From: an uncultured Desulfobulbaceae bacterium
Lineage (GTDB): Bacteria; Desulfobacterota; Dissulfuribacteria; Dissulfuribacterales; DYLC01
Length of the DNA stretch: 64,000 nucleotides
Assembly (NCBI GenBank): GCA_964427245.1
Contig: CAYRSX010000038.1
Location: 2,495 to 66,494, forward strand
Reading direction: 5' to 3'
Part shown: piece after piece, positions 1-64,000 of the stretch
Layout of the letters: each line of letters begins with the position of its first letter
How positions within the stretch are numbered: position 1 is the first letter of the stretch
Made by a program: the position numbers and the translations under genes
The notes under the pieces: generated by a model
What the model saw: the letters and a program-made list of their open reading frames with translations, nothing else
The model's database searches: none
What the model was told of the DNA's origin: nothing

Positions 1-1
1 G

Positions 2-724
2 GTACCTGCCTGTGAATATAACCCCTTTGAGGCGGTCAAGACCAATATACTTGGGGCTACGAACGTTATAGACGCTGCTTTGACCAACGAGGTTTCGCGC
101 GTGGTGGCCTTGAGTACGGACAAGGCCGTAAATCCGGTAAATCTCTATGGGGCGACCAAGCTCTGCTCCGACAAGCTTTTTATTCACTCCAATGTGTACA
201 GCGGAGACCGTTCAACTCGGTTTGCCTGCGTGCGTTACGGAAATGTCTTGGGTTCACGAGGAAGCGTCATTCCACTCTTTTTAAAACAGAGGGAAAACGG
301 TGTCGTAACCCTGACGGATGAGAGAATGACTCGCTTCTGGATCACCACGGAGGATGCGGTTAAATTAGTGGAATCCGCCTTGTATCTCATGCAGGGTGGA
401 GAGATATTCGTGCCGCACATTCCAAGCATGCGCATTTTGGACCTGGCGGACACCATTGCCCCGGGTTGTGAAAAGAAAGTCATAGGCATTCGGCCCGGTG
501 AAAAGTTGCATGAGGTCCTGATCAACGAAGATGAGGGCCGCTATACCATTCGATATCAGGGTATCTACATCGTTCAGCCGGACGTTTCTGCCTGGAAAAA
601 GGGCAAGTATGCCGCAGGAGAACCTGTGGAGGCACATTTTGCCTATGCCAGTAATACCAACGACTGGTGGTTGACGCCGGAGGAATTAAAGACCATGCTG
701 ATGCGGCAGGGTGTAACTTTATGA
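2..724 (+). CDS. pseB: UDP-N-acetylglucosamine 4,6-dehydratase (inverting), PseB/FlaA1/CapD type; 5' end lies outside the window
   Basis: The frame is open from nt 2. The translation ...LSTDKAVNPVNLYGATKLCSDKLF...VRYGNVLGSRGSVIPLF... shows the SDR YxxxK region and C-terminal half typical of PseB-like dehydratases. The stop overlaps the next start (ATGA at 721-724). Confidence 0.8.
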   Translation, partial: VPACEYNPFEAVKTNILGATNVIDAALTNEVSRVVALSTDKAVNPVNLYGATKLCSDKLFIHSNVYSGDRSTRFACVRYGNVLGSRGSVIPLFLKQRENGVVTLTDERMTRFWITTEDAVKLVESALYLMQGGEIFVPHIPSMRILDLADTIAPGCEKKVIGIRPGEKLHEVLINEDEGRYTIRYQGIYIVQPDVSAWKKGKYAAGEPVEAHFAYASNTNDWWLTPEELKTMLMRQGVTL

Positions 725-1851
725 TTCCATACGGCAGACAATTCATAGATGCAAGGGATATTCAAGCGGTAAACGAGGTGCTTGAGTCCGACTGGATCAC
801 CACCGGACCCAAGGTCAGTGAGTTTGAGGCTGCTGTGGCTTCTTTTGCACAAATGAGTCATGCTGTGGCAGTGAGCAGTGGAACTGCGGCCCTGCATACC
901 GGAATGCACTGTCTGGGCATAAGTCCGCAAGACGAGGTGATAGTGCCGGCCATGACCTTCGTCGCCACAGCGAATGCCGTGGTCTTTTGTGGCGGAAGGC
1001 CTGTCTTTGCAGATGTGAATGCTGATACCTTGCTCATTGATGTGCCAAGTGTCAAGCGTGCTATCACGCCTCGTACACGGGTCATAGTGGCTGTGGACTA
1101 TGCAGGCCAACCATGCAATTATGAAGAATTGCGTGAAATCGCTCAGACGCACGGCCTGTTTCTGGTGGCCGATGCCTGCCACAGCCTGGGTGCGGTCATA
1201 AATGGCAAGATGGCCGCTTCTCTTGCTGATATAACGGTATTTAGTTTTCATCCTGTTAAGCATATCACTACGGGTGAGGGTGGCATGGTGCTGACGAACC
1301 GAAAGGATTGGGCGCAAAAGGCCAGGAGATTTCGCAACCACGGCATAGAAACGGATTCCAGACAGCGCGAGGAACAGGGCACCTGGGCCTATGACATGCT
1401 GGAACTGGGTTATAATTATCGCATTACGGATATGCAATGCGCCTTGGGCATCAGCCAACTTCGAAAACTGCCCCAGTGGCTGCAAGTCCGGCGAAGGCTT
1501 GCCGCCTGTTACAGCGGGCTGCTTGCTGATATCAAGTGGCTCACCCCGTTAAAACAAAAAGAAAGCGGCCATGCCTGGCACCTGTATGTGATAAAATTGA
1601 AGGAAGCCGGTGTGCGCAGGCCATTATTTTCATTTTTGCGACAAAAAGGTATTGGAGTAAACGTACACTATCTGCCTGTGTATTTGCATTCGTTTTATAG
1701 GGATCGTTTTGGAACAGGGCCGGGGCTCTGTCCTGTGGCCGAGAGTGCCTATGAGCATCTTCTGACGCTGCCACTTCATCAGGGCATGACCGAGGCCGAT
1801 GTGAAGTATGTGGTTCAATGTCTGAAGGAGTTTGAATCGCAAGGTCTTTAG
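721..1851 (+). CDS. pseC: DegT/DnrJ/EryC1 family PLP aminotransferase, PseC-like (UDP-4-amino-4,6-dideoxy sugar transaminase)
   Basis: MIPYGRQFIDARDIQAVNEVLESDWITTGPKV... is a typical PseC N-terminus, and FSFHPVKHITTGEGG is the PLP-lysine region. I chose the ATG at 721 (ATGA overlap with pseB) over the ORF-track start at 667. Confidence 0.75.
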   Translation: MIPYGRQFIDARDIQAVNEVLESDWITTGPKVSEFEAAVASFAQMSHAVAVSSGTAALHTGMHCLGISPQDEVIVPAMTFVATANAVVFCGGRPVFADVNADTLLIDVPSVKRAITPRTRVIVAVDYAGQPCNYEELREIAQTHGLFLVADACHSLGAVINGKMAASLADITVFSFHPVKHITTGEGGMVLTNRKDWAQKARRFRNHGIETDSRQREEQGTWAYDMLELGYNYRITDMQCALGISQLRKLPQWLQVRRRLAACYSGLLADIKWLTPLKQKESGHAWHLYVIKLKEAGVRRPLFSFLRQKGIGVNVHYLPVYLHSFYRDRFGTGPGLCPVAESAYEHLLTLPLHQGMTEADVKYVVQCLKEFESQGL

Positions 1852-2981
1852 AAATTGTATGAGAGGGTACCTGTGCACTCCTCCAGAGTAGTAAGTATTT
1901 CTTCATCCGTCACTACGACTATTTCACAGTCTCCTATGCCTTTGTTTAGAACATAGTGAAGCTCGCCATGCTGGACTTTTTTGTCATGCTTCATGATGGC
2001 CAGCAGTTCTTTTGGAGAGAAGCGAGCGGGAATGGCATATGGCAGACCGAAGCGCTCCAGAAGCCGTATAAAACGTGAGAATTCCTCAAAGCGCATGAGT
2101 TCCCTCTTGAAGGACATGCGTGCCGCCACCACCATACCCATGTTCACTGCCTCTCCATGGGAAATGGTGTAATTGGCCGCTGCCTCTATGGCATGTCCTG
2201 CCGTGTGTCCGAAGTTCAGAATACGGCGCAAGTCTGCCTCTTTTTCGTCCTGTTCCACTATCTCTGCCTTTATGGCACAGGAAATGGCTACAATGGCGGT
2301 GATGACCCCTGCATTCAATGAGAGTATCTCATTCCACTTCTGTTCCAGTATATTAAAGAGCTTGGGGCTGCGAATCATGGCGTATTTGATCACCTCCGCC
2401 AGGCCGTTTTTGAGTTCCTGTTCCGGCAGGGTGGAAAGGGTGTTTACGTCTGTCAAGACCAGTTTGGGCTGGTAGAATGTGCCAAGAAGATTCTTGCCTT
2501 CTGGCAGGTCCACGCCGGTCTTGCCGCCTATTGAGCTGTCCACTTGGGCAAGTAATGTGGTGGGAATCTGTACAAAAGGGATGCCTCGCATATAAATGGA
2601 GGCTAAAAAGCCAGTGATATCCTCTGTTACACCCCCTCCCAGGGCCAGAAGCAAAGTCTTGCGATCAGCTTCGAGCCGAAGGAGCTCTTTGGCTAAGTAT
2701 AAGATAGTGCCCATGTTTTTGCTGGCCTCTCCTGCCGGAAACGAGACCAATTCCGCTTTGATTCCAGTCTCTTCCATTTGGTCCTGCAGATTGGAGCCAT
2801 AGAGGCCTTCCACGTTTGTATCCGTGACGATCACATACCGGCTGGCCTTGTAGCCGTTTAGAAGGCTGGTCGTATAGGAAAGGAGGTCAGGGCCTATATA
2901 GATATCGTAGGCGTGTTCCTTAAGGCTTACATGGACGGTCTGGGTTTCTATTGGGAGGTTTGAAGGCATGTCGTTGTTCAT
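1848..2981 (-). CDS. aroB: 3-dehydroquinate synthase
   Basis: GGGVTEDITGFLASIYMRGIPFVQIPTTLLAQVDSSIGGKTGVDL and ...NFGHTAGHAIE are AroB nucleotide- and metal-binding signatures. Confidence 0.9.
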   Translation of the reverse strand: MNNDMPSNLPIETQTVHVSLKEHAYDIYIGPDLLSYTTSLLNGYKASRYVIVTDTNVEGLYGSNLQDQMEETGIKAELVSFPAGEASKNMGTILYLAKELLRLEADRKTLLLALGGGVTEDITGFLASIYMRGIPFVQIPTTLLAQVDSSIGGKTGVDLPEGKNLLGTFYQPKLVLTDVNTLSTLPEQELKNGLAEVIKYAMIRSPKLFNILEQKWNEILSLNAGVITAIVAISCAIKAEIVEQDEKEADLRRILNFGHTAGHAIEAAANYTISHGEAVNMGMVVAARMSFKRELMRFEEFSRFIRLLERFGLPYAIPARFSPKELLAIMKHDKKVQHGELHYVLNKGIGDCEIVVVTDEEILTTLEECTGTLSYNF

Positions 2982-3025
2982 ATAAAAATCGCCCTTGAGT
3001 GCTTTTTGAATCTATGTGGTATAAG

Positions 3026-3123
3026 TGGCGGAAGCGCATGGGAATCGAACCCACCCACGAAGCTCTTCACCTCGTGCACTGGATTTGAAGTCCAGGAGGG
3101 CCACCAGTGCCCTTTCCGCTTCC
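3026..3123 (-). tRNA. selC: tRNA-Sec (anticodon UCA)
   Basis: The reverse complement reads GGAAGCGGAAAGGGCACTGGTGGCCCTCCTGGACTTCAAATCCAGTGCACGAGGTGAAGAGCTTCGTGGGTGGGTTCGATTCCCATGCGCTTCCGCCA. It has the anticodon loop CTTCAAA (UCA), a long variable arm (CACGAGG/CTTCGTG), a TTCGATT T-loop, encoded CCA and a GGAAG... 5' end like E. coli selC. Length is 98 nt. Confidence 0.9.
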
Positions 3124-3492
3124 AGTGATATAGAAAAATAAAGGGTTTCCATTAGTTTGTCAATTGAAGGCCGCTATGATTCAGATTGATGACAAGGGGA
3201 AACATTGATCTTCTATAAAAAGATGCATTATGAATAATTAATAATCTTATTCATTATTACTTGCAATTAGTAGTTATCGATCTTATTCTTTTTACAAATA
3301 AGGGCTGGGTAACCCCGCTCTTATTATTGTATCTCGTTATTATTTTTGGTTAATTTTTTTCGTGATATTTGAGTGCCTTTCTGGTAGGTATGTTTCATGG
3401 TTGTAATCACTGCTGGCTTGGGAATGTTTTTTGTCTATGTGTGTTCTTCTGTTGCCTTCTGGTGTCAGAGCAAAACGAAAGGAGAAATTTTT

Positions 3493-6400
3493 ATGTTCAA
3501 AAAGGTCCGATTGGCTATGTTGATGACCATGGTTGGTATCTCATTGGTTTCTGTGGAAGCTTCCCGGGCAGAGGCAATGGATAGCTCCAAATTGTTTCAA
3601 GAATTGGTCAGGTATCATCAAAAGATACCGATAGAAGACAAGAAGGCTACGGCAATGGCAGATAGAAATAAAGGATTGCTGCCAGGAGCGGTTTCAACAT
3701 ACCTAACATCTTATAAGACGTCCTCTTCATCGGCACCAAACAGTTCTGCGGCTAAAAACATAACCGGTATTCAAGAACTGTCTGTATATTTGGGGGTTGC
3801 CTCCGATACCCGTGCAATGGAGATATATGCCCATAATATGCCCGTGCCGACGGTTCCACACTATTTTGGACCTTATGCCAACTGGGCATTCAGTCCCATG
3901 CCGCGCGGTCCAATCGCCAATATCGATGTGGTGAGTGGAGGTGACGGGTATTTCAATCCGCGAGTGGTGGTCGCTGATGTCTATGGAACTGGAATGGGTG
4001 CTACCGCTGCTGCAACTGTCTCAAACGGGGTCATCACCGATATCACCATCAACCAAGCTGGTTCTGATTACACAGCGCCCATGATAGTGGTGGAGGATGC
4101 CACAGGGACGGGTGCTATGGCAATGGCATCATTGGATGCCTCGAAATTGACCGGTGGTATTAGAAAATTTGTGGATTCTTTGCCGGGTGTAGGAGCATCC
4201 AACGCCAGTACACTAGATGGACACTATATTCCGCTTGCCATTCCTGATACTACCTCGTATCCAGGCAGCGATTACTATGAAATAGAACTGCGTGAGTATG
4301 AACATAGATTTCATTCCGATTTGCCACCTACCAGGCTTCGTGGTTATGTTCAGGTAAAGGACGGTTTAGATGTAACACCTATCAGTTATTTCGGCCCTAT
4401 AATAGTAGCTATAAAAGACAGGCCGGTACGCGTTAAATTCACGAACAAGCTGCCTGTTGGCGCTGGGGGCAAGCTGTTTCTGCCTGTGGATAAAACGGTG
4501 ATGGGGGCTGGCACAGGGCCATTGGCAGGTATGAATATGGGCAGGGATGACTTGACCTGTGATATGTCTCCTTTCGACTGTTATACTGAAAACAGAACCG
4601 CCATTCATCTTCACGGGAATAACTCGGCATGGATCAGTGACGGTACTCCACATCAATGGGTTACGCCTGCCGGAGAACAGACACCATATAAAAAAGGAGT
4701 AAGCGTTTTCAACGTACCTGATATGCCGGATCCAGGCGATGGCTCGTTGACCTTTTATTACACGAACAAACAGAGCGCCAGATTGCTTTGGTATCATGAT
4801 CACACCTACGGTCTGACCAGGCTCAATGTATATGCAGGGGAGGCGGCGGGTTATGCCGTGTTGGATTACGTAGAATACGATATGATAGCAGGGACCAACA
4901 CTACCGGTGTCAACCCAGGCAATTATAAGGTATTGCCCGATTATGGTATGCCGCTTGTATTGCAGGATAAGACATTTGTGGATGCCAGGACCATTGCCTA
5001 TCAGGATCCTACCTGGCGTTGGGGTACCACACCGTCCATGCCAAGGACGGGTGACTTGTGGTTTCCGCATGTTTATATGCCTGTTCAGAACGCCTATGAT
5101 CCATCCGGCATGAATCCGTTTGGTAGATGGCATTATGCCTTGTGGTTTTGGCCGCCTGCGACAGATCACCTTTCGTATCCACCCATTGCCAACCCCTATT
5201 ATGACCCTGTCAATGCGCCATGGGAACCGCCTTTTATGCCTGACTTGCCCAATCCTTCCATGCCTGGTGAGGCGTTTATGGATACTCCGGTTGTAAATGG
5301 TGTAGCCTATCCATATCTGGAAGTAGAGCCCAGGGCATACCGTTTTAGGCTGTTGAATGCCGCAAACGACAGGTATTTTAATCTTCAGTGGTATGTTGGT
5401 GTGGATAAAAATACTATGCAGGAGTGTGCCGCTACAACAAATTGTACGGAAGTTCGTATGGTGCCTGCAGTGGCAACCAATGGCTTCCCGTCTTCTTGGC
5501 CTGCAGATGGTAGAGATGGTGGCATCCCTGATCCATTTACAATAGGTCCTGATTGGATACAGATCGGTACAGAAGGAGGATTTCTGCCAGCACCTGTAGT
5601 TATTCCCAATCAGCCAGTTACTTGGAATATGGATCCAACTACCTTCAATTTCGGGAATGTGGATCTGCATTCTCTGCTTTTGGCGCCTGCTGAACGTGCT
5701 GATGTGATTGTGGATTTTTCGCAATTCGCAGGCAAAACCTTGATACTTTATAATGACGCACCTACTCCATTTCCTGCCCATGATCCGCATCTGGATTATT
5801 TTACCTATAACCCGGATCATACGGATATAGGTGGCGCTCCGCCTGCAAAGCCTGGTTATGGTCCGAATACCAGGACGATCATGCAAGTTCGTGTTAAGGA
5901 TATTCCATCTGCTGATCCGTATAACATTGAAAAATTGAAGTCCGTTTTTGCAAAAACATTCGGGAAAAGAGGCGTTTTTGAGGCAAGCCAAGAACCTATA
6001 ATTATTCCACAACCTTTTTACAACTCGGCTTATGACGCCAAGTTTCCTCAAAAGATCGTAAGACAGTTCGAACAGAGCGTGAGTTTTACTACGCTTGACG
6101 GTAAGAATGTAACCATACCTGTGTCGTCCAAGGCCATTCAGGACGAGATGGGCGAGACCTTCGATCCCATGTTTGGACGCATGAGCAGTATGCTCGGCTT
6201 GGAGCTGCCACCCAGCACTGTTGCAAAGGGTTTTATCGTCTATCCGTTTGCTTCTCCTCCCGTAGATATCATAAAGGGATCGGTGACCGGCACGCCTATC
6301 GGTAGTACGGAGGATGGCACTCAGATCTGGCGCATCACACACAACGGAGTGGATACGCATGCCGTTCATCTGCATCTGGTAAATTTCCAGCTCATTAACC

Positions 6401-7887
6401 GAGTTGCCTGGGATGGTTCGCTGCTGTTACCGGATGAAAACGAGTTGGGCTGGAAGGAGACCTTGCGCGTAAATCCTCTGGAACATACTATCATAGCTTT
6501 TAAGCCCACTATTCCGGATGTACCTTTTGATATCCCTAATAGTATCCACCCGATAGATCCGGCTAAGCCCATTGGGGCTATGCTCATGGGTCCTCCTGGC
6601 GGATTCCAGACCCCTACGGCCTTACCCATTACTATTTTGAATCACAATGTCAATTTCGGGTGGGAATATGTATGGCACTGTCATATGCTGGATCATGAAG
6701 AGATGGACATGATGCATGTGTTGAGTTTGGCGGCAAAGCCTGCCAAACCCCAATTAGAGGCTGCTATTATAGGTGCATCTCCTGCGATAAGTGTGAGACT
6801 GAATTGGTCTAAATCCCTTGGGGCCGACAATTATGTATTACAAAAGAGCAGCGATCCCGACATGCAGCACAATGTTACCAGTATGCCGCTGGGGAATATC
6901 ACGAGTTACTATGATCACGTGGGCGATATATATCAGCCGATCTATTATCGCGTCTATGCTACTACAGTGGTAGGCGACAAGGATACATCAGGTTTTCCTG
7001 TGACGACAGTACAGTCCGACTATTCCGACATCTTCTCCACTGCCACCAGGACATGGATGCCTCTTGCTGTTATGGCAAAGGCTACGCCGGGTGTAGTGTA
7101 TGAAAATGGCCGTATCCAGATGGTTATCTTGGATTTAGATGGGCAGTCAATTTTGATCAATGGTCTTGGCACTGACAATAGCTTCCTGGACACATGGAAG
7201 GTGGTAACCAATGCTAATTTTGGTCCAGCCTTGGCTTATGACAATCTTAACAATAAGCTTTATGTGGGTATTGTTGACAATTATATCATGAAGCTGGGCA
7301 GACTGGATTCAAGCTTTTTCGGTTTCATGTTGAACTGGCTGCCGGTCAGCATAGGTGGATCAGCCACGCCTGCAATCGTCTATAATTCGACTAACAGTAA
7401 GTTGTATATATCTGTCGTCAGTAACACAGCGATTTGGTGGAATACCTTCGATACGGTCTCCAATAGCAGTGCTAACTGGAGTTATTTGGGTATAACTTCA
7501 CCTTCGGCGCCATCCATGGCATATGACTCGGATCTGAACAATGTGTATATTGCTGTTCGTACGTTCAATAATACCATATCTCTGAGTGCGATAGACGGAG
7601 CGAGCGGTGATTTTAGCGGGTGGTTATCCATCGGGGGTATTTCGTCGGAGGCACCGGCTCTCGCCTATCATGCCAAAGACAAAAAACTTTACGTTGCCAT
7701 TCGTGATATGAACGATGAGATCGCTTTGGGGATTTTCAACATCTCCAGCCTTACTTTTGAAGGATGGAAGCCTTTGGGCGGAATAAAGACATACATGGCA
7801 CCATCCATGGTATGGAATGTCGCAACAGGCAAGGTAGATATATTTATCAAAGACGGTTTGGGCAGAGTCTTGAAGCTCTCTTATTGA
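3493..7887 (+). CDS. very large secreted multicopper oxidase-like protein with extra N- and C-terminal domains (Geobacter OmpB/OmpC-like architecture)
   Basis: SD AAAGGAG precedes the ATG at 3493, followed by signal peptide MFKKVRLAMLMTMVGISLVSVEASRAEA. The four MCO copper motifs are present: HLHG (TAIHLHGNN), WYHDH, HAVHLHLVNF and HCHMLDHEEMDMM. The C-terminus carries a W-initiated six-fold repeat. I rejected the ORF-track start at 3397 in favour of the SD plus signal peptide. Confidence 0.8.
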   Translation: MFKKVRLAMLMTMVGISLVSVEASRAEAMDSSKLFQELVRYHQKIPIEDKKATAMADRNKGLLPGAVSTYLTSYKTSSSSAPNSSAAKNITGIQELSVYLGVASDTRAMEIYAHNMPVPTVPHYFGPYANWAFSPMPRGPIANIDVVSGGDGYFNPRVVVADVYGTGMGATAAATVSNGVITDITINQAGSDYTAPMIVVEDATGTGAMAMASLDASKLTGGIRKFVDSLPGVGASNASTLDGHYIPLAIPDTTSYPGSDYYEIELREYEHRFHSDLPPTRLRGYVQVKDGLDVTPISYFGPIIVAIKDRPVRVKFTNKLPVGAGGKLFLPVDKTVMGAGTGPLAGMNMGRDDLTCDMSPFDCYTENRTAIHLHGNNSAWISDGTPHQWVTPAGEQTPYKKGVSVFNVPDMPDPGDGSLTFYYTNKQSARLLWYHDHTYGLTRLNVYAGEAAGYAVLDYVEYDMIAGTNTTGVNPGNYKVLPDYGMPLVLQDKTFVDARTIAYQDPTWRWGTTPSMPRTGDLWFPHVYMPVQNAYDPSGMNPFGRWHYALWFWPPATDHLSYPPIANPYYDPVNAPWEPPFMPDLPNPSMPGEAFMDTPVVNGVAYPYLEVEPRAYRFRLLNAANDRYFNLQWYVGVDKNTMQECAATTNCTEVRMVPAVATNGFPSSWPADGRDGGIPDPFTIGPDWIQIGTEGGFLPAPVVIPNQPVTWNMDPTTFNFGNVDLHSLLLAPAERADVIVDFSQFAGKTLILYNDAPTPFPAHDPHLDYFTYNPDHTDIGGAPPAKPGYGPNTRTIMQVRVKDIPSADPYNIEKLKSVFAKTFGKRGVFEASQEPIIIPQPFYNSAYDAKFPQKIVRQFEQSVSFTTLDGKNVTIPVSSKAIQDEMGETFDPMFGRMSSMLGLELPPSTVAKGFIVYPFASPPVDIIKGSVTGTPIGSTEDGTQIWRITHNGVDTHAVHLHLVNFQLINRVAWDGSLLLPDENELGWKETLRVNPLEHTIIAFKPTIPDVPFDIPNSIHPIDPAKPIGAMLMGPPGGFQTPTALPITILNHNVNFGWEYVWHCHMLDHEEMDMMHVLSLAAKPAKPQLEAAIIGASPAISVRLNWSKSLGADNYVLQKSSDPDMQHNVTSMPLGNITSYYDHVGDIYQPIYYRVYATTVVGDKDTSGFPVTTVQSDYSDIFSTATRTWMPLAVMAKATPGVVYENGRIQMVILDLDGQSILINGLGTDNSFLDTWKVVTNANFGPALAYDNLNNKLYVGIVDNYIMKLGRLDSSFFGFMLNWLPVSIGGSATPAIVYNSTNSKLYISVVSNTAIWWNTFDTVSNSSANWSYLGITSPSAPSMAYDSDLNNVYIAVRTFNNTISLSAIDGASGDFSGWLSIGGISSEAPALAYHAKDKKLYVAIRDMNDEIALGIFNISSLTFEGWKPLGGIKTYMAPSMVWNVATGKVDIFIKDGLGRVLKLSY

Positions 7888-7902
7888 GTCATTTAAATAT
7901 TA

Positions 7903-7941
7903 CCTGTTCCATCGATGGTGTTTTCTTAACGATGGAACAGG
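7903..7941 (+). terminator. hairpin after the multicopper oxidase gene (possible terminator)
   Basis: Perfect 12-bp stem CCTGTTCCATCG / CGATGGAACAGG with a 15-nt loop, 16 nt past the stop. The downstream tail is only weakly T-rich. Confidence 0.5.
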
Positions 7942-8064
7942 TAGGTTATTTGAGTACCATTTTAAGTTAATGGCATTCGTGTAATTTCCTTGTGTTCTTT
8001 GGAATTGGGCTTATAATTTAAAATCATACATAAGTGTAGTCCAATGAAGGATGGAGTGAGTAAT

Positions 8065-8685
8065 ATGCCGATAGTTGGCGTATCATACACACAACCCGTT
8101 ATAGCCCCGTTACAAAACCCTTCGGCTGAAGATTTCACTCAAAATACTTCGGCACCTTTACCAGTAATAAATGCTGCCTCATTCAATCCGCAGGACAGAT
8201 ACAGCCCCTCACAAGGATTCGGTGCAGGTGGCAAATCCGTCTCGCGCGAGGTTTCAAATGGTTCAAAGAACGAGCTTACTTCCCAGGAAGTTGCTGTACT
8301 CCTGGAGCTCAAAAAGACTGATCAACAGGTCAGGCAGCACGAAGCCGCGCACATAGCTGCTGGCGGAAGCTATGTATCCAAGGCCGCCTCATATTCCTAC
8401 AAGATAGGGCCTGACGGTAACAGATATGCAGTGGCAGGCGAGGTGGGTATAGATGTTTCTCCTGAACGGGACCCGCGTGCTACGGTGCAGAAGATGGCTG
8501 TGGTGCAGCGCGCCGCCTTGGCGCCTGCCGACCCATCTCCGCAAGACAGGGCCGTTGCCGTCAAGGCCGCCATGACATCTGCTCGGGCCCAGAGCCAGGT
8601 TCTGAGACTTCAGTATGAAAAGAACAATGGAATGTTTTCGGTGTGGTCTGCATCACCTGGAATGACCATCGACACATACGCATGA
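8065..8685 (+). CDS. SprA-related family protein (putative HExxH metalloprotease, CJM1_0395-like)
   Basis: ELKKTDQQVRQHEAAHIAAGGSYVSKAASYSYKIGPDGNRYAVAGEVGIDVSPERDPRATVQKMAVVQRAALAPADPSPQDRAVA matches my recollection of the SprA-related (PF12118-type) signature and includes HEAAH. I chose the ATG at 8065 because of the GGAGTGAG SD. Confidence 0.6.
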   Translation: MPIVGVSYTQPVIAPLQNPSAEDFTQNTSAPLPVINAASFNPQDRYSPSQGFGAGGKSVSREVSNGSKNELTSQEVAVLLELKKTDQQVRQHEAAHIAAGGSYVSKAASYSYKIGPDGNRYAVAGEVGIDVSPERDPRATVQKMAVVQRAALAPADPSPQDRAVAVKAAMTSARAQSQVLRLQYEKNNGMFSVWSASPGMTIDTYA

Positions 8686-8695
8686 GCCCCTTGTC

Positions 8696-11275
8696 TTGCA
8701 CCACAGCCTCCTCTTCATAACAGCCATTTTCTTCTTCTGCCTCGGCATTGCAGGAGCCTCTTGTAGTTTAGAGCCTGTTAGCCATGCAATGCAAAATGAT
8801 GCAATTCGGCTGGTCATCGGCTGGTCTTGTGTCTTTTTGGGTGGTTGCGGGCTTTTGGGACAGTTGGTTTCGTTTATTCGGCAAAAAAGGCAGGCAAATG
8901 CAGAGACAAGACCTGTCGGCCTTTCAACATACTTGCTGTCCTGCCTTTTTGCGGCCGTTTTGTTTCTGGGACTAGGCGGTGTGCATGTTTGTTTCTATGA
9001 AAAGAGCTATGCTGACAGGGCGGGGCCCCTTTGGGATATAGCGCAAAAAAAAGAGGAAGTGGTGCTTATAGGACAGGTGATTCGTATGCCTGTTTCCACT
9101 GAAAGAGGTGACACTCGTTTGCGTATAGGCCTGTTGGCAAGGGCCGAACCACAAGGCCTGTCACTCATCAAAGGCGATATCTTGCTTCATGTGAAGAGCC
9201 TGGATTATCGGGATGTGCTGCCGGGTGATGTCTTGCGTTTTGCGGTCAGATTACGGGAACCCAAGGGATTTGCTGTGCCCGGGGCCTTTGATCACAGGCT
9301 CTGGCTGGAGATTCAGGGCATTCATGCAACGGCAATTGTGGTCAGTCCTCTGAAGATGGCTGTGACCGGTCATTTTCACTCTTCTCCTGTGCTGCCTTAT
9401 TGGCGGTATGTGTTGGAGACGAAGCGAATGCGACTTGTTGAGGCGTTGTGCGAGGCATTCCCTTCAAATGACACGCGTAGCCTTGCAGTGGGTTTGCTGC
9501 TGGGCGAGCAGGCAGGCATGGACAAAGATGTCCGGGAGCTTGCTCAAGTGACCGGTATAAGCCATCTGCTGGCAGTTTCGGGCACCAATATGACTCTGGT
9601 TGCCCTTATGGCCGGGTTGCTCGTGTATCGTCTCCTCATTCACTGGCAGTTCATTGCACTGAGATTTTCCGTGCGGCGGATAGCGGCAGGCATGGCTGTG
9701 ATGGCCGTTCTTATATATGCTGGAATGGCGGGTTTTTCTGTTTCCGCCATACGGGCTGTACTTATGACCGTCGCCATCTCGGCCGCTTTTGTCCTGAACC
9801 GGCCTCAAAGCCTTTTGAACGCACTGGCCCTGGCTGGTCTGGTCCTGTTGCTCTTTGAGCCGTTACAGCTTTTCAGTCCCTCATTTCAGCTGTCTTTTGC
9901 GGCTGTCTTCTTTTTGTGCGGTCTGGCTGCGCCTTTTTTACAACGATTTGAAAAAACAACCACCCCGCCCTTCGGGCACCCCTCCACAGGAGGGGACACC
10001 ACTTCCGGCATAAATAGGCCGCCATTGATTACATTGAAATACCGCATCATATCCCTGTTTGTAGCGGGTTTTGTGGCCCTTTTGGCCACTGCTCCCTTTA
10101 TCGCATGGCATTTTCAAAGGTTTTCTTTGCTGGCTCTGCCTGTAAATCTCGTAGCGGTGCCCCTGACTGATCTCCTTTTGTTGCCGGGTCTTATGCTCGG
10201 GGCATTGTCGCTGCCTTTTTCTTCTGCAGTGGCCTTTGGTATCTGGCGAGTCATGGATGTAATTCTCGGTCTGTCTTTGAATGGTTTGCAGTGGATAAGC
10301 GGTTGGGAGTATGCTTCGTTTTGGTGCATCAAGCCATGGATGTGGCAGGTGGTCGTCTCATGTATGGTACTTCTGGCCCTAGTGTTGGCTGTTAGGCATA
10401 GGGGTCGGGAGAAGAGATGGCTTTGCATCTCATTGGTTTTGGCGATGACATGTGTGGGAGGGTTTTGGTATCGGACCTGGACGATATCCAACAGCAGTAC
10501 TCTTCGACTTCATGTTTTAGACGTAGGGCAGGGTTTGGCACAGGTAGTGGAAGGCCCTAGGGGTTTTTTGATGGTCATGGATGCAGGAGGTCTTGGCAAT
10601 ACGGATTTCGATACCGGAGAAAGGCTGGTGGCCCCTTTCATAAGACATCTCGGTTATAATACCATCGATCTCCTGGTGATGAGTCATCCTGAACAGGATC
10701 ACATGGGAGGTATTCCATATCTGCTCAGGCATTTTCGAGTCAAACGGTTTTGGAGCAATGGCGCTTCAGGAGAGGGGGAGACATGGAATCTACTTCAGAC
10801 AGCCCTTACGAAGACGGCCTGTACTGTTGAGACGCCTTCTGATGGCGATGTGTTGAATGTACAGGGTCTTTCCGTTCGGCCCCTCATCCTTCATGGATGC
10901 CACGGTCTGGAGACGCGAAACGCCCGTTCACTGGTGTTGCTATTGGAGTATCGAGGTCGCTCGCTCCTTCTTACAGGTGACATGGATGCCCAACGAGCGG
11001 CCTGTATTCTAAAAGAACTTTCTCATACGGATATCCTGGTAGCGCCTCATCATGGCAGCAAGGGCTCCAATTCCCCCGCGTTCGTTCAGGCGGCCAGTCC
11101 GGGCGTGGTGATATTTTCCGCTGGCAGGGACAATCCCTTTCATCTGCCCAACAAGTCGGTGATTCAGCGCTATATGGAGGTAGGCAGCAGGATTTTGACC
11201 ACAGAACGAAATGGAACCATCACGGTTGAGGTGAGTGCATCAAGTGCATTGAGTATAAGAAATAGCTTGCCGTGA
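8696..11275 (+). CDS. comEC: DNA internalization-related competence protein ComEC/Rec2 (polytopic membrane domain plus C-terminal metallo-beta-lactamase domain)
   Basis: Multiple TM segments. The competence-domain motif LAVSGTNMTLV is present, as is the C-terminal MBL motif LVMSHPEQDHMGG ... APHHGS. The start is TTG at 8696 (ORF track) and is uncertain. Confidence 0.8.
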   Translation: MHHSLLFITAIFFFCLGIAGASCSLEPVSHAMQNDAIRLVIGWSCVFLGGCGLLGQLVSFIRQKRQANAETRPVGLSTYLLSCLFAAVLFLGLGGVHVCFYEKSYADRAGPLWDIAQKKEEVVLIGQVIRMPVSTERGDTRLRIGLLARAEPQGLSLIKGDILLHVKSLDYRDVLPGDVLRFAVRLREPKGFAVPGAFDHRLWLEIQGIHATAIVVSPLKMAVTGHFHSSPVLPYWRYVLETKRMRLVEALCEAFPSNDTRSLAVGLLLGEQAGMDKDVRELAQVTGISHLLAVSGTNMTLVALMAGLLVYRLLIHWQFIALRFSVRRIAAGMAVMAVLIYAGMAGFSVSAIRAVLMTVAISAAFVLNRPQSLLNALALAGLVLLLFEPLQLFSPSFQLSFAAVFFLCGLAAPFLQRFEKTTTPPFGHPSTGGDTTSGINRPPLITLKYRIISLFVAGFVALLATAPFIAWHFQRFSLLALPVNLVAVPLTDLLLLPGLMLGALSLPFSSAVAFGIWRVMDVILGLSLNGLQWISGWEYASFWCIKPWMWQVVVSCMVLLALVLAVRHRGREKRWLCISLVLAMTCVGGFWYRTWTISNSSTLRLHVLDVGQGLAQVVEGPRGFLMVMDAGGLGNTDFDTGERLVAPFIRHLGYNTIDLLVMSHPEQDHMGGIPYLLRHFRVKRFWSNGASGEGETWNLLQTALTKTACTVETPSDGDVLNVQGLSVRPLILHGCHGLETRNARSLVLLLEYRGRSLLLTGDMDAQRAACILKELSHTDILVAPHHGSKGSNSPAFVQAASPGVVIFSAGRDNPFHLPNKSVIQRYMEVGSRILTTERNGTITVEVSASSALSIRNSLP
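9956..10005. repeat. copy of the GC-rich double-hairpin repeat module (M5) embedded in-frame in comEC
   Basis: The reverse complement GAAGTGGTGTCCCCTCCTGTGGAGGGGTGCCCGAAGGGCGGGGTGGTTGT matches 37605..37655 apart from one substitution and a 1-nt indel. Confidence 0.85.
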
Positions 11276-11336
11276 TGTAGTTTCAGCCTTTATTATGAGA
11301 AGGGAAAACAAACCCGTAGGTATCTGAAATAATAGG

Positions 11337-11353
11337 ACAGGCGTCTCGCCTGT
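11337..11353. repeat. repeat module M2 hairpin (ACAGGCG-TCT-CGCCTGT)
   Basis: This palindromic 17-mer lies between comEC and gmhA. The same module recurs at about 21220-21235, 37556-37575 and 45156-45173. Confidence 0.7.
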
Positions 11354-11376
11354 TCTACTGGTATGAAAGGGACAAC

Positions 11377-11958
11377 ATGAAAAAACTGATTCAGACCATA
11401 GACAAGCTATTTGACGAGCATTTGAAGGCTGTTTTAGAGGCTCAGCAATTCACTGCTATTCTGGCCCAATTGGTCGTGATGTTAAGCGACGCCCTGCAGC
11501 AAGGCAATAAGATACTGGTCTTCGGAAACGGAGGAAGCGCGGCTGATGCCCAGCACCTGGCCGCTGAACTGGTTGGGCGTTTTAAACTGGAGCGAAGAGG
11601 ACTGCCGGCCATAGCCTTGACCACAGATACCTCCATTTTGACAGCATTGGCCAATGATTACGGTTTTGAGAGAGTCTTTGCCCGCCAGGTGGAGGCCTTG
11701 GCTCAAAAAGGAGATGTGCTTTTGGGTATCACCACCAGCGGCAATTCTTCAAACGTCATTGAAGCCTTTGAGCAGGGCAGGCGTATGGGCACAGTGCTGA
11801 TAGCCTTCACAGGTGAAACAGGCGGCAGGCTTACCTATCAAAGGGATGTGCTTCTGCTGAGGGCGTCTTCCTCTAACACTCCGCGCATTCAGGAGATACA
11901 CGGCCTGTGGATTCATATTCTGTGCGAGCTGTTGGAGAAAACTCTCTTCGAGAAGTGA
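11377..11958 (+). CDS. gmhA: D-sedoheptulose-7-phosphate isomerase (SIS domain, GmhA/DiaA family)
   Basis: ILVFGNGGSAADAQHLAAELVGRF...LTTDTSILTALANDYGFERVFARQVEAL...GITTSGNSSNV are GmhA signatures. Confidence 0.85.
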   Translation: MKKLIQTIDKLFDEHLKAVLEAQQFTAILAQLVVMLSDALQQGNKILVFGNGGSAADAQHLAAELVGRFKLERRGLPAIALTTDTSILTALANDYGFERVFARQVEALAQKGDVLLGITTSGNSSNVIEAFEQGRRMGTVLIAFTGETGGRLTYQRDVLLLRASSSNTPRIQEIHGLWIHILCELLEKTLFEK

Positions 11959-12209
11959 GTGGCAGCGAACATTTACATGAAAGTTATAAGTTCTGGTTTT
12001 TTATTTTTGTGCCAAGGTGGGCCGTTTTTATAGACATGCTATTTTTTTATGCAATTAAAATAATAAGATACTGCTATTTTATAGCGCTTATGCTCATAAA
12101 AATCCTATTTTATGATATAGATAAAGCAAATTGATGTGTAAGTTGGCATTGACAATTCGAATATTGCTTTTTATAGGATTATCATCAAACTTTTATTAAG
12201 GAGGAGTCT

Positions 12210-13541
12210 ATGAAGTTCAAACAGTTGGGGCTGTTGTGTCTGAGCGGGTGTATGCTCGCAACGGTTGCCTACGGTGCCGCCAAGCCGGAAGCGTCCAAGC
12301 AGACCAAGGCCAAGACAATGGCTGAGCTGGCAGCTAGGTACGATTCCAAATCGTGTGAGGAATGTCATCCTGATGTGTATGAACAGTGGCAGAAGTCGAT
12401 TCACTCCCGTTCCCTTTTGGGTACGGGCCGCACTGCGCCTACTATTCTTACGGCCATCGATATGGGAATCAAAAAATTTCCATATTCTGGTGTAAAAGAG
12501 GATAAGGATCTGGAGGTCAGGCATTTCATGCTTTGTGCCAAGTGTCATTTGCCTCAGATCGACGAGGCGAGTGATGAAGTGGTAAGAGAGATCATAGCCA
12601 CTATTCGTGCCTGGCAAAAAGAGGACAACGACGCCAAAAGAGAAGAATTGGAAAAGAAGATCTCCAGCGTCAACATCGGCTGTATGGTTTGCCATAACAA
12701 GAAGGCCATCATTCATAAGTGGGCGGATGGTTATGCACAGCCTGATACCGTCTATGGCTCCAAGGCAGGCAAGCATGAACACCCCAAATTTGACAAAATG
12801 GCCAAGGCTCCGGCTTTGGGTGAGGCCATTTTCTGCGGCCAGTGTCATGGTTTAGGGCCCAATTTCGAGCTGGATGAACCTTCCCAGTGCGCCACTCTTT
12901 ATGGCAGTTATCTCTTCGCCTATGTGCCCGAGGGCGGCCATGAGAGCTGTCAGGAATGTCACATGAAGAAGTCCGGTCTGGGTCACGACATGGAGGCCTA
13001 TCGCAGTGAGGCCATGAGAAAAATGGCCATCAAGGCCGAGGTGGACGGCAGGACCTTGTTCTGGAGAAAAAACAAGAAAGAAGGCGTGGTGCCCATGGGC
13101 ATCATCAATGTGGAGCTTATGAATAAGGCTGGTCATGTCATTCCGGATGGGTGACCTACTCCAAACAGAGTGGTCCTGGAAGTGACCGCCAAAACCAATG
13201 ATGGAAAAGAGATATACAAGGAGCAGAAGATATATATGCCTTTCCCGGGTCGTTTGGGCCGTGGAGAAGAGATGGGCCGTGGTCCATATGAAAAGAGCGG
13301 CTTGCTGAGAGAAACCAGTCTGCCGCCTCTTCGTCCCGTGAAAGAGACCTTTGAGATTCCATTCCCCTATGTGGACACCACTAAGGACGGTAAGCCTTAT
13401 AGAGAGCTGGTCAAGGACGAGATGACTGTGTCCGTCAAACTCTGGTATGTACCGTTTGGTGAGTTTGATGGCAACGAGGTCCTTTTCTTCGGTGAGGAGA
13501 AGAAATTGGAGCTCAAGGGTGAGTGGGTGTGGCATAATTAG
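12210..13541 (+). CDS. periplasmic pentahaem cytochrome c with an in-frame TGA at 13152-13154, read here as a probable selenocysteine codon
   Basis: SD AAGGAGG, then signal peptide MKFKQLGLLCLSGCMLATVAYGAA. Five CxxCH motifs: CEECH, CAKCH, CMVCH, CGQCH, CQECH. ORFs 12210..13154 and 13170..13541 are in the same frame. The sequence across the TGA aligns with the uninterrupted paralogue at 45395..46735. Confidence 0.65.
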
Positions 13542-13572
13542 CTCTCATATTTTATAGAACTTGAAACACTAA

Positions 13573-13606
13573 GCGGAACAGACCGGCCAGTCTGTTCCGC
13601 TTTTTT
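13573..13606 (+). terminator. rho-independent terminator after the cytochrome gene
   Basis: GCGGAACAGAC-cggcca-GTCTGTTCCGC followed by TTTTTT. Confidence 0.85.
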
Positions 13607-13648
13607 GTCCCAAAAATAGACATGGGATGAGAAATCTATATGTTACTG

Positions 13649-13730
13649 GTCATTGCGAAAACTCAAAGAGTTCGTGGCAATCTCATTACAACATATGAGA
13701 TTGCTTCGCTTTGCTTGCAATAACAATCTT
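13649..13730. repeat. two head-to-head copies of repeat module M6 (GTCATTGCGA...GCAATCTC type)
   Basis: GGTCATTGCGAAAACTCAAAGAGTTCGTGGCAATCTCAT-tacaacat-ATGAGATTGCTTCGCTTTGCTTGCAATAA contains a perfect 10-bp inverted repeat, GCAATCTCAT/ATGAGATTGC. A related GAGATTGCTTCG unit occurs at about 45231. Confidence 0.65.
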
Positions 13731-13929
13731 CTATGTCTATTTTTCGGTTTTGTTTTAATGGTTGTTTTTTTCCGGTGACGTGAGTATGTTAAAAAAATTA
13801 ACAAAACTCCCATAAAAGTGTCCTTTTGTCCGTTCTACGCCTTGGTCAATGGACAAAATTACATTTTTTGGCAGTTTTCTTCGTTGTATTTGGTTGTTGA
13901 TTAAATAGTTGCAGAAAAGGAGCTGGCCC

Positions 13930-14280
13930 ATGAAGCAGAAAGGCATCATATGTGTTGTATGTATAGGTTTTGGCTTGCTTGCCTTGCCGGCCCTTGCGGA
14001 AACAGATGTCAAATGTGAACGCATCGGAAACACCACTGTTTGTTCCAATGGGACCACCTACGAACACAAAGGAGACAAGACCATTCGTTCCGATGGCGTG
14101 GTTTACGAACATATAGGCAATACCACCATCAGCTCCACAGGCAGAGTTTATGAACAAAAAGGAGACGAGGTGAGGGTCTTGGACGGTAAGGTCTATAAAA
14201 AGGTGGGAACGGCTATTATAGGTAGCGATGGAACGGTATGCCAGACTCGAAACGGAGTGGTGGTCTGTGAACGGCCATAG
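13930..14280 (+). CDS. small secreted protein made of 15-residue tandem repeats (hypothetical)
   Basis: SD AAGGAG, ATG at 13930, signal peptide MKQKGIICVVCIGFGLLALPALA. The mature part is about 5 repeats of G-x-x-x-[VI]-x-S-x-G-x-x-Y-E-x-K, bracketed by Cys pairs. Confidence 0.6.
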   Translation: MKQKGIICVVCIGFGLLALPALAETDVKCERIGNTTVCSNGTTYEHKGDKTIRSDGVVYEHIGNTTISSTGRVYEQKGDEVRVLDGKVYKKVGTAIIGSDGTVCQTRNGVVVCERP

Positions 14281-14281
14281 G

Positions 14282-14740
14282 TTAATTAAAGGCCACTTCT
14301 ACGGTGAAATCTCCGTTGGGTGTGCTGAAGGGCATGGCCACACATGGGCCTTTACTGATGTGTTTGATGGTATGTCCTTCGCCTGAGATGACGGTCGGTG
14401 TCCCTGCCTGCAGCACGATGCCTGCAGCTTCGAGCCTTCTTCTGGCATCTCCGCATATCATGTTGGTCAGTTCGCCCACAGCGTCTTTCACTTCATCATT
14501 GAGTTCCGTCACTGGTGTTCCAAAGAGATTGGAGACAATGGCGCAGATGCAAGTGGTTGAAAAGGAGATGGACATAGATCCCTGTGCCTCGCCGGTGATA
14601 CCTATGATGCCCGATGCATCGCCATTGGCGGTTTGGTCTTTTTTTAGAAAGGGTTTGCCCGGTGTAACTTCCACCATGGCCATGGTCTTTAGGACGTTTA
14701 CAGCTGCTTCCAAAAAGGGATTTATAATCTTGGCGTCCAT
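14282..14740 (-). CDS. cheX: chemotaxis protein CheX-like phosphatase
   Basis: MDAKIINPFLEAAVNVLKTMAMVEV...ISFST...MICGDA... is CheX-family-like in length and motifs. Confidence 0.7.
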   Translation of the reverse strand: MDAKIINPFLEAAVNVLKTMAMVEVTPGKPFLKKDQTANGDASGIIGITGEAQGSMSISFSTTCICAIVSNLFGTPVTELNDEVKDAVGELTNMICGDARRRLEAAGIVLQAGTPTVISGEGHTIKHISKGPCVAMPFSTPNGDFTVEVAFN

Positions 14741-14826
14741 CTCACTCTCCTGTTTCGTCGATATTTACAATAGATTTTATTAGATAAACAAAAAAGTAAT
14801 AAAAAACAAGTCTGATTATCGTGACT

Positions 14827-15465
14827 TTATAAAAAATGTGTTACAACATTTTCATATAATCTATCTATCTGTTCCATTGAAAGCCCTGCACCCAGGCCAA
14901 CTTTCCTTGCAAAATCCTGAGTCATGAAATCTGATGGTGCATGACCGTCCGAATTTATGACCAGAGACGCCCCATATTTTACTGCCAGTCCGGCTACATG
15001 GCCATTGGTCAGGGAATGTCCTTTTCTGCCTGATAATTCCAAAAACACCCCTTTTTGTGCTGCTGCCTGCACATCCTCCGGCGTGATCATGCCTGGGTGG
15101 GCCAATATGTCAACTCCAGCCTCTATGGCAGCCCTGTTGGTGCCGGGACATACGGGTTCAACTATGGTTTCTCCGTGGCATACTACGATCTTGGCCCCCA
15201 ATCTTCGGGCTTCCTGCACCAGCCGTGGAATCACGGCGGGCTTTACATGTGTGAGTTCAACGCCTGGCAGCAGTTGGGCTGTGCTGTATTTGTTGATATC
15301 GTCCAGTGTTTTCAAGAGGTTGGTTAATATGTGCTCAAGGTTGGATGCATCAGCATGGTCGGTGATGGCAATGGCCTGATAGCCTATTACCTCCACTCGT
15401 CTGACCAGTTCCGAGGGCAACAGTTCGCCGTCGCTGAATATGCTGTGGCAGTGTAGATCGATCAT
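14827..15465 (-). CDS. PHP domain (histidinol-phosphatase-like) metal-dependent phosphoesterase
   Basis: The N-terminal MIDLHCHSIFSDG motif, an internal ITDHAD and HP... histidines are typical of PHP domains. Confidence 0.75.
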   Translation of the reverse strand: MIDLHCHSIFSDGELLPSELVRRVEVIGYQAIAITDHADASNLEHILTNLLKTLDDINKYSTAQLLPGVELTHVKPAVIPRLVQEARRLGAKIVVCHGETIVEPVCPGTNRAAIEAGVDILAHPGMITPEDVQAAAQKGVFLELSGRKGHSLTNGHVAGLAVKYGASLVINSDGHAPSDFMTQDFARKVGLGAGLSMEQIDRLYENVVTHFL

Positions 15466-15471
15466 ATAGCC

Positions 15472-15957
15472 TCACATCTTGTATTTGAAGTGTTCAGGTC
15501 CCAATTCTTCCAATACCTGATCCCAGTTCTGGGGCTGTGACGAGTGGTCCGAAGTGGTTTCCATTTTTATTTTCTGCATGACCCTGTCGTTTACATAGAT
15601 CGGTGCCTTGGTCTTTAGGGCGATAGCCACTGCATCACTGGGCCTGGCATCGATTTTGGAGACTATCCCACCGTTTTTTGCTGTGATAACGGCATAAAAG
15701 GTATCATTTTTCATTTCAGAGATCTCTACCTCCAGAAGCTCTATCCCCATTTCTTTGATGAAAGTAACTAATAAGTCATGTGTCATGGGCCTTGTAAACT
15801 GAAGCCGTTCCAGTTCTGAGGCTATCGCAGTGGCCTCCATGACACCGATCCAGATAGGCAGAGTGCGAGAACCGTTCAGTTCCTGCAGAAGCAGGATCGG
15901 AGAATTGGAATCAGGATCTAGTGTAATGGACTGTACATATACAGGTATTCGATGCAT
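15472..15957 (-). CDS. bifunctional nuclease family protein (DUF151/BFN)
   Basis: PILLLQELNGSRTLPIWIGVMEATAIASELE...RPMTHDLL...ARPSDAVAIAL is the BFN signature. Confidence 0.8.
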   Translation of the reverse strand: MHRIPVYVQSITLDPDSNSPILLLQELNGSRTLPIWIGVMEATAIASELERLQFTRPMTHDLLVTFIKEMGIELLEVEISEMKNDTFYAVITAKNGGIVSKIDARPSDAVAIALKTKAPIYVNDRVMQKIKMETTSDHSSQPQNWDQVLEELGPEHFKYKM

Positions 15958-16055
15958 TGGATTCTCCTGGTGAAACTGCCAAGTTTTTATTGTTGTAACT
16001 TAGTAGATAACCTCGAAAAAATCAAAAACAATGGTTGGGATTGCGGAGCCTGGCC

Positions 16056-17390
16056 CTACAGGCATCCGGTAAATATTGTCTGCAATTCGCCTCGCAATGA
16101 ATGGCAAAATGCCTCTGTAACCGTTATTGGAACGGTTTGTCCCATTAAATTTCCTATGGCCTTGAAGTTTACCACATGATTGTCTCTGGTTCTACCCGCC
16201 ATTTCCGATGTATCTTTTGAACTGACGCCTTCAACCAACACCTCGACTGTCTTGCCCACCAACCGCTGGTGTCTTTTGTGGCTTATCTCGTGTTGAAGTT
16301 CCACTATTTGTGTCAGCCTTTGAGTTTTGAGCTCAAGGGGAAGTTGTTCTGGCAATTGGGCTGCACGAGTGAATGGTCGTGGTGAATAATTGAAGACAAA
16401 AAGCTGTTCGTATTGCACTTCTTGAAGAAGGGACAGCGTCTCCTCAAAATCTTCTTGAGTTTCCCCAGGAAATCCTACTATCACATCTGTAGTGAGAGAG
16501 ATTTCCGGACAAAGTTCGCGTAATCTGTGAATCTTGGCGAGATATTCTTCTCTCGTGTATCTGCGGTTCATGGCCTTTAGAATGCGCGTGGAACCTGATT
16601 GTACCGGAAGATGCAGGTGCTCGCACAGGCAGGGAATTTTCACAAAACATTCCATGAGTTCCTCGGTCAGGTCTTTGGGATGGCTGGTCATGAATCTCAG
16701 CCGTTCTACTTCGCAATCAGCTACCTCTTGAAGCAATTGTGCAAAATTTTCAGAACCGTTTTTTTTGCCATAGGAATTGACATTTTGCCCCAGGAGAGTG
16801 ATCTCCTTTATGCCATGGTTGACCGCCTCTTTTACCTCGGTAAGGATGTCCTGCATGGGCCGGCTGATCTCACGACCTCTCACATACGGCACCACGCAAT
16901 AGGAACAGAAGTTGTCGCAGCCCTGCATGATGGTGATAAACCGTTGAAAGGGATGCGCATTGGGGAGTTGAGTGGTCAGGATTGGAATACGAAAATCCTG
17001 TGCGAGTTCCGTGTGGCATACCCTGTTGCCTTTTTCAGCCGCCTGGAGCAATGAAGGCAGGCTGTAGAGGGTCTGAGGCCCAAAGACTATGTCCACGTAG
17101 GGTAGTTTTTGCAGAAGCCGTTCCCCCTCTTGCTGTGCTACACAGCCTCCTATGCCGAGAATCAGGTCTTTTTTCCGTTTCTTGAGTTTCCGGAATCTGC
17201 CCGCCATGCTATAGACCTTGTTTTCTGCCTTTTCGCGAATAGAGCAGGTGTTGAGCGGGATCAGGTCTGCGTCTGACCGATTGTCCGTGGGTTCATACGC
17301 AGGATATAGCAATTGAAATATGCGCTGCGTATCATGCTCGTTCATCTGGCAGCCAAAGGTTATGATGTGAATGCGCTTAGATGGTGTCAT
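16056..17390 (-). CDS. miaB: tRNA-2-methylthio-N6-dimethylallyladenosine synthase (radical SAM methylthiotransferase)
   Basis: IITFGCQMNEHDT (UPF0004 domain), radical SAM CDNFCSYCVVP, and a C-terminal TRAM domain. Confidence 0.9.
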   Translation of the reverse strand: MTPSKRIHIITFGCQMNEHDTQRIFQLLYPAYEPTDNRSDADLIPLNTCSIREKAENKVYSMAGRFRKLKKRKKDLILGIGGCVAQQEGERLLQKLPYVDIVFGPQTLYSLPSLLQAAEKGNRVCHTELAQDFRIPILTTQLPNAHPFQRFITIMQGCDNFCSYCVVPYVRGREISRPMQDILTEVKEAVNHGIKEITLLGQNVNSYGKKNGSENFAQLLQEVADCEVERLRFMTSHPKDLTEELMECFVKIPCLCEHLHLPVQSGSTRILKAMNRRYTREEYLAKIHRLRELCPEISLTTDVIVGFPGETQEDFEETLSLLQEVQYEQLFVFNYSPRPFTRAAQLPEQLPLELKTQRLTQIVELQHEISHKRHQRLVGKTVEVLVEGVSSKDTSEMAGRTRDNHVVNFKAIGNLMGQTVPITVTEAFCHSLRGELQTIFTGCL

Positions 17391-17614
17391 ATGTTAGTGA
17401 TAATCTGATAGCCTCCTGTGATTTCGGTTAGTTCCGTTAGAATGTCTTGCAGGTCCTTTTCGCCGCCTGCAACATGGCGTATCTCCACAAGGCCGCAATC
17501 CCTGTTTATGGTGGTCATTATATATAAATTGTCGTAGGCCTCAAGGATAAAGCGTAAAAAATAAACGGCCTGCGGCCGAATCCTGAGCCTCAATATATGG
17601 AGATCGTCGCTCAA
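17387..17614 (-). CDS. DUF4911 domain protein
   Basis: YFLRFILEAYDNLYIMTTINRDCGLVEIR, with an ATGA overlap with miaB. As I recall it, this small gene commonly sits upstream of miaB in deltaproteobacteria. Confidence 0.6.
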   Translation of the reverse strand: MSDDLHILRLRIRPQAVYFLRFILEAYDNLYIMTTINRDCGLVEIRHVAGGEKDLQDILTELTEITGGYQIITNI

Positions 17615-17722
17615 TTGAGAATGCCCTGCCTGTGAAATATATGTTGCTTTTTTTGAAGGTTCATATCATAATTATTTATTATTCAACCTATTTTATAAGA
17701 ATCTTCAATAAAAAGGTAGTCT

Positions 17723-18124
17723 ATGTCTGAACGAAGAATCACTCAAAGATATCCCTTACATCTTCGCGTTTATTTCCCTGAGTACAATCTCTGGGGATAC
17801 ACTCGTGATATCTCACGGGACGGCTGTTGCATTTTTTTATCGAAGTCCCTTGTCGAGGGTATTGTCACCGATTTTTTATTGGAATTGCCTATAATCGGTG
17901 CTATACCCCTTCAATGTTATATTCAACACCAGCAGAATGGTGCGGGCGATATGGGAGTGCAGTTCGTGCATGTCCGATTTTCGCAGGAGCAGGCCGCCTA
18001 TTATGAACTCTATCGTGGTTTTTTTGCCCTGATACCAGCTATGGAGCAGATTCGGCACTATTATCTCGATCTGGTTGAAAAAGGCAAGATAAAATATCAC
18101 GAGATTCCAAAAGAGCCTGCCTGA
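17723..18124 (+). CDS. PilZ domain protein
   Basis: RRITQRYPL...GYTRDISRDGCCIF matches the RxxxR ... D/NxSxxG c-di-GMP-binding motifs of PilZ. Confidence 0.75.
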   Translation: MSERRITQRYPLHLRVYFPEYNLWGYTRDISRDGCCIFLSKSLVEGIVTDFLLELPIIGAIPLQCYIQHQQNGAGDMGVQFVHVRFSQEQAAYYELYRGFFALIPAMEQIRHYYLDLVEKGKIKYHEIPKEPA

Positions 18125-18133
18125 CGCTGGCAT

Positions 18134-19675
18134 TCAGGGTTTCAGCCTTATAACCTCAAACCGATATGTCTCGTGGTCTGCGTGAGCATCGAATGGTTCC
18201 GTATTGCATAGTTTCGTATGGCGCTCTTGAAATGTCCTTTTTTTCTTTGAAGCGAGCATAGCTGGTCCTCGCACAAGAATTACAAACTCCTCTTTCAATT
18301 CATGTCGTTTCACCAGTTTCTGCACATAATCAGGCCAATTTTCAGAAAGTTTCTTTAAATAAAATGGAATCACTCCCCATGAAAACAGCAGGTCTTGACA
18401 GACCTTTTTCGAGTCTGCAAAGGCTATCAGCCATACTGGCAGTCTGAGGCGAGAAATGCGCCTTACAGTTGTGCCGCTTTGAGTGGGTATTACTACCATG
18501 GCCACCTGCAGGTGTGAGACTGCATTTTTAATGCTGGTGGAGATGATGTCTTTTACTACCAGTTTTTGTGTCATCGGCCATGCTGCATGCAGCATATTCA
18601 AATGTGCCGTCGTATCGGCATAAAGATTCCCCTTTTCCGTGGCCGTTGCTATGGCAGTCATCATTCTGACCGTCTCTATTGGATATTCACCTATGGCGGT
18701 TTCCTCTGAAAGCATTACGCAGTCAGCCCCATCCAATATGGCATTTGCCACGTCTGTGGCCTCTGCTCGAGTGGGTCTTTTGTTGTGCAGCATAGATTCC
18801 AGCATCTGTGTGGCTAAAATCACGGGTTTTCCTGCCTCGTTTGCCTTTTTTATGAGTTTTTTCTGCAGAATGGCCATTTCTTCTATGGGTGTTTCCACTC
18901 CCAGGTCGCCTCTTGCTACCATGATGCCGTCCGCTTTATCAAGGATGCGGTCTATGTCGGCCACAGCCTGACTGCGTTCTATCTTGGCGATAACCAAGGG
19001 GTTATAGTCGAGATCTTTTAGGATGTTTTGCAGCTCTTGAATATCTGCAGCATTTTGTACGAAAGACAGACTGACGGCTTCGATTGCATGCTTGGCTGCA
19101 AAGATTATGCCTCTATGGTCTGTATCTGTAATGGCGCTGATATTCAGATCCACGCCTGGTAGATTTACTCCCTTGTGAGACATCACTGGGCCGCCAAGCA
19201 GCACTTGACAGCGGATTAGGGACGAGTGCACCTCTTTTACCACCAATTGCACCATACCATCGTTTATGAAGATGATGTTATTGGGTTTTAATGCCTTTAA
19301 AAGCATAATATCGGCATTTTCTGCTTTGTCTCGCATGGTGGCGTTGATTTGAATCGGCAGAATATTTTCAGCTGATTGCTGTCGTGTACTCAGAAAGATT
19401 TCGTCGTGAGTGTGCAGTAAAAACGGCTCGTTGATGAGTTTGCCCAGGCGTATTTTCGGGCCTGGTAGGTCTAGAAGAATAGCCACGGTTCTTTTTAGTT
19501 CTTGAGCAGTCTTTCGTATATTTTTTACAAGATAGGCATGTTCTTTTAGGGAGCCGTGGGCCAGATTCAACCTGGCGATGGTCATTCCTGCTTGTATCAG
19601 CTGTTTAATGGTGTTAAATGAGTTTGAGGCAGGGCCGATAGTGCATACAATCTTTGTCTTTGCATATTCAAACAT
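18134..19675 (-). CDS. pyk: pyruvate kinase
   Basis: KTKIVCTIGPAS, MTIARLNLAHGS, MVARGDLGVE and ATQMLESM motifs are present, plus a C-terminal extension of about 40 aa. Confidence 0.9.
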   Translation of the reverse strand: MFEYAKTKIVCTIGPASNSFNTIKQLIQAGMTIARLNLAHGSLKEHAYLVKNIRKTAQELKRTVAILLDLPGPKIRLGKLINEPFLLHTHDEIFLSTRQQSAENILPIQINATMRDKAENADIMLLKALKPNNIIFINDGMVQLVVKEVHSSLIRCQVLLGGPVMSHKGVNLPGVDLNISAITDTDHRGIIFAAKHAIEAVSLSFVQNAADIQELQNILKDLDYNPLVIAKIERSQAVADIDRILDKADGIMVARGDLGVETPIEEMAILQKKLIKKANEAGKPVILATQMLESMLHNKRPTRAEATDVANAILDGADCVMLSEETAIGEYPIETVRMMTAIATATEKGNLYADTTAHLNMLHAAWPMTQKLVVKDIISTSIKNAVSHLQVAMVVIPTQSGTTVRRISRLRLPVWLIAFADSKKVCQDLLFSWGVIPFYLKKLSENWPDYVQKLVKRHELKEEFVILVRGPAMLASKKKRTFQERHTKLCNTEPFDAHADHETYRFEVIRLKP

Positions 19676-19782
19676 ATATGACCCTCAATTTAGACTTGAC
19701 CTTGGCCTTTGCTTCCAATAAGTTGAACATGAAATGTAGTTTTATACAACAGTAACTTGCAATCGATTAAAAGGAGAAAGAC

Positions 19783-21057
19783 ATGAGCACTATCTCAGAG
19801 ATCAAGGCCATTGAAATCTTGGACTCCAGAGGCAATCCCACTATCAGAACATACGTAACCCTGGAAGACGGTGCTGTGGGCGTGGCATCTGTGCCATCCG
19901 GCGCATCTACAGGGGAAAACGAGGCTGTAGAGCTGCGTGACGGTGATTTCTCCCGCTATGGCGGTAAGGGCGTGCTGAAGGCTGTTTCCAATGTGGAGGA
20001 TGTCATAGCCCCCAGGCTTTTGGGCATGGATGCCACGCTTCAGCAGGAGATCGACATGATCATGATAGACCTGGACGGCACGCCTAACAAGAACAAGCTG
20101 GGCGCAAATGCCATCCTTTCCGTGTCGATGGCGGTGGCAAGGGCAGCGGCCAACAGTGTGGGCCTTCCCCTCTATGCCTATCTGGGTGGGCCGTGTGCCA
20201 ATCGCATACCGGTACCCATGATGAATGTATTGAACGGCGGAAAACACGCCGACTCCAATGTGGATTTTCAGGAATTCATGATCATGCCCATAGGAGCCTC
20301 GAGTTTCGCAGAGGCCTTGAGGTACTGCTCCGAGACCTTTCATGCTTTAAAATCCATTTTAAAATCCAATGGTTATGCTACAGCAGTAGGAGACGAGGGC
20401 GGCTTTGCCCCTAATCTTACCAGCAATGAAGAGCCCTGTGAACTCATCGTTCAGGCCATAGAAAAGGCTGGTTATGTGCCAGGTGACGATATAGCCATTG
20501 CATTGGATCTTGCGGCCAGTTCCTTTTATAGAGACGGTAAATATGTGCTGGAACGTTCTGGCGGCGGTGAAAAGACATCTGAAGAGATGGTGGAGCTGAT
20601 GTCAGAATGGATTCAGAAATATCCCATTATCTCCATCGAGGATGGTCTGGCTGAAAACGACTGGGAGGGTTTTACTCTGATGACAGAACGGCTCGGAGAC
20701 CAGATACAGGTGGTGGGCGACGATATCTTTGTCACCAATACAGAGTTCGTAAGACGCGGCATAATAGAAGGGGCAGCTAACTCTGTGCTCATAAAGCTTA
20801 ATCAGATCGGAACGGTAAGTGAGACGGTCAATACCATTCGTATGTGCAGAACCGCTGGTTGGGACTTCGTGATCTCTCACCGCTCAGGTGAAACAGAGGA
20901 TGATTTTATCGCTGATTTCACTGTTGCAATGGATGGCTGTCAGATCAAGACCGGTTCTGTGTGCAGAAGCGAACGCATAGCCAAGTACAATCGACTTTTG
21001 GAGATTGAAAACGAATTAGGCGTGGCGGCTGTGTTCCAGTCACCATTTGATCTGTAA
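19783..21057 (+). CDS. eno: enolase (phosphopyruvate hydratase)
   Basis: [17 protein letters not shown]...[17 protein letters not shown]...[12 protein letters not shown]...SHRSGETED. Confidence 0.95.
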
Positions 21058-21146
21058 TCGCCGCAGGGGTGGGCGGACGTATAGCCTGTCCACCTCGAGT
21101 TATGTAGAGATGGGTTCAGAACCCGCTCGGACCATTCCAGCGGCAA

Positions 21147-21339
21147 AAGGATTTCTCGGTCGCTGTGCTTCATTCGAAATGACACTTGTTGTTGTGTGAC
21201 AGGCGAGATGTTTGCGACAGGTGAGACGCCTGTCTTACGGGTAGTGTCTTTGTCATTTTCGAGCGAAGTGGTTGTAATTGCTTACGAACTGGCTGTCATT
21301 TCGAGCGAAGCGAGAAATCTTATAAAAGCGAGGAATCTT
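21147..21339. repeat. mosaic repeat cluster (modules M1inv-M2-M2-M1-M1), colinear with 37486..37746
   Basis: AAGGATTTCTCGGTCGCTGTGCTTCATTCGAAATGACA ... GACAGGTGAGACGCCTGTCTTAC ... TGTCATTTTCGAGCGAAGTGGTTGTAATTGC ... TGTCATTTCGAGCGAAGCGAGAAATCTT. By eye it is near-identical, module for module, to the cluster after pyrC. Confidence 0.85.
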
Positions 21340-21341
21340 TT

Positions 21342-21767
21342 ATGACGATGCAGAACGATTGGCAGCGTTGCGTTGCGTTTCATGGCCATGCCTGTCCTGG
21401 TTTGGCCATAGGCTTTCGAGCGTGTGAGGCACTGAAACAGGTCATGGACCTGCATTTTTCCAAGGATGAGGAACTGGTTTGCATAACGGAAAATGATGCC
21501 TGCGGCGTGGATGCGGTACAGGTATTGACCGGCTGCATCTTTGGTAAGGGTAATCTCATTTATCGGGATGTGGGCAAGATGGCATTTACCTTTTTTGAGC
21601 GACATGCAGGTAAGGGTGTGCGAGTGGTGTTCAAGGGAGTCATGCCCCAGGGCATGGATCGCAATAAATGGCAGGAATATATATTGACAGCGCCGGTTTT
21701 CGAGTTGTTTCAAGTAACTGAGCCCAGATGTGAGTTGCCGCCCAAGGCCCGTATGAGGAAGATGTAG
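21342..21767 (+). CDS. FmdE-family domain protein (short form without the C-terminal zinc ribbon)
   Basis: WQRCVAFHGHACPGLAIGFRACEA is the FmdE-family N-terminal motif. The protein ends at 141 aa with no CxxC pairs. Confidence 0.65.
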   Translation: MTMQNDWQRCVAFHGHACPGLAIGFRACEALKQVMDLHFSKDEELVCITENDACGVDAVQVLTGCIFGKGNLIYRDVGKMAFTFFERHAGKGVRVVFKGVMPQGMDRNKWQEYILTAPVFELFQVTEPRCELPPKARMRKM

Positions 21768-21861
21768 ATGCTATGTTTTTAAAGGCATTAAAACCCGAAA
21801 ACATCGTCTTCATAAACGAAGGCAAGGTTGCATGACGGAAAGTCCTATTGTATCGATTGCT

Positions 21862-22254
21862 TTACGAGGCTTTGCGTCTGACGTGAACACGCTCCACGAT
21901 CTTTCGATAATAGACCTGGTTTGTCTCCAGAGAGACCTTGGTGCGGCGCATTAGATTCATTTTTGTTATGAGCAGATTGAGTTTGTTGATCTGCCGGTAG
22001 CGTTCTTCCTCTGTAGTAAGGTGTTTTATCATGTCCATGGTGGTGTGAATCTCTTTGGCTGTCTCCAGCTCAGGAGGTAAATAACCGGCGTTTTTGAGAA
22101 TCTTGTAGGCCATACGCAGGTCAGGCGGCACAAAGGAATCGTCTTCGTATTCAAGGGGACGTCCCTTTCCCTGTAGATTGTCGAAATCTCCGCGTTCCAT
22201 AGCCTCTTGGATGCGTTTCTCCGCAATGTATTCCAAAAAATTCAAGTTACTCAT
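21862..22254 (-). CDS. DUF1992 (DnaJ-C28-like) domain protein
   Basis: IAEKRIQEAMERGDFDNLQGKGRPL..DD matches the DUF1992 signature. I chose the ATG at 22254 (MSNLNFLEY...) to avoid overlapping the upstream kinase gene. Confidence 0.65.
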   Translation of the reverse strand: MSNLNFLEYIAEKRIQEAMERGDFDNLQGKGRPLEYEDDSFVPPDLRMAYKILKNAGYLPPELETAKEIHTTMDMIKHLTTEEERYRQINKLNLLITKMNLMRRTKVSLETNQVYYRKIVERVHVRRKAS

Positions 22255-22286
22255 AAAATGAATTATGAAGTTTGGTTGTGCTGCTG

Positions 22287-23645
22287 TCAAGGCAGCATGC
22301 TGTCTTTTACTTGTCCTTGCGTTTTTTCCTTCCATCTCACAGGGAATGTGCAGATTACGCAGGTGCCTTTGTTTGGTTCACTTTCAATGGAGATATTTCC
22401 CTGATGTTCTTCCAATATCTCTTTGACCAAAAAAAGTCCGAGTCCTGTGCCCCCTGGTTTGGTGGTGATGGGTGTTGTAAAGAGTTTTTCTTTTATTTCC
22501 GGCGGAATGCCCTGGCCTTTGTCACAGATAATGACAGAAGGCCTTCCATCCTGACGCAGTAGTTTGATTTGAATGGTACTGTGTGCAGGTGATGCCTCCA
22601 GCGCATTTCTGAGAATATGAATAAATGCGGTTTTCAGAACGCGTTTGTTGGCCATGATCCCCAGGGGTTCCTGTGAAATATCTATCGCAAGCTTTATATC
22701 TTTTTTGGCCAGTCCGGGTTGCCATGTATTCACAACCTCTGTGATGATGTTTTTGAGGTTCTCTTTTGTAAAAGAACGAATCTCCTTTGCGGTCAACTCC
22801 TCGAAGTTCTTCACGAAATCAGAGAGTTCCTTCATGGCCTTTTGAATTATTGCAAGTTTTTGACGGGTGTTTTCAGTTAATGTGGAGTCCTTTTCCAGGA
22901 TAGTGGAGATGAGCCCGCCTGTCACCATCACAGGGTTTCGAATACGGTCCGCTATGCGTAGCGCCATCTGTATGGTGGTGTGTTCTCTGGCCATCGCCTC
23001 CATGTCCTGACTCAGTTGTAGAAGTTCTAAATTCATTCGGTCCAGCTGGTGGTTTTGCAGACTGGTCTGCTCCAGCAGCCGCAGCACCTCTGCGTGTTTG
23101 AGGCGTAGATTTTCCAGGTAGGATTCTTCTGTGTTTTTAAAGAGTTCATTTCTGAAGGAAGCCTCTTTTTTTTGTATTTCGTCCCACGACTTTTGAATGC
23201 CCCATTTGACCGCACTGATTTCAATAGGGGTGTCAATTGTGCCGCCGGTTATGCTGACCTCGTCCAGTACCTTTTTAAGGCCATGAATTACAGGTGTTTT
23301 GTTTAAGGCTGCCTTGTCGGCAGGACATGTGTCGCCATTCAGATTGGTTGCATCGCAGGGTCTTTTGCTTTGGAAGAGGAGTTCTATGCCGCTCTGTTCG
23401 AGTATTTCCTTCATATTGTTTTTTGGAGCTTTCTTGCAGCAGAGAATGCTCATCGTGACTGTTCCGGTTCTGGCCATGCGCATCATCCAGCGAGTCATCT
23501 CGGATGCAGATACAGCTACCTGCGTGGTGGCTATACGGTTCAACCCGCAGATATGACATAGGAGTTTGCTCTTCATGCGCACCTTAGGGATATCTTCCTG
23601 TCTTTTAATCACCAGGGTCAGAATATGCAGTCGGTTCATGTCCAT
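22287..23645 (-). CDS. histidine-kinase-like protein with an intact HATPase_c domain but Asp at the H-box position
   Basis: N-box HILRNALEA, G1 DKGQGIP and G2 GGTGLGL are all present. The DHp-like helix reads ALRIADRIRNPVMVTGG, so Asp233 sits where HE.RNP kinases have His. The N-terminal region of about 120 aa is Cys-rich. Confidence 0.7.
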   Translation of the reverse strand: MDMNRLHILTLVIKRQEDIPKVRMKSKLLCHICGLNRIATTQVAVSASEMTRWMMRMARTGTVTMSILCCKKAPKNNMKEILEQSGIELLFQSKRPCDATNLNGDTCPADKAALNKTPVIHGLKKVLDEVSITGGTIDTPIEISAVKWGIQKSWDEIQKKEASFRNELFKNTEESYLENLRLKHAEVLRLLEQTSLQNHQLDRMNLELLQLSQDMEAMAREHTTIQMALRIADRIRNPVMVTGGLISTILEKDSTLTENTRQKLAIIQKAMKELSDFVKNFEELTAKEIRSFTKENLKNIITEVVNTWQPGLAKKDIKLAIDISQEPLGIMANKRVLKTAFIHILRNALEASPAHSTIQIKLLRQDGRPSVIICDKGQGIPPEIKEKLFTTPITTKPGGTGLGLFLVKEILEEHQGNISIESEPNKGTCVICTFPVRWKEKTQGQVKDSMLP

Positions 23646-24790
23646 CTCACCACCACCAGTGAGGAGTCGTCCTGAGGCGTATTTTTGGGCTGAAACAGAA
23701 TCTGTGCCCAGATAGCGGCGGATGTGTGGCTTGACAGATAACCCGTCAGGTCCGGTGAGTGAAGTACGCCGTCTGAGTGCATTACGATGAGCAGGTCTTC
23801 TGCAATGTCATTGACGGAAGCCATTTGAATGATATTCTTGCTTGAGTTTGTGTGAATATTGCCTACAAGCCCTGGCCGAGGGCTGATATTGTGGCCCTTA
23901 CCGGCAGAATAGACTGTGCATACTGCGTTTCTCAGGCCTGCAGCTAATATCTTTTTTTTCCTGTAATCTATGAATAGCACCTGCATGGATGCCCCGTTGG
24001 AACCGAACAATGCCCCATTCAGGGCATTGATGACTCGATCTGGTTCGTGACTTACCGGCAGGTCTTCCAATAACTGCACTGCGTCACGGGCTATTATGGC
24101 AGCGGTTTCTCCATGACCCGTGACGTCTATGAGGGCGATGCGGCAGAAAGAGCCGTCGTCTTGAAGAGATACCGCGTCTCCTGATTGCGTCTGACCCGGA
24201 CATGGCCGGATAATGGCCGAGACATGAAGCGGCTGCCTTTCTTTAGGTTTATTAAATATATCGGCAGGTTGTTCCTCGATTGTGGCGGAGACTATCGTGG
24301 CATAATTTTTATAAGTGAGTGGGCGAGGGCATGGAGAAACGCCGAATTGCATGGAACAGATATGAAACCGGCTCGACAGACGTTTCACTGTTCCAAGGCC
24401 TATTCCCAGGCCTCCAGAGGTGCTGAAACCATCTTCCATGGCTTTTTCTACATTGGGGATGCCGGGTCCTTCATCAAGGCTCGCTATGGTTATGACAGGA
24501 ATGCGGTTCAGGGACATGCCGCTTATGCGTATCAGGCCGTTTTGAGTGGCATGCGCCAGGTGGTTCTGGGCCAGTTCGCTGGCTACGAGGACTGCTTCCT
24601 GTCTGCGGGCGGAGGAGACAAAAAGTTGTTCAGCTGCTATGCCTGCTAGCTGTCTGGCGATGGCCACATCCTTGGGTGTGCTTACAGAAAGTTCAGACCA
24701 TACGAAAGGCAGGCCGTTTTTAATCTGCTGCCCTTCGTGATTTTCAAAGGTGTTAGCTGCACTCATTTTGTCTGTTGTGAAGTTTGTCAT
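23636..24790 (-). CDS. fused RsbW-like ATP-binding domain plus PP2C/SpoIIE phosphatase (RsbX/RsbU-like)
   Basis: N-terminal part: LVASELAQN...DEGPGIP...GGLGIGLG (HATPase_c_2). C-terminal part: SGDAV...IDVTGHGETAA...MHSDGV (PP2C). The ATG at 24790 makes an ATGA overlap with the rsbT-like stop. Confidence 0.75.
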   Translation of the reverse strand: MTNFTTDKMSAANTFENHEGQQIKNGLPFVWSELSVSTPKDVAIARQLAGIAAEQLFVSSARRQEAVLVASELAQNHLAHATQNGLIRISGMSLNRIPVITIASLDEGPGIPNVEKAMEDGFSTSGGLGIGLGTVKRLSSRFHICSMQFGVSPCPRPLTYKNYATIVSATIEEQPADIFNKPKERQPLHVSAIIRPCPGQTQSGDAVSLQDDGSFCRIALIDVTGHGETAAIIARDAVQLLEDLPVSHEPDRVINALNGALFGSNGASMQVLFIDYRKKKILAAGLRNAVCTVYSAGKGHNISPRPGLVGNIHTNSSKNIIQMASVNDIAEDLLIVMHSDGVLHSPDLTGYLSSHTSAAIWAQILFQPKNTPQDDSSLVVVRWT

Positions 24791-25215
24791 GGCGATAGCC
24801 ACTTTATGACCTCGACTCGTGTGCCGTGTGGAAGCAGATTGTTAATTTGCACCTGATCCGAGAGATTGGTGATGCCCGAAAGCCCCAGGCCAAGGCCGTT
24901 GTCTTCAGAAAATCCCGGTTGAACGGCCTTTTTGATGTTGTTTATGTCAGGGCCTGAGTCGGTTGCCACTATCCTGAAACCTATCCGTCCTTCCTGTGTC
25001 AGCACCTCCATACAGATTTCGCCTCTGTCGGCGTGTCTCAGAATGTTTTTGCCCAGTTCGTTTATGATGGTCAGCAGTTCAGTTGCCGGCTGTTTTCGAA
25101 TATGAAGGGCGTTAAAAAGGGTCCGGGCCTTTGTCCTGATCTTGCTGAGGCTGTTTGCAGGAGTGACAGCTGCGCATATGTGCTGGTGTGTTGTGGGCCC
25201 TGAAGTGCTGTTCAT
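24787..25215 (-). CDS. rsbT: RsbT-like serine kinase / anti-sigma regulatory factor
   Basis: ELLTIINELGKNILRHADRGEI...ATDSGPDI...GLGLGLSGI is a small HATPase_c_2 protein lying directly after rsbS. Confidence 0.75.
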   Translation of the reverse strand: MNSTSGPTTHQHICAAVTPANSLSKIRTKARTLFNALHIRKQPATELLTIINELGKNILRHADRGEICMEVLTQEGRIGFRIVATDSGPDINNIKKAVQPGFSEDNGLGLGLSGITNLSDQVQINNLLPHGTRVEVIKWLSP

Positions 25216-25565
25216 CGCAATCTCAAAAGCGCCTGCTCCATATCTAGGGCAAACTCTACATTTTTGAGCTGAATGTTGAAGTCTGTCAGAGTGAGGGCGA
25301 CCGGCACCTGAATGCCTGCCACCACGACTCGTGACCTCAGCATGTGCAAAAAAGAGACGAGCCTTTCGATGTGTTCGGCAAGAAAGGTATCCATGGCCTC
25401 CACTTCGTGCATGTCTATAATCACCGCCTTGGCCTTGGTTTTTGAGACTTGCTTGCCAAGGCGCTGAAGAAGGCGTTCTATGCTCGAATCATCGATTTCT
25501 TCTTGAATAGATACCAGCAGAATGTCTTCGAGGGAGAAGATGGAAAATGGCTCCATGTCGTTCAA
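25212..25565 (-). CDS. rsbS: RsbS-like single STAS domain protein
   Basis: A 117-aa STAS fold (ILLVSIQEEIDDSSIERLLQRL...AVIIDMHEVEAMDTFLAEHI...) that is translationally coupled on both sides. Confidence 0.75.
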   Translation of the reverse strand: MNDMEPFSIFSLEDILLVSIQEEIDDSSIERLLQRLGKQVSKTKAKAVIIDMHEVEAMDTFLAEHIERLVSFLHMLRSRVVVAGIQVPVALTLTDFNIQLKNVEFALDMEQALLRLR

Positions 25566-26437
25566 TCCTGCTGAACACCCTCGTTTTTGATTATATTCAT
25601 GGCCGCCTTTCTTTTCTGTATCTCCAGGAGGGCCAGATAGAGGGCATCGCTCATTCGGCTGCGCACGGTGATGGTTGTCATATTTACGCCAAGATGTGCC
25701 ATGGTCAGGGCGATGTGCGGTGAGATGCCTGTGAGAATGGCCTCGCTTCCCATGAGTCTCGTGGCATCAACGGTCTGTAGAAGCCGGCTGGCAACCTCAG
25801 TATCCACTGTGGGAACGCCGGTGATATCGATGATGACGAACGGGGCACGAGTCTTTTCTATGGTTTCCAGCAGGCGTTCCATGGCCATGCGTGCCCTGTG
25901 ACTGTCCAGGGTCCCTATGAGTGGTAGGGCCAGAACGCCTTCCCAGAGCTCTATGACAGGCGTGGAGAGTTCGAGCACCTCGTTTTGCAGATGGCGGATA
26001 TTTTCTTCCTGTTTGCGCAGGAGCTCTTCCTGTTGTCTTTGAATCAGTTGTTCCTGTTCAAGGCGTTTAGAGATGTCAACGAAGTGTTCCACACACCCAA
26101 CGATGCGGCCTTCGTGGTTTTTGAGGGGTCTGGCTGCATATTCTATGGGGATTTCTTTGCCATTATACTTAAGAACCGTCTGTCCATGGCAAACTTCATC
26201 TGTTTCTGTAGCGAGGAGACAGGCACATTTTTCTGTGCCGCACATGCTTGTATTGAAGATCTCACTACATTTTTGGTCAAAGCACTCTCCAGGCGTTTTG
26301 CCGACTATGGAAGAGGCGCCCTTGTTTATGAGCAGGATGTTGTGTTCCTTATCGGTGACAAAGATGCCGGAAGGCACAGCGTTTATGATCTCGAACAGAA
26401 AGCCTTCATTGTTTTTGTAATCACTGATGGTTTCCAT
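25562..26437 (-). CDS. rsbR: RsbR-like stressosome sensor: Cys-rich PAS domain plus C-terminal STAS domain
   Basis: The C-terminus STPVIELWEGVLALPLIGTLDSHRARMAMERLLETI...FVIIDITGVPTVDTEVA...ILTGISPHIA is RsbR-type STAS. The N-terminal PAS domain has Cys at positions 52, 57, 66, 71, 73 and 83. Confidence 0.8.
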   Translation of the reverse strand: METISDYKNNEGFLFEIINAVPSGIFVTDKEHNILLINKGASSIVGKTPGECFDQKCSEIFNTSMCGTEKCACLLATETDEVCHGQTVLKYNGKEIPIEYAARPLKNHEGRIVGCVEHFVDISKRLEQEQLIQRQQEELLRKQEENIRHLQNEVLELSTPVIELWEGVLALPLIGTLDSHRARMAMERLLETIEKTRAPFVIIDITGVPTVDTEVASRLLQTVDATRLMGSEAILTGISPHIALTMAHLGVNMTTITVRSRMSDALYLALLEIQKRKAAMNIIKNEGVQQD

Positions 26438-26518
26438 GGCAGTCTCTCCTTAAGTCGATATATGGTATGCGGCAGCGTGCCTCCACAATGGGTGTAAAGG
26501 AGGGTAGTACAAAATATA

Positions 26519-27202
26519 TTATGCCGGTATTCCAATGGATAATTTTTGAGCATCCATGTGCAATATCCAGCCTGTTTCCACGGTTTTTACTGAAAGATAT
26601 TTCTTCAGAATGGAGGCCGGATAGACGGTTTCAAAGGCCTGTTGAGTTGAATCTGTTTGTTGTTCTTCCGTAAACGGTGAGCCGTTTTGGCTGAATGTTA
26701 TGGAATATGCCGCAGGATTGTCTGTGATCGCACAATTTATTTCAAAATCGCATGGTGTTTTGTGCCGCAGGCCTTCTATGCTCAAGGCTATGCAGCCTCC
26801 GATGATTCCGCGTGCCGTCGCTTCTTGGGCTATGGTAAAGACCTGTTTCTGAAATAGGTTAATCGTTTTGTTGACTTTGTGTTTGAAAAATAGATCCGCA
26901 TTCCAGAAGGCTAGTTCTTGTTCTATCATGTCATTCAGAACTATCGGCTGGACTTGAGTATTATTTGTGTTGGCATGATTTACCATGCATTGTATTTGTT
27001 TTTCAAGTCTTTTTATGTTCGCTTGCAGATTGTCGATTTGCTGCTGGTTGATTGATTTTATTTTATCTATCAATTCCGTCTGCATGGAAATTATCTGCAA
27101 TGGTCCATTCAGATTATGTACAAGACCCTTGAGCAGCATAGCTGTAAGTTGTGCGGGGAGATTGTTGAAAAGATATAGACATTCCTCATTGGTTAGATTC
27201 AT
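26519..27202 (-). CDS. DHp/H-box-containing kinase-like protein lacking recognisable ATP-binding boxes
   Basis: It has the H-box-like KGLVHNLNGPLQIISMQTELI (His29) followed by a coiled coil. The C-terminal half has no clear N, G1 or G2 box. Confidence 0.55.
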   Translation of the reverse strand: MNLTNEECLYLFNNLPAQLTAMLLKGLVHNLNGPLQIISMQTELIDKIKSINQQQIDNLQANIKRLEKQIQCMVNHANTNNTQVQPIVLNDMIEQELAFWNADLFFKHKVNKTINLFQKQVFTIAQEATARGIIGGCIALSIEGLRHKTPCDFEINCAITDNPAAYSITFSQNGSPFTEEQQTDSTQQAFETVYPASILKKYLSVKTVETGWILHMDAQKLSIGIPA

Positions 27203-27219
27203 AACCGGCCTTTACAAGA

Positions 27220-27858
27220 TTATATTTTAGCAAACAGTTTCTGTTTCATGAGATTGAATTCGTCGAGAGATATCAGACCTTTTTCGTAAAGATTACTCAG
27301 TCGTTCCAAGTGTGTCAGGGAATCGTTTCCGCTTTGTGTCTGTGCATAATAGGCCGACGGTGGTATGTCCGTTGGATAGAGGAAGATGGGCTGGCTGAGC
27401 TGGGCCGATCGTTCTGTCTGTCTCAGGTTGTCCAGCTCTTCAAGCCGCTTTAAGAGCGCTCGGTTTTCTTTGAGCAAAAGGATTCTTTCGCAGGCATTTT
27501 GCACACTGATCTCTACTTCATCCAGCCGAAAGGGTTTGCGGATATAATCGTAGGCCCCCTGATGAATGGCCTCTATGGCGGTGTCGAGAGAGGCATAGCC
27601 TGTCATGATGATGATCATGATTTCTGAATAAAGTTCCTTGGCTTTTTTCATTACCTCTGTGCCGCTTGCACCGGGCATAATAAGATCGGTTATGAGTAGG
27701 TCGTATGAGTGTGCCTGAAGCGCGGATATGGCATCAAGTCCATTATATACGACTGTTATTTGCCTTTCGGGCCTGCTAAGGTCGTTAGCGAGCAGATCCC
27801 CGACAGCTTTTTCATCCTCTGCAACAAGAATGCTGATAGAGGGGCGGTCATCTGTCAT
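27220..27858 (-). CDS. response regulator receiver domain with a C-terminal SHOCT-like tail
   Basis: ILVAEDE...LLITDLIMPG...IIIMTGYAS...DYIRKPF is a REC domain. The C-terminal LERLSNLYEKGLISLDEFNLMKQKL resembles SHOCT. Confidence 0.8.
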   Translation of the reverse strand: MTDDRPSISILVAEDEKAVGDLLANDLSRPERQITVVYNGLDAISALQAHSYDLLITDLIMPGASGTEVMKKAKELYSEIMIIIMTGYASLDTAIEAIHQGAYDYIRKPFRLDEVEISVQNACERILLLKENRALLKRLEELDNLRQTERSAQLSQPIFLYPTDIPPSAYYAQTQSGNDSLTHLERLSNLYEKGLISLDEFNLMKQKLFAKI

Positions 27859-27969
27859 GGAGTGAGCCTATTGAACGGAGATTTCGCGGGAGAACACACA
27901 GGTTCACCCTTACAAATATATGACATTTTTTTTGAAGGATGTAAATGGCTGAAATTTATTTCACGCGCA

Positions 27970-27997
27970 GTAGGGGCGCACGGCCGTGCGCCCCTAC
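27970..27997. repeat. perfect 28-nt palindrome (repeat module M3)
   Basis: GTAGGGGCGCACGGCCGTGCGCCCCTAC is its own reverse complement. A degenerate copy lies at about 31902..31929. Confidence 0.9.
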
Positions 27998-28445
27998 AAA
28001 TCAATTCATCCGTTTGTATTTTTGAGCTTGTTTTTTATGATGAATGGTGGTAAAGGGCTTAAAAAACGCAGCTTTCTTCATTTGCCGTGGAGTGAATCAA
28101 TTGTGTTGCTTGCACAGGGCGACCCCAGGAGTAAATGTTCGCGCTGCCGGTTCATGGATTTATGGCCTTTTCATTTCGAGGTATGAACAAAATTAAATGG
28201 AAGACTATCACAGTTTAAGCTCATTTCGTTTGACTCTCAAATTTCGCGCTGCTACGCAACTGAGGCTGCTGCGCATGTGACGGTTTTGCACGCCCTGATT
28301 TACGTGCCTGTTCACTGGCAGCATTCCGGTTTGCGGAGTGTGGAGGTGAACAGTGCAAGGGCAAAATTCGTTCAAAACAGACCCCCTTTTTAAGGAAAAC
28401 AATGCAGGGCTTGGTCAGACAAGGGCTGGTGCAGAGTCCAGGTTC

Positions 28446-31016
28446 ATGGAATTGTGTCTGGCGCCCCTTTCAGATGTACTATCAAGACTTAACACATCGC
28501 TAAACGGTCTGTCATCGGAAGAAGCCGGCCGCAGATTGGCTGAATACGGGCCAAACGAGCCTGCTGAAACCAAAAGACTGAGCCTTTTGCTGGAACTTCT
28601 TTCAAGATTGAAAAACCCATTGAATCTTCAGCTGGTAGTCATAGCCTTTCTGTCTTTTTTGCTCGGAGAGACGCTGGCCTCGGTTATGGTCCTTTCAATG
28701 ATTTTTCTAAGCATAGGGTTGTCCTTCGTGTTGGACAGGCGTTCCACAAAGGCAGTGGAATCACTTGGTAAGCGTGTTCAGTCCAGGACCGTTGTGCTGA
28801 GGGATGGCGTTGAGACGGAGATGCGCATCTCCGAGGTAGTGCCAGGGGATATTGTGGTGCTCAGCGCCGGCTCCATTATCCCAGCGGATGTGCGATTGAT
28901 TACCGCCAAGGATTTTTTTGTCAGCGAGTCGGCCCTGACAGGCGAGTCCATGCCAGTGGAAAAGACCTTCACGCCTTTGCCCGATGGCCAGAGAAACACG
29001 GCTCTTGCCTTGAATAACGCCTGTTTTCTTGGAACATTTGTGGTCAGTGGAGCGGCCAGGGCATTGGTTATCAACACAGGCAAAGACACGATTTTCGGCT
29101 CCATTGCCCAGAGCCTTACAGGGCACCGCCATGAGACGAGTTTCGATAGGGGAATTAAGTTTCTGACCTGGCTACTGATGCGTCTTATGCTGGTGGTCGT
29201 GTCTTTAGTCTTTTTGATTGTAGGCCTGACCAAAGGAAACTGGCTGGAGGCCCTGCTATTTGGTCTTTCTGTAGCCGTAGGCCTTACGCCTGAGATGCTT
29301 CCCATGATTCTCACGGTGAATCTGGCAAAGGGCGCCCTGAGTATGGCGAAAAAGAAGGTCATCGTCAAGCAGCTTCCAGCCATTCAGAACTTCGGCGCTA
29401 TTGATATTCTATGCACAGACAAGACAGGCACTCTTACGCAGGATAGAGTGGTGCTCGAGAAGCATGTGGATATCATAGGTAACGAGAGTGAAGATGTGCT
29501 GAATTATGCCTATCTCAACAGCTATTACCAGACTGGCCTCAGAAGTCTCATAGATCGCGCCGTGCTCGACTATACGAATCTGGATGTGGAACGCAATTGC
29601 AGGCTGGTGGATGAGTTGCCCTTTGATTTTCAGCGCAAACGGATGTCTGTGGTGGTGGACTATGAAGGCGACCATGTGCTCATCTGTAAGGGTGCAGTGG
29701 AGGAGATATACGGCTGTTGCACACATTATCAGATCGGTGACGAGGTATATCCGCTTATAGACCTGCTCAGGGCCGAACTCTTTGAGGATGTGGAGGAGTT
29801 GAGCAGAAACGGTTTTCGTGTGCTGGGAGTTGCCTATCGGGAGTTTTCCAGAGACAAGACCTCATTTACGGTGGCGGATGAAAGTAATCTGATATTGCTT
29901 GGTTATATGGCATTTTACGACCCGCCCAAAGATTCGGCCATGGACGCCGTTCGTCTGCTCAAAAAAGCAGGGGTCAGTGTGAAGGTTTTGACTGGTGACA
30001 ATGCCCTGGTGACTCAGAAGGTTTGTGTAGATGTGGGTTTGCCGGTGAGCCGCGTGGTGACTGGAAGCGAGCTTGCCTCTCTTTCTGCAGAGGATTTTTC
30101 CAAGGCTGTGCGAGAGGCGCAGGCGTTCGTCAAGCTCAGCCCTTCTCAGAAGGAGCAGATAGTCAAGGAGTTTCGTTCTCATGGCCATGTGGTGGGTTTT
30201 ATGGGAGACGGTATCAATGATGTTCCTGCCCTGAAGGTTGCTGATGTGGGTATATCGGTGGATTCGGCTGTGGATGTGGCCAAGGAGGCCGCAGACATAG
30301 TGTTATTGGAGAAGAGCCTTTTGGTGCTGGAAGAGGGCATTTTGGAGGGCAGGCGGGTTTTTATGAACATCATAAAGTATATTCGAATGGGTGCAAGTTC
30401 CAATTTCGGCAATATGTTCAGTGTGATAGGGGCCAGCTATCTGCTGCCGTTTTTGCCCATGCAGCCCATTCAGATACTGACAAACAACCTGCTCTATGAT
30501 TTTTCTCAGACAGGCATTCCAACGGACAACGTGGACGAGGAGTTCATTGCAAAGCCGCTCAAATGGGACATCGAAGGCATCAAGCGTTTTATCTTTTGCA
30601 TAGGTCCCATCAGTTCCGTATTCGACTATGCCACATTTGCCCTGATGTGGTTTTACTATGGGGCGAAGGTGTTCGTGGATGCAACGGCCACCGCGGTTCA
30701 GAAGGATTATGCTGAGCGTCTCTTTCAGACAGGTTGGTTTGTGGAGTCCCTCATAACTCAGATGCTTATTGTGTATATCATCAGAACCAAACGAATACCT
30801 TTTGTGGAGAGTCGGCCGTCTCTGCCCATGCTTTTGGTCACTGTAATGGTCATGGCTTGTTGCGCCTGGCTGCCTTACTCACCCCTTTCCGTATATCTTG
30901 GCATGGTGCCGCTGCCTGCATCCTATTGGTTCTGGATAGTAGGATTCATGTTGTCCTACGGCGTTATAACCCACTGGGTCAAGCTTTGGTTTTATAAAAA
31001 ATATAGAGGTCATTGA
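28446..31016 (+). CDS. mgtA: magnesium-translocating P-type ATPase
   Basis: DKTGTLT phosphorylation site, TGES, MGDGINDVPAL, and an MgtA-like N-terminus (LNTSLNGLSSEEAGRRLAEYGPNE). I preferred the ATG at 28446 to the GTG at 28353. Confidence 0.9.
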   Translation: MELCLAPLSDVLSRLNTSLNGLSSEEAGRRLAEYGPNEPAETKRLSLLLELLSRLKNPLNLQLVVIAFLSFLLGETLASVMVLSMIFLSIGLSFVLDRRSTKAVESLGKRVQSRTVVLRDGVETEMRISEVVPGDIVVLSAGSIIPADVRLITAKDFFVSESALTGESMPVEKTFTPLPDGQRNTALALNNACFLGTFVVSGAARALVINTGKDTIFGSIAQSLTGHRHETSFDRGIKFLTWLLMRLMLVVVSLVFLIVGLTKGNWLEALLFGLSVAVGLTPEMLPMILTVNLAKGALSMAKKKVIVKQLPAIQNFGAIDILCTDKTGTLTQDRVVLEKHVDIIGNESEDVLNYAYLNSYYQTGLRSLIDRAVLDYTNLDVERNCRLVDELPFDFQRKRMSVVVDYEGDHVLICKGAVEEIYGCCTHYQIGDEVYPLIDLLRAELFEDVEELSRNGFRVLGVAYREFSRDKTSFTVADESNLILLGYMAFYDPPKDSAMDAVRLLKKAGVSVKVLTGDNALVTQKVCVDVGLPVSRVVTGSELASLSAEDFSKAVREAQAFVKLSPSQKEQIVKEFRSHGHVVGFMGDGINDVPALKVADVGISVDSAVDVAKEAADIVLLEKSLLVLEEGILEGRRVFMNIIKYIRMGASSNFGNMFSVIGASYLLPFLPMQPIQILTNNLLYDFSQTGIPTDNVDEEFIAKPLKWDIEGIKRFIFCIGPISSVFDYATFALMWFYYGAKVFVDATATAVQKDYAERLFQTGWFVESLITQMLIVYIIRTKRIPFVESRPSLPMLLVTVMVMACCAWLPYSPLSVYLGMVPLPASYWFWIVGFMLSYGVITHWVKLWFYKKYRGH

Positions 31017-31018
31017 AC

Positions 31019-31825
31019 ATGGATACACTTTTAGATGCCCTGCAGGAAGGAAGGTTGTTTGAGCTTCCGGAGAACGACAAGGCGGACGCTATGCAGTTTC
31101 TCGCTCACATCATTGAGGCATTCCCCGACATACCGCCGGGTATTGATATCGTGTCTGATGTCCTGGCCCGAGAAAAGGCCATCAATTCCTCCATAGGTAA
31201 CGGATGGGCATGCCCCCAGGCAAAGGTGCCTTTTGAAGGGGACCTCATGTGTGTTGTTGGGTGGAGTCCCACCGGTATTGATTACGGGGCCAAGGATGGC
31301 CATCCAGTTTCCCTGATGGTCATGCATCTTGTGCCTATAAATCAGCGGAATCATTATCTTCGTGAAATCTCCATACTGGCCAAGGCCATAGAGGCCAGGC
31401 CTGATGTATCGAGACTGGAGCAGTCGGCGGACCTGAACGATGTCAGAAATTATCTCTTGGACCTGATTTCCGAGACCAAGGGGATAGTCGGGCCTGATTC
31501 CCGGGCCCGTATGATCAAACTTCAGGCTAGAATGATGCCCGAGCCTCAGGGCGTATGGGATGTGGCGGGCCTGACGGTGGAGCCGGTTACCCTTATATTC
31601 GGGCCAGGCATGCAGAAGCCGTTGGTGTTGGGGCATAACGCCGGACTGGTGGAATGGTTGGATAGTAGTGCGGGCGTGTTGGAGCGTATTGAAAGTGATG
31701 GCTTTTATCAGAACGGAAACTGGCGTCTCATGCGTTGGCAGAGCACCGCTTTTCAGGGAGGCCGCGTGCTCTACAAGTGCATCGCCATGGCGACCGGTGG
31801 TTTGCCGGTTCGAAAATCCAAATAA
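31019..31825 (+). CDS. PTS EIIA(Ntr)-like domain protein with Gln in place of the phospho-His, plus an uncharacterised C-terminal half
   Basis: LAREKAINSSIGNGWACPQAKV aligns with E. coli PtsN LTREKMGSTGIGNGIAIPHGKL, so His73 corresponds to Gln. VSLMVMHLVP aligns with DLLFALLVP. The start lies 3 nt after the mgtA stop. Confidence 0.65.
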   Translation: MDTLLDALQEGRLFELPENDKADAMQFLAHIIEAFPDIPPGIDIVSDVLAREKAINSSIGNGWACPQAKVPFEGDLMCVVGWSPTGIDYGAKDGHPVSLMVMHLVPINQRNHYLREISILAKAIEARPDVSRLEQSADLNDVRNYLLDLISETKGIVGPDSRARMIKLQARMMPEPQGVWDVAGLTVEPVTLIFGPGMQKPLVLGHNAGLVEWLDSSAGVLERIESDGFYQNGNWRLMRWQSTAFQGGRVLYKCIAMATGGLPVRKSK

Positions 31826-31832
31826 AAGAGTT

Positions 31833-31929
31833 GTGACAGGTGGCCTCTTTTGTCATTTCGGGCAAACCCTCTGTCATTTCGAGCGTAGCGAGAAATCTTA
31901 AGTAGGGGCGCATAGCCGTGCGTCTCTAC
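31833..31929. repeat. mosaic repeat cluster (M1 variants plus a degenerate M3)
   Basis: TGTCATTTCGGGCAAACCCTCTGTCATTTCGAGCGTAGCGAGAAATCTTAAGTAGGGGCGCATAGCCGTGCGTCTCTAC. The first part is colinear with 37697..37746. Confidence 0.85.
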
Positions 31930-32181
31930 TTCTAATGGCGCCCTGATATGGATTTTTTTGCCCCAAAGCCTTGACAAAGCAAAAAACGGCGTGTTAACAA
32001 GAAGACAATCTGTGCAATATCCTCAGTCCTGACGCTGTGTTCGAACGCAGATATTTCCCGTGCCCGGTTGGGCCTGATTTTATTTTATCGTTCATATAGA
32101 ATTATTAGGTAGCATTGAGAAAATCGCTTTATTGAGTGTAGTAGCGGCAATGTATTCAATTTACGAAAAGGAGTCTCAAAC

Positions 32182-32730
32182 ATGAAAGAAGTACGACTTC
32201 ATGGTCGCGGCGGTCAGGGTGGTGTCACCTCCGCGGAGCTGGTGGCCACGGCAGCCATAGCTGAAGGCCGATATGCCCAGGCGTTTCCAAGCTTTGGGCC
32301 GGAGCGCAGGGGCGCGCCTGTCACTGCCTTTGTGCGAGTCAGTGACACACAGATCCGTACAAGGGAAAAGGTCTATCATCCGGATATAGTCTTGGTTTTG
32401 GATGCGTCCTTGCCTGGCATTGTAAAGGTTTCAGAGGGGTTGAAGGATGGCGGAATAGTCATTCTTAATTCCTCTCTGTGTGAAGACGATATTCGCAAAG
32501 AGTTCGGTCTCACGGCCAAGTTGGCTGTGGTGGATGCCAATACCATAGCCAAAGAGGTGCTTGGTATCCCCATAACCAATACCACCATGCTTGGAGCGCT
32601 TCTAAAGGTAACTGGCATAACCGGTTTGGATGCCATCAGCGACGCCCTTGACAAGCGCTTCGGCAAGCTGGCGGAGAAGAATAAGGCGGCTCTGAGAAGG
32701 GCCTATGAAGAGACTAAAATCTACGGTTGA
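32182..32730 (+). CDS. porG: 2-oxoacid (pyruvate):ferredoxin oxidoreductase gamma subunit
   Basis: VRLHGRGGQGGVTSAELVA..., followed by the gamma-delta-alpha-beta gene order. Confidence 0.85.
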   Translation: MKEVRLHGRGGQGGVTSAELVATAAIAEGRYAQAFPSFGPERRGAPVTAFVRVSDTQIRTREKVYHPDIVLVLDASLPGIVKVSEGLKDGGIVILNSSLCEDDIRKEFGLTAKLAVVDANTIAKEVLGIPITNTTMLGALLKVTGITGLDAISDALDKRFGKLAEKNKAALRRAYEETKIYG

Positions 32731-32761
32731 TAGAATTATAATAGCTTTTAAGGAGAATAAT

Positions 32762-33073
32762 ATGGCAATAAGCGACGCCATTATAGGATGGAAGACACTG
32801 CCTTTCGGCGGCCATGTGCTGGAACCGGGCAGTACGGCCAAATTCAAGACAGGAGACTGGAAATCGCAGCATCCTGTCACAGATAATTCTAAATGTATAA
32901 AGTGTGGCATGTGCTGGATATTTTGTCCTGAGGTGGCCTATCAGCAGACCGAAGAGGGCTTTTATGTGGCAAATCTGGATTATTGTAAGGGATGTGGCAT
33001 CTGCGCCCATGAGTGTCCCAAGAATGCCATCACCATGATTGCAGAGGAGGGTGGAAAATGTCAAAGCGTGTAG
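32762..33073 (+). CDS. porD: 2-oxoacid:ferredoxin oxidoreductase delta subunit (2x[4Fe-4S] ferredoxin)
   Basis: CIKCGMCWIFCP and CKGCGICAHECP. SD AAGGAG precedes the ATG at 32762. Confidence 0.85.
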   Translation: MAISDAIIGWKTLPFGGHVLEPGSTAKFKTGDWKSQHPVTDNSKCIKCGMCWIFCPEVAYQQTEEGFYVANLDYCKGCGICAHECPKNAITMIAEEGGKCQSV

Positions 33074-34236
33074 GAGTAGAGGTTTCCATTGCAATGGCGG
33101 ATACCGTGGCCCTTGCCAGGGCCGAGGTGATTTCAGCATATCCCATCACGCCTCAGACTCACATAGTGGAGCATCTGTCCGAGATTGTTGCCAACGGACA
33201 TCTGGACGCCGAATTCATTCCAGTGGAGTCGGAGCATGCTGCCCTGAGTTGTGCATGCGGCTCTTCCGCCGCCGGCGCCAGGACGTTTACAGCCACCAGT
33301 TCCCAAGGCCTGTCCCTGATGAGCGAGATACTCTATCATCCCGGTCCTATGAGGCTGCCCATCGTCATGGTGGTGGCCAATCGAGCCCTGGCCGCTCCCA
33401 TCAGTATCTGGAATGACCATCAGGACATCATGGTGCAGAGGGATATCGGCTGGATACAGACATTTGCGGAAAACGGTCAGGAGGCGGTTGACCTGTTGCT
33501 TCATGCCTTCAGAGTGGCGGAAGACAAACGTGTCGCGTTGCCTTTTATTGTCAACATAGATGGTTTTACGCTTAGCCATGTTATAGAGCCCATCATCATG
33601 CCTGATCAGGAAGAGGTGGACAGATATATCCCTTCATTCAAGCCGCATTACAAGCTGGATCCAAGAAAGCCCATCAGTATGGGGCCTGTAGGGATTCCGG
33701 AGGTATATACTGAAGAAAAAATGGTCCACAATGAGGTGTTAAAGGCCTCCAAGCGTGTCATTTTGCAGGGCTGGAAGGAATTTGCCGAGCAATTTGGCAG
33801 GCAATACAATCCGGTCGAGGTGTATCGTACAGAGGATGCCGAGACTCTGTTAGTTACGATGGGTAGCATCTCCGAGACTGCCATGACCGCAGTGGATGAA
33901 ATGCGTAATGCGGGCAAAAAGGTCGGTCTGGTGCGTATTCGTCTCTGGCGGCCGTTCCCTGGTCCGGAATTCAGAAAGGCCATAGGTAAGGCCAAAGTTC
34001 TGGCTGTGATCGACAGATGCCTGCCTCCAGGTGCGGTGTGTGGTCCTGTGGGTGCTGAGTTGCGTTCTCTGCTCTATCGTGTGCCGGGTGCTCCGAAGAT
34101 ATTTAGCTTTGTGGCGGGTCTGGGCGGTAGGGATGTGACCGTTGACAGATTCAAGGAGATAGTGGACAAGGCAGAGATGTATGCCAAGAAACGTCCTGTA
34201 GAACTTTATGAAGTGATAGGGGTGCGCGAAAAATGA
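33058..34236 (+). CDS. porA: 2-oxoacid:ferredoxin oxidoreductase alpha subunit
   Basis: MSKRVGVEVSIAMADTVALARAEVISAYPITPQTHIVE... is a typical PorA N-terminus. SD GGAGGG precedes the ATG at 33058. Confidence 0.85.
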   Translation: MSKRVGVEVSIAMADTVALARAEVISAYPITPQTHIVEHLSEIVANGHLDAEFIPVESEHAALSCACGSSAAGARTFTATSSQGLSLMSEILYHPGPMRLPIVMVVANRALAAPISIWNDHQDIMVQRDIGWIQTFAENGQEAVDLLLHAFRVAEDKRVALPFIVNIDGFTLSHVIEPIIMPDQEEVDRYIPSFKPHYKLDPRKPISMGPVGIPEVYTEEKMVHNEVLKASKRVILQGWKEFAEQFGRQYNPVEVYRTEDAETLLVTMGSISETAMTAVDEMRNAGKKVGLVRIRLWRPFPGPEFRKAIGKAKVLAVIDRCLPPGAVCGPVGAELRSLLYRVPGAPKIFSFVAGLGGRDVTVDRFKEIVDKAEMYAKKRPVELYEVIGVREK

Positions 34237-35168
34237 TACCTGAACTCGAAAAATTTGTCGGCTTTTCCGCCAAGAATCTTTCCAAGGATGAACCCCTTGC
34301 CTCTGGTCACAGGGCATGTCAGGGTTGTGGAGAGGTTTTGGCCCTGCGTATGGTCATGAAGGCCCTTGGTAGGGATGTAATTGTATGCAATGCCACCGGT
34401 TGTATGGAGATTGTCACGTCTCCATTCCCACAGACTGCATGGAACGTGCCGTGGATACATATCGCCTTTGAGAATGCCGCATCTGTTGCATCCGGCGTAG
34501 AGGCCGCTCGCAAGGTCCTGGCCCGTAAAGGTAAGATTTCCAAGAAGCATGTGGATATTTTGGCCGTTGGTGGCGATGGCGCCACTGGCGATATAGGTCT
34601 TCAGTGGATATCAGGCGCTATGGAGCGTGGCCATGATTTTCTATATGTCTGTCTGGATAACGAGGCCTATATGAATACAGGTGTTCAGCGCTCTGGTTGT
34701 ACTCCATACGGCGCCATGACCACCACAAGCCCTCCGGGTTCACAGAGCTTTGGCCAGGTAACCTGGAAGAAGAATGTTCCGGCCATTATGGCGGCGCATG
34801 GCATCAAATATGTGGCCACTGCATCGCCTGCCTACTACCTGGATCTCATGAACAAGGTCAAAAAGGCGGCTATGGTCAAGGGGCCAGCCTATGTGCATAT
34901 ATATTCTCCATGTCCAACAGGTTGGGGATCGGCTGGTGAACGTTCCATAGAGATCGCTCGCCTTGTGGTGGAGACCAAGGTATTTCCTCTTTATGAAATA
35001 ATAGACGGCAAATACATCATGAGCCGCAAGATTACCAAGCCCAAGCCGGTTACCGAGTATCTAAAGACACAGCGTCGCTTCAGGCATCTGAAAGAGGAAC
35101 AGATCAACTATATTCAGAGCCGTGTGGATGCAGAGTATGAAAAGCTTCTGAAGTTATCGGAGATGTAA
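34233..35168 (+). CDS. porB: 2-oxoacid:ferredoxin oxidoreductase beta subunit (TPP-binding)
   Basis: GHRACQGCGE, GGDGATGDIG and NEAYMNTGVQ are TPP and FeS motifs. ATGA overlap with porA. Confidence 0.85.
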   Translation: MIPELEKFVGFSAKNLSKDEPLASGHRACQGCGEVLALRMVMKALGRDVIVCNATGCMEIVTSPFPQTAWNVPWIHIAFENAASVASGVEAARKVLARKGKISKKHVDILAVGGDGATGDIGLQWISGAMERGHDFLYVCLDNEAYMNTGVQRSGCTPYGAMTTTSPPGSQSFGQVTWKKNVPAIMAAHGIKYVATASPAYYLDLMNKVKKAAMVKGPAYVHIYSPCPTGWGSAGERSIEIARLVVETKVFPLYEIIDGKYIMSRKITKPKPVTEYLKTQRRFRHLKEEQINYIQSRVDAEYEKLLKLSEM

Positions 35169-35195
35169 AATGTTTTTTTAGCCATGTAATTTTTT

Positions 35196-35227
35196 GCCTC
35201 CTTTTGTAAAAAAGGAGGCTTTTTTTT
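35196..35227 (+). terminator. strong intrinsic terminator after porB; its 3' arm contains the pyrB Shine-Dalgarno
   Basis: GCCTCCTTTT-gtaa-AAAAGGAGGC followed by TTTTTTTT. The pyrB ATG follows at 35231. Confidence 0.8.
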
Positions 35228-35230
35228 GCC

Positions 35231-36160
35231 ATGAATAGATTGAGCGTAAAACATATATTGGGTATTGAGCAGCTCACTATCGATGACATTCGTCTGATCC
35301 TCGATACAGCGGAGGCCTTAAAGGGGATTTTGAACCGTCCTATCAAAAAGGTGCCTCCCTTGCGAGGCGCCACGGTGGTGAATCTCTTTTTTGAACCCAG
35401 TACGCGCACTCGGCTCTCCTTTGAGCTGGCCGCAAAACGTCTGAGTGCAGATACCGTATCCGTGTCCGCTGCTACGAGCAGTGTGCTCAAGGGTGAGACT
35501 CTGTTGGACACTGCCCGCAATGTGGAGGCCATGCGGTCCGATATACTGGTCCTGCGTCATTTCTATTCGGGCGCCCCATATTTTCTGGCCCAACGTCTTA
35601 AGGGCTGCTCTGTAATAAATGCCGGAGACGGTATAAACCAGCATCCCACTCAGGCCCTTTTGGACCTTTTTACTGTAAGGGAGCGGCTGGGGCGAGTAAA
35701 AGGCCTCAAGATAACTATTTTAGGCGATATTATGCACAGCCGTGTGGCCCATTCCGACATTCGACTCTTTCATGCCATGGGAGCACATGTCGTTGTGTCA
35801 GGGCCAGCCAATCTTCTGCCTTTGACTCTCAAAGCACTTGGTGCTGAGGTTACTTACAGTGTGGACGAGGCCCTCGATGGTGCGGATGTGGTGATGCTCC
35901 TGAGGCTTCAGTTGGAGAGACAGGGTGCAGGCTTGATTCCTTCAGGCTGTGAATATGCTAACTTTTTTGGTCTGGTTCATAAAAAATGTCTGAATTTGGC
36001 CCCTAACGCCATAATTATGCATCCAGGTCCCATAAATCGTGGCGTGGAGCTGTCATCGGAATTGGCGGACTCAGCACAATCGGTAATTTTGGATCAGGTG
36101 ACCAATGGTGTGGCGGTTAGAATGGCTATCCTGTCGCTTTTATGGGCTGATAGGAGTTGA
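35231..36160 (+). CDS. pyrB: aspartate carbamoyltransferase catalytic subunit
   Basis: FFEPSTRTRLSFE, HPTQALLD and HPGPINRGVE motifs. Confidence 0.9.
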   Translation: MNRLSVKHILGIEQLTIDDIRLILDTAEALKGILNRPIKKVPPLRGATVVNLFFEPSTRTRLSFELAAKRLSADTVSVSAATSSVLKGETLLDTARNVEAMRSDILVLRHFYSGAPYFLAQRLKGCSVINAGDGINQHPTQALLDLFTVRERLGRVKGLKITILGDIMHSRVAHSDIRLFHAMGAHVVVSGPANLLPLTLKALGAEVTYSVDEALDGADVVMLLRLQLERQGAGLIPSGCEYANFFGLVHKKCLNLAPNAIIMHPGPINRGVELSSELADSAQSVILDQVTNGVAVRMAILSLLWADRS

Positions 36161-36175
36161 ATCTGGAGTATAAAA

Positions 36176-37471
36176 ATGGACTTGCTTCTTGAGAATGCTT
36201 TGCTTTTGGATCCTGCTTCCGGTCTGAATGAGATGGGCGCTGTTTGGGTTCGAAGTGGCCGTATAGAGGGCATATTTTTGGCCAGAGATGGATCACCATT
36301 GCATTTGCCTGTACAGCGCATGGATTTGAAGGGCTGTTGGCTGGTTCCCGGTTTGATAGATATGCATGTTCATTTGAGAGAGCCGGGAGAGGAATACAAG
36401 GAGACCATTGCCACCGGCACAAGGGCTGCGGCAGCAGGTGGTTTTACGGCAGTTGCAAGTATGCCCAATACAAGACCTGTGAATGATGATGTGACCGTCA
36501 CTGCATTTATAAAACATAAGGCGGAGTTGGAGGGCAGCGCTCGTGTATATCCTGTGGCCTGTATTACGAGAGGCCAGCAGGGCAAGGAGTTGACGGAGAT
36601 GGGTTTGTTATTGGAGGCCGGGGCCGTGGCCTTTTCAGATGATGGAAGGCCTGTAACCGACGCCGCCATTATGCGTGCGGCCATGGAGTATGTGCGTGGT
36701 TTTGACGCCCTTATCATCTCTCATGCCGAGGAGTTGAATCTTGTGGGAAATGGTGTCATGAATGAAGGCCTGATTTCGCAGGTCTTGGGGCTTAGGGGTA
36801 TACCTTGTGTGGCCGAGGAGATAGCTGTTTTTCGCGATATAGCCCTTGCAAAATATACCGGAGCGAGGTTGCACATAGCGCATGTTAGCACAAAAGGCGC
36901 TGTGGAGTTGATTCGTAGGGCCAAAAACGAAGGGGTGCGTGTTACAGCGGAAACTGCCCCGCATTATTTTACACTTACCGAGGAGGCTGTACTGGGCTAC
37001 AATACTAATGCAAAGATGAACCCACCTCTTCGAATAGAAGAAGACAGACAGGCTGTTATAGATGGATTGAAAGATGGTACGCTGAATGTAATAGCGACAG
37101 ATCATGCGCCTCATAGTGTATTGGAAAAGGAGATCGAGTTTGACAGGGCGGCCAATGGCATCATTGGATTGGAGACAGCTGTTCCTCTTGCATTGGAATT
37201 GGTGCGGCAGCAGCATCTAACGCCTCTTCAGATGGTTGCAAGCCTTTCATTGAATCCAGCCTGTATCTTGGGTGTGCCTGGAGGAAGGCTGAAAGTGAGT
37301 GAACCTGCCGATCTATGTATCATAGATCCAAATATGCCATTTGAAATCACGCGAGATAATCTGTTTTCCAAAAGTTGGAATACGCCGTTTTTGGGTCAAC
37401 GTCTTATGGGCAGGGTTGTTTTGACTATGAAGTCAGGTCAAGTGATACATAATCTTGTAGGGGCGGAGTAG
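36176..37471 (+). CDS. pyrC: dihydroorotase (multifunctional-complex type)
   Basis: LIDMHVHLREPG, ...IATDHAPH..., about 430 aa, directly after pyrB. Confidence 0.9.
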   Translation: MDLLLENALLLDPASGLNEMGAVWVRSGRIEGIFLARDGSPLHLPVQRMDLKGCWLVPGLIDMHVHLREPGEEYKETIATGTRAAAAGGFTAVASMPNTRPVNDDVTVTAFIKHKAELEGSARVYPVACITRGQQGKELTEMGLLLEAGAVAFSDDGRPVTDAAIMRAAMEYVRGFDALIISHAEELNLVGNGVMNEGLISQVLGLRGIPCVAEEIAVFRDIALAKYTGARLHIAHVSTKGAVELIRRAKNEGVRVTAETAPHYFTLTEEAVLGYNTNAKMNPPLRIEEDRQAVIDGLKDGTLNVIATDHAPHSVLEKEIEFDRAANGIIGLETAVPLALELVRQQHLTPLQMVASLSLNPACILGVPGGRLKVSEPADLCIIDPNMPFEITRDNLFSKSWNTPFLGQRLMGRVVLTMKSGQVIHNLVGAE

Positions 37472-37485
37472 CACTTACTCCTATC

Positions 37486-37746
37486 AAGGATTTCTCAGTC
37501 GCTGTGCTTCATTCGAAATGACACTGGTTGTTGTGTGCTACAGGCGAGACGGTTGTGACAGGCGTCTCGCCTGTCTTACGAGTGGTGCCTTTGTCATTTC
37601 GAGCGAAGTGGTGTCCCCTCCTGTGGGGAGGGTGCCCGAAGGGCGGGGTGGTTGTAATTGCTCACGAACTGGCTGTCATTTCGAGTGAAGCGGTTGTGAT
37701 TTCGAGCAAACCCTCTGTCATCCCGAGCGTAGCGAGGAATCTTAAG
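37486..37746. repeat. largest mosaic repeat cluster (M1inv-M2-M2-M1[M5 nested]-M1-M1-M1)
   Basis: Colinear with 21147..21339 but with an extra 40-nt module (37612..37651) and additional M1 variants (GTGATTTCGAGCAAACCCTC, TGTCATCCCGAGCGTAGCGAGGAATCTTAAGG). Confidence 0.9.
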
Positions 37747-37782
37747 GCGCTACAGATGAATTACGACAGGGTATGAAACACT

Positions 37783-39279
37783 ATGGCAGTTATATTATTA
37801 GTGGATGATGATCGAAGTTTAAGGGAGTTTCTGGAGATCTTTCTTGTGAAAGAGGGGCATATCGTTCTGCCTGCTGCTAATGCCGCCGAGGCCTTGAAGC
37901 TCCTTGACGATCGTTTGGATATACAGGTGGTGATAAGCGATATCCGTATGCCCGACATGAGCGGCATAGAGCTTCTGAAGCGAATAAAGGCTCAAAGGCA
38001 AGAGTTGCCCGTGGTGCTTATAACGGCCTTCGCCTCAATGGATACGGCCATATCCGCTATGCGAGAAGGGGCATGGGATTATCTGGCCAAGCCGTTTCGT
38101 CTGGATGAGGTGCGCCGAGTGCTGCAAAACGTCTTAGGGTCGCATAATATGCCTTTTACATTGGAGCAGGCAGCAGCATCCTCTGTTATTCAGGAGAAAT
38201 TATCTCAGAAGGTGACCGTTAGTAACAGTAACGAACTCCAGTATCCGCACAAGGGTCTTCATATACATCGTATGGATCGCATGGTGTCATGCAGTCCAGT
38301 CATGCTCAAGATATTTCAGCTTGTTCAAAAGATCGCATCGAGCCTATCCAGCGTATTGATAACAGGCGAAAGTGGTACTGGTAAGGAGCTGGTGGCGCGT
38401 GCCATTCACAATCTCGGCAATCGAGCGAAGAATCCTTTTGTAGTGGTGAATTGTGGTGGAATACCGGAAAATTTATTGGAGACAGAGCTTTTCGGCCATG
38501 TAAAAGGGGCTTTCACCGGAGCTGACAGAGAAAAGACCGGCCTGTTCTCTTTGGCTGATAAAGGCACCATCTTTCTGGATGAAATCGGCGAGTTACCCCT
38601 TACTCTTCAGGTCAAGTTGTTGCGAGTGGTGCAGGAGAAGACCTTCATGCCAGTGGGTGGAACTGGCGAGCAGCAAGTCGATGTGCGTATTATAGCTGCG
38701 ACCAATCGAGATATGGAAAAAGAGGTTATTGCCGGTAGATTCCGTGAGGATCTCTTTTACCGTCTGAACGTCATTCACATACACGTTCCGCCTCTTCGGG
38801 AACGGCCTGAGGATATACCGGTTTTGGTTCAGTATTTTCTGGATAAATTTGCAAAAGAGCAGGGGAAGTCCCTACAGGGGATCTCCAGCTTTGCCATGAA
38901 AATACTCCAGGGATATACCTTTCCGGGGAATATTCGAGAACTGGAAAATATAGTTGAAAGAAGTGTAACTTTGGAGACTTCCAGTATTCTTTTGCCGGAA
39001 AGCCTGTCTATTTCCCGCTTCAAAGAGACTGTTGAAGGCACTGCTGAATATTCGTCTAGTTCGAACGAATTAAAACCATTGCATCTTCTTAGTTGTCTTG
39101 AGTCACTGGAGATACCCAATGAGGGTATTGAACTGGATGAATTCCTTGCAAATATCGAAAAGGCTCTGATCTTGAAGGCATTGAGGATTACTAACGGTTC
39201 AAAAATGAATGCCGCTCGATTGCTGCGTATGAATTTTCGCTCCTTTCGTTACCGGTTGGATAAGTACGGCATAGAATAA
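37783..39279 (+). CDS. sigma-54-dependent two-component response regulator (REC, AAA+, Fis-type HTH), NtrC family
   Basis: ILLVDDD...VISDIRMPDMSG (REC), GESGTGKE Walker A, GAFTGA loop, and a C-terminal HTH (NAARLLRMNFRSFRYRLDKYGI). Confidence 0.9.
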   Translation: MAVILLVDDDRSLREFLEIFLVKEGHIVLPAANAAEALKLLDDRLDIQVVISDIRMPDMSGIELLKRIKAQRQELPVVLITAFASMDTAISAMREGAWDYLAKPFRLDEVRRVLQNVLGSHNMPFTLEQAAASSVIQEKLSQKVTVSNSNELQYPHKGLHIHRMDRMVSCSPVMLKIFQLVQKIASSLSSVLITGESGTGKELVARAIHNLGNRAKNPFVVVNCGGIPENLLETELFGHVKGAFTGADREKTGLFSLADKGTIFLDEIGELPLTLQVKLLRVVQEKTFMPVGGTGEQQVDVRIIAATNRDMEKEVIAGRFREDLFYRLNVIHIHVPPLRERPEDIPVLVQYFLDKFAKEQGKSLQGISSFAMKILQGYTFPGNIRELENIVERSVTLETSSILLPESLSISRFKETVEGTAEYSSSSNELKPLHLLSCLESLEIPNEGIELDEFLANIEKALILKALRITNGSKMNAARLLRMNFRSFRYRLDKYGIE

Positions 39280-39282
39280 AAC

Positions 39283-41025
39283 ATGCTTTCTTGGCTGCGC
39301 AGTACCTTTCATGTGAATGGCACCGTGAATGAAAAAGACTCCATCTTTTCCTTTGGGTGGGAACCATTTTCTCCCGAACCCTTAGACTACCGACAGTTTC
39401 AATGGCTCACATGGGGCAGACTTGCCTTAGTGCTTTTATTGTTTACAGCCATCTTTTTGTTTTCCAATTATTTGGGTCCGATCGTTCAGCTGCCTGATGC
39501 TTTGTTGAAGGTGGCCTATCTTTCTTTGGCTGCCCTGGCCGTAACTTATGGCTATATTCAGTGGTATAAAACAGGAAAGCGCTTGAGGCAGTTGTCCCTG
39601 CTGCAGATTACTTTGGACATATTGTTTGCAGCAGCGGTGGTCTATGTAACAGGCATGGCATTGAGCCCCTTTTTGTTTCTTTTCCCTGTCATCGTTTTGG
39701 CTGCCTGTCTGTTGCAGGGCAGACAGGGCGGTCAGTTTGCAGCGGTGTTTTTTACTCTGCTGTACGCACTTATAGTCTGGCTGGACAAGTCCTTTTCTCT
39801 GCGTGACGCCTCCAATCTGATTGTTTTTTTTGTCAATATAGTGGTAGTGAATCTTACTGCCCTGCTGGCTGGTGCTCTGGCGGAGCGGTTAAAGCGTGCG
39901 GAACGCCGTCTCTCTCTCGCAGTAGTGGACCTTAAGCGAGTGCAGGAGATGCAGAGGCATCTGGCCGATAATCTGGCGTCAGGTCTGGTGATGTTGAATA
40001 CGGAGGGGCGAATTCTGACATTGAACCGTAGCGCTGAGACTATGTTGAGTATTAGAGCCTCGGACTATATAGGCAGCACGATCTATGACCTCTGGCCTGA
40101 TATAGGTGTTGATTTTTGTAATTTTATAGCAGAGTTTCAAGAAGGAGATCGAAGACGCAGGGAGATTTTCTACGATGGCTCTGTAGGCAGAATTATTTTA
40201 GGACTTTCAGTATTTAGTATGCAGGATGGAAAGGGAGGTCTTCTTGGTTATGGCATCATCTTTCAGGACCTGACGGAGATAAGGCGTCAGGAGGAGAGGT
40301 TACGTAGAGTGGAGAGACTTGCCTCTCTGGGTGAGATGGCCGCAGGCATGGCCCATGAGATTCGAAATCCCCTGGCTTCCATATCCGGAGTAGTGGAATT
40401 TCTGCAGGAAGGGGGTATGGTCAATGCCGATGGCGGCAGGTTGCTGGAGATACTTCAGAGAGAGATTCAGCGTCTGACCGAGCTTACAGAGTCCTTTTTG
40501 TTGTATGCCAGGCCTGAAAAGGGCGGAGAACAGCCTGTAAACGTGCTGAATGCCGTAAACGAGACCATAGGGCTTTTGAGCAGTCGCAAGCTTGCTAAAT
40601 TGAATGTGCAGGTACAGGTGCCGAGCGATGTGTTTGTACGAGTCAATCCTGCTCAGTTTCGTCAGGTGCTGCTGAATCTGGTTTTAAATGCAGTGCAGGC
40701 CATGAGCCCCAAGATGGAAAGGGGTGAGAAAGGTGAGTTGTTTGTGGGGGTTGAACTCGAGAGTCGCAGGGGCAACAGGCCGGTCGCACCTACTGATAGA
40801 ATCGTCCTTGTTGTGCGGGACAATGGAGCCGGTATGCCGGAGGATGTGATGGCACACATATTTGACCCATTCTTTACCACTCGTGCCGATGGTACCGGCC
40901 TGGGGCTCTCTATTGTGCAAAGGCTGGTGGATGCATGGGGTGGCGAGGTGGAGTGCTCTTCCGAGGTGAACGAGGGCACTGAGTTCAAAATCCTGTTGCC
41001 TGTTTCAGATTTTCCAAAAACCTGA
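39283..41025 (+). CDS. membrane sensor histidine kinase (multi-TM, PAS, HisKA, HATPase_c), partner of the preceding regulator
   Basis: H-box MAHEIRNPLASI, N-box LNLVLNAVQA, G1 DNGAGMP, G2 GTGLGLSIV. The N-terminal hydrophobic segments resemble PilS- or NtrY-type sensors. Confidence 0.85.
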   Translation: MLSWLRSTFHVNGTVNEKDSIFSFGWEPFSPEPLDYRQFQWLTWGRLALVLLLFTAIFLFSNYLGPIVQLPDALLKVAYLSLAALAVTYGYIQWYKTGKRLRQLSLLQITLDILFAAAVVYVTGMALSPFLFLFPVIVLAACLLQGRQGGQFAAVFFTLLYALIVWLDKSFSLRDASNLIVFFVNIVVVNLTALLAGALAERLKRAERRLSLAVVDLKRVQEMQRHLADNLASGLVMLNTEGRILTLNRSAETMLSIRASDYIGSTIYDLWPDIGVDFCNFIAEFQEGDRRRREIFYDGSVGRIILGLSVFSMQDGKGGLLGYGIIFQDLTEIRRQEERLRRVERLASLGEMAAGMAHEIRNPLASISGVVEFLQEGGMVNADGGRLLEILQREIQRLTELTESFLLYARPEKGGEQPVNVLNAVNETIGLLSSRKLAKLNVQVQVPSDVFVRVNPAQFRQVLLNLVLNAVQAMSPKMERGEKGELFVGVELESRRGNRPVAPTDRIVLVVRDNGAGMPEDVMAHIFDPFFTTRADGTGLGLSIVQRLVDAWGGEVECSSEVNEGTEFKILLPVSDFPKT

Positions 41026-41692
41026 CCAAAAGCCGCTCCAAGGCGAGAAAATCCTGTTTTTTTGAAAAAATGGCCGTTTTATTCTGTATATAGGGCCCTT
41101 TTTCGTTTATCGAGGTTGCGTCGTTGGCAATCATGTCCTGGGCGCTGGGCCATGTGGTTTCCAGGTGAAATTGTAGGCCCACAGCCTTGTTGTCTAAAGT
41201 AGCAAATGCCTGATTGCGGCAGGCATCGGAACTGGCAAGGAGTTGCGCAGATGAAGGGACGCCGAAGGTGTCTCCGTGCCAGTGAAATGCGTGGAATGTG
41301 GCTGGGAATCCTTGGAAAAACAGTGAGTTCAAGCCGTCTGGTGTGAGCGTGACAGGAAACCAGCCTATTTCTTTGAATGCGTTTTTTTTGACTGATGCGC
41401 CTAACACATTTGCTAATATCTGTGCTCCCAGACAGATACCCAACACGGTCTTGTCGTTTTTGAGCACTGTCTCTATGAATGCCTTTTCAGTTTTCAGCCA
41501 AGGGAATCTGTCATCTTCATATGCACCCATGGAACCACCCATGACCACAAGCCAGTCAAATGAGTCAGGAGCGGGAAAACTATCGCCACGGTGAATGTGC
41601 GTGAAGCCGGTTGAAGCGCCTTGCAATACGGCCCAATCCAGTATGCCAGCAGGTCCTTCCAGTGGTTCATGTTGAATGAAGTGGATGCGCAT
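40985..41692 (-). CDS. class I glutamine amidotransferase-like protein (GMP synthase GATase-domain family)
   Basis: MRIHFIQHEPLEGPAGI...VLGICLGAQILANVLGA...FHWHGDTF (Cys-His catalytic region). Its 3' end overlaps the convergent kinase gene by 41 nt. Confidence 0.75.
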   Translation of the reverse strand: MRIHFIQHEPLEGPAGILDWAVLQGASTGFTHIHRGDSFPAPDSFDWLVVMGGSMGAYEDDRFPWLKTEKAFIETVLKNDKTVLGICLGAQILANVLGASVKKNAFKEIGWFPVTLTPDGLNSLFFQGFPATFHAFHWHGDTFGVPSSAQLLASSDACRNQAFATLDNKAVGLQFHLETTWPSAQDMIANDATSINEKGPYIQNKTAIFSKKQDFLALERLLVRFLENLKQATGF

Positions 41693-41725
41693 TGTAGGTG
41701 TCTCCTTAAGTAATTCTGATATGGT

Positions 41726-41792
41726 GGGGGCATGTCCCCCGTGGCCGCCTGAAACAGGGCAGGGGCAGGTACGGGCACGGCATGCCGTGCCC
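41726..41792. repeat. GC-rich hairpin/palindrome modules (M4 type)
   Basis: GGGGGCATGTCCCCC and the perfect 20-nt palindrome GGGCACGGCATGCCGTGCCC (41773..41792). They are related to 43037..43064. Confidence 0.8.
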
Positions 41793-41824
41793 CAACAACC
41801 CTGATTTTTAAAGTTTTCACACTA

Positions 41825-42958
41825 TTATTTGAGAATGAGGTTTTTCATGGCCTCACGGGAGGCCAGTTCTCTGCGTTCTTCATATGCCCTGCGAGCGATT
41901 CTTACATCCTCTATAAAGTATTCCAGCTCTCGCATGGTCAGGGCCTGCGGGCCGTCACATAGGGCCATTTCAGGTCTTGGATGGCATTCCACCAGCACCA
42001 TGTTGGCTCCCGCTATGACACCCTGAGCGCAGGCCTGAAACATGTCGAATATGCCGTCGCCGCCCCTGTCCTTTGTGCCCACTGCATGAGTCGGGTCAAC
42101 GCAGACAGGTAGCCTTGTTAGGCGCTTTACAACCGGTACATGAATGAAGTCCACCAGATTGCGGTGTGGGTCGCCCAGACGGGTTTTTACTCCACGAAGA
42201 CATACGATGATCTTGCGGTTTCCTTCGCTGGCAATGTATTCGCAGGCATTTAGGGCTTCTTCCAGCGGCAGACCCATGCCTCTTTTGTAGAGAACGGGGT
42301 ATTCCTGCTGTGCCCCTACTGCTTTTAGCAGTTCGAAGTTCTGTGCATTGCGAGTGCCGATCTGTAGCATAACACCCGTGGGTTTTCCCGCCTTTTCCAG
42401 GGCATTTTGTATCTCTTCTATATGAATCTCCTTTAATACCTCCATGGCTACGACTCGAATGCCGTATTTGCCTGCGAGCTCAAAGAGCCAGGGCAAACAG
42501 GAGGCCCCGTGGCCTTGAAAGTCATAGGGGCTGGTGCGTGGTTTGTATGCGCCCATGCGAGCGGTCTGTATGCCGAGGCGTTGCAGATTCTTGAATACGA
42601 TCTCCACATGCTCTTGCGTATCCACTGCGCACAACCCCAGGAATATGTGAAAGCTGTCCTGATTGAAGACAATACCATTATATTCGAAACCAAGTTGGTC
42701 CAGTTGGCCTCCATGCCTGCCTATCTGCCTGTATTTGCTGGAGACCCGTACTACGCGTTCCACGCCGGGCATGCGCTCAATGTGTTCTCCTGGAATGTCA
42801 TGCGTGGGCCCGATGAGATATATCTCCGTCACCACACGGCTTGTGCCTCGCACACCCGAAACAGATGTTTTCAGGCCAGGGAAAAGGCTGAGGTACTCTA
42901 GCAGATTGGACATTTCCGGGCCGTTGGGGTCTATGTCCGGTTTCATTATGATAATCAT
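41825..42958 (-). CDS. 3-deoxy-7-phosphoheptulonate (DAHP) synthase, type I-beta with an N-terminal regulatory domain
   Basis: The KDO8P/DAHP synthase I-beta core (...RMGAYKPRTSPYDFQGHG..., VCVDPTHAVG) is preceded by a ferredoxin-like domain of about 80 aa, as in Thermotoga-type enzymes. Confidence 0.8.
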   Translation of the reverse strand: MIIIMKPDIDPNGPEMSNLLEYLSLFPGLKTSVSGVRGTSRVVTEIYLIGPTHDIPGEHIERMPGVERVVRVSSKYRQIGRHGGQLDQLGFEYNGIVFNQDSFHIFLGLCAVDTQEHVEIVFKNLQRLGIQTARMGAYKPRTSPYDFQGHGASCLPWLFELAGKYGIRVVAMEVLKEIHIEEIQNALEKAGKPTGVMLQIGTRNAQNFELLKAVGAQQEYPVLYKRGMGLPLEEALNACEYIASEGNRKIIVCLRGVKTRLGDPHRNLVDFIHVPVVKRLTRLPVCVDPTHAVGTKDRGGDGIFDMFQACAQGVIAGANMVLVECHPRPEMALCDGPQALTMRELEYFIEDVRIARRAYEERRELASREAMKNLILK

Positions 42959-43036
42959 ATATTTTCCTTGAATTACGATGGATTATTATTAAACTAAATC
43001 AAAATATGTTAAACGAGCGATGGTGTCAATATGAAA

Positions 43037-43145
43037 TTAAGGACACGGCATGCCGTGTCCTTAACCTGTTATTTCGAGCGAAGCGAGAAATCTTTACAAA
43101 GTAGCACAGTCCTGTCTGTGTTTTTTTTACAGCCTCGAAATGACA
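43037..43145. repeat. mosaic repeat cluster (28-nt perfect palindrome M4, M1, inverted M1 fragment)
   Basis: TTAAGGACACGGCATGCCGTGTCCTTAA (43037..43064, perfect palindrome), then TGTTATTTCGAGCGAAGCGAGAAATCTTT ... CCTCGAAATGACA. Confidence 0.85.
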
Positions 43146-43179
43146 GAAATAAAAAATTAGGAACAGTTCTTATTTTTAT

Positions 43180-43208
43180 CTTGACAAGTCAATAATATCT
43201 TGTTAAGA
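43180..43208 (+). promoter_or_regulatory. candidate sigma-70 promoter for the Fur/PerR-family gene
   Basis: TTGACA (43180-43185), 17-nt spacer, TAAGAA(T) (43203-43208). The AT-rich stretch TCAATAATATCTTGTTAAGAATAATTA overlapping it is Fur/PerR-box-like. Confidence 0.45.
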
Positions 43209-43237
43209 ATAATTACCCTTTTTAATGGAGGTATATT

Positions 43238-43648
43238 TTGGAATCAAATACAGTGAAATTGCGTAATACAGCCCAGCGTTCCCTTATTTTGAGCGTTTTG
43301 AAGGGCATGAAAACTCATCCGACTGCAGATGAGTTGTATGAAAAGGTTCGAAGTGAGATGCCTCGCATAAGCCTTGGAACAGTTTATCGCAATCTCATGA
43401 TGCTCGTTGATCTGGGGATGGTCAGAAAATTGAAGACTGCCGGCAAGCAGATGCGTTTTGACGGTGATCTCTCTCATCATGTTCATATTCGCTGCAGCCA
43501 CTGTGGCCGCGTGGATGATGTTTGGGCCGATCCAATATCCATTCCTGAGCATATGAAGACTATTGATTTTCGAGGATATCAAGTGACAGGATATTCCCTG
43601 GAATATGAAGGAGTGTGTCCTGATTGCGCTAAAAAGAATATAGGTTAA
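43238..43648 (+). CDS. perR: Fur family transcriptional regulator, probably PerR-like
   Basis: TAQRSLILSVL...HPTADELYEKVRSEMPRISLGTVYRNL...HHVHIRCSHCGRVDDV...CPDC shows a winged helix plus two CxxC pairs. TTG start at 43238 with a GGAGG SD. The genomic context is peroxide and oxygen defence genes. Confidence 0.7.
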   Translation: MESNTVKLRNTAQRSLILSVLKGMKTHPTADELYEKVRSEMPRISLGTVYRNLMMLVDLGMVRKLKTAGKQMRFDGDLSHHVHIRCSHCGRVDDVWADPISIPEHMKTIDFRGYQVTGYSLEYEGVCPDCAKKNIG

Positions 43649-43765
43649 CTCATGTTTTTTATTTGACAGCACATTTTGCGCATTTTGTCACTTACATGTA
43701 GTAGAAAGTGTATTGCGTGCTTATAATTTTTGCTATCAATTGCTTAAAAAATCAAAGGAGAATGT

Positions 43766-44341
43766 ATGAAAAAACTAAGGGGAACTCAGACGGAAAGAAA
43801 CATCTTGACTGCCTTTGCGGGTGAGTCACAGGCCCGTAACCGCTATACCTTTTTTGCCAGCCAGGCAAAGAAAGACGGTTATGTGCAGATAGCCGATATC
43901 TTTGAAGAGACGGCTAATCAAGAAAAGGAACATGCCAAGAGGCTTTTTAAGTTGCTCGAGGGAGGCGAGGTGGAGATACGAGCCAGCTTTCCGGCAGGTG
44001 TTATATCCACTACGTATGACAATTTAATAGAGGCCGCCAATGGTGAAAACTATGAGCAGACCATCATGTATCCTGGTTTTGCTAAAATCGCCATTGAAGA
44101 AGGTTTTCAGGAGCTGTCTTGTATCTTCGAGGCCATAGCAGTGGCCGAAAGGCAGCACGAGAAGCGTTATCGTGAGTTGGCCGCAAATATTGTGGCGGAT
44201 CGTGTCTTCAAACGGGACACTGAGGTAGTCTGGCGGTGCCGCAACTGTGGTTATCTACATCAAGGTACGGCAGCGCCGGAAAAGTGTCCTGCATGTGCGC
44301 ACACAAAGGCGCATTTCGAGCTCTTGGCCGAGAACTGGTAA
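43766..44341 (+). CDS. rbr: rubrerythrin
   Basis: Ferritin-like diiron domain ([16 protein letters not shown]...EKEHAKR...ERQHEKR) plus a C-terminal rubredoxin-like WRCRNCGY...CPACAH. Confidence 0.9.
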
Positions 44342-44350
44342 TATTTTTAG

Positions 44351-44368
44351 TACAATTATTTAATTGTA
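44351..44368. promoter_or_regulatory. AT-rich palindrome between rbr and prx (candidate Fur/PerR-family operator)
   Basis: TACAATTA-TT-TAATTGTA has perfect 8-bp arms and lies about 40 nt upstream of the prx start. Confidence 0.35.
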
Positions 44369-44409
44369 ATTGCATGTCATATAAAACTATCAAAAAGGAG
44401 GTAATTCCC

Positions 44410-45048
44410 ATGTGTGAATTCGTTACAAAAGAGGCTCCCAATTTCAAGGCGATTGCTGTGATGCCCGACAACTCTTTTAAGGAGATTAGTCTTTCGGATT
44501 ACAGGGGAAAGTATGTGGTATTGTTTTTCTATCCTTTGGACTTCACCTTTGTGTGCCCCTCGGAGATACTGGCATTTGATAAGGCCGTAGATGAGTTTAA
44601 AAAGAGGGACTGTGAGGTGATAGGTGTGTCGGTGGACTCCCATTTCACACACTTGGCCTGGAAGGATACGCCGGTTGAAAAGGGCGGTATAGGTTGTGTC
44701 AGGTTCCCGTTGGTTGCGGACCTTTCCAAGGCCATTTCTCGGGATTATGGCGTGTTGCTGGAAAGTGGCATAGCTTTGCGCGGTCTGTTCCTCATCGACA
44801 AGGAAGGTATTGTGCGTCATATGCTTGTCAATGACCTGCCTTTGGGAAGAAGTGTGGATGAGGCTATTCGTGTGCTGGATGCCCTTCAGTTTGTGGAGAA
44901 ACACGGCGAGGTCTGTCCTGCTAACTGGAAGCCTGGTGAAGAGGCCATGAAACCCACCAAAGAAGGAGTGGCGGAGTATCTGGCTAAACATGCAAAGACA
45001 GGGGCATCCTGTTGTTCCACTTCCAGTGGTTCCTGCTGCTGTTCCTAA
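44410..45048 (+). CDS. typical 2-Cys peroxiredoxin (AhpC/Tsa family) with a poly-Cys C-terminal tail
   Basis: [15 protein letters not shown] (peroxidatic Cys), GEVCPANW (resolving Cys), tail [24 protein letters not shown] precedes the ATG at 44410. Confidence 0.85.
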
Positions 45049-45054
45049 TAGGCA

Positions 45055-45318
45055 TTATTTTGAGCGCAGCGAGAAATTGGGTGACAGGCGAGGCACTTGT
45101 CCTACTGTTAGAATGATAGAGGGTTTGCTCGGAATGACAACCGCACCACCGGTATGACAGGTGTCTCGCCTGTTATACAATGACAACAAGTGTCATTTCG
45201 AAGGAGCGCAGCGACTGAGAAATCTTGTTTTGAGATTGCTTCGTCTTCGGCTCGCGATGACAGTTGCGGAGCGAGCCCTCTTTACCTGTCATTCCGAGCG
45301 AAGCGAGGAATCTTAACA
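45055..45318. repeat. mosaic repeat cluster (M1, M2, inverted M1 variants, M6 fragment)
   Basis: ...TTTTGAGCGCAGCGAGAAATT..GACAGGCGAGGCACTTGTCC..AGAGGGTTTGCTCGGAATGACA..GACAGGTGTCTCGCCTGT..TGTCATTTCGAAGGAGCGCAGCGACTGAGAAATCTT..GAGATTGCTTCG..TGTCATTCCGAGCGAAGCGAGGAATCTTAA. Confidence 0.85.
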
Positions 45319-45394
45319 GTCTAAATGACAAAACATAAAACCAAAAGCAATGGTTGCCCTTTTTAGGGCCAGAAACTCTACAAGGAGAGAGATT

Positions 45395-46735
45395 ATGAAG
45401 AGACTTTTATCCGTTATAGCTGTGACTGCTGTGATGTCTGCACCATTGGTTGCGGGCGCGGCAGAGATGGGTAAGTTCAAATATGATGACTTTCAAAAAC
45501 CCAGTGAATGCGGTATGTGCCACACCGAGATACATCAGGAGTGGCAGCAGGCTATGATGTCTCAGTCCTTTACACATGAGTGGGACGAGGTGGAGTATTT
45601 CAAGCTCGCTCTGCCTCATGCGCAAAAGCTGGAGAAGGTCTCTGGAGTGAAGGCAGGTTGTATTGCTTGTCACGCGCCGTTGGCCTTTTTGTCCGGAGAC
45701 ATTCCACCCAAGCCAGTAAAGGCCGGCACACGCGCCAATGAGGGGGTATCCTGTGAGATATGCCATAACATCACCGGTTCCACCGAGCAGACTCCGTTCA
45801 ATTTCAGCTTCAACATTCAGCCTGGTGATGTTAAACAAGGGCCTCGCAAAGATGTGAAATCTCCTGGCCATGGCGTGAATTACTCTGAATTCACTCGTAG
45901 CCCGGAGCTCTGCGCCACATGCCACGATGAACAAAGTCCGTATGGCGCCTGGGTAAAGGAGACCTACAGGGAATGGAAGGCAGGGCCTTATGCCAAGGAA
46001 GGCGTGCGCTGTCAGGATTGTCACATGTATCATGCCCCTGGTGTGCCTGGGATGGGAGGTCAGGAACGTGCTGATATGGCGCATCATACCTTTCATGGCA
46101 GCCATTTTCCCAGCAAGCTGGCGGGTGCCATAGACCTGGCCATGTATGCCGAGCAGGAGTCTGTGTCTTCCGGCTCTGATCTGACTGTAAGAGCTGAGCT
46201 TTTTAATGGTAAGGTCGGCCACTATGTGCCGTCTGGTTCCACTGAAGAGCGTATGCTCTGGTTAGAGGTTTGGCTGACCGATGCCAAGGGGAAGAAATAT
46301 GCACTTAAAGTGCAGCCTAAGGGTTTTAAGGGCGAGGAATACACCGTAGCCGATTCAAAGGCCATGGCTTACCAGGATATTGGTGAGATAATGGAGCTGA
46401 CCAATTTCAAAGGGTTGAAGCGTGATGGTAATGTGCCGGATGGTGCTCGTATCTTCAGACGCCCGTTCTTCAACCCCAAAGGCGAGATGACAGTGGCGCA
46501 GTGGTACACGGCCAAAAATGATCTGGTGGACTATCGTGTTGGTCCTCGAGAGACCAAGATCGAGCACTTCAGACTTTCTTTGCCCAAGGAGATGGCCAAG
46601 GGGAAGGCGGTCGTAATTGCAAGACTGCTTTACGGCCAGATCCCAAGCTCGGTGGGTGAGTTCTTCAAGCTCTCCAAGGAGGAATATGCCCCTATTCTGG
46701 TCAATGAAGCCAGAGTGACGGTGGATGTAAAATAG
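45395..46735 (+). CDS. periplasmic pentahaem cytochrome c (uninterrupted paralogue of 12210..13541)
   Basis: SD AAGGAG, signal peptide MKRLLSVIAVTAVMSAPLVAGAA. Five CxxCH motifs: CGMCH, CIACH, CEICH, CATCH, CQDCH. It contains GHYVPSGSTEERMLWLEV and a C-terminal non-haem domain. Confidence 0.8.
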   Translation: MKRLLSVIAVTAVMSAPLVAGAAEMGKFKYDDFQKPSECGMCHTEIHQEWQQAMMSQSFTHEWDEVEYFKLALPHAQKLEKVSGVKAGCIACHAPLAFLSGDIPPKPVKAGTRANEGVSCEICHNITGSTEQTPFNFSFNIQPGDVKQGPRKDVKSPGHGVNYSEFTRSPELCATCHDEQSPYGAWVKETYREWKAGPYAKEGVRCQDCHMYHAPGVPGMGGQERADMAHHTFHGSHFPSKLAGAIDLAMYAEQESVSSGSDLTVRAELFNGKVGHYVPSGSTEERMLWLEVWLTDAKGKKYALKVQPKGFKGEEYTVADSKAMAYQDIGEIMELTNFKGLKRDGNVPDGARIFRRPFFNPKGEMTVAQWYTAKNDLVDYRVGPRETKIEHFRLSLPKEMAKGKAVVIARLLYGQIPSSVGEFFKLSKEEYAPILVNEARVTVDVK

Positions 46736-46841
46736 TTGAACAAAAGGCTCTTTGGTTTATTTAGATTAGGCTGAAGTAAGGGCAATTCTGTGTGATTGCC
46801 CCACTAAAATTAGTAGTTGATACTTGAAAGGAGGTATTACA

Positions 46842-47216
46842 ATGACCGAAAGACTACAGGTTTATAAGTGTGAGATCTGTGGAAACATGGTGGAAATGGT
46901 GCATACAGGTGTGGGCCAGTTGGTATGCTGTGGTCAGCCCATGAAGCTGATGTCCGAAAATACCGTGGATGCATCCAAGGAAAAGCATGTGCCAGTCATC
47001 GAAAAGGTGAATGGTGGTTACAAGGTTAAGGTGGGTTCCGTCCCTCATCCCATGGAGGAAAAGCACTATATCGAGTGGATCGAACTCATAGTCGATGGCA
47101 AGGCATATCGGGAGTTCCTTGCCCCTGGCCAGGCGCCGGAGGCCTTCTTCTGTATTCAGGCCGATAGTGTCACTGCAAGAGAGTATTGCAATTTGCACGG
47201 CCTCTGGAAGGCGTAA
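46842..47216 (+). CDS. dfx: desulfoferrodoxin (class I superoxide reductase)
   Basis: N-terminal desulforedoxin motif [24 protein letters not shown], then an SOR domain (EKHVPVIE...[14 protein letters not shown]...CNLHGLW). Confidence 0.9.
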
Positions 47217-47239
47217 TCGTTAAGAGAATTATTCTTTCA

Positions 47240-47271
47240 GGGACAGGTCGGAATGGAACCGCTCCTGTCCC
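47240..47271 (+). terminator. hairpin after dfx (possible terminator or attenuator)
   Basis: GGGACAGG-16 nt-CCTGTCCC followed by GTTTCT. The U-tract is weak. Confidence 0.4.
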
Positions 47272-47308
47272 GTTTCTAACTGTTCTCTACCTTAAAAAGG
47301 AGCAAAAA

Positions 47309-47836
47309 ATGTTGAACTCAAGACTCGAGGCAGCACTTAATCAGCAGATCAATGCCGAGCTCTATTCGGCATATCTATATTTTTCCATGGCATCATATCT
47401 TGCCTCCATAGACCTGGCTGGATGTGCCCATTACATGCATGCCCAGACACAGGAGGAGCTTTTGCATGCATCCAAAATGTATGAATACGTTAATGAAAGA
47501 GGCGGTAGAGTTATTATGGATGCTATAAAGGCCCCAAAGACTCAGTGGAGCTCGCCCCTCGAGGCATTTGGGGACGCTTACAAACATGAACAACATGTGA
47601 CGAGCCTGATAAACAATCTCATGGAGTTGGCTATTGCTGAGAAAGACCATGCCACACAGATCTTTTTGCAGTGGTTTATATCGGAGCAGGTGGAGGAAGA
47701 GGCCTTTGCCAATGCAGTGGTGCAGCGCATGAATCTGGCCAACAATGCACAGGGCGGGCTTTTTATGATTGACAAGGAACTGGCGGCCCGTCCTCTGACC
47801 TTTGTGCTTGCAGCCAATAAAACCCAAGGAGAATAA
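47309..47836 (+). CDS. ftn: non-haem ferritin
   Basis: LNQQINAELYSAYLYFSMASY...EELLHASKMYEYVNERGG...QHVT...FLQWFISEQVEEE are Ftn ferroxidase-centre motifs. SD AAGGAG precedes the ATG at 47309. Confidence 0.85.
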   Translation: MLNSRLEAALNQQINAELYSAYLYFSMASYLASIDLAGCAHYMHAQTQEELLHASKMYEYVNERGGRVIMDAIKAPKTQWSSPLEAFGDAYKHEQHVTSLINNLMELAIAEKDHATQIFLQWFISEQVEEEAFANAVVQRMNLANNAQGGLFMIDKELAARPLTFVLAANKTQGE

Positions 47837-47839
47837 TGT

Positions 47840-48247
47840 ATGAGCAGACCTGAAGATATGTGGCAGTGCCAGACCATCAATTGCGGTTATATCTATGATC
47901 CGGATCGGGGTGATAGAAAGGGTAAAATTCCTAAAGGAACTAAATTTGAGGACCTGCTCGATGACTGGAAATGTCCAGTCTGTGGTGCGGGTAAGTCTAT
48001 GTTCAGGCCTCTGGCAGGTCCTGGTTCTGTAATGGCACAGGATGTAAAAAAGACCGCTGATGCAGTTTCTGCAGCTAATGTAGATGTAGGATCAAAATAT
48101 AGATGCAATGTATGCGGCTACATTTATGATCCAGCGGTAGGGGATAGTTCACAAGGGATTGCAACTGGTACGTCTTTTGATGCCTTGCCAGACAACTGGA
48201 AGTGCCCTGTGTGTGGGGCCAGCAAAGAGGAATTTGAGGAGATCTGA
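47840..48247 (+). CDS. tandem rubredoxin (a CX4C-type Rd-like domain fused to a canonical CX2C rubredoxin)
   Basis: Domain 1 is [14 protein letters not shown]...[10 protein letters not shown]. Domain 2 is [12 protein letters not shown]...[10 protein letters not shown]. Confidence 0.85.
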
Positions 48248-48248
48248 T

Positions 48249-48599
48249 ATGGCCAAAAAAATGGCTATATTCGCCTTTAGAGGCGATTCAATGTGTTTCG
48301 TCCATGTCCTCTTAAATGCCCTTGACTTGTATGCCAGGGGCATGGGAGGCGATATCGTTGTGGAAGGTGAGGCAACGAAGCTTCTTCCAATCCTTGAAGA
48401 TTCCACTCATTTTTTGCACGGCCTATATAAACAGGTAAAAGAAAAAGGCCTGATTGTTGCTGTTTGTAAGGCATGTTCCAGCAAAATGGGTGTGTTTGAG
48501 CAGATAAAGTCCATGGGACTGCCCTTGAGCGATGAGATGTCGGGGCACCCAAGTATGGGCCGTTTTTTGGAACAAGGCTTTGAGATTATCGTAATGTAA
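48249..48599 (+). CDS. small DsrE/DsrF-like fold protein (tentative)
   Basis: 116 aa, MAKKMAIFAFRGDSMCFVHVLLNALDL...LIVAVCKACS... The DsrE-like resemblance is weak and comes from memory only. Confidence 0.4.
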   Translation: MAKKMAIFAFRGDSMCFVHVLLNALDLYARGMGGDIVVEGEATKLLPILEDSTHFLHGLYKQVKEKGLIVAVCKACSSKMGVFEQIKSMGLPLSDEMSGHPSMGRFLEQGFEIIVM

Positions 48600-48609
48600 A
48601 GGAGAAAAT

Positions 48610-49806
48610 ATGATTACTGAAATCAAAAAGGATATCTATTGGGTGGGTGCCATTGACTGGACCATTCGAGACTTTCACGGCTATTCCACCTATGAGGGCA
48701 CCACATATAACGCATATCTGTTGAAGGACGAAAAGACTGTGCTCTTCGACACGGTCAAGAAGTCCAAGATGAGCGATCTGGTACACCATGTTCGCTCTCT
48801 TACAGACCCTCAGAGAATCGATTACATCGTGGTCAATCATGTGGAGATGGATCATTCTGGTTCCCTTCCTGAGATGATCGACCTCATCAAGCCGGAAAAG
48901 GTTATCTGTTCCACTATGGGGAAAAAGGCCCTTTTGGACCATTTTCATCGAGAAGATTGGCCGTATGAGGTGGTTGCACCAGGCCAGGTGATCAGCGTTG
49001 GCAAGCGCTCCATTCAGTTCATCGAGACGCGCATGCTGCACTGGCCAGACAGCATGTTTTCATATATCCCTGAAGAGAAGCTGCTCATCTCCAGCGATGC
49101 ATTTGGCGAACACTGGGCCACCAGTGAGCGTTTCGATGATGAAGTAGATTTCACCACCCTCATGCGACACAACGCCAAATATTATGCAAACATATTGCTT
49201 TTATATTCTCCTTTGGTGGGGAAACTTATAGAGAATGTCAAAAAGCTCGGGCTTCAAATCGACATGATCGCCCCTGATCATGGCCTCATTAAGCGGAAAT
49301 ACGTAGCCGATATGTTGCAGGCATACGCTGACTGGGCTGCACACAAGGCCAAGAAGAAGGCGGTAGTGGTCTATGACACCATGTGGCACAGCACAGAGAT
49401 GATGGCCAAGGCAGTGGCGGACGGTATCATGCGCGAGGGCGTGAGCGTAAAGCTCATGGATTTGCAGGTCTGCCACAGAAGCGATGTCATGACCGAGGTC
49501 TTGGATGCCAAGGCAGTGGTATTGGGCTGCCCCACGTTGAATAACGGCTTGCTGCCACGCATGGCGGGTTTTCTCATGTATATGCGGGGGCTCAAGCCGA
49601 GCGGCAAGATCGGTGTTGCTTTTGGTTCTTATGGCTGGAGCGGCGAGGCTGTTAAGCTCATGAATCAGGCTATGGAAGAGATGAAATTTGAGGTGGTTCA
49701 TGATGGTATTCGTGTAAAGTATGTGCCTGTTCATGAAAACCTCAAGGAGTGTGTTGAATTAGGCAAAAAAGTAGGGCAGGCTATTAATGCCGCCTTGAAT
49801 GATTGA
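48610..49806 (+). CDS. flavodiiron protein (rubredoxin:oxygen/NO oxidoreductase, FprA/ROO type)
   Basis: Metallo-beta-lactamase-like diiron motif VNHVEMDHSGSLPE plus a C-terminal flavodoxin domain (KKAVVVYDTMWHSTE...GCPTLNNG). Confidence 0.9.
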   Translation: MITEIKKDIYWVGAIDWTIRDFHGYSTYEGTTYNAYLLKDEKTVLFDTVKKSKMSDLVHHVRSLTDPQRIDYIVVNHVEMDHSGSLPEMIDLIKPEKVICSTMGKKALLDHFHREDWPYEVVAPGQVISVGKRSIQFIETRMLHWPDSMFSYIPEEKLLISSDAFGEHWATSERFDDEVDFTTLMRHNAKYYANILLLYSPLVGKLIENVKKLGLQIDMIAPDHGLIKRKYVADMLQAYADWAAHKAKKKAVVVYDTMWHSTEMMAKAVADGIMREGVSVKLMDLQVCHRSDVMTEVLDAKAVVLGCPTLNNGLLPRMAGFLMYMRGLKPSGKIGVAFGSYGWSGEAVKLMNQAMEEMKFEVVHDGIRVKYVPVHENLKECVELGKKVGQAINAALND

Positions 49807-49813
49807 GGTGCCT

Positions 49814-50143
49814 ATGCGTATAAATGTGGATAAAAATGTCGTGGAATTTGTGCCAGAAAATGCCCAGGAGACCGCATCTATGGAGGTTTTGTGGCGTATG
49901 GTATTGGATTGTGCCGGCGGCAACAACAAAAGCTTGTCTCCTATCGGTGAATATGTGCCGCAAAAGGAGAACCTGGCGCGTTTTGTGATCGAGGGCATGT
50001 CCGGTGGGAAGATCGTCTTCTCCGAGGTGGTTTCAGAGGTGGAGTGCACATATCTGTGTACAATTTGTAACAAGTATATCAGCGTCCATGCCGGTCAAGC
50101 CGTTCCTTATTGTTGCGGCCGTCTCATGGAGGCGGTGGATTGA
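49814..50143 (+). CDS. uncharacterised protein with a C-terminal desulforedoxin-like Cys4 motif
   Basis: The C-terminus YLCTICNKYISVHAGQAVPYCCGRLM parallels the Dfx N-terminus [27 protein letters not shown] (CxxC...CC). I do not recognise the N-terminal ~75 aa. SD GAGGTG precedes the ATG at 49814. Confidence 0.6.
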   Translation: MRINVDKNVVEFVPENAQETASMEVLWRMVLDCAGGNNKSLSPIGEYVPQKENLARFVIEGMSGGKIVFSEVVSEVECTYLCTICNKYISVHAGQAVPYCCGRLMEAVD

Positions 50144-50148
50144 TAATT

Positions 50149-50237
50149 AGATTTCTCGCTTTGCTCGAAATGACAGCCATTGCTACATTGAGCCATTTTG
50201 TTGTTATTTCGAGCCTGTGAAACAGGCGAGAAATCTT
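50149..50237. repeat. mosaic repeat cluster (inverted M1, M1/M2 hybrid)
   Basis: AGATTTCTCGCTTTGCTCGAAATGACA ... TGTTATTTCGAGCCTGTGAAACAGGCGAGAAATCTT. Confidence 0.8.
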
Positions 50238-50274
50238 GTTCCATATTCGCTGCCCTCTCTATCCTTCTTGCGAT

Positions 50275-50841
50275 ATGCCATTTTCCCATTATACCGAACA
50301 CAGAAGTATTAAAAAGGCCTTTTTGACGGAGGGTGTCAATGAACTTCTTGCGAGGTTGTCCCATCTGCCTGTCACTATAGCGCTGCATTCCACCCTTTCG
50401 GCAGTCTATTCCATAGATGCCCCTGTGCGTTCAAAGGCCGTTCAAATCTTTGGCATTCTCATGTCTCGGTTGGCCGATCAGTCCATGGAATCAGCCAGAC
50501 AGGTGATGCGCAGGCTTATCTGGAGCTTGAATGACGAATCAGGAGGTATAGGCTGGGGTGCACCTGAGGCCATGGCCGAGGCAATGGCCTTGCACGAAGG
50601 TCTGGCTCAAGAATATGCACACATGCTTCTTTCCTACGTGTGGGAGGAGGGGAATTATCTGGAATATCTGCCTTTGCGTCAAGGGGCATTGAAGGGTATT
50701 GCAAGACTGGCCTGCGCTCGACCTGCCTTGATGAAGTCGCTTGGCGCCGAGGAGAGACTGCATGAATATGTGGCCGATGAGGATAATGAGTCCAGACAGG
50801 CAGCTCTGACTGCTCTGTCCTGTTTGAAGGATGGCCCATGA
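50275..50841 (+). CDS. HEAT-repeat-like protein (resembles the DVU0298 family as I recall it)
   Basis: RLIWSLNDESGGIGWGAPEAMAEAMALHEGLAQEYAHMLLSYVWEEGNYLEYLPLRQGALKGIARLA. The start is uncertain; I chose the ATG at 50275, downstream of the repeat cluster. ATGA overlap with the next gene. Confidence 0.5.
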   Translation: MPFSHYTEHRSIKKAFLTEGVNELLARLSHLPVTIALHSTLSAVYSIDAPVRSKAVQIFGILMSRLADQSMESARQVMRRLIWSLNDESGGIGWGAPEAMAEAMALHEGLAQEYAHMLLSYVWEEGNYLEYLPLRQGALKGIARLACARPALMKSLGAEERLHEYVADEDNESRQAALTALSCLKDGP

Positions 50842-52655
50842 ATTCCATTCTCTTTTTTTCATCAGACATGCTGTGCGCTGCCCTGGCCGCTGCTATAGCC
50901 CACACAAGGGGTTTTTCAGATGTGAAGGTCGTGGCTGGATGTGTGGGAAATCCCGTGTTGAGTCCGGATATCTTGCGCCGTATCAGGCAGCAAGGGCTTC
51001 AGCTTCCACAGGACATTTTAAGTCAGAACGAGGTGGAGGCACGAGTTTTTGATATAGTTATTTATATCGGCAGGACTACTCCATCTCCTCAAATTTCAGG
51101 TAATCCCATAACAGTTCAGTGGGATTTGCCAGGGCAATCTCATGAAATTGGGGATTGTTGTAGCACCATTTTCCCTCTTTTAAAGGAGTTTGTCGCTCAC
51201 TTATTTGATCAAGGTTATTTTGCGGCCCTGCTTCAAGCGCGCAGAAACCTCTTCTTGATTCTGGATAATCTTCGAGAAGGGATAATGGCCCATGACCTGA
51301 ATAGGCGTATTTTTTATTTTAATAAGGCAGCGGAAGAGATAACGGGATATAAAAGAGAGGAGGTCTTGAGTAGGGATTGTCATGAGGTGTTTCCCAATAA
51401 GTTTTGTGGTAAAAATTGCGGGTTTTGTTCTGGTGTGACGACTATCCCCATGGCCCCTTACTCCTATGACATCTCTGCGCAGGGTCGAGATGGTACTCAA
51501 AAGCGTCTTAGCATGTCTGTGGTGCCCATCTTTGCCTTTGATAAGGAAGGCACGAATACAAATAAATCAGTTTTGGGAGTGTTGGCCACCTTTGTGGACA
51601 ATACTCGAGAGTTTGAATTGTCTTCTCGTCTTGGAGAATTGAAACAGTTTTCTGGTATAGTTGGTAATTCTCCTGCAATGCTTGAACTTTACGAAACCAT
51701 TCAGGATGTGGCAAACAGTGATATCCCTGTGTTGATTCAAGGGGAATCCGGCACAGGCAAGGAACTGGTAGCTGCCGCTATTCATAACGAGAGCCACAGA
51801 AGTGAGCGGTTGTTCGTGCCTATAAATTGCGCGGCCTTGCCTGACAGCCTCCTGGAGAGCGAGCTCTTCGGTCATGTAAGAGGTGCATTTACAGGCGCCA
51901 TTCGTGACAAGAAAGGGCGATTCGAGTTGGCTGATGGCGGCACTTTGTTTCTGGACGAGATAGGTGATATCAGCCCTGCCATGCAGGTAAAACTTTTGCG
52001 GGTCTTGCAGGACGGGGTGTTCGAGCGTGTGGGAGGTGAAAAAAGTATGCGCGTCAACGTGCGCATCATCTCTGCGACCAACAAGGACCTGCGAAGAGAG
52101 GTGGAGGCGGGTCGATTTAGAGAGGATCTGTTTTATCGCATCTGTGTCATGCCTATCTGGCTTCCACCCTTGCGGGAACGGACTGCAGATATTCCGCTTT
52201 TGGTGGAACACATGCTCAAACGCATTCAAGAGACCGGCTCTCTACCGTACGAGCCGTTTATCACAAATGAAGTAATGGATATAATTTTGCAGTACCATTG
52301 GCCTGGGAATGTGCGCGAACTCATGAACTGTCTGCAATATGCCGTTGTGCGTGCGCGAGGCAAGAACATCGAGCCGCAGCATCTTCCAAGAGCCGTATTA
52401 TCGGCTGTAGCAAGTCCTTTTTCAATGGATGTGCAGGCGAGGCCCATTTCCGGTCTGGCTGATAAGTCCTTGCAGGAACCATCTGATCAGGGGGATTTTC
52501 TGCTTCTGCGCCCTCGTACCGCCACTTTTACACCTCAAATCATCAGCGATGCCTTGAAAAAGGCTGGCGGCAACAGGACACTGGCTGCTAAGGCCCTTGG
52601 TGTCAGCCGCGCGACTTTTTATCGTCTGTTAAGCAGATATATGGGGCAATCTTAA
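50838..52655 (+). CDS. sigma-54-dependent transcriptional activator: degenerate LMW-PTP/ArsC-like N-domain, 4-Cys PAS, AAA+, HTH
   Basis: GESGTGKE Walker A, GAFTGA, and the C-terminal [19 protein letters not shown]. The PAS domain carries C181-X8-C190-X3-C194-X2-C197. The N-terminal [18 protein letters not shown] resembles a CX5R-less phosphatase fold. Confidence 0.85.
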
Positions 52656-52900
52656 CAGTCTTTTGAAGAATGCCCTTAAGAATACCGAGGCTTGAGAGCA
52701 TGTGGAGTGAGAGCCCCAAAGGGTGAGTTGATTTTCCTTGTTGAAAATAGTCGCACAGGTTATGTGAAGATTTGCTTCAAATAACTTTGTTGAAGAATGT
52801 GCTTTTTGGCACATATTATCTAACATTCTATTATTTAAATTGATTCTTTTTTCACAAGAGTCTGTTTGCTTGTATCGATGAATGACAATTCATTTTTTTC

Positions 52901-52929
52901 TTGACATTCCTGCAATCACCATATTAAAT
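52901..52929 (+). promoter_or_regulatory. candidate sigma-70 promoter of the nuo operon
   Basis: TTGACA (52901-52906), 17-nt spacer, TTAAAT (52924-52929). It is preceded by the inverted repeat ATGAAT-gaca-ATTCAT (52878..52893). Confidence 0.45.
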
Positions 52930-53028
52930 GTCCCATAATTTTGAGAGAGGCCGTATTGCTGCTCATGTTTGTTGTTTGAATCGTTGAGTGCTGTTCCCAC
53001 ATTAAGTCGTCATGAGGAGGGTCTGAAG

Positions 53029-53391
53029 ATGAGTGGGTTCGAATCCATTGTCTTGTACCTTGGGATGTCCATTATCGCCATTCTGGCGATGCTTGGCATA
53101 TCGGCATTGTTGGGGCCGTTTCGTCCCAAGTCCCATAAGGCTACCACATATGAATGCGGCGTGCCCCTTTTTGAGGCTGGAATCAAACGCTATGATGTCA
53201 AATATTATTTGGTGGCCGTTCTCTTTCTGGTTTTCGACCTGGAAACCGTTCTGATTTATCCCATAGCTGTGCAATTCAAGTCCCTGGTTCAGCAGGGTTG
53301 GGGTGTCTTTTTTGAGATTTTTGTATTCGTTGCCGTGCTTTTGGCAGGACTGCTCTATGCACTTAAAAAACGGGCTGTAGAGTGGGACTAA
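53029..53391 (+). CDS. nuoA: NADH-quinone oxidoreductase subunit A
   Basis: SD GAGGAGG, three TM helices, YECGV and LFLVFDLE motifs. Confidence 0.9.
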   Translation: MSGFESIVLYLGMSIIAILAMLGISALLGPFRPKSHKATTYECGVPLFEAGIKRYDVKYYLVAVLFLVFDLETVLIYPIAVQFKSLVQQGWGVFFEIFVFVAVLLAGLLYALKKRAVEWD

Positions 53392-53403
53392 GGGGGTATC
53401 GAG

Positions 53404-53925
53404 ATGGGTCTTAAGGCTTATACTGGTGAGGGTTGGTTGCTGACCAAGATGGAGGAGCTGATCAACTGGGGCAGAAAGCGTTCTCCGTGGCCGCTTCCTT
53501 ATGGCACTGCCTGTTGCGGTATAGAGATGATGTGTGCATTGGCCGCCAGTTACGATATGGCGCGTTTTGGGGCTGAGCGTCCCAGCTTTTCTCCTCGTCA
53601 GGCCGATGTGCTCATAGAGGCAGGTACTATTACCAAAAAGATGGCGCCTATTTTGCGGCGCATATATGACCAGATGGCAGAGCCAAAGTGGGTGATCGCC
53701 ATGGGCGCATGTGCCTGCACGGGCGGTGTATTTCGCACCTATTCCACGCTTCAAGGTATAAACAATGTTATTCCTGTGGATGTATATGTTCCCGGTTGCC
53801 CACCTCGTCCGGAGTCTTTGTTGTATGCCCTTATGAAGGTTATGGAAAAGATAGAAAAAGACCATCCGCTTCGCGCCCTATTTGACCGTGAGATCGGACA
53901 GGTCGATTTGAGGAGTTGTCCATGA
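53404..53925 (+). CDS. nuoB: NADH-quinone oxidoreductase subunit B
   Basis: TACCGIEMM ... GACACTGG ... VPGCPPRPE (N2 cluster ligands). Confidence 0.95.
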   Translation: MGLKAYTGEGWLLTKMEELINWGRKRSPWPLPYGTACCGIEMMCALAASYDMARFGAERPSFSPRQADVLIEAGTITKKMAPILRRIYDQMAEPKWVIAMGACACTGGVFRTYSTLQGINNVIPVDVYVPGCPPRPESLLYALMKVMEKIEKDHPLRALFDREIGQVDLRSCP

Positions 53926-54479
53926 GCCTGAAAGATGAAGTGCAGAACTGTTTGGGGCCATTGGTGGTAGCCGTTTCGGAGTGTCAGGGTGATTTGAGCG
54001 TAGAGATATCCCGTGAGAATGTCAGGGCTGCTTTGTCTAAGTTAAAGGAGGCTCCGAATCTTTCTTTTGATTTTCTCAGTGACCTCTTGGGAGTGGATAA
54101 TTCAGAATTATATAAAAAGGCTGCTGTAAAGCCCGTGAAAAAGGCTGAGACAGAGGCTGCTCCGGCAGAGCCCTCCAAGCCTCAGGAATTTCCTCCCAGA
54201 TTTGAGATCATTTATCTGCTGCTGTCCCTCAAGACCAACAGGCGGTTACAGGTCAAGGTGCGCGTGTCTGAAGAGAATCCTGTTGTGGACAGTGTGGTGT
54301 CCCTCTTCAAGGCCGCTACATGGCCTGAACGCGAGGTGTATGACATGTATGGCATTCGTTTCAACGGCCATCCGGATCTCAGGAGATTGCTCATGTGGGA
54401 GGGTTTTCCTGCATATCCTTTGCGCAAGGATTATCCCTTGGATGGCAGAGGGGAAGAGAGGCATCTGATCTATGATTAA
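53922..54479 (+). CDS. nuoC: NADH-quinone oxidoreductase subunit C (with a Lys/Ala/Pro-rich insertion)
   Basis: WPEREVYDMYGIRFNGHPDLRRLL. ATGA overlap with nuoB at 53922. Confidence 0.9.
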   Translation: MSLKDEVQNCLGPLVVAVSECQGDLSVEISRENVRAALSKLKEAPNLSFDFLSDLLGVDNSELYKKAAVKPVKKAETEAAPAEPSKPQEFPPRFEIIYLLLSLKTNRRLQVKVRVSEENPVVDSVVSLFKAATWPEREVYDMYGIRFNGHPDLRRLLMWEGFPAYPLRKDYPLDGRGEERHLIYD

Positions 54480-55584
54480 TTATGATGATTATGTCAAGAT
54501 AAATATCGGTCCTTCTCATCCGGCAATGCACGGCACACTGCGTGTCGTGGCCTATACGGATGGTGAAACTGTTGTCAGCGCTGATCCCGAAATCGGTTAT
54601 CTGCATCGCGGAGTCGAGAAGTTGGGAGAGCATCTGAGTTACCACCAGTTCATTCCCATAACCGACCGCCTCAATTACTGTTCGGCCATCTGCAACAATG
54701 TCTCCTATGAGATGGCGGTGGAGAAGCTGTTGGGTGTGTCCGTGCCAGAAAAGGCTCAGCTTGTTCGTGTGATTATGATGGAACTGGCGAGAATAGCTGA
54801 CCATCAGGTGTGTGTGGGTATTCTTGGTGTGGACCTGGGTGCATTCACTCCGTTTTTTTATCTGATCATACAGCGTGAAGAGATATATGAGATATTTGAA
54901 CACTATAACGGAGCAAGGCTCACCAACACCTTTGGTAGAATCGGTGGAGTTGAGGCGGATCTGCCCGCGGATTTTGAGCAACGTTGGAAAAAGTTGAAAG
55001 AAGGCATAGCTCGTGCAAACGATGAGACCGATAAGTTGCTTACGCATAACCGTATCTGGATGGATCGCACCATCGGCGTTACGGCATTTTCAGCGGAGGA
55101 TGCCTTGGCATGGGGTTTTACAGGCCCTTGTCTTAGGGCCTGCGGCGTCAAGCGGGACCTGCGCAAGGATGAGCCCTACAGCATGTATGACAGGTTTGAT
55201 TTCGAGGTGCCGGTGGGTACAAACGGTGACGTGTTCGATAGATATATGGTGAGAATGCGTGAGATGGAGCAGTCTGTCAAGATAATCGATCAGGCACTGA
55301 AACTCTATAAAAAGATGCCTGCAGATGCCTCTCTTATGGCAAAGGTGCCCAAGACCATCAAACCTGCACCTGGAGAGGTCTATTCCGCGATAGAGTCTCC
55401 CAACGGCGAACTGGGTTTCTTTATCAAGAGCGATGGGTCTGACAAACCTTATCGTATCAAGATACGGCCGCCGTGTTACATGGTTTATCAGGCATTCCCT
55501 GAAATGGTCAAGGGCGAGATGATAGCGGATCTTATTGCTTGTCTAAGCAGTCTGAATGTCATAGCCGGCGAACTGGATCGATAG
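54472..55584 (+). CDS. nuoD: NADH-quinone oxidoreductase subunit D
   Basis: NIGPSHPAMHGTLR, GYLHRGVEK, and a 49-kDa-subunit-like C-terminus. Confidence 0.95.
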   Translation: MINYDDYVKINIGPSHPAMHGTLRVVAYTDGETVVSADPEIGYLHRGVEKLGEHLSYHQFIPITDRLNYCSAICNNVSYEMAVEKLLGVSVPEKAQLVRVIMMELARIADHQVCVGILGVDLGAFTPFFYLIIQREEIYEIFEHYNGARLTNTFGRIGGVEADLPADFEQRWKKLKEGIARANDETDKLLTHNRIWMDRTIGVTAFSAEDALAWGFTGPCLRACGVKRDLRKDEPYSMYDRFDFEVPVGTNGDVFDRYMVRMREMEQSVKIIDQALKLYKKMPADASLMAKVPKTIKPAPGEVYSAIESPNGELGFFIKSDGSDKPYRIKIRPPCYMVYQAFPEMVKGEMIADLIACLSSLNVIAGELDR

Positions 55585-55599
55585 GAAAGGTATGGGCTT

Positions 55600-56640
55600 A
55601 TGAATGATCTGATCATTGCTATAATAAAGGTTGTTTTTATCTGGGTCTGGGTGTTGCTCATCGCAGTAATCATGACATGGGTGGAGCGTAGAGGTGCCGC
55701 CATGATACAGGACAGACCCGGCCCTAATCGTGCCGGGCCATTTGGATTGTTTCAGCCCCTTGCAGACGGCATCAAGCTCTTTACAAAAGAGGATATCATT
55801 CCTGCAAAGGCAAAAAAAATTCTGTTTGTTCTGGGGCCTATTTTGTTTTCTCTGCCGGCCTTTTCCGCCTATGCCGTAGTGCCTTTCGGTGACAAGATTG
55901 TATTGGGTGGAAAGGAGATAATCCTTCAGGTGGCGGATGTGAGTGTGGGTTTTCTTTACATAGTCGCACTTGGTTCCATGGCTGTTTACGGCATAGTGGT
56001 TGGCGGCTGGGCTTCCAATAATAAGTACTCGATTCTTGGTGGGTTACGTGCCACAGCCCAGCTCATTTCATACGAGGTGCCATGGGGTCTGGCCCTTCTG
56101 GCTATAGTAATGGTTTACAGTACCTTCAGCCTTCGAGAGATATCCTTGGCACAGCAAGGCACTTTTCTTGGAATATTGCCCAATTGGGGTGTTTTCAAAC
56201 AGCCTCTTGGTTTTATTCTCTTTATGGTAGCAGCTTATGCCGAGGCCAATCGCGTGCCTTTTGATTTGCCTGAGGCGGAAAGTGAGATAGTTGCTGGTTA
56301 TCATACAGAGTACGGTTCTATGAGACTTGGTGTCTATCTTTTCGGAGAATATGTAAATCTCTGTACACTTTCGGCGCTTATGGTTACATTTTTCTTTGGG
56401 GCATGGCATCTGCCTTACATCGATATGGCTTCGTTTTTGGGGCCCGTTTCCTATGGAATAGCCTCTTTTCTTGTCTTTTTCCTGAAAGTATCCTTTTTTT
56501 TATGGCTTTTTGTTTGGGTCAGATGGACAGTGCCGCGCTTCAGATACGATCAGGTCATGGGGCTTGGCTGGAAGGCGCTTATTCCGTTGGGATTGTTAAA
56601 TCTCTTTTTTACAGCCCTCGCCATTCAATTGACTGCTTAA
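55600..56640 (+). CDS. nuoH: NADH-quinone oxidoreductase subunit H
   Basis: WVERRGAAMIQDRPGPNRAGPFGLFQPLADGIKLF and EAESEIVAGYHTEY. It starts 15 nt after nuoD, leaving no room for nuoEFG. Confidence 0.95.
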   Translation: MNDLIIAIIKVVFIWVWVLLIAVIMTWVERRGAAMIQDRPGPNRAGPFGLFQPLADGIKLFTKEDIIPAKAKKILFVLGPILFSLPAFSAYAVVPFGDKIVLGGKEIILQVADVSVGFLYIVALGSMAVYGIVVGGWASNNKYSILGGLRATAQLISYEVPWGLALLAIVMVYSTFSLREISLAQQGTFLGILPNWGVFKQPLGFILFMVAAYAEANRVPFDLPEAESEIVAGYHTEYGSMRLGVYLFGEYVNLCTLSALMVTFFFGAWHLPYIDMASFLGPVSYGIASFLVFFLKVSFFLWLFVWVRWTVPRFRYDQVMGLGWKALIPLGLLNLFFTALAIQLTA

Positions 56641-56656
56641 GGTAGGAGCAAACACC

Positions 56657-57334
56657 ATGACAAAGCCAGTTATAGAGAAAAAATATAAGTTCTCGGAACA
56701 GATTTATCTCTGGGAACTCATCAAGGGTATGGGGCTCACATGGAAGCATTTTATCTTCAATGTGAGGGCATCCTTTCGGCCCGAACCTCACACAATTCCA
56801 ACCTGCTGGCAGTACCCGGAGGACAGGCGTCCCATTGCCCCTAACTTCAGGGGCGCTCATATGCTGATGTTGGATGAGGAAGGCAGAGAGAAGTGTGTAG
56901 GTTGTGGTATGTGCGCTAAGATATGTCCTGCCAACTGCATAACGGTAGAGAATGCCAAGGTGCCTGAGGGAGAAGAGGCCAAGTATGCAGGCAAGACCTA
57001 TTCCAAGACCTTTACCATCGATTGGCTGCGCTGCATCTTCTGTGGTTTTTGTGAGGAAATCTGTCCCAAAGGTGCCATGATGCTGGGCCCTGAATATGAA
57101 CTTGCCCGTTATACTCCCGAGGAATGCCTGGCGAATAAATCCATGCTCTTGGCCAATTTTCACAAGGCCAAACAGGAAGGCAAGTTGAGACCGCCCAGAG
57201 AGCCTGTGCCTGTGGTTGGAGCTGCGGCAAAGTCTGCTGAAGAGAAGCCAGCTACGTCATCGGAAAAGAAAGGTGATGTGTCTGCAGCAAGGCCCAAAAT
57301 AGCCGAAAAGGCAAAGCCGAAGGCAGCGGAGTAG
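56657..57334 (+). CDS. nuoI: NADH-quinone oxidoreductase subunit I (with a ~50-aa Lys/Ala/Glu/Pro-rich C-terminal tail)
   Basis: CVGCGMCAKICP and CIFCGFCEEICP (two 4Fe-4S motifs). Confidence 0.9.
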   Translation: MTKPVIEKKYKFSEQIYLWELIKGMGLTWKHFIFNVRASFRPEPHTIPTCWQYPEDRRPIAPNFRGAHMLMLDEEGREKCVGCGMCAKICPANCITVENAKVPEGEEAKYAGKTYSKTFTIDWLRCIFCGFCEEICPKGAMMLGPEYELARYTPEECLANKSMLLANFHKAKQEGKLRPPREPVPVVGAAAKSAEEKPATSSEKKGDVSAARPKIAEKAKPKAAE

Positions 57335-57416
57335 ATGGTTGTGAATCTGGCAAAAATAGCCGGTAGAATAGGCATCTCGCCTGTAGCTATGTGAATCTTT
57401 TAGATGGAGTGAGTCT

Positions 57417-57914
57417 ATGGACATATATTTTTGGTTTTTCGCTCTGGTAGCCGTTGCCTCTGGTATATTTATGGTAACGGCCAAGGATCCATTGCCTGGT
57501 GCGTTAGGTCTGCTGACGACCTTTATCTCATTGGCCTCTTTGTACCTGCACCTAAATGCGCCTCTGGTGGCCATTTTCCAGATTACCATATATACAGGCG
57601 CTATTTTGGTTCTGGTGGTCTTCGTTGTCATGCTCCTCATGACTCCGGATGAGGAATTGAGCGTGCAACAATACAATCTGTCCTATAAATTCATGGGGGC
57701 GATAGCAGGCGTGGCAATGACCGCTCTGTTGCTTGTGGGAGTGAGAGGGATCGCGTGTATTGTGGGTGAAAAGGCCCTGCCCAGTGATTTTGGACAGCCA
57801 GGTCTCATAGGCAAACTGCTTTATTCAGATTTTTTGGTGCATTTCGAGGTCGTATCGGTGCTGTTGCTGGTGGCATTGGTGGGCGCCATCTATATATCGA
57901 AGCGTAATCTATAG
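57417..57914 (+). CDS. nuoJ: NADH-quinone oxidoreductase subunit J
   Basis: Position in the operon, five TM segments, IYTGAILVLVVFVVML motif. Confidence 0.85.
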   Translation: MDIYFWFFALVAVASGIFMVTAKDPLPGALGLLTTFISLASLYLHLNAPLVAIFQITIYTGAILVLVVFVVMLLMTPDEELSVQQYNLSYKFMGAIAGVAMTALLLVGVRGIACIVGEKALPSDFGQPGLIGKLLYSDFLVHFEVVSVLLLVALVGAIYISKRNL

Positions 57915-57926
57915 GGAGGCTGGTCA

Positions 57927-58235
57927 ATGGGAGCCGTCACACTCAATCATTACATACTGCTCGCTTCCGTGCTGTTCGGTATCGGAGCCATCGGATTTGT
58001 GACCAGACGAAACGCCATCATACTTTTTATGTCTGTGGAGTTGATGCTGAACGCAGTCAATCTGATGCTGGTTGCCTTTTCACGTTTCAAAGCGGATATG
58101 GCTGGTCAGGTCATGGTGCTTTTCATATATGCTGTGGCTGCGGCTGAGGTGGCTGTGGGCCTTGCGATCCTGATATCCCTCTTTCGACATATGCGTGGAG
58201 TGGATATCAATCGTTTCAATCTGTTGAAGCATTGA
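57927..58235 (+). CDS. nuoK: NADH-quinone oxidoreductase subunit K
   Basis: 102 aa, three TM segments, [11 protein letters not shown]...[12 protein letters not shown]. Confidence 0.9.
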
Positions 58236-58261
58236 AAAGGGGTTAATTTAGGGGGAGTTGC

Positions 58262-60247
58262 ATGGATAACTTTATCTTCTTGATACCACTTATGCCGCTT
58301 TTGGGTTTTATTCTGAACGGCCTCTTCGGTAAGCGTCTGGGCAAGACCTTTGTTTCGTATGTGGGATGCGCCAGTGTAGGCATAGCCTTTGCTATAGCGG
58401 CGTGGATGGCCCTGGAGCTTTTTCATCGGCCCGCTGAGGCAAGGCACATCAGTCAGGTGCTCTGGACATGGATGGCTGTGGGGGATTTCAATGTAAATCT
58501 GGCCCTGATGATAGATCAGCTCTCCTGTGTCATGATTCTGGTGGTGACAGGAGTAGGGTTTCTGATTCATATCTACAGCATCGGTTACATGCACGAAGAC
58601 GAGTCCTACTGGCGCTATTTCGCCTATCTCAACATGTTCGTATTTTTTATGATCATGCTGGTGCTGGGCGCCAACTATGTGGTGATGTTCGTAGGCTGGG
58701 AAGGTGTGGGGCTGGCGTCGTATCTGCTCATAGGTTTCTGGTATAAAGGCAATGCCAATGCCGATGCAGGCAAAAAGGCGTTTGTCGTCAACCGAATCGG
58801 GGATTTTGGATTTATTCTGGGTATGTTCCTGATGTTCTGGACCTTCGGCTCCCTTTCCTATGATGAGGTCTTTCAGTCAGCTTATAAGCTTTATTCCCTG
58901 GGCGAGATACACATAAACGACCCCATTCTCGTGGCTATATGTATTCTGTTTTTCATAGGTGCTACAGGTAAATCAGCACAGATTCCTCTTTATGTGTGGT
59001 TGCCGGACGCAATGGCTGGTCCTACTCCTGTTTCGGCGCTCATTCATGCAGCTACCATGGTGACGGCTGGTGTGTATATGGTCGCGCGGTCCAACATCCT
59101 CTATACACTTTCTCCTACGGCGCTGTTGGTAGTGGGAACTGTGGCGGCGTTTACGGCCTTGATGGCGGCCACAATGGGTATTTTGCAAAATGACATCAAA
59201 CGCGTGTTGGCCTATTCCACAGTGAGCCAGTTGGGTTACATGTTCATCGGCGTGGGTGTCACCGCTTACTGGGCCGGCATATTCCATCTGATGACTCATG
59301 CCTTCTTCAAAGCCTGTCTGTTCCTGTGTTCCGGTTCCGTCATACATGCCATGGGTGGCGAACAGGATATGCGCAAAATGGGTGGTTTGGCTTCAAAAAT
59401 GCCTATCACCTATGCCACAATGCTCATAGCCACCATAGCCATTGCCGGTATTCCTCCTTTTGCTGGTTTTTTCAGCAAGGATGAGATACTTTGGAAGGCC
59501 TTCACATTTCCTTATTATCCTGTAATGGGCAAGGTGATCTGGTTCATGGGCGCCCTTGGTGCGGGCATCACCGCCTTTTATATGTTCAGGCTCATCTTCA
59601 TGACCTTTCATGGCAAGTTTCGCGGTACTCACGAACAGGAGCATCATCTACACGAATCACCTTTGTCCATGACAGGTCCGCTTATGATATTGGCTTTTCT
59701 TTCTCTCACAGGCGGCTGGCTGGGAATACCTCATCTGATCGGAGAGCAGTTGGGCGGCCATTTCCCCAATATGCTGGAGCATTTTCTGGAGCCTGTTTTT
59801 GCCAATTCCCAGCATGTGCTGGAAACGGTGGCTCCAGCAGCCCATTATGCCCATGCGGCCGAGTGGAGTCTGATGGCCCTGTCTGTGGCCATAGCAGGTT
59901 GTGGCATATTTGGGGCATTTTATGTGTATTCTATGCGTTTTCCGGAGCTGCCCGCCCGTTTGGCCGAGGTATATGCCCTGCACTATCGTGTGGTCTATAA
60001 CAAATATTATGTGGATGAGATCTATCACATACTTGTGGTTATGCCCATCTACTATTTCTCCATATTCCTTTGGAAGGTGGTGGATGCCTTTGCAATAGAC
60101 GGAGTTGGCATCAATGGTCAGGCATGGCTGGTGCAGCGTTTTGCCAGGGCCGGAAGTTTTGTGCATAACGGTTATCTGCAGACCTATGCCGCCTTCATGA
60201 TGGTGGGACTGGTGTGTATTCTGTACTATTTCCTGCAGTTGAGATGA
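58262..60247 (+). CDS. nuoL: NADH-quinone oxidoreductase subunit L
   Basis: Antiporter-like, 661 aa, with WEGVGLASYLLIGFW and LPDAMAGPTPVSALIHAATMVTAGVY. Confidence 0.95.
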   Translation: MDNFIFLIPLMPLLGFILNGLFGKRLGKTFVSYVGCASVGIAFAIAAWMALELFHRPAEARHISQVLWTWMAVGDFNVNLALMIDQLSCVMILVVTGVGFLIHIYSIGYMHEDESYWRYFAYLNMFVFFMIMLVLGANYVVMFVGWEGVGLASYLLIGFWYKGNANADAGKKAFVVNRIGDFGFILGMFLMFWTFGSLSYDEVFQSAYKLYSLGEIHINDPILVAICILFFIGATGKSAQIPLYVWLPDAMAGPTPVSALIHAATMVTAGVYMVARSNILYTLSPTALLVVGTVAAFTALMAATMGILQNDIKRVLAYSTVSQLGYMFIGVGVTAYWAGIFHLMTHAFFKACLFLCSGSVIHAMGGEQDMRKMGGLASKMPITYATMLIATIAIAGIPPFAGFFSKDEILWKAFTFPYYPVMGKVIWFMGALGAGITAFYMFRLIFMTFHGKFRGTHEQEHHLHESPLSMTGPLMILAFLSLTGGWLGIPHLIGEQLGGHFPNMLEHFLEPVFANSQHVLETVAPAAHYAHAAEWSLMALSVAIAGCGIFGAFYVYSMRFPELPARLAEVYALHYRVVYNKYYVDEIYHILVVMPIYYFSIFLWKVVDAFAIDGVGINGQAWLVQRFARAGSFVHNGYLQTYAAFMMVGLVCILYYFLQLR

Positions 60248-60296
60248 GAAGGGTTGATTTACTAACGTATTAAATAAGAACAAAGAGGGCTCGGAC

Positions 60297-61871
60297 ATGA
60301 ATGGATTGCAACTCACATACGTCACCTTTATGCCCCTTTTAGGGGTGATTCCCATCCTTTTTATTTCGCAGAAGGGTGAGGCTGGCAAGGCATTGATCAA
60401 ATGGGTCTCCTTTGTCACATCGTTATTGGTCTTTGCCGCTTCCTTGCGGCTCTATGCAGGGTTTGACCCATCCAATCCCGATTTTCAGTTCGTGGAACTG
60501 GCGTCTTGGATACCTGCCTATGGCATCAGTTATCATATGGGTATGGACGGTCTCGTCTTCTGGCTAGTTATGCTGACCACATTTCTGACGCCCATTACAA
60601 TACTTTCCACATGGAAGGCCATAGAGAAACGGGTCAAGGAGTTTCATGTAGCGATGCTGTTTCTGGAGACGGCAATGCTCGGTACCTTTCTGGCCATTGA
60701 TGTCTTCCTATTTTACATATTTTGGGAGTTGCTTCTCATTCCAATGTACCTCATTATCGGTGTTTGGGGTGGAGAGAGAAGGATATATGCGGCAATAAAA
60801 TTTTTCCTGTTCACTGCCGTGGGTTCTCTGCTGATGCTGGTTTGTATCATCGGACTGGTGTATTTTCACAAGGAGACTACAGGGGTCCTCACATTCAATC
60901 TTCTGGAGCTCTACGATACAAAACTTCCTCATATCTATGAATTGTTGTTTTTTGCAGCCTTTGCCCTAGCTTTTGCCATCAAGGTCCCAATGTTTCCACT
61001 GCACACATGGTTGCCGGATGCACACGTGGAGGCCCCTACTGCAGGTTCCGTGATATTGGCCGGTATTCTTTTGAAGATGGGCACTTATGGTTTTATGCGC
61101 TTTGCAATGCCCCTTTTCCCTGCCGGCTCGGAATATTTTACACCGCTCATTATTACACTTTCAGTGATAGGTATCATATACGGTGCATTGGTGGCCATGG
61201 TTCAGCCTGACATCAAGAAGCTGGTGGCCTATTCCTCTGTGTCTCACCTGGGTTATTGTATGCTTGGTCTCTATGCCCTGACTTCACAGGCTGTAGAGGG
61301 TTCGATTTTGCAGATGATCAATCATGGTATTTCCACCAGCGCCTTGTTCCTTCTGGTGGGTGTGGTATATGAGCGCCGTCATACTCGTCTTATCTCGGAA
61401 TATGGCGGCATCGCCCGTATCATGCCGGTTTATGCCACCATCTTTCTTATAATTACGCTTTCTTCCATAGGTCTGCCCAGCACTAACGGGTTTATCGGCG
61501 AATTCTTGATACTCCTGGGGACATTCAAGGTCTATAAGGCCGCGGCGGTTCTGGCGGCATCAGGCGTGATATTGGGCGCTGTATATATGCTCTGGATGGT
61601 GCAGCGAGTCTTTTATGGCGAGGTGACCAATGTTAAGAATCTCACGCTGAAGGATATGACCTGCCGCGAGGTGCTCTATATGCTGCCCCTTCTGGTGATG
61701 GTCTTCTGGATAGGTCTGCATCCAAACTTCTTTTTGAACAAGATGCATGTATCAGTGAATAAGTTTATAGTCCAGACTAAGGTGGAACGATACAAAGGGC
61801 CTCATTGTCCTGTGCAACATGCCAGTCTGGAATCAAGTCAGGCGGCTCATGGCCAGGTTGCAGGGCAGTGA
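60297..61871 (+). CDS. nuoM: NADH-quinone oxidoreductase subunit M
   Basis: Antiporter-like, with [21 protein letters not shown] and [21 protein letters not shown]. Confidence 0.95.
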
Positions 61872-61909
61872 TGGTGTATGCCAATTTCAAGTGAATAAGG
61901 AGAGAAGAT

Positions 61910-63436
61910 ATGTTCAGCTTAAGTGAGCTCTGGAGAATAACCGGTGGACAGCTCATCCTTTTATTTTTCGCCTTTGTGCTTATGTTTGCCGACCTGTATT
62001 GCTTTCAAAAAAATACACCTGAAAAACGCATGAATAAAATGGGTTGGCTGGCGGTCATCGGTATTCTGGTGGCCCTGGGTCATGTGGTTTACCGCGAATG
62101 GGATTTGACTCAAGTGGTCTTTATGGGTGTGTTTTCCATGGAGAAGTACACGGCCTTTCTGGTGGTGACAACGCTTGTGGCAGGTCTTATTGCAACCCTG
62201 ATCGGTATCGGATATGCACAAAACAATCAGATCGTTCGAACCGAGTATTTTACACTCTCTCTCTTTGGGCTTTATGGAGCGGTGGCAATGCTGCAGTCTA
62301 TTGACCTGCTCATGATGTTCATCGCCCTTGAGATCATGTCTATTGCAGTCTATGTGTTGGCTGGTTTTCTAAAAAAGGACCAGAGGTCTCAGGAAGGGGC
62401 CCTCAAGTACTTCCTGCTCGGCAGCTTCGGTTCCGCATTTTTTCTTTTTGGCGTCGTGCTGTTGTATGGAATTTCTGGAAGTGTCAATCTGTCTCATATA
62501 GCCAAGGTGATCGCTGCAGAGCCTCTGAACAGACCGGAGATACTGGTGGCAATGGCAATGATTATGGCAGGGTTGTTTTTCAAGATGGCTCTGGTGCCTT
62601 TTCATATGTGGACGCCCGATGTGTATGAAGGCAGCCCTTCTGCTATCACTGGTTATATGGCTACGGTAGTGAAGGTGGTGGCATTCGGGGCCTTTGTGAA
62701 GGTGTTTTTTGTGGTCTTTACCCCTCTGCTTGCTGAAAGCGGAGAGCCGATTTTTCAGGGAGTCAGCCGTCTTTCCGCATTGTCGGTCTATTGGAAGCCT
62801 GTTGTGTGGTGGATAGCGCTTCTTACAATGTTTTTCGGTAATCTCATCGCTGTCTCTCAACAGAATGTTAAGCGTATGCTGGCGTATTCTTCTGTTGCCC
62901 ATGCCGGTTATATGGCCCTGGGTATTCTGGCCGATAACGGTGAGGGCCGCATGGCCATCCTTTTCTATCTTCTGGCCTATACATTTATGAATTTTGGCGC
63001 CTTCGGTGTCTTGTATGTCATAGATGGTAAGGAGCGTCATGCCCAGGAGTTGGAAGATTATCGCGGGTTGGCTTATGTCAGGCCTGGTCTGGCGTTTTTG
63101 ATGTCGTTGTTCCTGGTATCCATGGCAGGGTTGCCGCCCACTGTGGGTTTCATTGCTAAATTCTATCTTTTTGCAGCTATAATTAAAGAAGGCTATTTTC
63201 TGCTGGCCACCCTGGGCATTCTGACAAGTGCTATCGGTGCCTATTACTATCTGAGAGTGATTTATATGCTTTATATGAAAGATCCTGTCCGTGAGGTAGT
63301 ACCAGGAAATGTAAATCTTGCTACATATCTGGCCCTTATTATAGCTGCTATCAGCGTATTATATTTGGGGATATTGCCGTCCAATGTGGCAAAAATGGCG
63401 GATGTAGCGCAGCATACGTTGTCGTTTGTCTTCTGA
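61910..63436 (+). CDS. nuoN: NADH-quinone oxidoreductase subunit N
   Basis: Antiporter-like, with LEIMSIAVYVLAGF and PFHMWTPDVYEGSPSAITGYM. Confidence 0.95.
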   Translation: MFSLSELWRITGGQLILLFFAFVLMFADLYCFQKNTPEKRMNKMGWLAVIGILVALGHVVYREWDLTQVVFMGVFSMEKYTAFLVVTTLVAGLIATLIGIGYAQNNQIVRTEYFTLSLFGLYGAVAMLQSIDLLMMFIALEIMSIAVYVLAGFLKKDQRSQEGALKYFLLGSFGSAFFLFGVVLLYGISGSVNLSHIAKVIAAEPLNRPEILVAMAMIMAGLFFKMALVPFHMWTPDVYEGSPSAITGYMATVVKVVAFGAFVKVFFVVFTPLLAESGEPIFQGVSRLSALSVYWKPVVWWIALLTMFFGNLIAVSQQNVKRMLAYSSVAHAGYMALGILADNGEGRMAILFYLLAYTFMNFGAFGVLYVIDGKERHAQELEDYRGLAYVRPGLAFLMSLFLVSMAGLPPTVGFIAKFYLFAAIIKEGYFLLATLGILTSAIGAYYYLRVIYMLYMKDPVREVVPGNVNLATYLALIIAAISVLYLGILPSNVAKMADVAQHTLSFVF

Positions 63437-63458
63437 CAGTTTTGTTTGTTAAGCAGGA

Positions 63459-63486
63459 ATGTCGAGGGAGTTCTCGGCATTTTTTT
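63459..63486 (+). terminator. rho-independent terminator after nuoN
   Basis: ATGTCGAG-ggagtt-CTCGGCAT (8 bp including one G-U pair) followed by TTTTTT. Confidence 0.7.
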
Positions 63487-63600
63487 GTAAAAAAACAGAT
63501 TGTGCAGAAAATTGTTTGAACTGTATGGAGTTATAGGCTATTAATGAAAAATTAAAGATTTATAGAATGGATTCGGTATCTTGAATTTTTGGAGGACGCA

Positions 63601-64000
63601 ATGAGAATAGCAGAAATAGAGGCATTGGAAAAACTCAAGAAGGAAGGGGCTGATGACCTTCCGTCACTTGAAAGGCGCAAGTTTTTACAGATCGGTCTGG
63701 CTGTTACAGGTGTCTTCGCCGGTGGCACCATCCTTTCTTTGACTGCCGCCAAGGAAAGCCTTGCAGCCCTGGACGGTATAGAGCAGAGAAAATTCCCATA
63801 TAAACCCCATTATGCCATGGTCATGAGACAGGACAAGTGTGTGGATTGCCAGCTTTGTATGGATGCCTGTGTAAAGACCAACAATGTGCCGGATTATGGT
63901 TATCGCACTACAATTTTGGAGAGGGAGGTTGAGCTCGCTCCGGACAAAAAATTTCGAGAATTTATACCGGTATTGTGTAATCAGTGTAATAAGCCGCCCT
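63601..64000 (+). CDS. 4Fe-4S dicluster subunit with a Tat-like signal (molybdopterin-oxidoreductase or membrane redox-complex FeS subunit); 3' end outside the window
   Basis: SD GGAGG, then ATG at 63601. My own translation is MRIAEIEALEKLKKEGADDLPSLERRKFLQIGLAVTGVFAGG...MRQDKCVDCQLCMDACVKTNNVP...VLCNQCNKPP. It shows an RRxFL twin-arginine motif and CxxCxxCxxxC / CxxC ferredoxin motifs. It is absent from the ORF track because no stop codon falls within the window. Confidence 0.7.
   Translation, partial: MRIAEIEALEKLKKEGADDLPSLERRKFLQIGLAVTGVFAGGTILSLTAAKESLAALDGIEQRKFPYKPHYAMVMRQDKCVDCQLCMDACVKTNNVPDYGYRTTILEREVELAPDKKFREFIPVLCNQCNKPP

What the first reader, a model, noticed from the sequence alone, without database searches (positions are those of the whole stretch)
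3493..7887. A ~1460-aa secreted multicopper oxidase in an oxygen-defence-rich anaerobe (OmpB/OmpC-like architecture)
All four MCO copper-ligand motifs are visible: HLHG, WYHDH, HAVHLH and HCHMLDHEEMDMM. The protein is about three times the size of a laccase or CueO.

The extra parts are:
- a Sec signal peptide;
- an N-terminal region with a duplicated G-T-G-x-G-A segment (ADVYGTGMGATAAATV / EDATGTGAMAMASL);
- a post-oxidase segment of about 130 aa, possibly Ig- or FnIII-like;
- a six-repeat C-terminal module.

The only characterised relatives of this size that I know of are the Geobacter outer-surface multicopper proteins OmpB and OmpC, which are implicated in insoluble Fe(III)/Mn(IV) oxide reduction. 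An O2-reducing enzyme class in an organism whose neighbouring genes indicate an anaerobic lifestyle has no obvious substrate or role.
Basis: partly seen in the sequence, partly recalled or inferred. Interest (0 to 1): 0.6.

Follow-up and report, generated by a model that had tools for sequence, protein, structure and literature searches.

The report
Giant secreted copper oxidase with lectin tail
This gene encodes an intact, exported, oxygen-reducing copper oxidase of the large, poorly understood family thought to include Geobacter OmpB and Leptothrix MofA, here with a rare sugar-binding propeller tail; it is a real but fairly ordinary new member of a family common in oxygen-sensitive microbes.

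Summary
Window 3493-7887 (+) is one 1464-aa ORF with a ribosome-binding site and a Sec-type signal peptide. It carries all four copper motifs; every copper ligand and both catalytic acids (D383, E1069) are invariant in 74 relatives.

Residues 223-1080 are a CotA-type three-domain multicopper oxidase swollen by long loops (AF2 pLDDT 83; Foldseek CotA TM 0.83). In front lies a tandem ~37-aa GGxGY module also seen in phage tail proteins. Behind lie an FN3-like domain and a six-bladed propeller closest to Photorhabdus PLL fucose lectins.

The family is very large (over 6,000 hits). The window protein sits in a clade of anaerobes from both domains, 55-60% identical: methanogens, Methanoperedens, Bathyarchaeota, Clostridia. 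Geobacteraceae members (44-48% identical) lie in other clades. Some of them carry the FKBP/SCO1/MofC-like genes described for ompB/mofA clusters; this gene does not.

Most likely it is an extracellular O2-reducing metal or phenol oxidase pinned to a glycan matrix in a hot-spring mat. The substrate is unknown. A direct comparison with GSU1394 could not be made.

Verdict: new member of a known kind, modest interest.

The parts
3480..3484 (+). Ribosome-binding site AGGAG, 8 nt before the ATG at 3493
   Evidence: Read from the sequence. It is conserved in the 89%-identical relative L082.
3493..3576 (+). Sec-type signal peptide, residues 1-28 (MFKK...SRAEA|MD)
   Evidence: Sequence reading: a basic n-region, a hydrophobic core and an A-x-A cleavage site, with no RR motif and no lipobox Cys. 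No predictor was run.
3577..3855 (+). Poorly conserved Ser-rich N-terminal linker, residues 29-121. It contains a short, weakly conserved basic helix motif (KIPIEDKKATAMADRNK).
   Evidence: Alignment A1. No Pfam or PDB match.
3856..4158 (+). Conserved PHYFGP motif plus a tandem pair of ~37-aa GGxGY beta-modules, residues 122-222
   Evidence: Invariant columns in A1 and A2. pLDDT is about 90 or higher in the model. Local Foldseek matches of 83-107 columns at 24-39% identity to phage tail-fibre and baseplate proteins.
4159..6732 (+). CotA-type three-domain multicopper oxidase core with long inserted loops, residues 223-1080
   Evidence: phmmer to CotA, E=7e-37, in five collinear pieces. AF2 pLDDT 83.3, pTM 0.87. 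Foldseek to CotA 5zlj, E=1.7e-36, target-normalised TM 0.83.
4606..4617 (+). Copper motif 1, HLHG (H372, H374). The catalytic acid D383 follows at 4639-4641.
   Evidence: D383 aligns with CotA D116.
4789..4803 (+). Copper motif 2, WYHDH (H435, H437)
6358..6375 (+). Copper motif 3, HAVHLH (H956 is a T1 ligand; H959 and H961 belong to the trinuclear cluster)
6676..6714 (+). Copper motif 4, HCHMLDHEEMDMM. It holds H1062, C1063, H1064 and H1068, the proton-relay acid E1069, and the axial Met M1073.
   Evidence: E1069 aligns with CotA E498 and M1073 with CotA M502.
6733..7053 (+). FN3-like beta-sandwich spacer, residues 1081-1187
   Evidence: Conserved W...YYRV.A.N..GD signature in A1. Six to seven strands in the AF2 model.
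7054..7884 (+). Six-bladed PLL-lectin-type beta-propeller, residues 1188-1464, built from six Trp-started repeats of 47-48 aa
   Evidence: phmmer to PLL2 6rfz, E=2.5e-8. Precomputed PF26607 Beta-prop_PLL. AF2 pLDDT 81 with 24 strands. The top 22 Foldseek hits are Photorhabdus PLL/PHL lectins at E around 2e-13.
7902..7942 (+). Perfect 13-bp hairpin 15 nt after the stop codon. It is either a terminator or a REP-type element, and it sets the gene apart as a single unit.
   Evidence: Read from the sequence. The consensus terminator scan did not call it.

Best explanation
The gene encodes a working, Sec-exported, four-copper oxidase of the large family of giant multicopper oxidases thought to include Geobacter OmpB and Leptothrix MofA.

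Catalysis (inferred from conserved residues and fold):
- A CotA-like three-domain core takes single electrons from an extracellular reductant at the type-1 copper (H956, C1063, H1068, axial M1073).
- The electrons pass through the Cys-His bridge to the trinuclear cluster, which is held by eight histidines.
- There O2 is reduced to water, with D383 and E1069 supplying protons.
- I commit to a reduced metal ion, Fe(II), Mn(II) or Cu(I), as the most likely substrate. A phenolic compound is second.

Anchoring (inferred from fold and from what the same module is fused to elsewhere):
- The FN3-like spacer and the six-bladed PLL-lectin-type propeller hold the enzyme on a glycan-rich surface.
- That surface could be the cell's own envelope or the extracellular polysaccharide matrix of the hot-spring mat.
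- The N-terminal GGxGY pair is a small surface module shared with phage tail proteins.

Physiological role (inferred): consuming O2 and oxidising metals outside the cell of an oxygen-sensitive bacterium that meets oxygen regularly.

Shown here: gene integrity, ligand and catalytic-residue conservation, predicted folds, family and clade placement.
Inferred: activity, substrate, location and role.
For: Gene and catalytic machinery:
- The ORF is intact, with a ribosome-binding site and a signal peptide.
- The identical sequence is held by five metagenome runs from two studies of hot-spring and microbial-mat samples.
- All 10 His, 1 Cys and the axial Met, plus D383 and E1069, are invariant in 74 homologues.
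- Two cysteine pairs (356/363 and 645/651) fit an extracytoplasmic protein.

Fold:
- Core model: pLDDT 83.3, pTM 0.87. Best structural match is CotA, with target-normalised TM 0.83.
- Tail model: pLDDT 81. Its top 22 hits are Photorhabdus fucose / O-methyl-sugar lectins (ligand specificity from PMC6943638).

Propeller as a portable module:
- It is rare: 291 hits among 1.84 billion representative proteins.
- Of the ten hits scanned, it is appended to M12B, S8, C1 and M10 proteases and to another copper oxidase. This is the behaviour of a targeting or binding module.

Family and clade:
- Over 6,000 family hits.
- The gene sits in a well-supported clade of anaerobes from both domains.

Context:
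- The window encodes rubrerythrin, a flavodiiron protein and ferritin, so the organism invests in oxygen defence.
Against: - No expression data exist; no RNA run holds the gene.
- No member of this clade has been assayed, and no paper on the family in methanogens or other strict anaerobes was found.
- The substrate cannot be read from sequence. The closest solved structures (CotA, bilirubin oxidase, phenoxazinone synthase) act mainly on organic substrates.
- Whether the protein leaves the periplasm is unknown. No type II secretion genes are nearby.
- No copper chaperone or MofB/MofC-type partner lies nearby, so the copper-loading route is unknown.
- The propeller has six blades, not the seven of PLL lectins, and its sugar-binding residues were not checked.
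- The only genetic phenotype reported for the family (Geobacter ompB/ompC) concerns Fe(III) oxide reduction, not oxygen (PMC5566968, PMC9769739).
Confidence: 0.55

Rival explanations
1. OmpB/OmpC-type helper of dissimilatory metal-oxide respiration. The surface protein would promote contact with, or electron flow to, insoluble Fe(III)/Mn(IV) oxides under anoxia, working with the cell's multihaem cytochromes rather than with oxygen.
For: - Family relatives in Geobacteraceae have ompB/mofA-type gene clusters.
- The window encodes multihaem cytochromes, including an ExtKL-type pair 4 kb downstream.
Against: - The protein lies in a different clade from all Geobacteraceae sequences.
- It lacks the MofC-like cytochrome, the SCO1 and the FKBP neighbours.
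- Its clade is full of methanogens and fermenters that are not known metal respirers.
- Strict conservation of the O2-reducing residues D383 and E1069 has no explanation if O2 is never the acceptor.
- A type-1 copper with an axial Met is, from general knowledge, too high in potential to reduce Fe(III) oxides.
Confidence: 0.15
2. Laccase or polyphenol oxidase acting on organic substrates. It would oxidise phenolics, humic material or pigment precursors in the mat matrix, for detoxification, cross-linking of the matrix or pigment formation, as the CotA spore-coat laccase does.
For: - The closest solved structures are CotA laccase, bilirubin oxidases and phenoxazinone synthase.
- NCBIfam's best (sub-threshold) match is o-aminophenol oxidase PhsA.
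- A lectin tail that places the enzyme in a polysaccharide matrix fits matrix chemistry.
Against: - Identity to those enzymes is only about 22-23%.
- The large conserved loops that set this family apart have no counterpart in laccases.
- The characterised or proposed relatives of this size are tied to metals, not phenolics (PMC5566968).
- From general knowledge, CotA itself also oxidises Mn(II), so the fold does not settle the substrate.
Confidence: 0.22
3. Mainly an adhesin or structural surface protein whose oxidase core is vestigial or only binds copper.
For: The adhesion-type modules (GGxGY, FN3, lectin propeller) make up about a third of the protein.
Against: - Every copper ligand and both catalytic acids are invariant across 74 sequences from two domains at 57-66% identity. 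This is the signature of selection on catalysis.
- The core, not the tails, is the conserved part of the family.
Confidence: 0.03

Closest known systems
OmpB (GSU1394) and OmpC (GSU2657) of Geobacter sulfurreducens; large surface multicopper proteins
   Same: - Both are exported multicopper oxidases of well over 1000 residues followed by an FN3-type domain.
- Geobacteraceae family members align with residues ~223-1080/1166 of the window protein at 44-48% identity.
- Both are found in anaerobes rich in multihaem cytochromes.
   Different: - The window protein is in another clade.
- It lacks the MofC-like cytochrome, SCO1 and FKBP neighbours.
- It carries a PLL-type propeller tail instead of Ig-like or InlB-repeat tails.
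- It was never compared directly with GSU1394 or GSU2657, which could not be fetched.
- A role in Fe(III) oxide reduction is untested.
MofA of Leptothrix discophora (mofABC operon; putative Mn(II) oxidase)
   Same: The literature places it in the same broad family as OmpB (PMC5566968). It is a giant secreted multicopper oxidase with a presumed metal substrate.
   Different: The window gene has no mofB (FKBP) or mofC partner. MofA is from an aerobic metal oxidiser. It was not compared directly here.
CotA laccase of Bacillus subtilis (PDB 1gsk, 5zlj) and related bilirubin oxidases
   Same: - Same three-cupredoxin fold (target-normalised TM 0.83).
- Same four copper motifs, axial Met, and catalytic D116/E498 equivalents.
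   Different: - CotA has 513 aa, against about 860 aa for the matching core here.
- About 320 residues of conserved inserted loops are present only in the window protein.
- Identity is only about 23%.
- CotA has no signal peptide, GGxGY module, FN3 or propeller.
PLL-family lectins of Photorhabdus (PLL, PLL2-5, PHL; PDB 5c9l, 6rfz, 5mxe)
   Same: Trp-started repeats of about 47 aa form a beta-propeller. They are the best sequence match (E=2.5e-8) and the best structural match (E around 2e-13) for residues 1188-1464.
   Different: - Six blades here against seven in PLL lectins.
- It is a C-terminal module of an enzyme, not a free lectin.
- Identity is 16-19%.
- The sugar-binding residues and any ligand are unverified.

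Membership tests
Three-domain multicopper oxidase (CotA / bilirubin-oxidase type) | Four copper motifs providing 10 His and 1 Cys, with an axial Met at the type-1 site | tested here: met
   The residues are H372, H374, H435, H437, H956, H959, H961, H1062, C1063, H1064, H1068 and M1073. All are aligned to the CotA ligands and invariant in 74 homologues.
Three-domain multicopper oxidase (CotA / bilirubin-oxidase type) | Three cupredoxin domains in the CotA arrangement | tested here: met
   AF2 model pLDDT 83.3, pTM 0.87. Foldseek to CotA gives E=1.7e-36 and target-normalised TM 0.83.
Three-domain multicopper oxidase (CotA / bilirubin-oxidase type) | Second-sphere acids needed for O2 reduction (CotA D116 and E498) | tested here: met
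   D383 and E1069 align with them and are invariant.
Three-domain multicopper oxidase (CotA / bilirubin-oxidase type) | Copper occupancy and oxidase activity | not testable with these tools
   This needs purified protein.
OmpB/OmpC/MofA-type giant multicopper oxidases | Full-length homology of the extended oxidase core to family members from Geobacteraceae | tested here: met
   - Identity is 44-48% over about 850-1000 residues to Geomonas paludis, Geobacter sp. and Geobacteraceae MAG proteins.
- The same inserted loops are conserved.
OmpB/OmpC/MofA-type giant multicopper oxidases | Direct similarity to the characterised proteins GSU1394, GSU2657 or Leptothrix MofA | tested here: inconclusive
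   - G. sulfurreducens is not named among the top 120 hits of a Geobacter-clade query.
- The genome search tool was shut, so the sequences could not be fetched.
- The link rests on the cluster description in PMC5566968.
OmpB/OmpC/MofA-type giant multicopper oxidases | Gene cluster with a MofC-like cytochrome/binding protein, SCO1 copper chaperone and/or MofB-type FKBP isomerase | tested here: not met
   - At least one of these partner genes lies beside the oxidase in 7 proteobacterial loci (L076, L068, L072, L046, L073, L049, L058). SCO1 and the MofC-like gene were found in only L076, L068 and L046.
- They are absent near the window gene and from the rest of its clade.
OmpB/OmpC/MofA-type giant multicopper oxidases | FN3-type domain after the oxidase | tested here: met
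   Residues 1081-1187 form a beta-sandwich with an FN3 signature. Relatives carry PF00041.
OmpB/OmpC/MofA-type giant multicopper oxidases | Outer-surface location and a role in Fe(III)/Mn(IV) oxide reduction or Mn(II) oxidation | not testable with these tools
   This needs fractionation and genetics.
PLL-family propeller lectins (Pfam PF26607) | Trp-started ~47-aa repeats with sequence similarity to PLL/PHL | tested here: met
   - Trp residues lie at 1188, 1235, 1282, 1329, 1377 and 1425.
- phmmer gives E=2.5e-8 to PLL2.
- A precomputed PF26607 hit exists.
PLL-family propeller lectins (Pfam PF26607) | Seven-bladed propeller | tested here: not met
   There are six repeats by sequence, and 24 strands (six blades) in the AF2 model.
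PLL-family propeller lectins (Pfam PF26607) | Inter-blade fucose / O-methyl-sugar binding sites with stacking Trp | not tested

The most novel reading that the evidence does not exclude
The anaerobe clade of this family, 55-60% identical between methanogens, Methanoperedens, Bathyarchaeota, Clostridia and this bacterium, may be a horizontally traded extracellular 'oxygen shield'. It would be a high-affinity O2-reducing metal oxidase that burns incoming oxygen outside the cell. In this hot-spring mat organism the six-bladed PLL-type lectin propeller would pin the shield to the fucose- and O-methyl-sugar-rich slime of oxygenic phototrophs, that is, at the source of the oxygen.
Probability: 0.2. 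Interest if true: 0.65.

Novelty: new member of a known kind. Interest (0 to 1): 0.33.

Why it matters
The single gene adds little. The family behind it is one of the largest groups of clearly functional yet unexplained enzymes in oxygen-sensitive microbes. It is a complete O2-reducing copper oxidase kept at 55-60% identity across Bacteria and Archaea, and its substrate is unknown twenty years after OmpB was described.

This member offers three handles for experiments:
- It stands alone, with no partner genes, which makes it simple to express.
- Its tail predicts a testable glycan ligand.
- It comes from a mat with daily oxygen swings, where expression should follow light if the oxygen-defence idea is right.

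Cultured carriers such as Clostridium malenominatum JCM 1405, Methanosphaerula and Geomonas paludis could supply genetics.

Tried and rejected
- **N-terminal residues 29-246:** Pfam and PDB sequence searches found nothing usable. Only local structural matches to phage tail proteins appeared.
- **Propeller alone as a query in the word-indexed protein search:** no hits. The exhaustive search did find 291.
- **Direct tie to G. sulfurreducens OmpB:**
  - A search with a Geobacter-clade oxidase listed many Desulfuromonadales proteins but none named G. sulfurreducens.
- **Fur box upstream (suggested by another note):** no match to the 19-bp consensus within 3 mismatches anywhere in the window. I saw no convincing sigma-54 promoter when reading the leader by eye; no scan was run.
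- **Expression:** no RNA run holds the gene.
- **Conserved neighbours across 82 loci:**
  - Nothing is shared by the window's clade.
  - Histidine-kinase and response-regulator genes recur in about 20 loci, but these are broad families and none is next to this gene.
  - The SprA-related neighbour is shared only with the 89%-identical relative.
- **Recent horizontal arrival:** GC and GC3 are ordinary for the window, although the gene lies beside tRNA-Sec and the family tree is strongly mixed across phyla.
- **669-aa antisense ORF (4366-6375) as an overlapping gene:** rejected, because it is broken in the 89% relative. The translation looked like junk when read by eye.
- **Literature on this family in methanogens or strict anaerobes:** none found.

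Full report
**1. The observation**

Window 3493-7887 (+) is a single open frame of 1464 codons. AGGAG lies at 3480-3484, 8 nt before the ATG. The longer 3397 start has no such site.

The first 28 residues (MFKKVRLAMLMTMVGISLVSVEASRAEA|MD) read as a Sec signal peptide. There is no twin arginine and no lipobox cysteine. This is a sequence reading; no predictor was available.

A perfect 13-bp hairpin at 7902-7942 follows the stop codon. The flanking genes run on the other strand or are unrelated (an aroB-like gene, tRNA-Sec, an SprA-related protein, comEC), so the gene looks like a unit of its own.

The exact sequence is held by five metagenome runs from two studies, labelled microbial mat and hot springs. 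The same gene order recurs on a 97-kb contig carrying an 89%-identical copy. An assembly artefact is therefore unlikely.

**2. The oxidase**

Sequence matches:
- Pfam sees only Cu-oxidase_2.
- NCBIfam gives sub-threshold matches to PhsA and CueO.
- phmmer against PDB sequences matches CotA at E=7e-37. The match comes in five collinear pieces spanning residues 247-1080.

Catalytic residues:
- The four motifs are HLHG (372-375), WYHDH (433-437), HAVHLH (956-961) and HCHMLDHEEMDMM (1062-1074). They supply all ten His, the Cys and the axial Met.
- D383 and E1069 align with CotA D116 and E498. The PDB entries returned describe those two positions as trinuclear-site neighbourhood mutants.
- All of these residues are invariant in 14 and in 74 homologues.

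Structure:
- An AlphaFold2 model of residues 116-1190, built on 74 sequences, has mean pLDDT 83.3 and pTM 0.87.
- Its best PDB matches are some twenty-five CotA entries, led by 5zlj at E=1.7e-36 and target-normalised TM 0.83. Bilirubin oxidases and phenoxazinone synthase follow.

The core is thus a CotA-type three-domain oxidase. About 320 extra residues sit in conserved loops, mainly at 461-575, 635-720, 757-932 and 994-1055. No structure of this enlarged family has been solved.

**3. The added parts**

- **Residues 122-222.** These hold an invariant PHYFGP motif and two ~37-aa GGxGY units, 139-176 and 177-215.
  - They are modelled with pLDDT about 90 or higher.
  - They have no Pfam or PDB sequence match.
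  - The model finds short local matches (83-107 columns, 24-39% identity) in phage tail-fibre and baseplate proteins.
  - In Methanolobus chelungpuianus seven more copies are inserted into a loop between oxidase domains 2 and 3.
- **Residues 1081-1187.** This is an FN3-like sandwich.
- **Residues 1188-1464.** These consist of six Trp-started repeats of 47-48 aa.
  - Alone they match Photorhabdus lectin PLL2 at E=2.5e-8.
  - They carry a precomputed PF26607 Beta-prop_PLL hit.
  - The model (pLDDT 81.2) has 24 strands, that is, six blades.
  - Its top 22 structural matches are PLL/PHL lectins at E around 2e-13, followed by six-bladed fungal fucose lectins.
  - PLL lectins are seven-bladed. They bind L-fucose and O-methylated sugars between blades (PMC6943638).
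- **The propeller elsewhere.** The module is rare, with 291 hits among 1.84 billion representative proteins. Of the ten hits scanned with Pfam, it is fused to M12B, S8, C1 and M10 proteases and to another copper oxidase. That is how a portable binding module behaves.

**4. Family and placement**

Size and conservation:
- The word-indexed search returned 6,167 significant proteins among the 8,000 scored. The best are 55-60% identical over residues ~122-1180.
- C-terminal tails vary: FN3, PKD, FG-GAP, Ig-like. Only four of the top 120 carry the PLL propeller.

Named genomes holding the family:
- Anaerobic archaea: Methanoregula, Methanospirillum, Methanoperedens, Methanomassiliicoccales, Bathyarchaeota.
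- Other anaerobic lineages: Aminicenantes, Omnitrophota, Clostridium malenominatum, Coriobacteriia.
- Genera that are aerobic by general knowledge: Kitasatospora, Neobacillus, Cryobacterium.

Tree and gene neighbourhoods:
- A tree of 78 cores puts the window protein, with its 89% relative, in a clade of 24-25 rows. The clade has SH-aLRT support of 96-98 and is made of anaerobes from both domains.
- Geobacteraceae fall in three other clades.
- At least one of the FKBP, SCO1 and MofC-like (single-haem plus periplasmic-binding domain) genes lies beside the oxidase in seven proteobacterial loci. Those seven include three of the four Geobacteraceae loci.
- SCO1 and the MofC-like gene were found in only three of the seven (L076, L068, L046).
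- This is the arrangement reported for ompB and mofA clusters (PMC5566968).
- None of these partners lies near the window gene or elsewhere in its clade.

G. sulfurreducens OmpB itself could not be fetched. It was not named among the top 120 hits of a Geobacter-clade query. The OmpB link is therefore well grounded but indirect.

**5. How it most likely works**

The conserved machinery says the protein reduces O2 to water, using electrons taken one at a time at the type-1 copper.

The signal peptide, two likely disulfide pairs (356/363 and 645/651) and three adhesion-type modules say it acts outside the cytoplasm and is held on a surface.

The organism is an oxygen-sensitive bacterium. In the same window it encodes rubrerythrin, a flavodiiron protein, ferritin, ferredoxin-dependent oxidoreductases, multihaem cytochromes and selenoprotein machinery. 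It lives in hot-spring mats, which by general knowledge swing between oxygen-rich and anoxic states.

My best reading is an extracellular O2-consuming oxidase of a reduced metal, or less likely of a phenolic, anchored by its lectin tail. Overall confidence is 0.55, and about 0.9 for the identity part alone.

Rivals:
- An OmpB-like role in metal-oxide respiration (0.15).
- A laccase acting on organic matter (0.22).
- A mainly adhesive protein (0.03).

**6. Comparison and novelty**

The protein is a member of the CotA-type oxidase superfamily; all sequence- and fold-level features tested were met. It is also a member of the giant-oxidase family that contains the Geobacteraceae proteins. Homology and FN3 are met, the partner-gene cluster is not, and direct comparison with the type proteins is inconclusive.

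Its tail resembles PLL lectins but fails the seven-blade criterion.

Earlier notes of this scan on other genomes reached the same family assignment. I treat those as leads, not as evidence.

Nothing here is a new kind of system. The PLL-type tail and the stand-alone gene are variations within a family known for variable tails.

**7. Dead ends**

See the tried-and-rejected field: the Fur box, RNA evidence, conserved neighbours, composition, the antisense ORF and the literature search.

Noticed in passing
window 3026-3123 (-): tRNA-Sec (anticodon UCA) lies directly upstream of the oxidase gene. In-frame TGA codons in this genome may therefore encode selenocysteine.
   Followed up: partly
window 4366-6375 (-): A 669-aa antisense ORF runs in phase with oxidase codons 292-961, a stretch with almost no TTA/CTA/TCA codons (naive P about 6e-6). 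It is broken in the 89%-identical relative, so it is a shadow ORF and not a gene. The translation also looked like junk when read by eye.
   Followed up: yes
window 8044-8685 (+): An SprA-related (PF12118) protein follows the oxidase here and in the 89% relative L082. It is found in none of the other 80 loci, so the pairing is lineage-specific.
   Followed up: partly
P0118 (Methanolobus chelungpuianus), alignment A1 columns ~1060-1290: Seven extra copies of the GGxGY ~37-aa module are inserted into a surface loop between oxidase domains 2 and 3. The same small module is thus used both as an N-terminal pair and as an internal array.
   Followed up: no
core model m1edbb06f67fd against BFVD: A 1102-aa 'copper oxidase' of the giant virus Satyrvirus matches the core model at E=5.5e-34. 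Several phage tail-fibre and baseplate proteins match only the GGxGY module.
   Followed up: no
P0243-P0257 (hits of window 7051-7884): The PLL-type propeller is rare, with 291 hits in 1.84 billion representative proteins. Of the ten hits scanned, it is appended to M12B, S8, C1 and M10 proteases and to a smaller copper oxidase.
   Followed up: partly
L029 6364-9684 and 10259-14284: Two tandem paralogous giant oxidases lie on one contig of an uncultured bacterium.
   Followed up: no
about 20 of 82 loci, e.g. L007 10316-12521 (-): A histidine kinase and a response regulator recur next to family members, for example in Clostridium malenominatum. This hints at dedicated sensing in some lineages. 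None lies next to the window gene.
   Followed up: partly
window 43766-49806: An oxygen-defence cluster comprises rubrerythrin (43766-44341), a multihaem cytochrome (45350-46735), ferritin-like (47186-47836) and a flavodiiron protein (48610-49806).
   Followed up: partly
window 7902-7942: A perfect 13-bp hairpin with a 15-nt loop follows the oxidase stop codon. It may be a terminator or one of the REP-type hairpins noted elsewhere in this window.
   Followed up: no

What the first reader, a model, noticed from the sequence alone, without database searches (positions are those of the whole stretch)
9956..10005. An intergenic repeat module is embedded in-frame inside comEC (39 nt here, 40 nt in its intergenic copy)
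The comEC segment ACAA-CCACCCCGCCCTTCGGGCACCCCTCCACAGGAGGGGACA-CCACTTC is the reverse complement of 37605..37655 in the pyrC-downstream repeat cluster. The two differ only by GGAGGG versus AGGGG.

The intergenic copy of the core module is 40 nt; the coding copy is 39 nt. The coding copy therefore adds exactly 13 codons (about ...TPPFGHPSTGGDT...) without breaking the frame. It lies in a loop between hydrophobic segments of ComEC.

This looks like a miniature repeat insertion into a gene that was tolerated, or trimmed, to preserve the reading frame.
Basis: seen in the sequence. Interest (0 to 1): 0.6.

Follow-up and report, generated by a model that had tools for sequence, protein, structure and literature searches.

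The report
Hairpin repeat inserted in-frame in comEC
A 39-base copy of a small two-hairpin DNA repeat, one that occurs almost unchanged in bacteria of many phyla, has landed inside the DNA-uptake gene comEC, where it adds 13 amino acids to a floppy loop without breaking the gene; this kind of event is known, but this repeat family appears to be undescribed.

Summary
Window 9956-10005, inside a full-length comEC, is the reverse complement of 37605-37655 apart from a 1-nt indel.

- **Orthologues.** Five close ComEC orthologues (70-85% identity, syntenic) and ten distant ones all lack exactly these 13 residues (39 nt). It is therefore a lineage-specific insertion.
- **Placement.** It sits in a disordered loop (AlphaFold pLDDT <50). 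comEC is still under purifying selection (dN/dS about 0.2).
- **Second empty site.** A paralogous repeat cluster at about 21.2 kb lacks the 40-nt intergenic copy.
- **Not trimmed.** The coding copy has the canonical 36-nt core. The intergenic copy is the aberrant one.
- **The module.** CCACCCC, a small hairpin, then CCCCTCC-loop-GGAGGGG. Its exact 22-mer occurs in at least 120 genome stretches from about 15 phyla. The inner hairpin shows compensatory changes, and the three C/G blocks co-vary as in BoxC/PIT intrastrand-triplex repeats.
- **Coding tolerance.** The module is mostly stop-free in all six frames. It lies in frame in UvrA, HsdM and other genes elsewhere.
- **DUF559 link.** In 19 of 120 loci, inverted copies flank a DUF559 (Vsr-like) nuclease gene, often in frame within hsdR or hsdS.

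No DUF559 gene lies in the window.

The parts
8696..11275 (+). comEC (ComEC/Rec2 DNA-uptake channel), 859-aa ORF, intact
   Evidence: Pfam DUF4131 (aa 42-217), Competence (267-566) and Lactamase_B (623-804). Orthologues found. dN/dS 0.18-0.26.
9959..9997 (+). The 39-nt insertion, codons 422-434 (TTPPFGHPSTGGD). Placement is ambiguous by about 3-6 nt because ACC / ACAACC recurs at both edges.
   Evidence: Absent from all 15 aligned ComECs and from the DNA of L121-L124. Lies in coil 423-442, with pLDDT <50 at 424-440.
9960..9966 (+). Block 1, CCACCCC. On the other strand it reads GGGGTGG, the mirror of the G stem.
   Evidence: Invariant in 138 copies by construction of the search. Co-varies with the C stem in variant copies.
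9967..9977 (+). Inner hairpin GCCC-TTC-GGGC. On the other strand it has a GAA loop closed by C:G.
   Evidence: Folds on both strands. 18 distinct stem/loop versions keep a perfect 4-bp stem.
9979..9995 (+). Outer hairpin CCCCTCC-ACA-GGAGGGG (7 bp)
   Evidence: Loop length varies from 2 to about 40 nt elsewhere, and stem extensions co-vary.
9956..10005 (+). Full stretch shared with the intergenic copy: core plus 4 nt (ACAA) on the left and 10 nt (ACACCACTTC) on the right
   Evidence: I4, I7. In relatives the right flank reads ACCGATTCC, not ACCACTTCC.
37613..37652 (-). Intergenic copy of the module. A 40-nt insertion nested in a cluster of other hairpin repeats. Its outer stem is degraded (CCCTCCCC).
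   Evidence: absent from the colinear cluster at 21147-21339. Folding.
21262..21282 (+). Paralogous empty site: ...GAGCGAAGTGGT|TGTAATTGC...
   Evidence: Alignment A2 of 21130-21345 with 37470-37765.

Best explanation
The comEC segment is a solo, non-autonomous copy of a small DNA repeat that inserted at the DNA level after this lineage split from its nearest sequenced relatives.

The repeat is a roughly 36-nt module: CCACCCC, a short hairpin, then CCCCTCC-loop-GGAGGGG. Its three C/G blocks have the pyrimidine / purine / mirror-purine layout of BoxC/PIT 'potential intrastrand triplex' repeats.

The module persists in comEC for four reasons:
- the net gain is 3n (39 nt);
- the module has no stop codon in the reading frame used, and usually none in any of the six frames;
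- it encodes a Pro/Gly-rich peptide;
- it landed in a loop that is disordered and variable in length.

Shown: the insertion, its exact size, its placement, the family's cross-phylum spread, the structural covariation, and the recurrent in-frame residence in other genes.

Inferred, about 60%: the copy was templated from another genomic copy together with a few flanking bases. Both window copies share ACAA on the left and ACACCACTTC on the right, whereas relatives have GA where comEC now has AC.

Inferred, about 40-50%: mobility of the family depends on the DUF559 (Vsr-like, PD-(D/E)XK) nuclease whose gene is flanked by inverted copies of this module in other genomes. That nuclease would act in trans on solo copies, as RAYT does on REP. 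No effect on ComEC function is expected.
For: - **Insertion.** 13 aa / 39 nt are absent in 5 close and 10 distant ComECs. Identity to the window falls stepwise (85, 79, 79, 78, 71%), so one insertion is more parsimonious than repeated precise deletions.
- **Second filled/empty pair.** The same window holds one.
- **Not chance.**
- **Tolerance.** Coil with pLDDT <50. P0021 has an unrelated length change in the same loop. dN/dS about 0.2.
- **Family.** At least 120 stretches hold the exact 22-mer, with unrelated flanks, from about 15 phylum-level groups.
- **Structure.** 30 of 81 distinct inner segments keep a stem of 4 bp or more, against 2.2 in shuffles, with stems such as GCCC/GGGC, GGCC/GGCC, CCGC/GCGG, GGTC/GACC and GGTT/AACC. 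DNA folding z-scores are -2.9 to -3.8 on both strands.
- **Three-block covariation.** CCCCCCC goes with CCCCCCC in 16 of 27 copies and CCGCCCC with CCCCGCC in 12 of 32. CCTCCCC keeps CCCCTCC in 31 of 32 (chi-square p = 5e-13, not corrected for relatedness). There are also triple changes such as CTCCTCC/GGAGGAG/GAGGTGG.
- **Coding compatibility.** 111 of 209 modules are stop-free in six frames and 57 in five.
- **In frame elsewhere.** UvrA, HsdM (two different sites in two 82%-identical proteins), a Cas3-like helicase, BatD, and a murC-murB join.
- **DUF559 link.** 20 DUF559 domains in 19 of 120 loci, bracketed by inverted modules with the CCACCCC ends facing the gene.
Against: - No DUF559 gene lies in the 64-kb window or in the 8 kb beyond its right end. 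The rest of the genome could not be searched, so trans-mobilisation here is unsupported.
- No nuclease activity on the module has been shown anywhere.
- The junctions allow two parses: a 5-bp ACCAC duplication, or a microhomology-mediated templated copy. Flanks in other genomes show no general target duplication.
- Net insert sizes differ between genes: +39 nt here, and roughly +30 and +33 nt in HsdM. The insertion chemistry is therefore not defined.
- The covariation counts include related copies.
- The read evidence comes from assembler contigs, which drop rare variants. An empty-site minority allele cannot be excluded.
Confidence: 0.85

Rival explanations
1. Footprint of a full cassette. 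A complete module-DUF559-module cassette (about 450-500 nt) once sat in frame in this comEC loop, as it does in hsdR and hsdS elsewhere. It was later lost, leaving one module behind.
For: Full cassettes do sit in frame inside genes. Cassette ends are the same module and encode the same peptide (TTPPFGHPSKEGE at the right end in L004).
Against: The two ends are inverted, so simple recombination between them inverts rather than deletes. Solo copies vastly outnumber cassettes (209 modules against 20 DUF559 domains). The comEC copy shares 14 flanking bases with another solo copy in the same window, which fits a solo-to-solo copy. No intermediate was found among relatives.
Confidence: 0.08
2. Domesticated or functional insert. 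The 13 residues, or the two stable hairpins they put into the comEC mRNA or DNA, are selected for a role. Possible roles are a translational pause, a regulatory site or a loop function in the channel.
For: The coding copy is a perfect match to the cross-phylum consensus, while the intergenic copy has decayed. The sense-strand RNA folds into two hairpins, one predicted with a 3-nt UUC loop and 4-bp stem (-22.4 kcal/mol over 81 nt).
Against: The RNA z-score is only -2.0. Every relative manages without the insert. The model gives a disordered coil. The same module is read in at least four different frames and on both strands in other proteins, so no particular peptide is conserved. A perfect sequence may simply mean a recent insertion (dS to the nearest relative is 0.37).
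Confidence: 0.05
3. Assembly artefact. The repeat collapsed two contigs in a metagenome assembly, so the module is not really inside comEC.
For: In Logan assemblies of four runs the comEC contigs break inside the module. The 47-nt bridging unitig has about double depth in two runs, so it is shared with another locus.
Against: Both comEC halves abut the module at exactly the orthologous junction and in the same frame. Left and right flanks have equal depth in all four runs. No contig joins the flanks without the module.
Confidence: 0.02
4. Opposite direction or chance. The 13 residues are ancestral ComEC sequence and the intergenic copies derive from it, or the resemblance is coincidental.
For: None beyond the bare similarity.
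Against: All 15 other ComECs lack the segment. The same 22-mer occurs in at least 120 unrelated contexts in about 15 phyla. Zero matches are expected by chance.
Confidence: 0.01

Closest known systems
Rickettsia palindromic elements (RPEs) and other intragenic MITE-like repeats (review PMC10969869)
   Same: Short palindromic repeats found both between genes and in frame inside unrelated genes. They add a peptide in places the protein fold tolerates.
   Different: RPEs are about 100-150 bp and confined to Rickettsia. Each RPE family encodes one conserved peptide. This module is about 36 nt, is read in several frames and on both strands, occurs in about 15 phyla, and has no sequence relation to RPEs.
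BoxC / PIT / TM_ECO intrastrand-triplex repeats (Holder et al. 2015, PMC4666352; Hoyne et al. 2000 as cited there)
   Same: G/C-rich, with three consecutive blocks: a pyrimidine block, its purine complement and a mirror purine block. The third block co-varies with the duplex. Abundant, conserved across species and associated with variable loci. No partner protein is known.
   Different: The TM_ECO pattern is CCCTCNCCC-N3-6-GGGNGAGGG-N3-GGGNGAGGG, with 9-nt blocks and a 3-nt second loop. Here the blocks are 7 nt and the second 'loop' is a structured hairpin of about 12 nt. There is no BLAST match in 5,426 E. coli genomes. TM_ECO was described as intergenic and proteobacterial.
REP/REPIN elements with their RAYT nuclease
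   Same: A short hairpin repeat with a conserved single-stranded tag. Solo and paired copies far outnumber a gene for a small nuclease that is itself flanked by inverted copies.
   Different: RAYT is an HUH/IS200-type tyrosine transposase, whereas DUF559 has a Vsr-like PD-(D/E)XK fold. REP sequences are species-specific and extragenic. This module is nearly identical across phyla and often intragenic.
DUF559 / Vsr-like endonuclease fold (Pfam PF04480; PDB 3HRL 'endonuclease-like protein')
   Same: The gene bracketed by this module in 19 loci is a clear DUF559 (E 1e-22 to 1e-34). It matches 3HRL at E 9e-14.
   Different: DUF559 has no assigned function. None is present in this window. No published link to a repeat was found.

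Membership tests
ComEC/Rec2 (host gene) | DUF4131 (OB fold), Competence channel domain and metallo-beta-lactamase domain in one protein | tested here: met
   Pfam hits at 4e-19, 4e-61 and 2e-06. The HxHxDH-type motif SHPEQDHMGG is conserved.
In-frame intragenic palindromic repeat (RPE-like behaviour) | The same element is present in several copies in the genome, intergenic as well as genic | tested here: met
   Two copies in the window. At least four loci at the organism's depth in four metagenome runs. A whole-genome count was not possible.
In-frame intragenic palindromic repeat (RPE-like behaviour) | The insert is absent from orthologues and keeps the frame | tested here: met
   39 nt / 13 aa absent from 15 ComECs.
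Rickettsia palindromic elements proper | Sequence homology to an RPE family; about 100-150 bp | tested here: not met
   The module is 36 nt and G/C-rich. Nothing reached threshold in Rfam. The hosts found are not Rickettsia.
BoxC / PIT / TM_ECO | Three blocks: a pyrimidine stem, a complementary purine stem and a mirror purine third strand | tested here: met
   CCCCTCC / GGAGGGG / GGGGTGG gives 7 of 7 allowed triads. Variants change all three blocks together.
BoxC / PIT / TM_ECO | Matches the published TM_ECO pattern (9-nt blocks, 3-nt second loop); present in E. coli | tested here: not met
   Pattern from PMC4666352. Here the blocks are 7 nt and the second loop is a hairpin of about 12 nt. No blastn match in E. 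coli genomes.
BoxC / PIT / TM_ECO | Forms an intrastrand triplex in vitro | not testable with these tools
   Needs CD, NMR or footprinting.
DUF559-cassette end repeat (undescribed; seen repeatedly in this scan) | The same module flanks a DUF559 gene as inverted repeats | tested here: met
   19 of 120 loci. The left copy is on the minus strand and the right copy on the plus strand, 0-70 nt from the domain.
DUF559-cassette end repeat (undescribed; seen repeatedly in this scan) | A DUF559 gene in the same genome as the solo copy | tested here: inconclusive
   None in the 64-kb window or in 8 kb beyond it.
Classical MITE | Terminal inverted repeats plus a target-site duplication of fixed length | tested here: inconclusive
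   A solo module is one end, not a pair of ends. ACCAC could be read as a 5-bp duplication at both window sites. Copies in other genomes show no such flank.

The most novel reading that the evidence does not exclude
The comEC insert is a non-autonomous copy of an undescribed class of bacterial mobile element. The autonomous form would be a roughly 450-500-bp unit: a DUF559 Vsr-like nuclease gene between inverted triplex-type double-hairpin ends.

The element would be built to live inside genes. Its ends are stop-free in all frames and encode flexible Pro/Gly linkers. It therefore spreads across phyla as translated, unspliced in-frame insertions, into restriction-modification genes above all but also into genes such as comEC, uvrA and hsdM. 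This would give the large DUF559 family its first substrate, and the BoxC/PIT-type repeats their missing partner protein.
Probability: 0.35. Interest if true: 0.8.

Novelty: new variant of a known kind. Interest (0 to 1): 0.55.

Why it matters
For comEC itself the finding is a clean, dated example of a gene absorbing a selfish repeat without damage. The phenomenon is known from Rickettsia.

The wider interest is the repeat.
- A 22-mer conserved letter for letter across about 15 phyla, with compensatory changes in one hairpin and three-way covariation of its C/G blocks, implies a structure-specific recognition system shared across bacteria.
- Its recurrent pairing with DUF559 points to a testable enzyme-substrate pair for a large family of unknown function.
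- It also warns annotators that peptides such as TPPFGHPS.., PPRPSGTPP.., FPSTGGVPEGRG and PSLEGCPKGG inside otherwise unrelated proteins are repeat-derived.

Tried and rejected
- **Rfam.** Nothing at gathering threshold except tRNA-Sec. The sensitive scan of the intergenic cluster gave only a 17.6-bit 'Chloroflexus-1' hit against a threshold of 181.5, which I treat as chance.
- **Literature.** Searches for the DNA and peptide strings found nothing. 'DUF559' gave only passing mentions.
- **E. coli.** blastn of the module against E. coli genomes found no match.
- **Metagenome scan.** A scan for the genome-specific right flank (CCCCTCCNNNGGAGGGGACACCAC) found no match.
- **Viral contigs.** Only 7 stretches hold the 22-mer, so phages are not an obvious vehicle.
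- **Contig walk.** Walking off the window to look for DUF559 failed on the left (protein not on record) and found no DUF559 in 8 kb on the right.
- **'Trimmed to fit the frame'.** Rejected, because the coding copy is the canonical one.
- **Fixed target-site duplication.** Rejected as a general rule, because copies in other genomes lack it.
- **HsdM DNA junctions.** They were too diverged to define exact insertion boundaries.
Full report
**1. Observation**

Window 9956-10005 reads ACAACCACCCCGCCCTTCGGGCACCCCTCCACAGGAGGGGACACCACTTC. Its reverse complement is at 37605-37655, apart from one indel: CCCCTCC against CCCTCCCC. The repeat finder reports this as two inverted pairs, offset by one base: 26 nt at 100% and 27 nt at 93%. 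The central 22-mer occurs twice in the window, and none is expected in shuffles.

The first copy lies in an 859-aa ORF (8696-11275, +) with the DUF4131, Competence and Lactamase_B domains of ComEC.

**2. Is it an insertion?**

A protein search found five close relatives at 70-85% identity, then a gap down to about 40%. In the alignment, all five and ten distant ComECs lack exactly the 13 residues TTPPFGHPSTGGD. The flanks QRFEKT and T[DT]SG align on either side.

I fetched the DNA of four relatives. They share the gene order SprA-related / comEC / SIS / cytochrome. The nucleotide alignment shows a clean 39-nt gap:
- empty: GAAAAAACA|ACCGATTCCGGC
- filled: GAAAAAACA[ACCACCCC...GGAGGGGAC]ACCACTTCCGGC

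Identity to the window falls stepwise (85, 79, 79, 78, 71%). One insertion is therefore far more parsimonious than repeated precise deletions.

The window also holds a second filled/empty pair. The repeat cluster at 21147-21339 is colinear with 37486-37746 but lacks the 40-nt module: GAAGTGGT|TGTAATTGC against GAAGTGGT[GTCCCC...GGGGTGGT]TGTAATTGC.

**3. Tolerance**

An AlphaFold model built on the 16-sequence alignment has mean pLDDT 77. It places residues 423-442 in a coil between helices 395-422 and 443-473, with pLDDT <50 at 424-440. The insert is codons 422-434.

One distant ComEC (P0021) has an unrelated length change in the same loop. comEC has no stop or frameshift, and dN/dS against the four relatives is 0.18-0.26. 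dS to the nearest relative is 0.37, which bounds the age of the insertion.

In four hot-spring or microbial-mat metagenome runs, both comEC flanks have equal depth and abut the module. No contig joins them without it, and several other loci at the same depth carry the module. These are assembler contigs, so a rare empty allele cannot be excluded.

**4. What the module is**

The record titles span about 15 phylum-level groups:
- Verrucomicrobiota
- Kiritimatiellia
- Lentisphaerae
- Chlamydiota
- Bacteroidota
- Balneola
- Kapabacteria
- Acidobacteriota
- Chloroflexota
- cyanobacteria
- Nitrospirae
- Nitrospinota
- Oscillospiraceae and Selenomonas
- alpha-, beta- and gamma-proteobacteria
- Desulfuromonadales and Desulfamplus
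- Armatimonadota
- Thermotogaceae

The 138 copies have unrelated flanks and one architecture: (a/c)CCACCCC-GCCC-TTC-GGGC-A-CCCCTCC-[loop]-GGAGGGG-A. The commonest core is 36 nt, which is what comEC has.

The inner hairpin shows compensatory change. Eighteen distinct stem/loop versions keep a perfect 4-bp stem, among them GCCC/GGGC, GGCC/GGCC, CCGC/GCGG, GGTC/GACC, GGCT/AGCC and GGTT/AACC. Longer replacements such as GTCAGGC-TTC-GCCTGCC also occur. Thirty of 81 distinct inner segments have a stem of 4 bp or more, against 2.2 in shuffles.

The outer stem is extended by co-varying pairs when the loop is longer. Both strands fold as DNA at -10 to -11.4 kcal/mol, with z-scores of -2.9 to -3.8.

**5. 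Triplex-type layout**

On the G-rich strand the module reads CCCCTCC-loop-GGAGGGG-T-[hairpin]-GGGGTGG. The third block is the mirror of the purine stem with T opposite A. This gives 7 of 7 allowed purine-motif triads.

Earlier notes of this scan pointed to BoxC/PIT. I read the source, Holder et al. 2015. It defines TM_ECO as CCCTCNCCC-N3-6-GGGNGAGGG-N3-GGGNGAGGG.

To test the three-block constraint I scanned metagenome contigs for copies whose first block is not CCACCCC. The first block and the C stem change together at mirror positions:
- CCCCCCC goes with CCCCCCC in 16 of 27 copies;
- CCGCCCC goes with CCCCGCC in 12 of 32;
- CCTCCCC, which still gives an allowed triad, keeps CCCCTCC in 31 of 32.

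The chi-square p-value is 5e-13, not corrected for relatedness. Triple changes such as CTCCTCC/GGAGGAG/GAGGTGG and CCCCTCT/AGAGGGG/GGGGAGA point the same way.

The module therefore has the PIT layout, but it does not meet the TM_ECO pattern. Its blocks are 7 nt, its second loop is a hairpin, and it has no match in E. coli genomes. The G-to-G covariation is not explained by the classical triad code. Whether a triplex actually forms is untested.

**6. Life inside genes**

Of 209 modules, 111 have no stop codon in any of the six frames and 57 have none in five. Pfam hits on both sides show real in-frame residence:
- UvrA (L113)
- HsdM (L101 and L051)
- a Cas3-like helicase (L064)
- BatD (L076)
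- an LRR protein (L060)
- between MurC and MurB as one open frame (L070)

The two HsdM proteins are 82% identical and carry the module at different sites, so each is the other's empty site. The added peptide is FPSTGGVPEGRG, a net gain of 10 and 11 residues.

Different proteins read different frames and strands: TPPFGHPS.., PPRPSGTPP.., FPSTGGVPEGRG and PSLEGCPKGG. The DNA is what is conserved, not a peptide. The comEC case is one instance of a general habit.

**7. The DUF559 link**

Clustering the ORFs near the 22-mer gave one recurrent family, Pfam DUF559, at E 1e-22 to 1e-34. It matches PDB 3HRL, an 'endonuclease-like protein'.

Twenty domains occur in 19 of 120 loci (811 kb). Each is bracketed by inverted modules with the CCACCCC/GGGGTGG ends facing the gene.

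In several loci the whole unit lies in one open frame with a host gene:
- hsdR, between HSDR_N and the helicase domain: L118, L061, L051, L104
- hsdS: L084, L104, L107
- a Type ISP enzyme: L004
- a SpoU methylase: L025

A published screen lists 'DUF559 domain-containing protein' among genes enriched at predicted programmed inversions (odds ratio 14; PMC9881135). This fits genes bracketed by inverted repeats.

I found no paper that describes the repeat or its pairing with DUF559. Several earlier agents of this scan reached the same pairing in other genomes. I treated those notes as leads and re-derived the result from my own loci.

There is no DUF559 gene in the window or in 8 kb beyond its right end.

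**8. How the comEC copy arose**

The two window copies share more than the core: ACAA on the left and ACACCACTTC on the right. The two empty sites are ACA|ACCAC|TTCG (intergenic paralogue) and ACA|ACCGA|TTCC (comEC relatives). Nine of 11 positions are identical. After the insertion comEC reads ACCAC where all relatives read ACCGA, which changes Asp to Thr.

Two readings are possible:
- The element prefers a CAACCAC-like target, and that target had arisen in comEC beforehand.
- The copy was templated from an existing genomic copy using ACAACC and TTC microhomologies, carrying two donor-flank bases with it.

I favour the second reading, because the Asp is conserved in every relative. A third locus sharing the 47-nt unit is suggested by a double-depth unitig. 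Copies in other genomes do not show a fixed target duplication.

**9. Verdict**

The event belongs to a known kind, in-frame palindromic-repeat insertion as in Rickettsia RPEs (PMC10969869). The repeat itself is an undescribed, cross-phylum variant of the triplex-type BoxC/PIT repeats, with a likely DUF559 partner. That partnership is the part worth following up.

Noticed in passing
window 3030-3123 (-): A selenocysteine tRNA gene (Rfam tRNA-Sec, 74 bits, full length).
   Followed up: no
window 21147-21339 and 37486-37746: Two colinear clusters of other hairpin modules (GTCATTTCGAGCGAAGCGAGAAATC type, GACAGGCG..CGCCTGTC type). The 40-nt module is nested inside one of them.
   Followed up: partly
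window 11333-11358: A palindrome TAGGACAGGCGTCTCGCCTGTTCTAC directly downstream of comEC. Copies lie at 37554 and 45153 (family D6).
   Followed up: no
L070:513-3071 (-), Kiritimatiellia MAG: murC and murB form one open frame. They are joined by two inverted modules around a 32-nt spacer (peptide PTPPFGHPSKEGN...PSLEGCPKGGVG). This may be a repeat-made gene fusion.
   Followed up: partly
L101:1228-2844 (-) and L051:5788-7383 (-): Two 82%-identical HsdM methylases carry the same module at two different positions inside the N6_Mtase domain. In L051 the neighbouring hsdR also holds a full DUF559 cassette.
   Followed up: yes
L058:2-694 and 698-1219 (+): The first half of an hsdS and a DUF559 ORF are in the same frame, separated by a single stop codon.
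   Followed up: no
L035:3150-3208, L036, L043, L045: Some genomes hold two modules outer-hairpin to outer-hairpin. In L035 they form a perfect 59-nt palindrome; elsewhere they surround a 25-35-nt unique spacer. This orientation is the opposite of the one around DUF559.
   Followed up: no
alignment A1, columns 441-460 (P0021): A Thermodesulfobacteriaceae ComEC has its own unrelated extra residues in the same loop. The loop is therefore generally free to vary in length.
   Followed up: no
window 9957-10003, runs X2 and X3: The 47-nt unitig spanning the module has about twice the depth of the comEC flanks. At least one more locus in the community therefore shares the module with the same CAA / ACACCACT flanks.
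   Followed up: partly
Viral contigs (L125-L131): Only 7 stretches in 2.9 million viral contigs hold the exact 22-mer.
   Followed up: no

What the first reader, a model, noticed from the sequence alone, without database searches (positions are those of the whole stretch)
12210..13541. In-frame TGA joins two ORFs into one pentahaem cytochrome c: a probable selenocysteine-containing multihaem cytochrome
ORF 12210..13154 encodes a signal peptide and five CxxCH motifs and ends at TGA 13152-13154. The same frame then stays open for another 129 codons to 13541, and that stretch has no convincing SD or ATG of its own.

Across the TGA the protein reads ELMNKAGHVIPDG-[TGA]-PTPNRVVLEVTAKTNDGKEIY. This aligns column for column with the uninterrupted paralogue at 45395..46735 (ELFNGKVGHYVPSG-S-TEERMLWLEVWLTDAKGKKY). 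The TGA therefore occupies a position where the paralogue has Ser, and the downstream ORF corresponds to the paralogue's C-terminal non-haem domain.

A tRNA-Sec gene lies 10 kb upstream, and a hairpin follows the TGA at a SECIS-compatible distance. Selenocysteine in a multihaem cytochrome is very unusual. I recall that a Sec-linked fusion has been proposed for the Geobacter ExtK/ExtL pair, but I cannot verify any relationship to that family. A redox-active Sec next to five haems suggests chemistry beyond simple electron transfer, for example peroxide, sulfur or selenium species.
Basis: partly seen in the sequence, partly recalled or inferred. Interest (0 to 1): 0.8.

Follow-up and report, generated by a model that had tools for sequence, protein, structure and literature searches.

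The report
Known selenocysteine pentahaem cytochrome MccSep (ExtKL)

Summary
ORF 12210..13154 has a signal peptide and five CxxCH motifs and ends at TGA 13152-13154. The same frame stays open to TAG 13539-13541.

The joined 443-aa protein matches NCBIfam NF040886, "multiheme c-type cytochrome (seleno)protein ExtKL", end to end (581 bits, cutoff 250). It also matches the crystal structures of Geobacter sulfurreducens MccSep (PDB 9wt8/9wt9, E 1e-149, about 52% identity).

The TGA aligns with Sec325. The haem-2 ligands His122 and Cys239, Arg83, Lys372 and the D-G-U-P loop are all conserved.

In 80 related loci the codon is TGA in 77 and TGT or TGC in 3. It is always followed in frame by P[TS]PNR.VL.VT. 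The final stops are mixed.

A conserved hairpin at 13170-13189 shows compensatory changes and strongly suppressed synonymous variation, as expected of a SECIS element. A tRNA-Sec gene lies at 3026-3123.

Mihara et al. (Sci Adv 2026) showed that MccSep is a tetrameric, Sec-dependent polysulfide (and selenite) reductase needed for sulfur respiration.

This copy differs mainly in context. It is a solitary gene with its own terminator, not part of the Geobacter ext cluster, in a Dissulfuribacterales-like genome.

Verdict: real and correctly interpreted, but already known.

The parts
12210..13541 (+). mccsep (extKL) coding sequence, 443 codons including one in-frame UGA (Sec315), stop TAG 13539-13541
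   Evidence: NF040886 equivalog, 581 bits, profile 7-423/423. PDB 9wt8/9wt9 MccSep, E 1e-149, residues 19-433 against 28-443.
12198..12204 (+). Shine-Dalgarno AAGGAGG, 5 nt before ATG 12210
   Evidence: Read directly from the sequence.
12149..12177 (+). Possible sigma-70 promoter TTGACA-17 nt-TATAGG (by eye only)
   Evidence: Read. It did not pass the stricter consensus scan, so this part is inferred.
12210..12275 (+). Signal peptide (MKFKQLGLLCLSGCMLATVAYG), probable signal-peptidase I site AYG/AA
   Evidence: Sequence. G. sulfurreducens MccSep is processed after residue 25 and is periplasmic (PMC13510729). The LSGC lipobox-like match is not conserved in homologues (32/120).
12354..12368 (+). 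Haem 1 motif CEECH (residues 49-53)
12534..12548 (+). Haem 2 (active-site haem) motif CAKCH (residues 109-113). His113 corresponds to the proximal ligand His122 of MccSep.
   Evidence: PMC13510729
12681..12695 (+). Haem 3 motif CMVCH (residues 158-162)
12834..12848 (+). Haem 4 motif CGQCH (residues 209-213)
12948..12962 (+). Haem 5 motif CQECH (residues 247-251)
12888..12890 (+). Cys227 codon, equivalent to Cys239 of MccSep (distal ligand of haem 2, catalytic)
   Evidence: Alignment to 9wt8, position check, role from PMC13510729.
12429..12431 (+). Arg74 codon, equivalent to Arg83 (anion/substrate site)
13152..13154 (+). UGA read as selenocysteine (Sec315, equivalent to Sec325 of MccSep) within the conserved D-G-U-P loop
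   Evidence: Aligned with X (Sec) in 9wt8 and with Ala in the U325A mutant 9wt9. TGA in 77/80 related loci and TGT/TGC in 3/80. TGA is otherwise a normal stop in this window, 14/30 genes.
13170..13189 (+). SECIS-like hairpin. Stem GUGGUC(C)/(G)-GACCGC with apical loop UGGAA and a bulged U. The loop starts 22 nt after the UGA.
   Evidence: 87.9% of cells paired, against 21-61% for slid controls. CG->UA at pair 24-33 (4 sequences) and GC->CG at pair 19-38 (6 sequences). RNAalifold recovers the core 5 bp on its own. Third-position entropy is 0-0.8 bits inside the hairpin against 1.8-2.0 bits in flanking four-fold codons.
13155..13538 (+). C-terminal Ig-like beta-sandwich domain (the former 'ExtL'), containing Lys362 (13293-13295, equivalent to Lys372)
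   Evidence: Aligned to residues 326-443 of 9wt8. Domain description from PMC13510729. Found fused without interruption in the Cys-type homologues P0124, P0132 and P0162.
13571..13602 (+). Intrinsic terminator: 13-bp stem, 6-nt loop, T-run
3026..3123 (-). tRNA-Sec (anticodon UCA), the decoding tRNA. It is 9 kb upstream and not functionally linked by position.
   Evidence: ARAGORN; Rfam RF01852, 74.1 bits. Same position next to aroB in relative L001.

Best explanation
Window 12210-13541 is one gene. It encodes a periplasmic pentahaem c-type cytochrome selenoprotein of the MccSep (= ExtKL, GSU2937-2936) family.

**Translation.** UGA 13152-13154 is decoded as selenocysteine by Sec-tRNA(Sec) with SelB, directed by the hairpin at 13170-13189.

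**Product.** The protein has an N-terminal alpha-helical five-haem domain and a C-terminal Ig-like domain. The Ig-like domain carries Sec315 into the distal pocket of haem 2, which is ligated by His113 and Cys227.

**Mechanism, by homology with the characterised G. sulfurreducens enzyme.**
- The selenolate attacks polysulfide (or selenite).
- A Sec-Se-S-S-Cys intermediate forms with the haem-ligating Cys.
- Electrons delivered through the haem chain cleave the intermediate and release sulfide.

**Shown here:** the single reading frame, family membership, conservation of all catalytic residues, the Sec/Cys column, the conserved SECIS-like hairpin and the tRNA-Sec gene.

**Inferred:** actual Sec insertion in this organism, the tetrameric state, polysulfide as the physiological substrate, and the electron donor. 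No partner gene is adjacent.
For: - **Family.** NF040886 equivalog hit, E 1.1e-174, 581 bits against cutoff 250, full length.
- **Structure homologue.** PDB MccSep 9wt8/9wt9, E about 1e-149, 51.6% identity over 413 columns.
- **Catalytic residues.** Arg74, His113, Cys227, D313-G314-U315-P316 and Lys362 are conserved.
- **Sec/Cys column.** 77/80 loci have TGA and 3/80 have TGT/TGC at the same column. All continue in frame with P[TS]PNR.VL.VT. The terminal stops are a mix of TAA, TAG and TGA.
- **Protein-level selection right after the UGA.** The codons immediately after it vary freely at third positions while the amino acids stay fixed.
- **SECIS hairpin.** Covariation and suppression of synonymous change.
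- **tRNA-Sec** is present.
- **Cys-type full-length proteins exist**.
- **Published experiments on the orthologue.** A 49-kDa read-through product, 0.96 Se per subunit, the MS peptide VEMTNHAGHSIPDGUPTPNR, polysulfide and selenite reductase activity, loss of activity in U325A/C and C239H, and a growth defect of the deletion strain on S0 (PMC13510729).
Against: - No selA, selB or selD lies in the 64-kb window, so the full Sec machinery is unverified for this genome.
- The hairpin is not thermodynamically exceptional (z -0.06).
- No Rfam SECIS model matches it.
- The hairpin differs from that of the experimentally proven Geobacter gene.
- The gene is not in an ext cluster, and no electron-donor or sulfur-transfer partner is adjacent. 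The physiological role here could therefore differ.
- No experimental data exist for this organism.
Confidence: 0.93

Rival explanations
1. There are two separate genes, as gene callers annotate them. A 314-aa pentahaem cytochrome (ExtK-like) terminates at TGA, and a small downstream protein (ExtL-like) is initiated independently, for example at ATG 13236 behind AAGGAG 13218-13223.
For: All 120 best database proteins end at ...GHxxPDG. C-terminal fragments are called as separate small proteins. An SD-like AAGGAG lies 12 nt before an in-frame ATG.
Against: - The stop is TGA in 77/77 interrupted loci, never TAA or TAG, while true terminal stops are mixed.
- 3 of 80 loci carry Cys codons and have uninterrupted ORFs.
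- The 27 codons between the TGA and the ATG are the best-conserved part of the C-terminal region and show synonymous-only variation.
- Called fragment starts are inconsistent, at C-terminal positions 1, 6, 10, 11, 21 and 28.
- The orthologue gives one 49-kDa selenium-containing polypeptide, and its crystal structure is continuous across the site (PMC13510729).
Confidence: 0.03
2. The TGA is a nonsense mutation or a sequencing or assembly error in a gene that normally has Cys (or another residue) there. The locus would then be a pseudogene or an artefact.
For: Cys-type homologues exist. A single-base change turns TGT or TGC into TGA.
Against: - The same TGA occurs in 77 independent genomes across Desulfobacterota and Nitrospirota.
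- The identical N-terminal protein occurs in an independent read-set assembly.
- The downstream frame is intact and under purifying selection.
- The SECIS-like hairpin is conserved only in TGA-type loci. It is disrupted in the TGT loci L068 and L071 and only partly retained in the TGC locus L080.
Confidence: 0.01
3. It is a true Sec-containing MccSep orthologue, but in this Dissulfuribacterales-like organism its physiological job is not respiratory S0/polysulfide reduction as in Geobacter. It might serve the reductive (sulfide-forming) branch of sulfur disproportionation, or selenite detoxification. Electrons would come from a general periplasmic cytochrome pool rather than the Ext bc-type module.
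For: - The nearest relatives are Dissulfuribacterales MAGs (96% and 94% identity, conserved synteny).
- The paper notes homologues in sulfur disproportionators (Thermosulfurimonas dismutans, Desulfurivibrio alkaliphilus).
- The gene is solitary, with its own SD and terminator, between gmhA and cheX.
- No neighbour is conserved across 81 loci.
- The Geobacter enzyme also reduces selenite.
Against: - All catalytic residues are identical to those of the polysulfide reductase, so the chemistry is probably the same.
- Disproportionation capacity of this organism is inferred from taxonomy only.
- Nothing in the window points to a sulfur-disproportionation pathway.
Confidence: 0.25

Closest known systems
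MccSep / ExtKL (GSU2937-2936) of Geobacter sulfurreducens PCA; PDB 9wt8, 9wt9, 9wta-c; NCBIfam NF040886; Mihara et al., Sci Adv 2026 (PMC13510729)
   Same: Same length and architecture: signal peptide, five CxxCH motifs and a C-terminal Ig-like domain. About 52% identity over 413 columns. Sec at the same D-G-U-P site. His/Cys ligands of haem 2, Arg83 and Lys372 are conserved. A stem-loop follows the UGA.
   Different: - **Context.** The Geobacter gene sits in extHIJKLMNOPQS, with a rhodanese, a porin, 10- and 12-haem cytochromes and a Rieske/cytochrome b module (PMC5877670). This copy is a solitary transcription unit between gmhA and cheX.
- **SECIS hairpin.** It differs in sequence and register: GGUC..GACC with loop UGGAA here, against CCGAC-UGGUUCU-GUCGG in Geobacteraceae loci.
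- **Cys240.** The non-conserved Cys240 is Ala228 here.
Cys-type MccSep homologues (e.g. Desulfobulbus elongatus DSM 2908 locus L068; proteins P0124, P0132, P0162)
   Same: Same family and architecture, with the same ...GH..PDG-[C]-P.P.. motif.
   Different: They carry TGT or TGC instead of TGA. The hairpin is disrupted in L068 and L071 and only partly kept in L080. In the Geobacter enzyme the U325C variant is severely impaired, so Cys types may be slower or otherwise adapted.
Pentahaem cytochrome c552-like proteins (PDB 5ze8) and the window's own paralogue 45395-46735
   Same: Five CxxCH motifs, similar length, a GHxxP.G motif followed by a beta-rich C-terminal domain, and a distant alignment across the site.
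   Different: Only 21% identity. Ser sits at the Sec column and there is no equivalent of the haem-ligating Cys227. The score is below the NF040886 cutoff (59 against 250 bits). It is probably not a polysulfide reductase. It lies in an oxidative-stress gene cluster.
His/Cys-ligated haem enzymes of sulfur metabolism (TsdA, SoxAX) and other multihaem enzymes (NrfA, MccA, octahaem tetrathionate reductase, the last also listed as a selenoprotein family)
   Same: Catalysis at a c-type haem fed by a haem chain. His/Cys ligation as in TsdA and SoxAX (discussion of PMC13510729). The review table lists an octahaem tetrathionate reductase family as GenBank-annotated selenoproteins.
   Different: The sequences are unrelated. 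No Sec sits next to a His/Cys haem in TsdA or SoxAX. The substrate does not bind the iron directly in MccSep. These comparisons rest on the paper and were not tested here.

Membership tests
MccSep / ExtKL multihaem cytochrome c selenoprotein (NF040886) | Full-length match to the curated equivalog model above its cutoff | tested here: met
   581 bits against cutoff 250, profile positions 7-423 of 423
MccSep / ExtKL multihaem cytochrome c selenoprotein (NF040886) | Five conserved CxxCH haem-binding motifs | tested here: met
   Residues 49, 109, 158, 209 and 247, each aligned to the motifs of 9wt8
MccSep / ExtKL multihaem cytochrome c selenoprotein (NF040886) | Sec (UGA) or Cys at the conserved D-G-[U/C]-P site | tested here: met
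   UGA 13152-13154 aligns with Sec325 (X) of 9wt8. The column is TGA in 77 and TGY in 3 of 80 loci.
MccSep / ExtKL multihaem cytochrome c selenoprotein (NF040886) | His/Cys axial ligands of the active-site haem 2 (His122, Cys239), plus Arg83 and Lys372 | tested here: met
   His113, Cys227, Arg74 and Lys362 are at the aligned positions. Actual ligation is not testable by sequence.
MccSep / ExtKL multihaem cytochrome c selenoprotein (NF040886) | C-terminal Ig-like domain contiguous with the haem domain | tested here: met
   Same frame with no gap. Aligned to 9wt8 through residue 443. The fold itself was not modelled here.
MccSep / ExtKL multihaem cytochrome c selenoprotein (NF040886) | SECIS-like stem-loop within about 30-40 nt downstream of the UGA | tested here: met
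   Hairpin 13170-13189, with covariation and synonymous-site suppression. No Rfam model matches. SelB binding is untested.
MccSep / ExtKL multihaem cytochrome c selenoprotein (NF040886) | Periplasmic export signal | tested here: inconclusive
   The N-terminus MKFKQ-LGLLCLSGCMLATVAYG-AAKPE looks like a Sec signal peptide. No signal-peptide predictor was available. The lipobox-like LSGC is not conserved.
MccSep / ExtKL multihaem cytochrome c selenoprotein (NF040886) | Homotetramer with polysulfide/selenite reductase activity that depends on Sec | not testable with these tools
   Known only for the G. sulfurreducens enzyme (PMC13510729)
Bacterial selenoprotein (general) | Sec-decoding machinery in the genome (selC, selA, selB, selD) | tested here: inconclusive
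   selC (tRNA-Sec) is present at 3026-3123. selA, selB and selD are not among the window genes screened. The rest of the genome was unavailable.
Geobacter ExtHIJKL(MNOPQS) electron-conduit gene cluster | Co-location with extH (rhodanese), extI (porin), extJ and the downstream extM-S cytochrome / Rieske / cytochrome b genes | tested here: not met
   The upstream genes are gmhA, ComEC and an SprA-related gene. Downstream there is a terminator, then cheX, a PHP phosphatase and miaB on the other strand. The gene is an MccSep orthologue but not part of an Ext cluster.

The most novel reading that the evidence does not exclude
The most novel reading the evidence leaves open concerns physiology, not the gene itself. 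In this Dissulfuribacterales-like lineage a solitary MccSep, with no Ext porin, rhodanese or bc-type module, would serve as the sulfide-forming half-reaction of elemental-sulfur disproportionation. It would be fed by a generic periplasmic cytochrome pool. That would make it a marker enzyme for a process whose enzymology is still largely unknown.
Probability: 0.25. Interest if true: 0.45.

Novelty: already known. Interest (0 to 1): 0.22.

Why it matters
As a discovery it adds little. The family, its Sec site, its SECIS-like elements, its structure and its function are published and curated.

Its practical value lies in annotation. All 120 best database entries for this family are truncated at the UGA, so a sulfur-cycle enzyme is systematically mis-called as a plain 'cytochrome c' plus a small hypothetical protein.

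The solitary context, and the absence of any conserved neighbour across 81 loci, suggest that the enzyme does not need the Geobacter Ext module. That is relevant to how sulfur reducers and disproportionators outside Geobacter wire it to their electron-transport chains.

Tried and rejected
- **Rfam scan of 13100-13300 at E up to 10.** Only chance matches to a miRNA and a snoRNA, no SECIS family.
- **Single-sequence folding of 13140-13230.** The energy is no better than that of shuffles, so thermodynamics alone cannot support the SECIS.
- **A two-tier SECIS.** I looked for a lower stem near the UGA paired with the DG-codon region, as seen in some single-sequence folds. RNAalifold does not support it as a conserved feature.
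- **An alternative hairpin pairing GACC of UGA-CC with GGUC (window 13153-13175).** It appears in the minimum-energy fold of the window sequence but competes with the conserved hairpin. I did not test it further.
- **Search for conserved neighbours** such as electron donors or sulfur-transfer proteins. None was found.
- **Search for selA, selB and selD in the window.** None was found.
- **The fused protein with U replaced by C** could not be submitted to the representative-protein search. I searched the C-terminal domain alone instead.
- **Lipoprotein hypothesis from the LSGC motif.** Rejected as not conserved.
- **Structure prediction.** Not run, because a crystal structure of a 52%-identical orthologue exists.
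Full report
**1. Observation**

- ORF 12210..13154 encodes 314 residues, with an N-terminal hydrophobic leader and five CxxCH motifs at residues 49, 109, 158, 209 and 247. It ends at TGA 13152-13154.
- The same frame continues for 128 sense codons to TAG 13539-13541.
- Only 2.4% of all stop-to-stop segments in the six frames of this window are that long.
- A strong intrinsic terminator follows at 13571-13602. A good Shine-Dalgarno sequence (AAGGAGG, 12198-12204) precedes the ATG.
- A tRNA-Sec gene lies at 3026-3123 on the minus strand.
- TGA is otherwise an ordinary stop codon in this window, ending 14 of 30 confidently identified genes. Any read-through is therefore site-specific and not a change of genetic code.

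There are three small corrections.
- The 'paralogue' at 45395..46735 does align across the TGA with Ser in that column, but it is only 21% identical (E 4e-7).
- The downstream stretch does contain an in-frame ATG (13236) with AAGGAG 12 nt upstream.
- The hairpin after the TGA is not thermodynamically exceptional by itself (z -0.06).

**2. What it is**

The fused 443-residue protein, with Cys substituted for the TGA in the searches, matches one curated family from end to end. This is NCBIfam NF040886, 'multiheme c-type cytochrome (seleno)protein ExtKL', an equivalog model (E 1.1e-174, 581 bits against a cutoff of 250, profile positions 7-423 of 423).

Against the PDB it matches the 'multiheme cytochrome c selenoprotein (MccSep)' of Geobacter sulfurreducens. 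The entries are 9wt8, 9wta and 9wtb, plus 9wt9 and 9wtc, the first of which is the U325A mutant. The match has E about 1e-149 over residues 19-433 against 28-443, with 51.6% identity over 413 aligned columns.

The TGA codon aligns exactly with the Sec (X) of the wild-type chain and with the Ala of the U325A mutant. Every residue that the structural paper identifies as catalytic is present:

| Window residue | MccSep equivalent |
|---|---|
| Arg74 | Arg83 |
| His113 | His122 |
| Cys227 | Cys239 |
| Asp313-Gly314-Sec315-Pro316 | D323-G324-U325-P326 |
| Lys362 | Lys372 |

**3. Comparative test of recoding against termination**

All 120 best hits in the protein database are 286-346 residues long and end in ...GHxx[P/A]DG, the residue just before the TGA.

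A scan of one genome per species returned 80 loci. They come from Dissulfuribacterales, Desulfobulbales, other Desulfobacterota, Nitrospirota and Geobacteraceae.
- The codon after ...PDG is TGA in 77 loci. It is TGT in two (including Desulfobulbus elongatus DSM 2908) and TGC in one.
- It is never TAA or TAG. The real terminal stops of the same genes are a mixture of TAA, TAG and TGA.
- The downstream frame is always open, for about 105-133 codons where the contig allows. It begins at once with the conserved P[TS]PNR.VL.VT.
- The three four-fold-degenerate codons directly after the TGA have third-position entropies of 1.8-2.0 bits while their amino acids are conserved. That stretch is therefore translated and under purifying selection.

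A search with the C-terminal 128 residues alone found only 44 clusters. Most are short fragments whose called starts fall at inconsistent positions (1, 6, 10, 11, 21, 28). A few are full-length proteins of 421-455 residues, three of them with ...PDG-C-P....

This is the classical Sec/Cys signature. It excludes both a two-gene arrangement and a pseudogene.

**4. SECIS**

No Rfam family matches the region. An ungapped alignment of 74 TGA-type sequences (60 distinct) nevertheless shows a conserved hairpin at alignment columns 19-38, which is window 13170-13189. The stem is GUGGUC(C)/(G)-GACCGC and the apical loop is UGGAA, starting 22 nt after the UGA.
- 87.9% of cells are paired, against 21-61% when the 3' partners are slid by 1-3 columns.
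- Compensatory changes occur: CG->UA at pair 24-33 in four sequences, GC->CG at pair 19-38 in six, and one GC->AU at pair 22-35.
- RNAalifold independently recovers the core five pairs as the only consensus helix apart from a 2-bp G-C stem at the very 5' end, which spans the Gly codon and the UGA.
- Synonymous variation is strongly suppressed inside the element. Third-position entropy is 0.00, 0.75, 0.00, 0.72 and 0.82 bits for the Leu/Val, Val, Leu, Val and Thr codons. It is 1.8-2.0 bits for the flanking Pro, Thr, Pro and Ala codons.
- The hairpin is disrupted in the two TGT loci and only partly retained in the TGC locus.
- Geobacteraceae loci carry a different hairpin (CCGAC-UGGUUCU-GUCGG), closer to the UGA. 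The element is therefore not conserved in sequence across clades. I have not shown that SelB binds either form.

**5. How it works**

The mechanism is known from the orthologue (Mihara et al., Sci Adv 2026, PMC13510729).
- G. sulfurreducens produces one 49-kDa periplasmic polypeptide from gsu2937-2936.
- It contains 4.9 Fe and 0.96 Se per subunit, and the peptide VEMTNHAGHSIPDGUPTPNR was identified by mass spectrometry. The window encodes VELMNKAGHVIPDG-U-PTPNR.
- The enzyme is a homotetramer. Each subunit has a five-haem alpha-helical cap and an Ig-like stem.
- Haem 2 is ligated by His and Cys, and Sec325 from the Ig-like domain sits about 3.6 A from the ligating Cys.
- It reduces polysulfide (apparent K0.5 0.19 mM) and, less efficiently, selenite.
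- The U325A, U325C and C239H variants are nearly inactive, and the deletion strain is impaired in S0 respiration.
- In the proposed cycle the selenolate attacks the substrate, a Sec-Se-(S/Se)-S-Cys intermediate forms, and the haem chain reduces it.

All of these residues are conserved here, so the same chemistry is the best-supported mechanism for the window protein. This is inference by homology, not a demonstration.

**6. What differs here**

In Geobacter the gene is embedded in extHIJKLMNOPQS. That cluster holds a rhodanese, a porin, multihaem cytochromes and a Rieske/cytochrome b module (PMC5877670).

In this window it is a solitary unit.
- Upstream lie an SprA-related gene, ComEC and gmhA.
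- Downstream there is a terminator, then cheX, a PHP phosphatase, a bifunctional-nuclease-domain gene and miaB on the opposite strand.
- This arrangement is shared only with the two nearest relatives, a Dissulfuribacterales MAG (96% identity) and a Deltaproteobacteria MAG (94% identity).
- Across 81 loci, the 80 related loci plus the window, no neighbouring gene family occurs in more than 15, and the commonest is a generic response regulator.

The electron donor is therefore unidentified. The published paper also leaves it open. The physiological role in a lineage known for sulfur disproportionation could be the reductive branch of that process. This is the only reading with some novelty, and I give it about 0.25.

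**7. Known or new**

The family is already known.
- It was predicted in silico as a selenoprotein years ago, as cited in PMC5877670.
- It is curated as NF040886.
- It is listed in a 2026 review of prokaryotic selenoproteins (PMC13188914).
- It was characterised structurally, biochemically and genetically in 2026.
- The same paper catalogued 637 homologues, mostly from Desulfobacterota and Nitrospirota MAGs, with Sec/Cys alternation and SECIS-like stem-loops.

The finding is not new.

**8. Verdict**

Interest is low, at about 0.2.

The residual value is twofold. It is a reminder that automated annotation splits this enzyme (120 of 120 database entries are truncated). The context analysis also suggests that MccSep works independently of the Ext cluster outside Geobacteraceae.

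Noticed in passing
window 43766-52655 (cytochrome at 45395-46735): The 'paralogue' is a pentahaem cytochrome distantly like PDB 5ze8 cytochrome c552 (E 1.9e-9). It has Ser at the Sec column and no equivalent of the haem-ligating Cys. It sits in what looks like an oxidative/nitrosative-stress cluster: rubrerythrin, peroxiredoxin, ferritin, flavorubredoxin-like protein and a sigma-54 NorR-like regulator. A multihaem cytochrome in that company might be a peroxidase or an NO-related enzyme.
   Followed up: partly
window 3397-7887 (+), next to tRNA-Sec 3026-3123: A 1496-aa ORF has only weak multicopper-oxidase domain matches. It lies between tRNA-Sec and the SprA-related gene. In the nearest relative, L001, tRNA-Sec (1534-1631) is followed after about 200 bp by the SprA-related gene, so this giant gene is absent there. 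It may be an insertion at the tRNA gene.
   Followed up: partly
loci L021, L028, L035, L051, L052 (first 35 nt after the TGA): Geobacteraceae/Desulfuromonadaceae-type mccsep genes lack the GGUC..GACC hairpin. They have CCGAC-UGGUUCU-GUCGG, about 6 nt closer to the UGA, which can extend into a stem that includes the UGA itself. The SECIS has apparently been remodelled between clades while the peptide stayed conserved.
   Followed up: partly
protein P0142 (455 aa): A full-length family member has Thr, neither Sec nor Cys, at the catalytic column (...GHSIPDSTSLNRR...). It keeps the haem-ligating Cys. It may be an inactive or differently functioning variant.
   Followed up: no
window 13218-13238; locus L081 1973-2332: An in-frame ATG (13236) with AAGGAG 12 nt upstream lies inside the C-terminal domain. 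Gene callers use this or nearby GTG/CTG codons to call a spurious small downstream gene.
   Followed up: yes
loci L031 and L069 (downstream of the Sec codon): In these two Nitrospirota MAG loci the C-terminal frame ends early, at a TGA after 71 and 63 codons. L069 also has a match length that is not a multiple of three. These are probably indel errors in long-read assemblies, but I did not check.
   Followed up: no
window 12240-12251 (residues 11-14, LSGC): A lipobox-like motif lies inside the signal peptide. It is conserved only in the closest relative and in some unrelated homologues (32/120), so it is probably chance rather than a lipoprotein anchor.
   Followed up: yes
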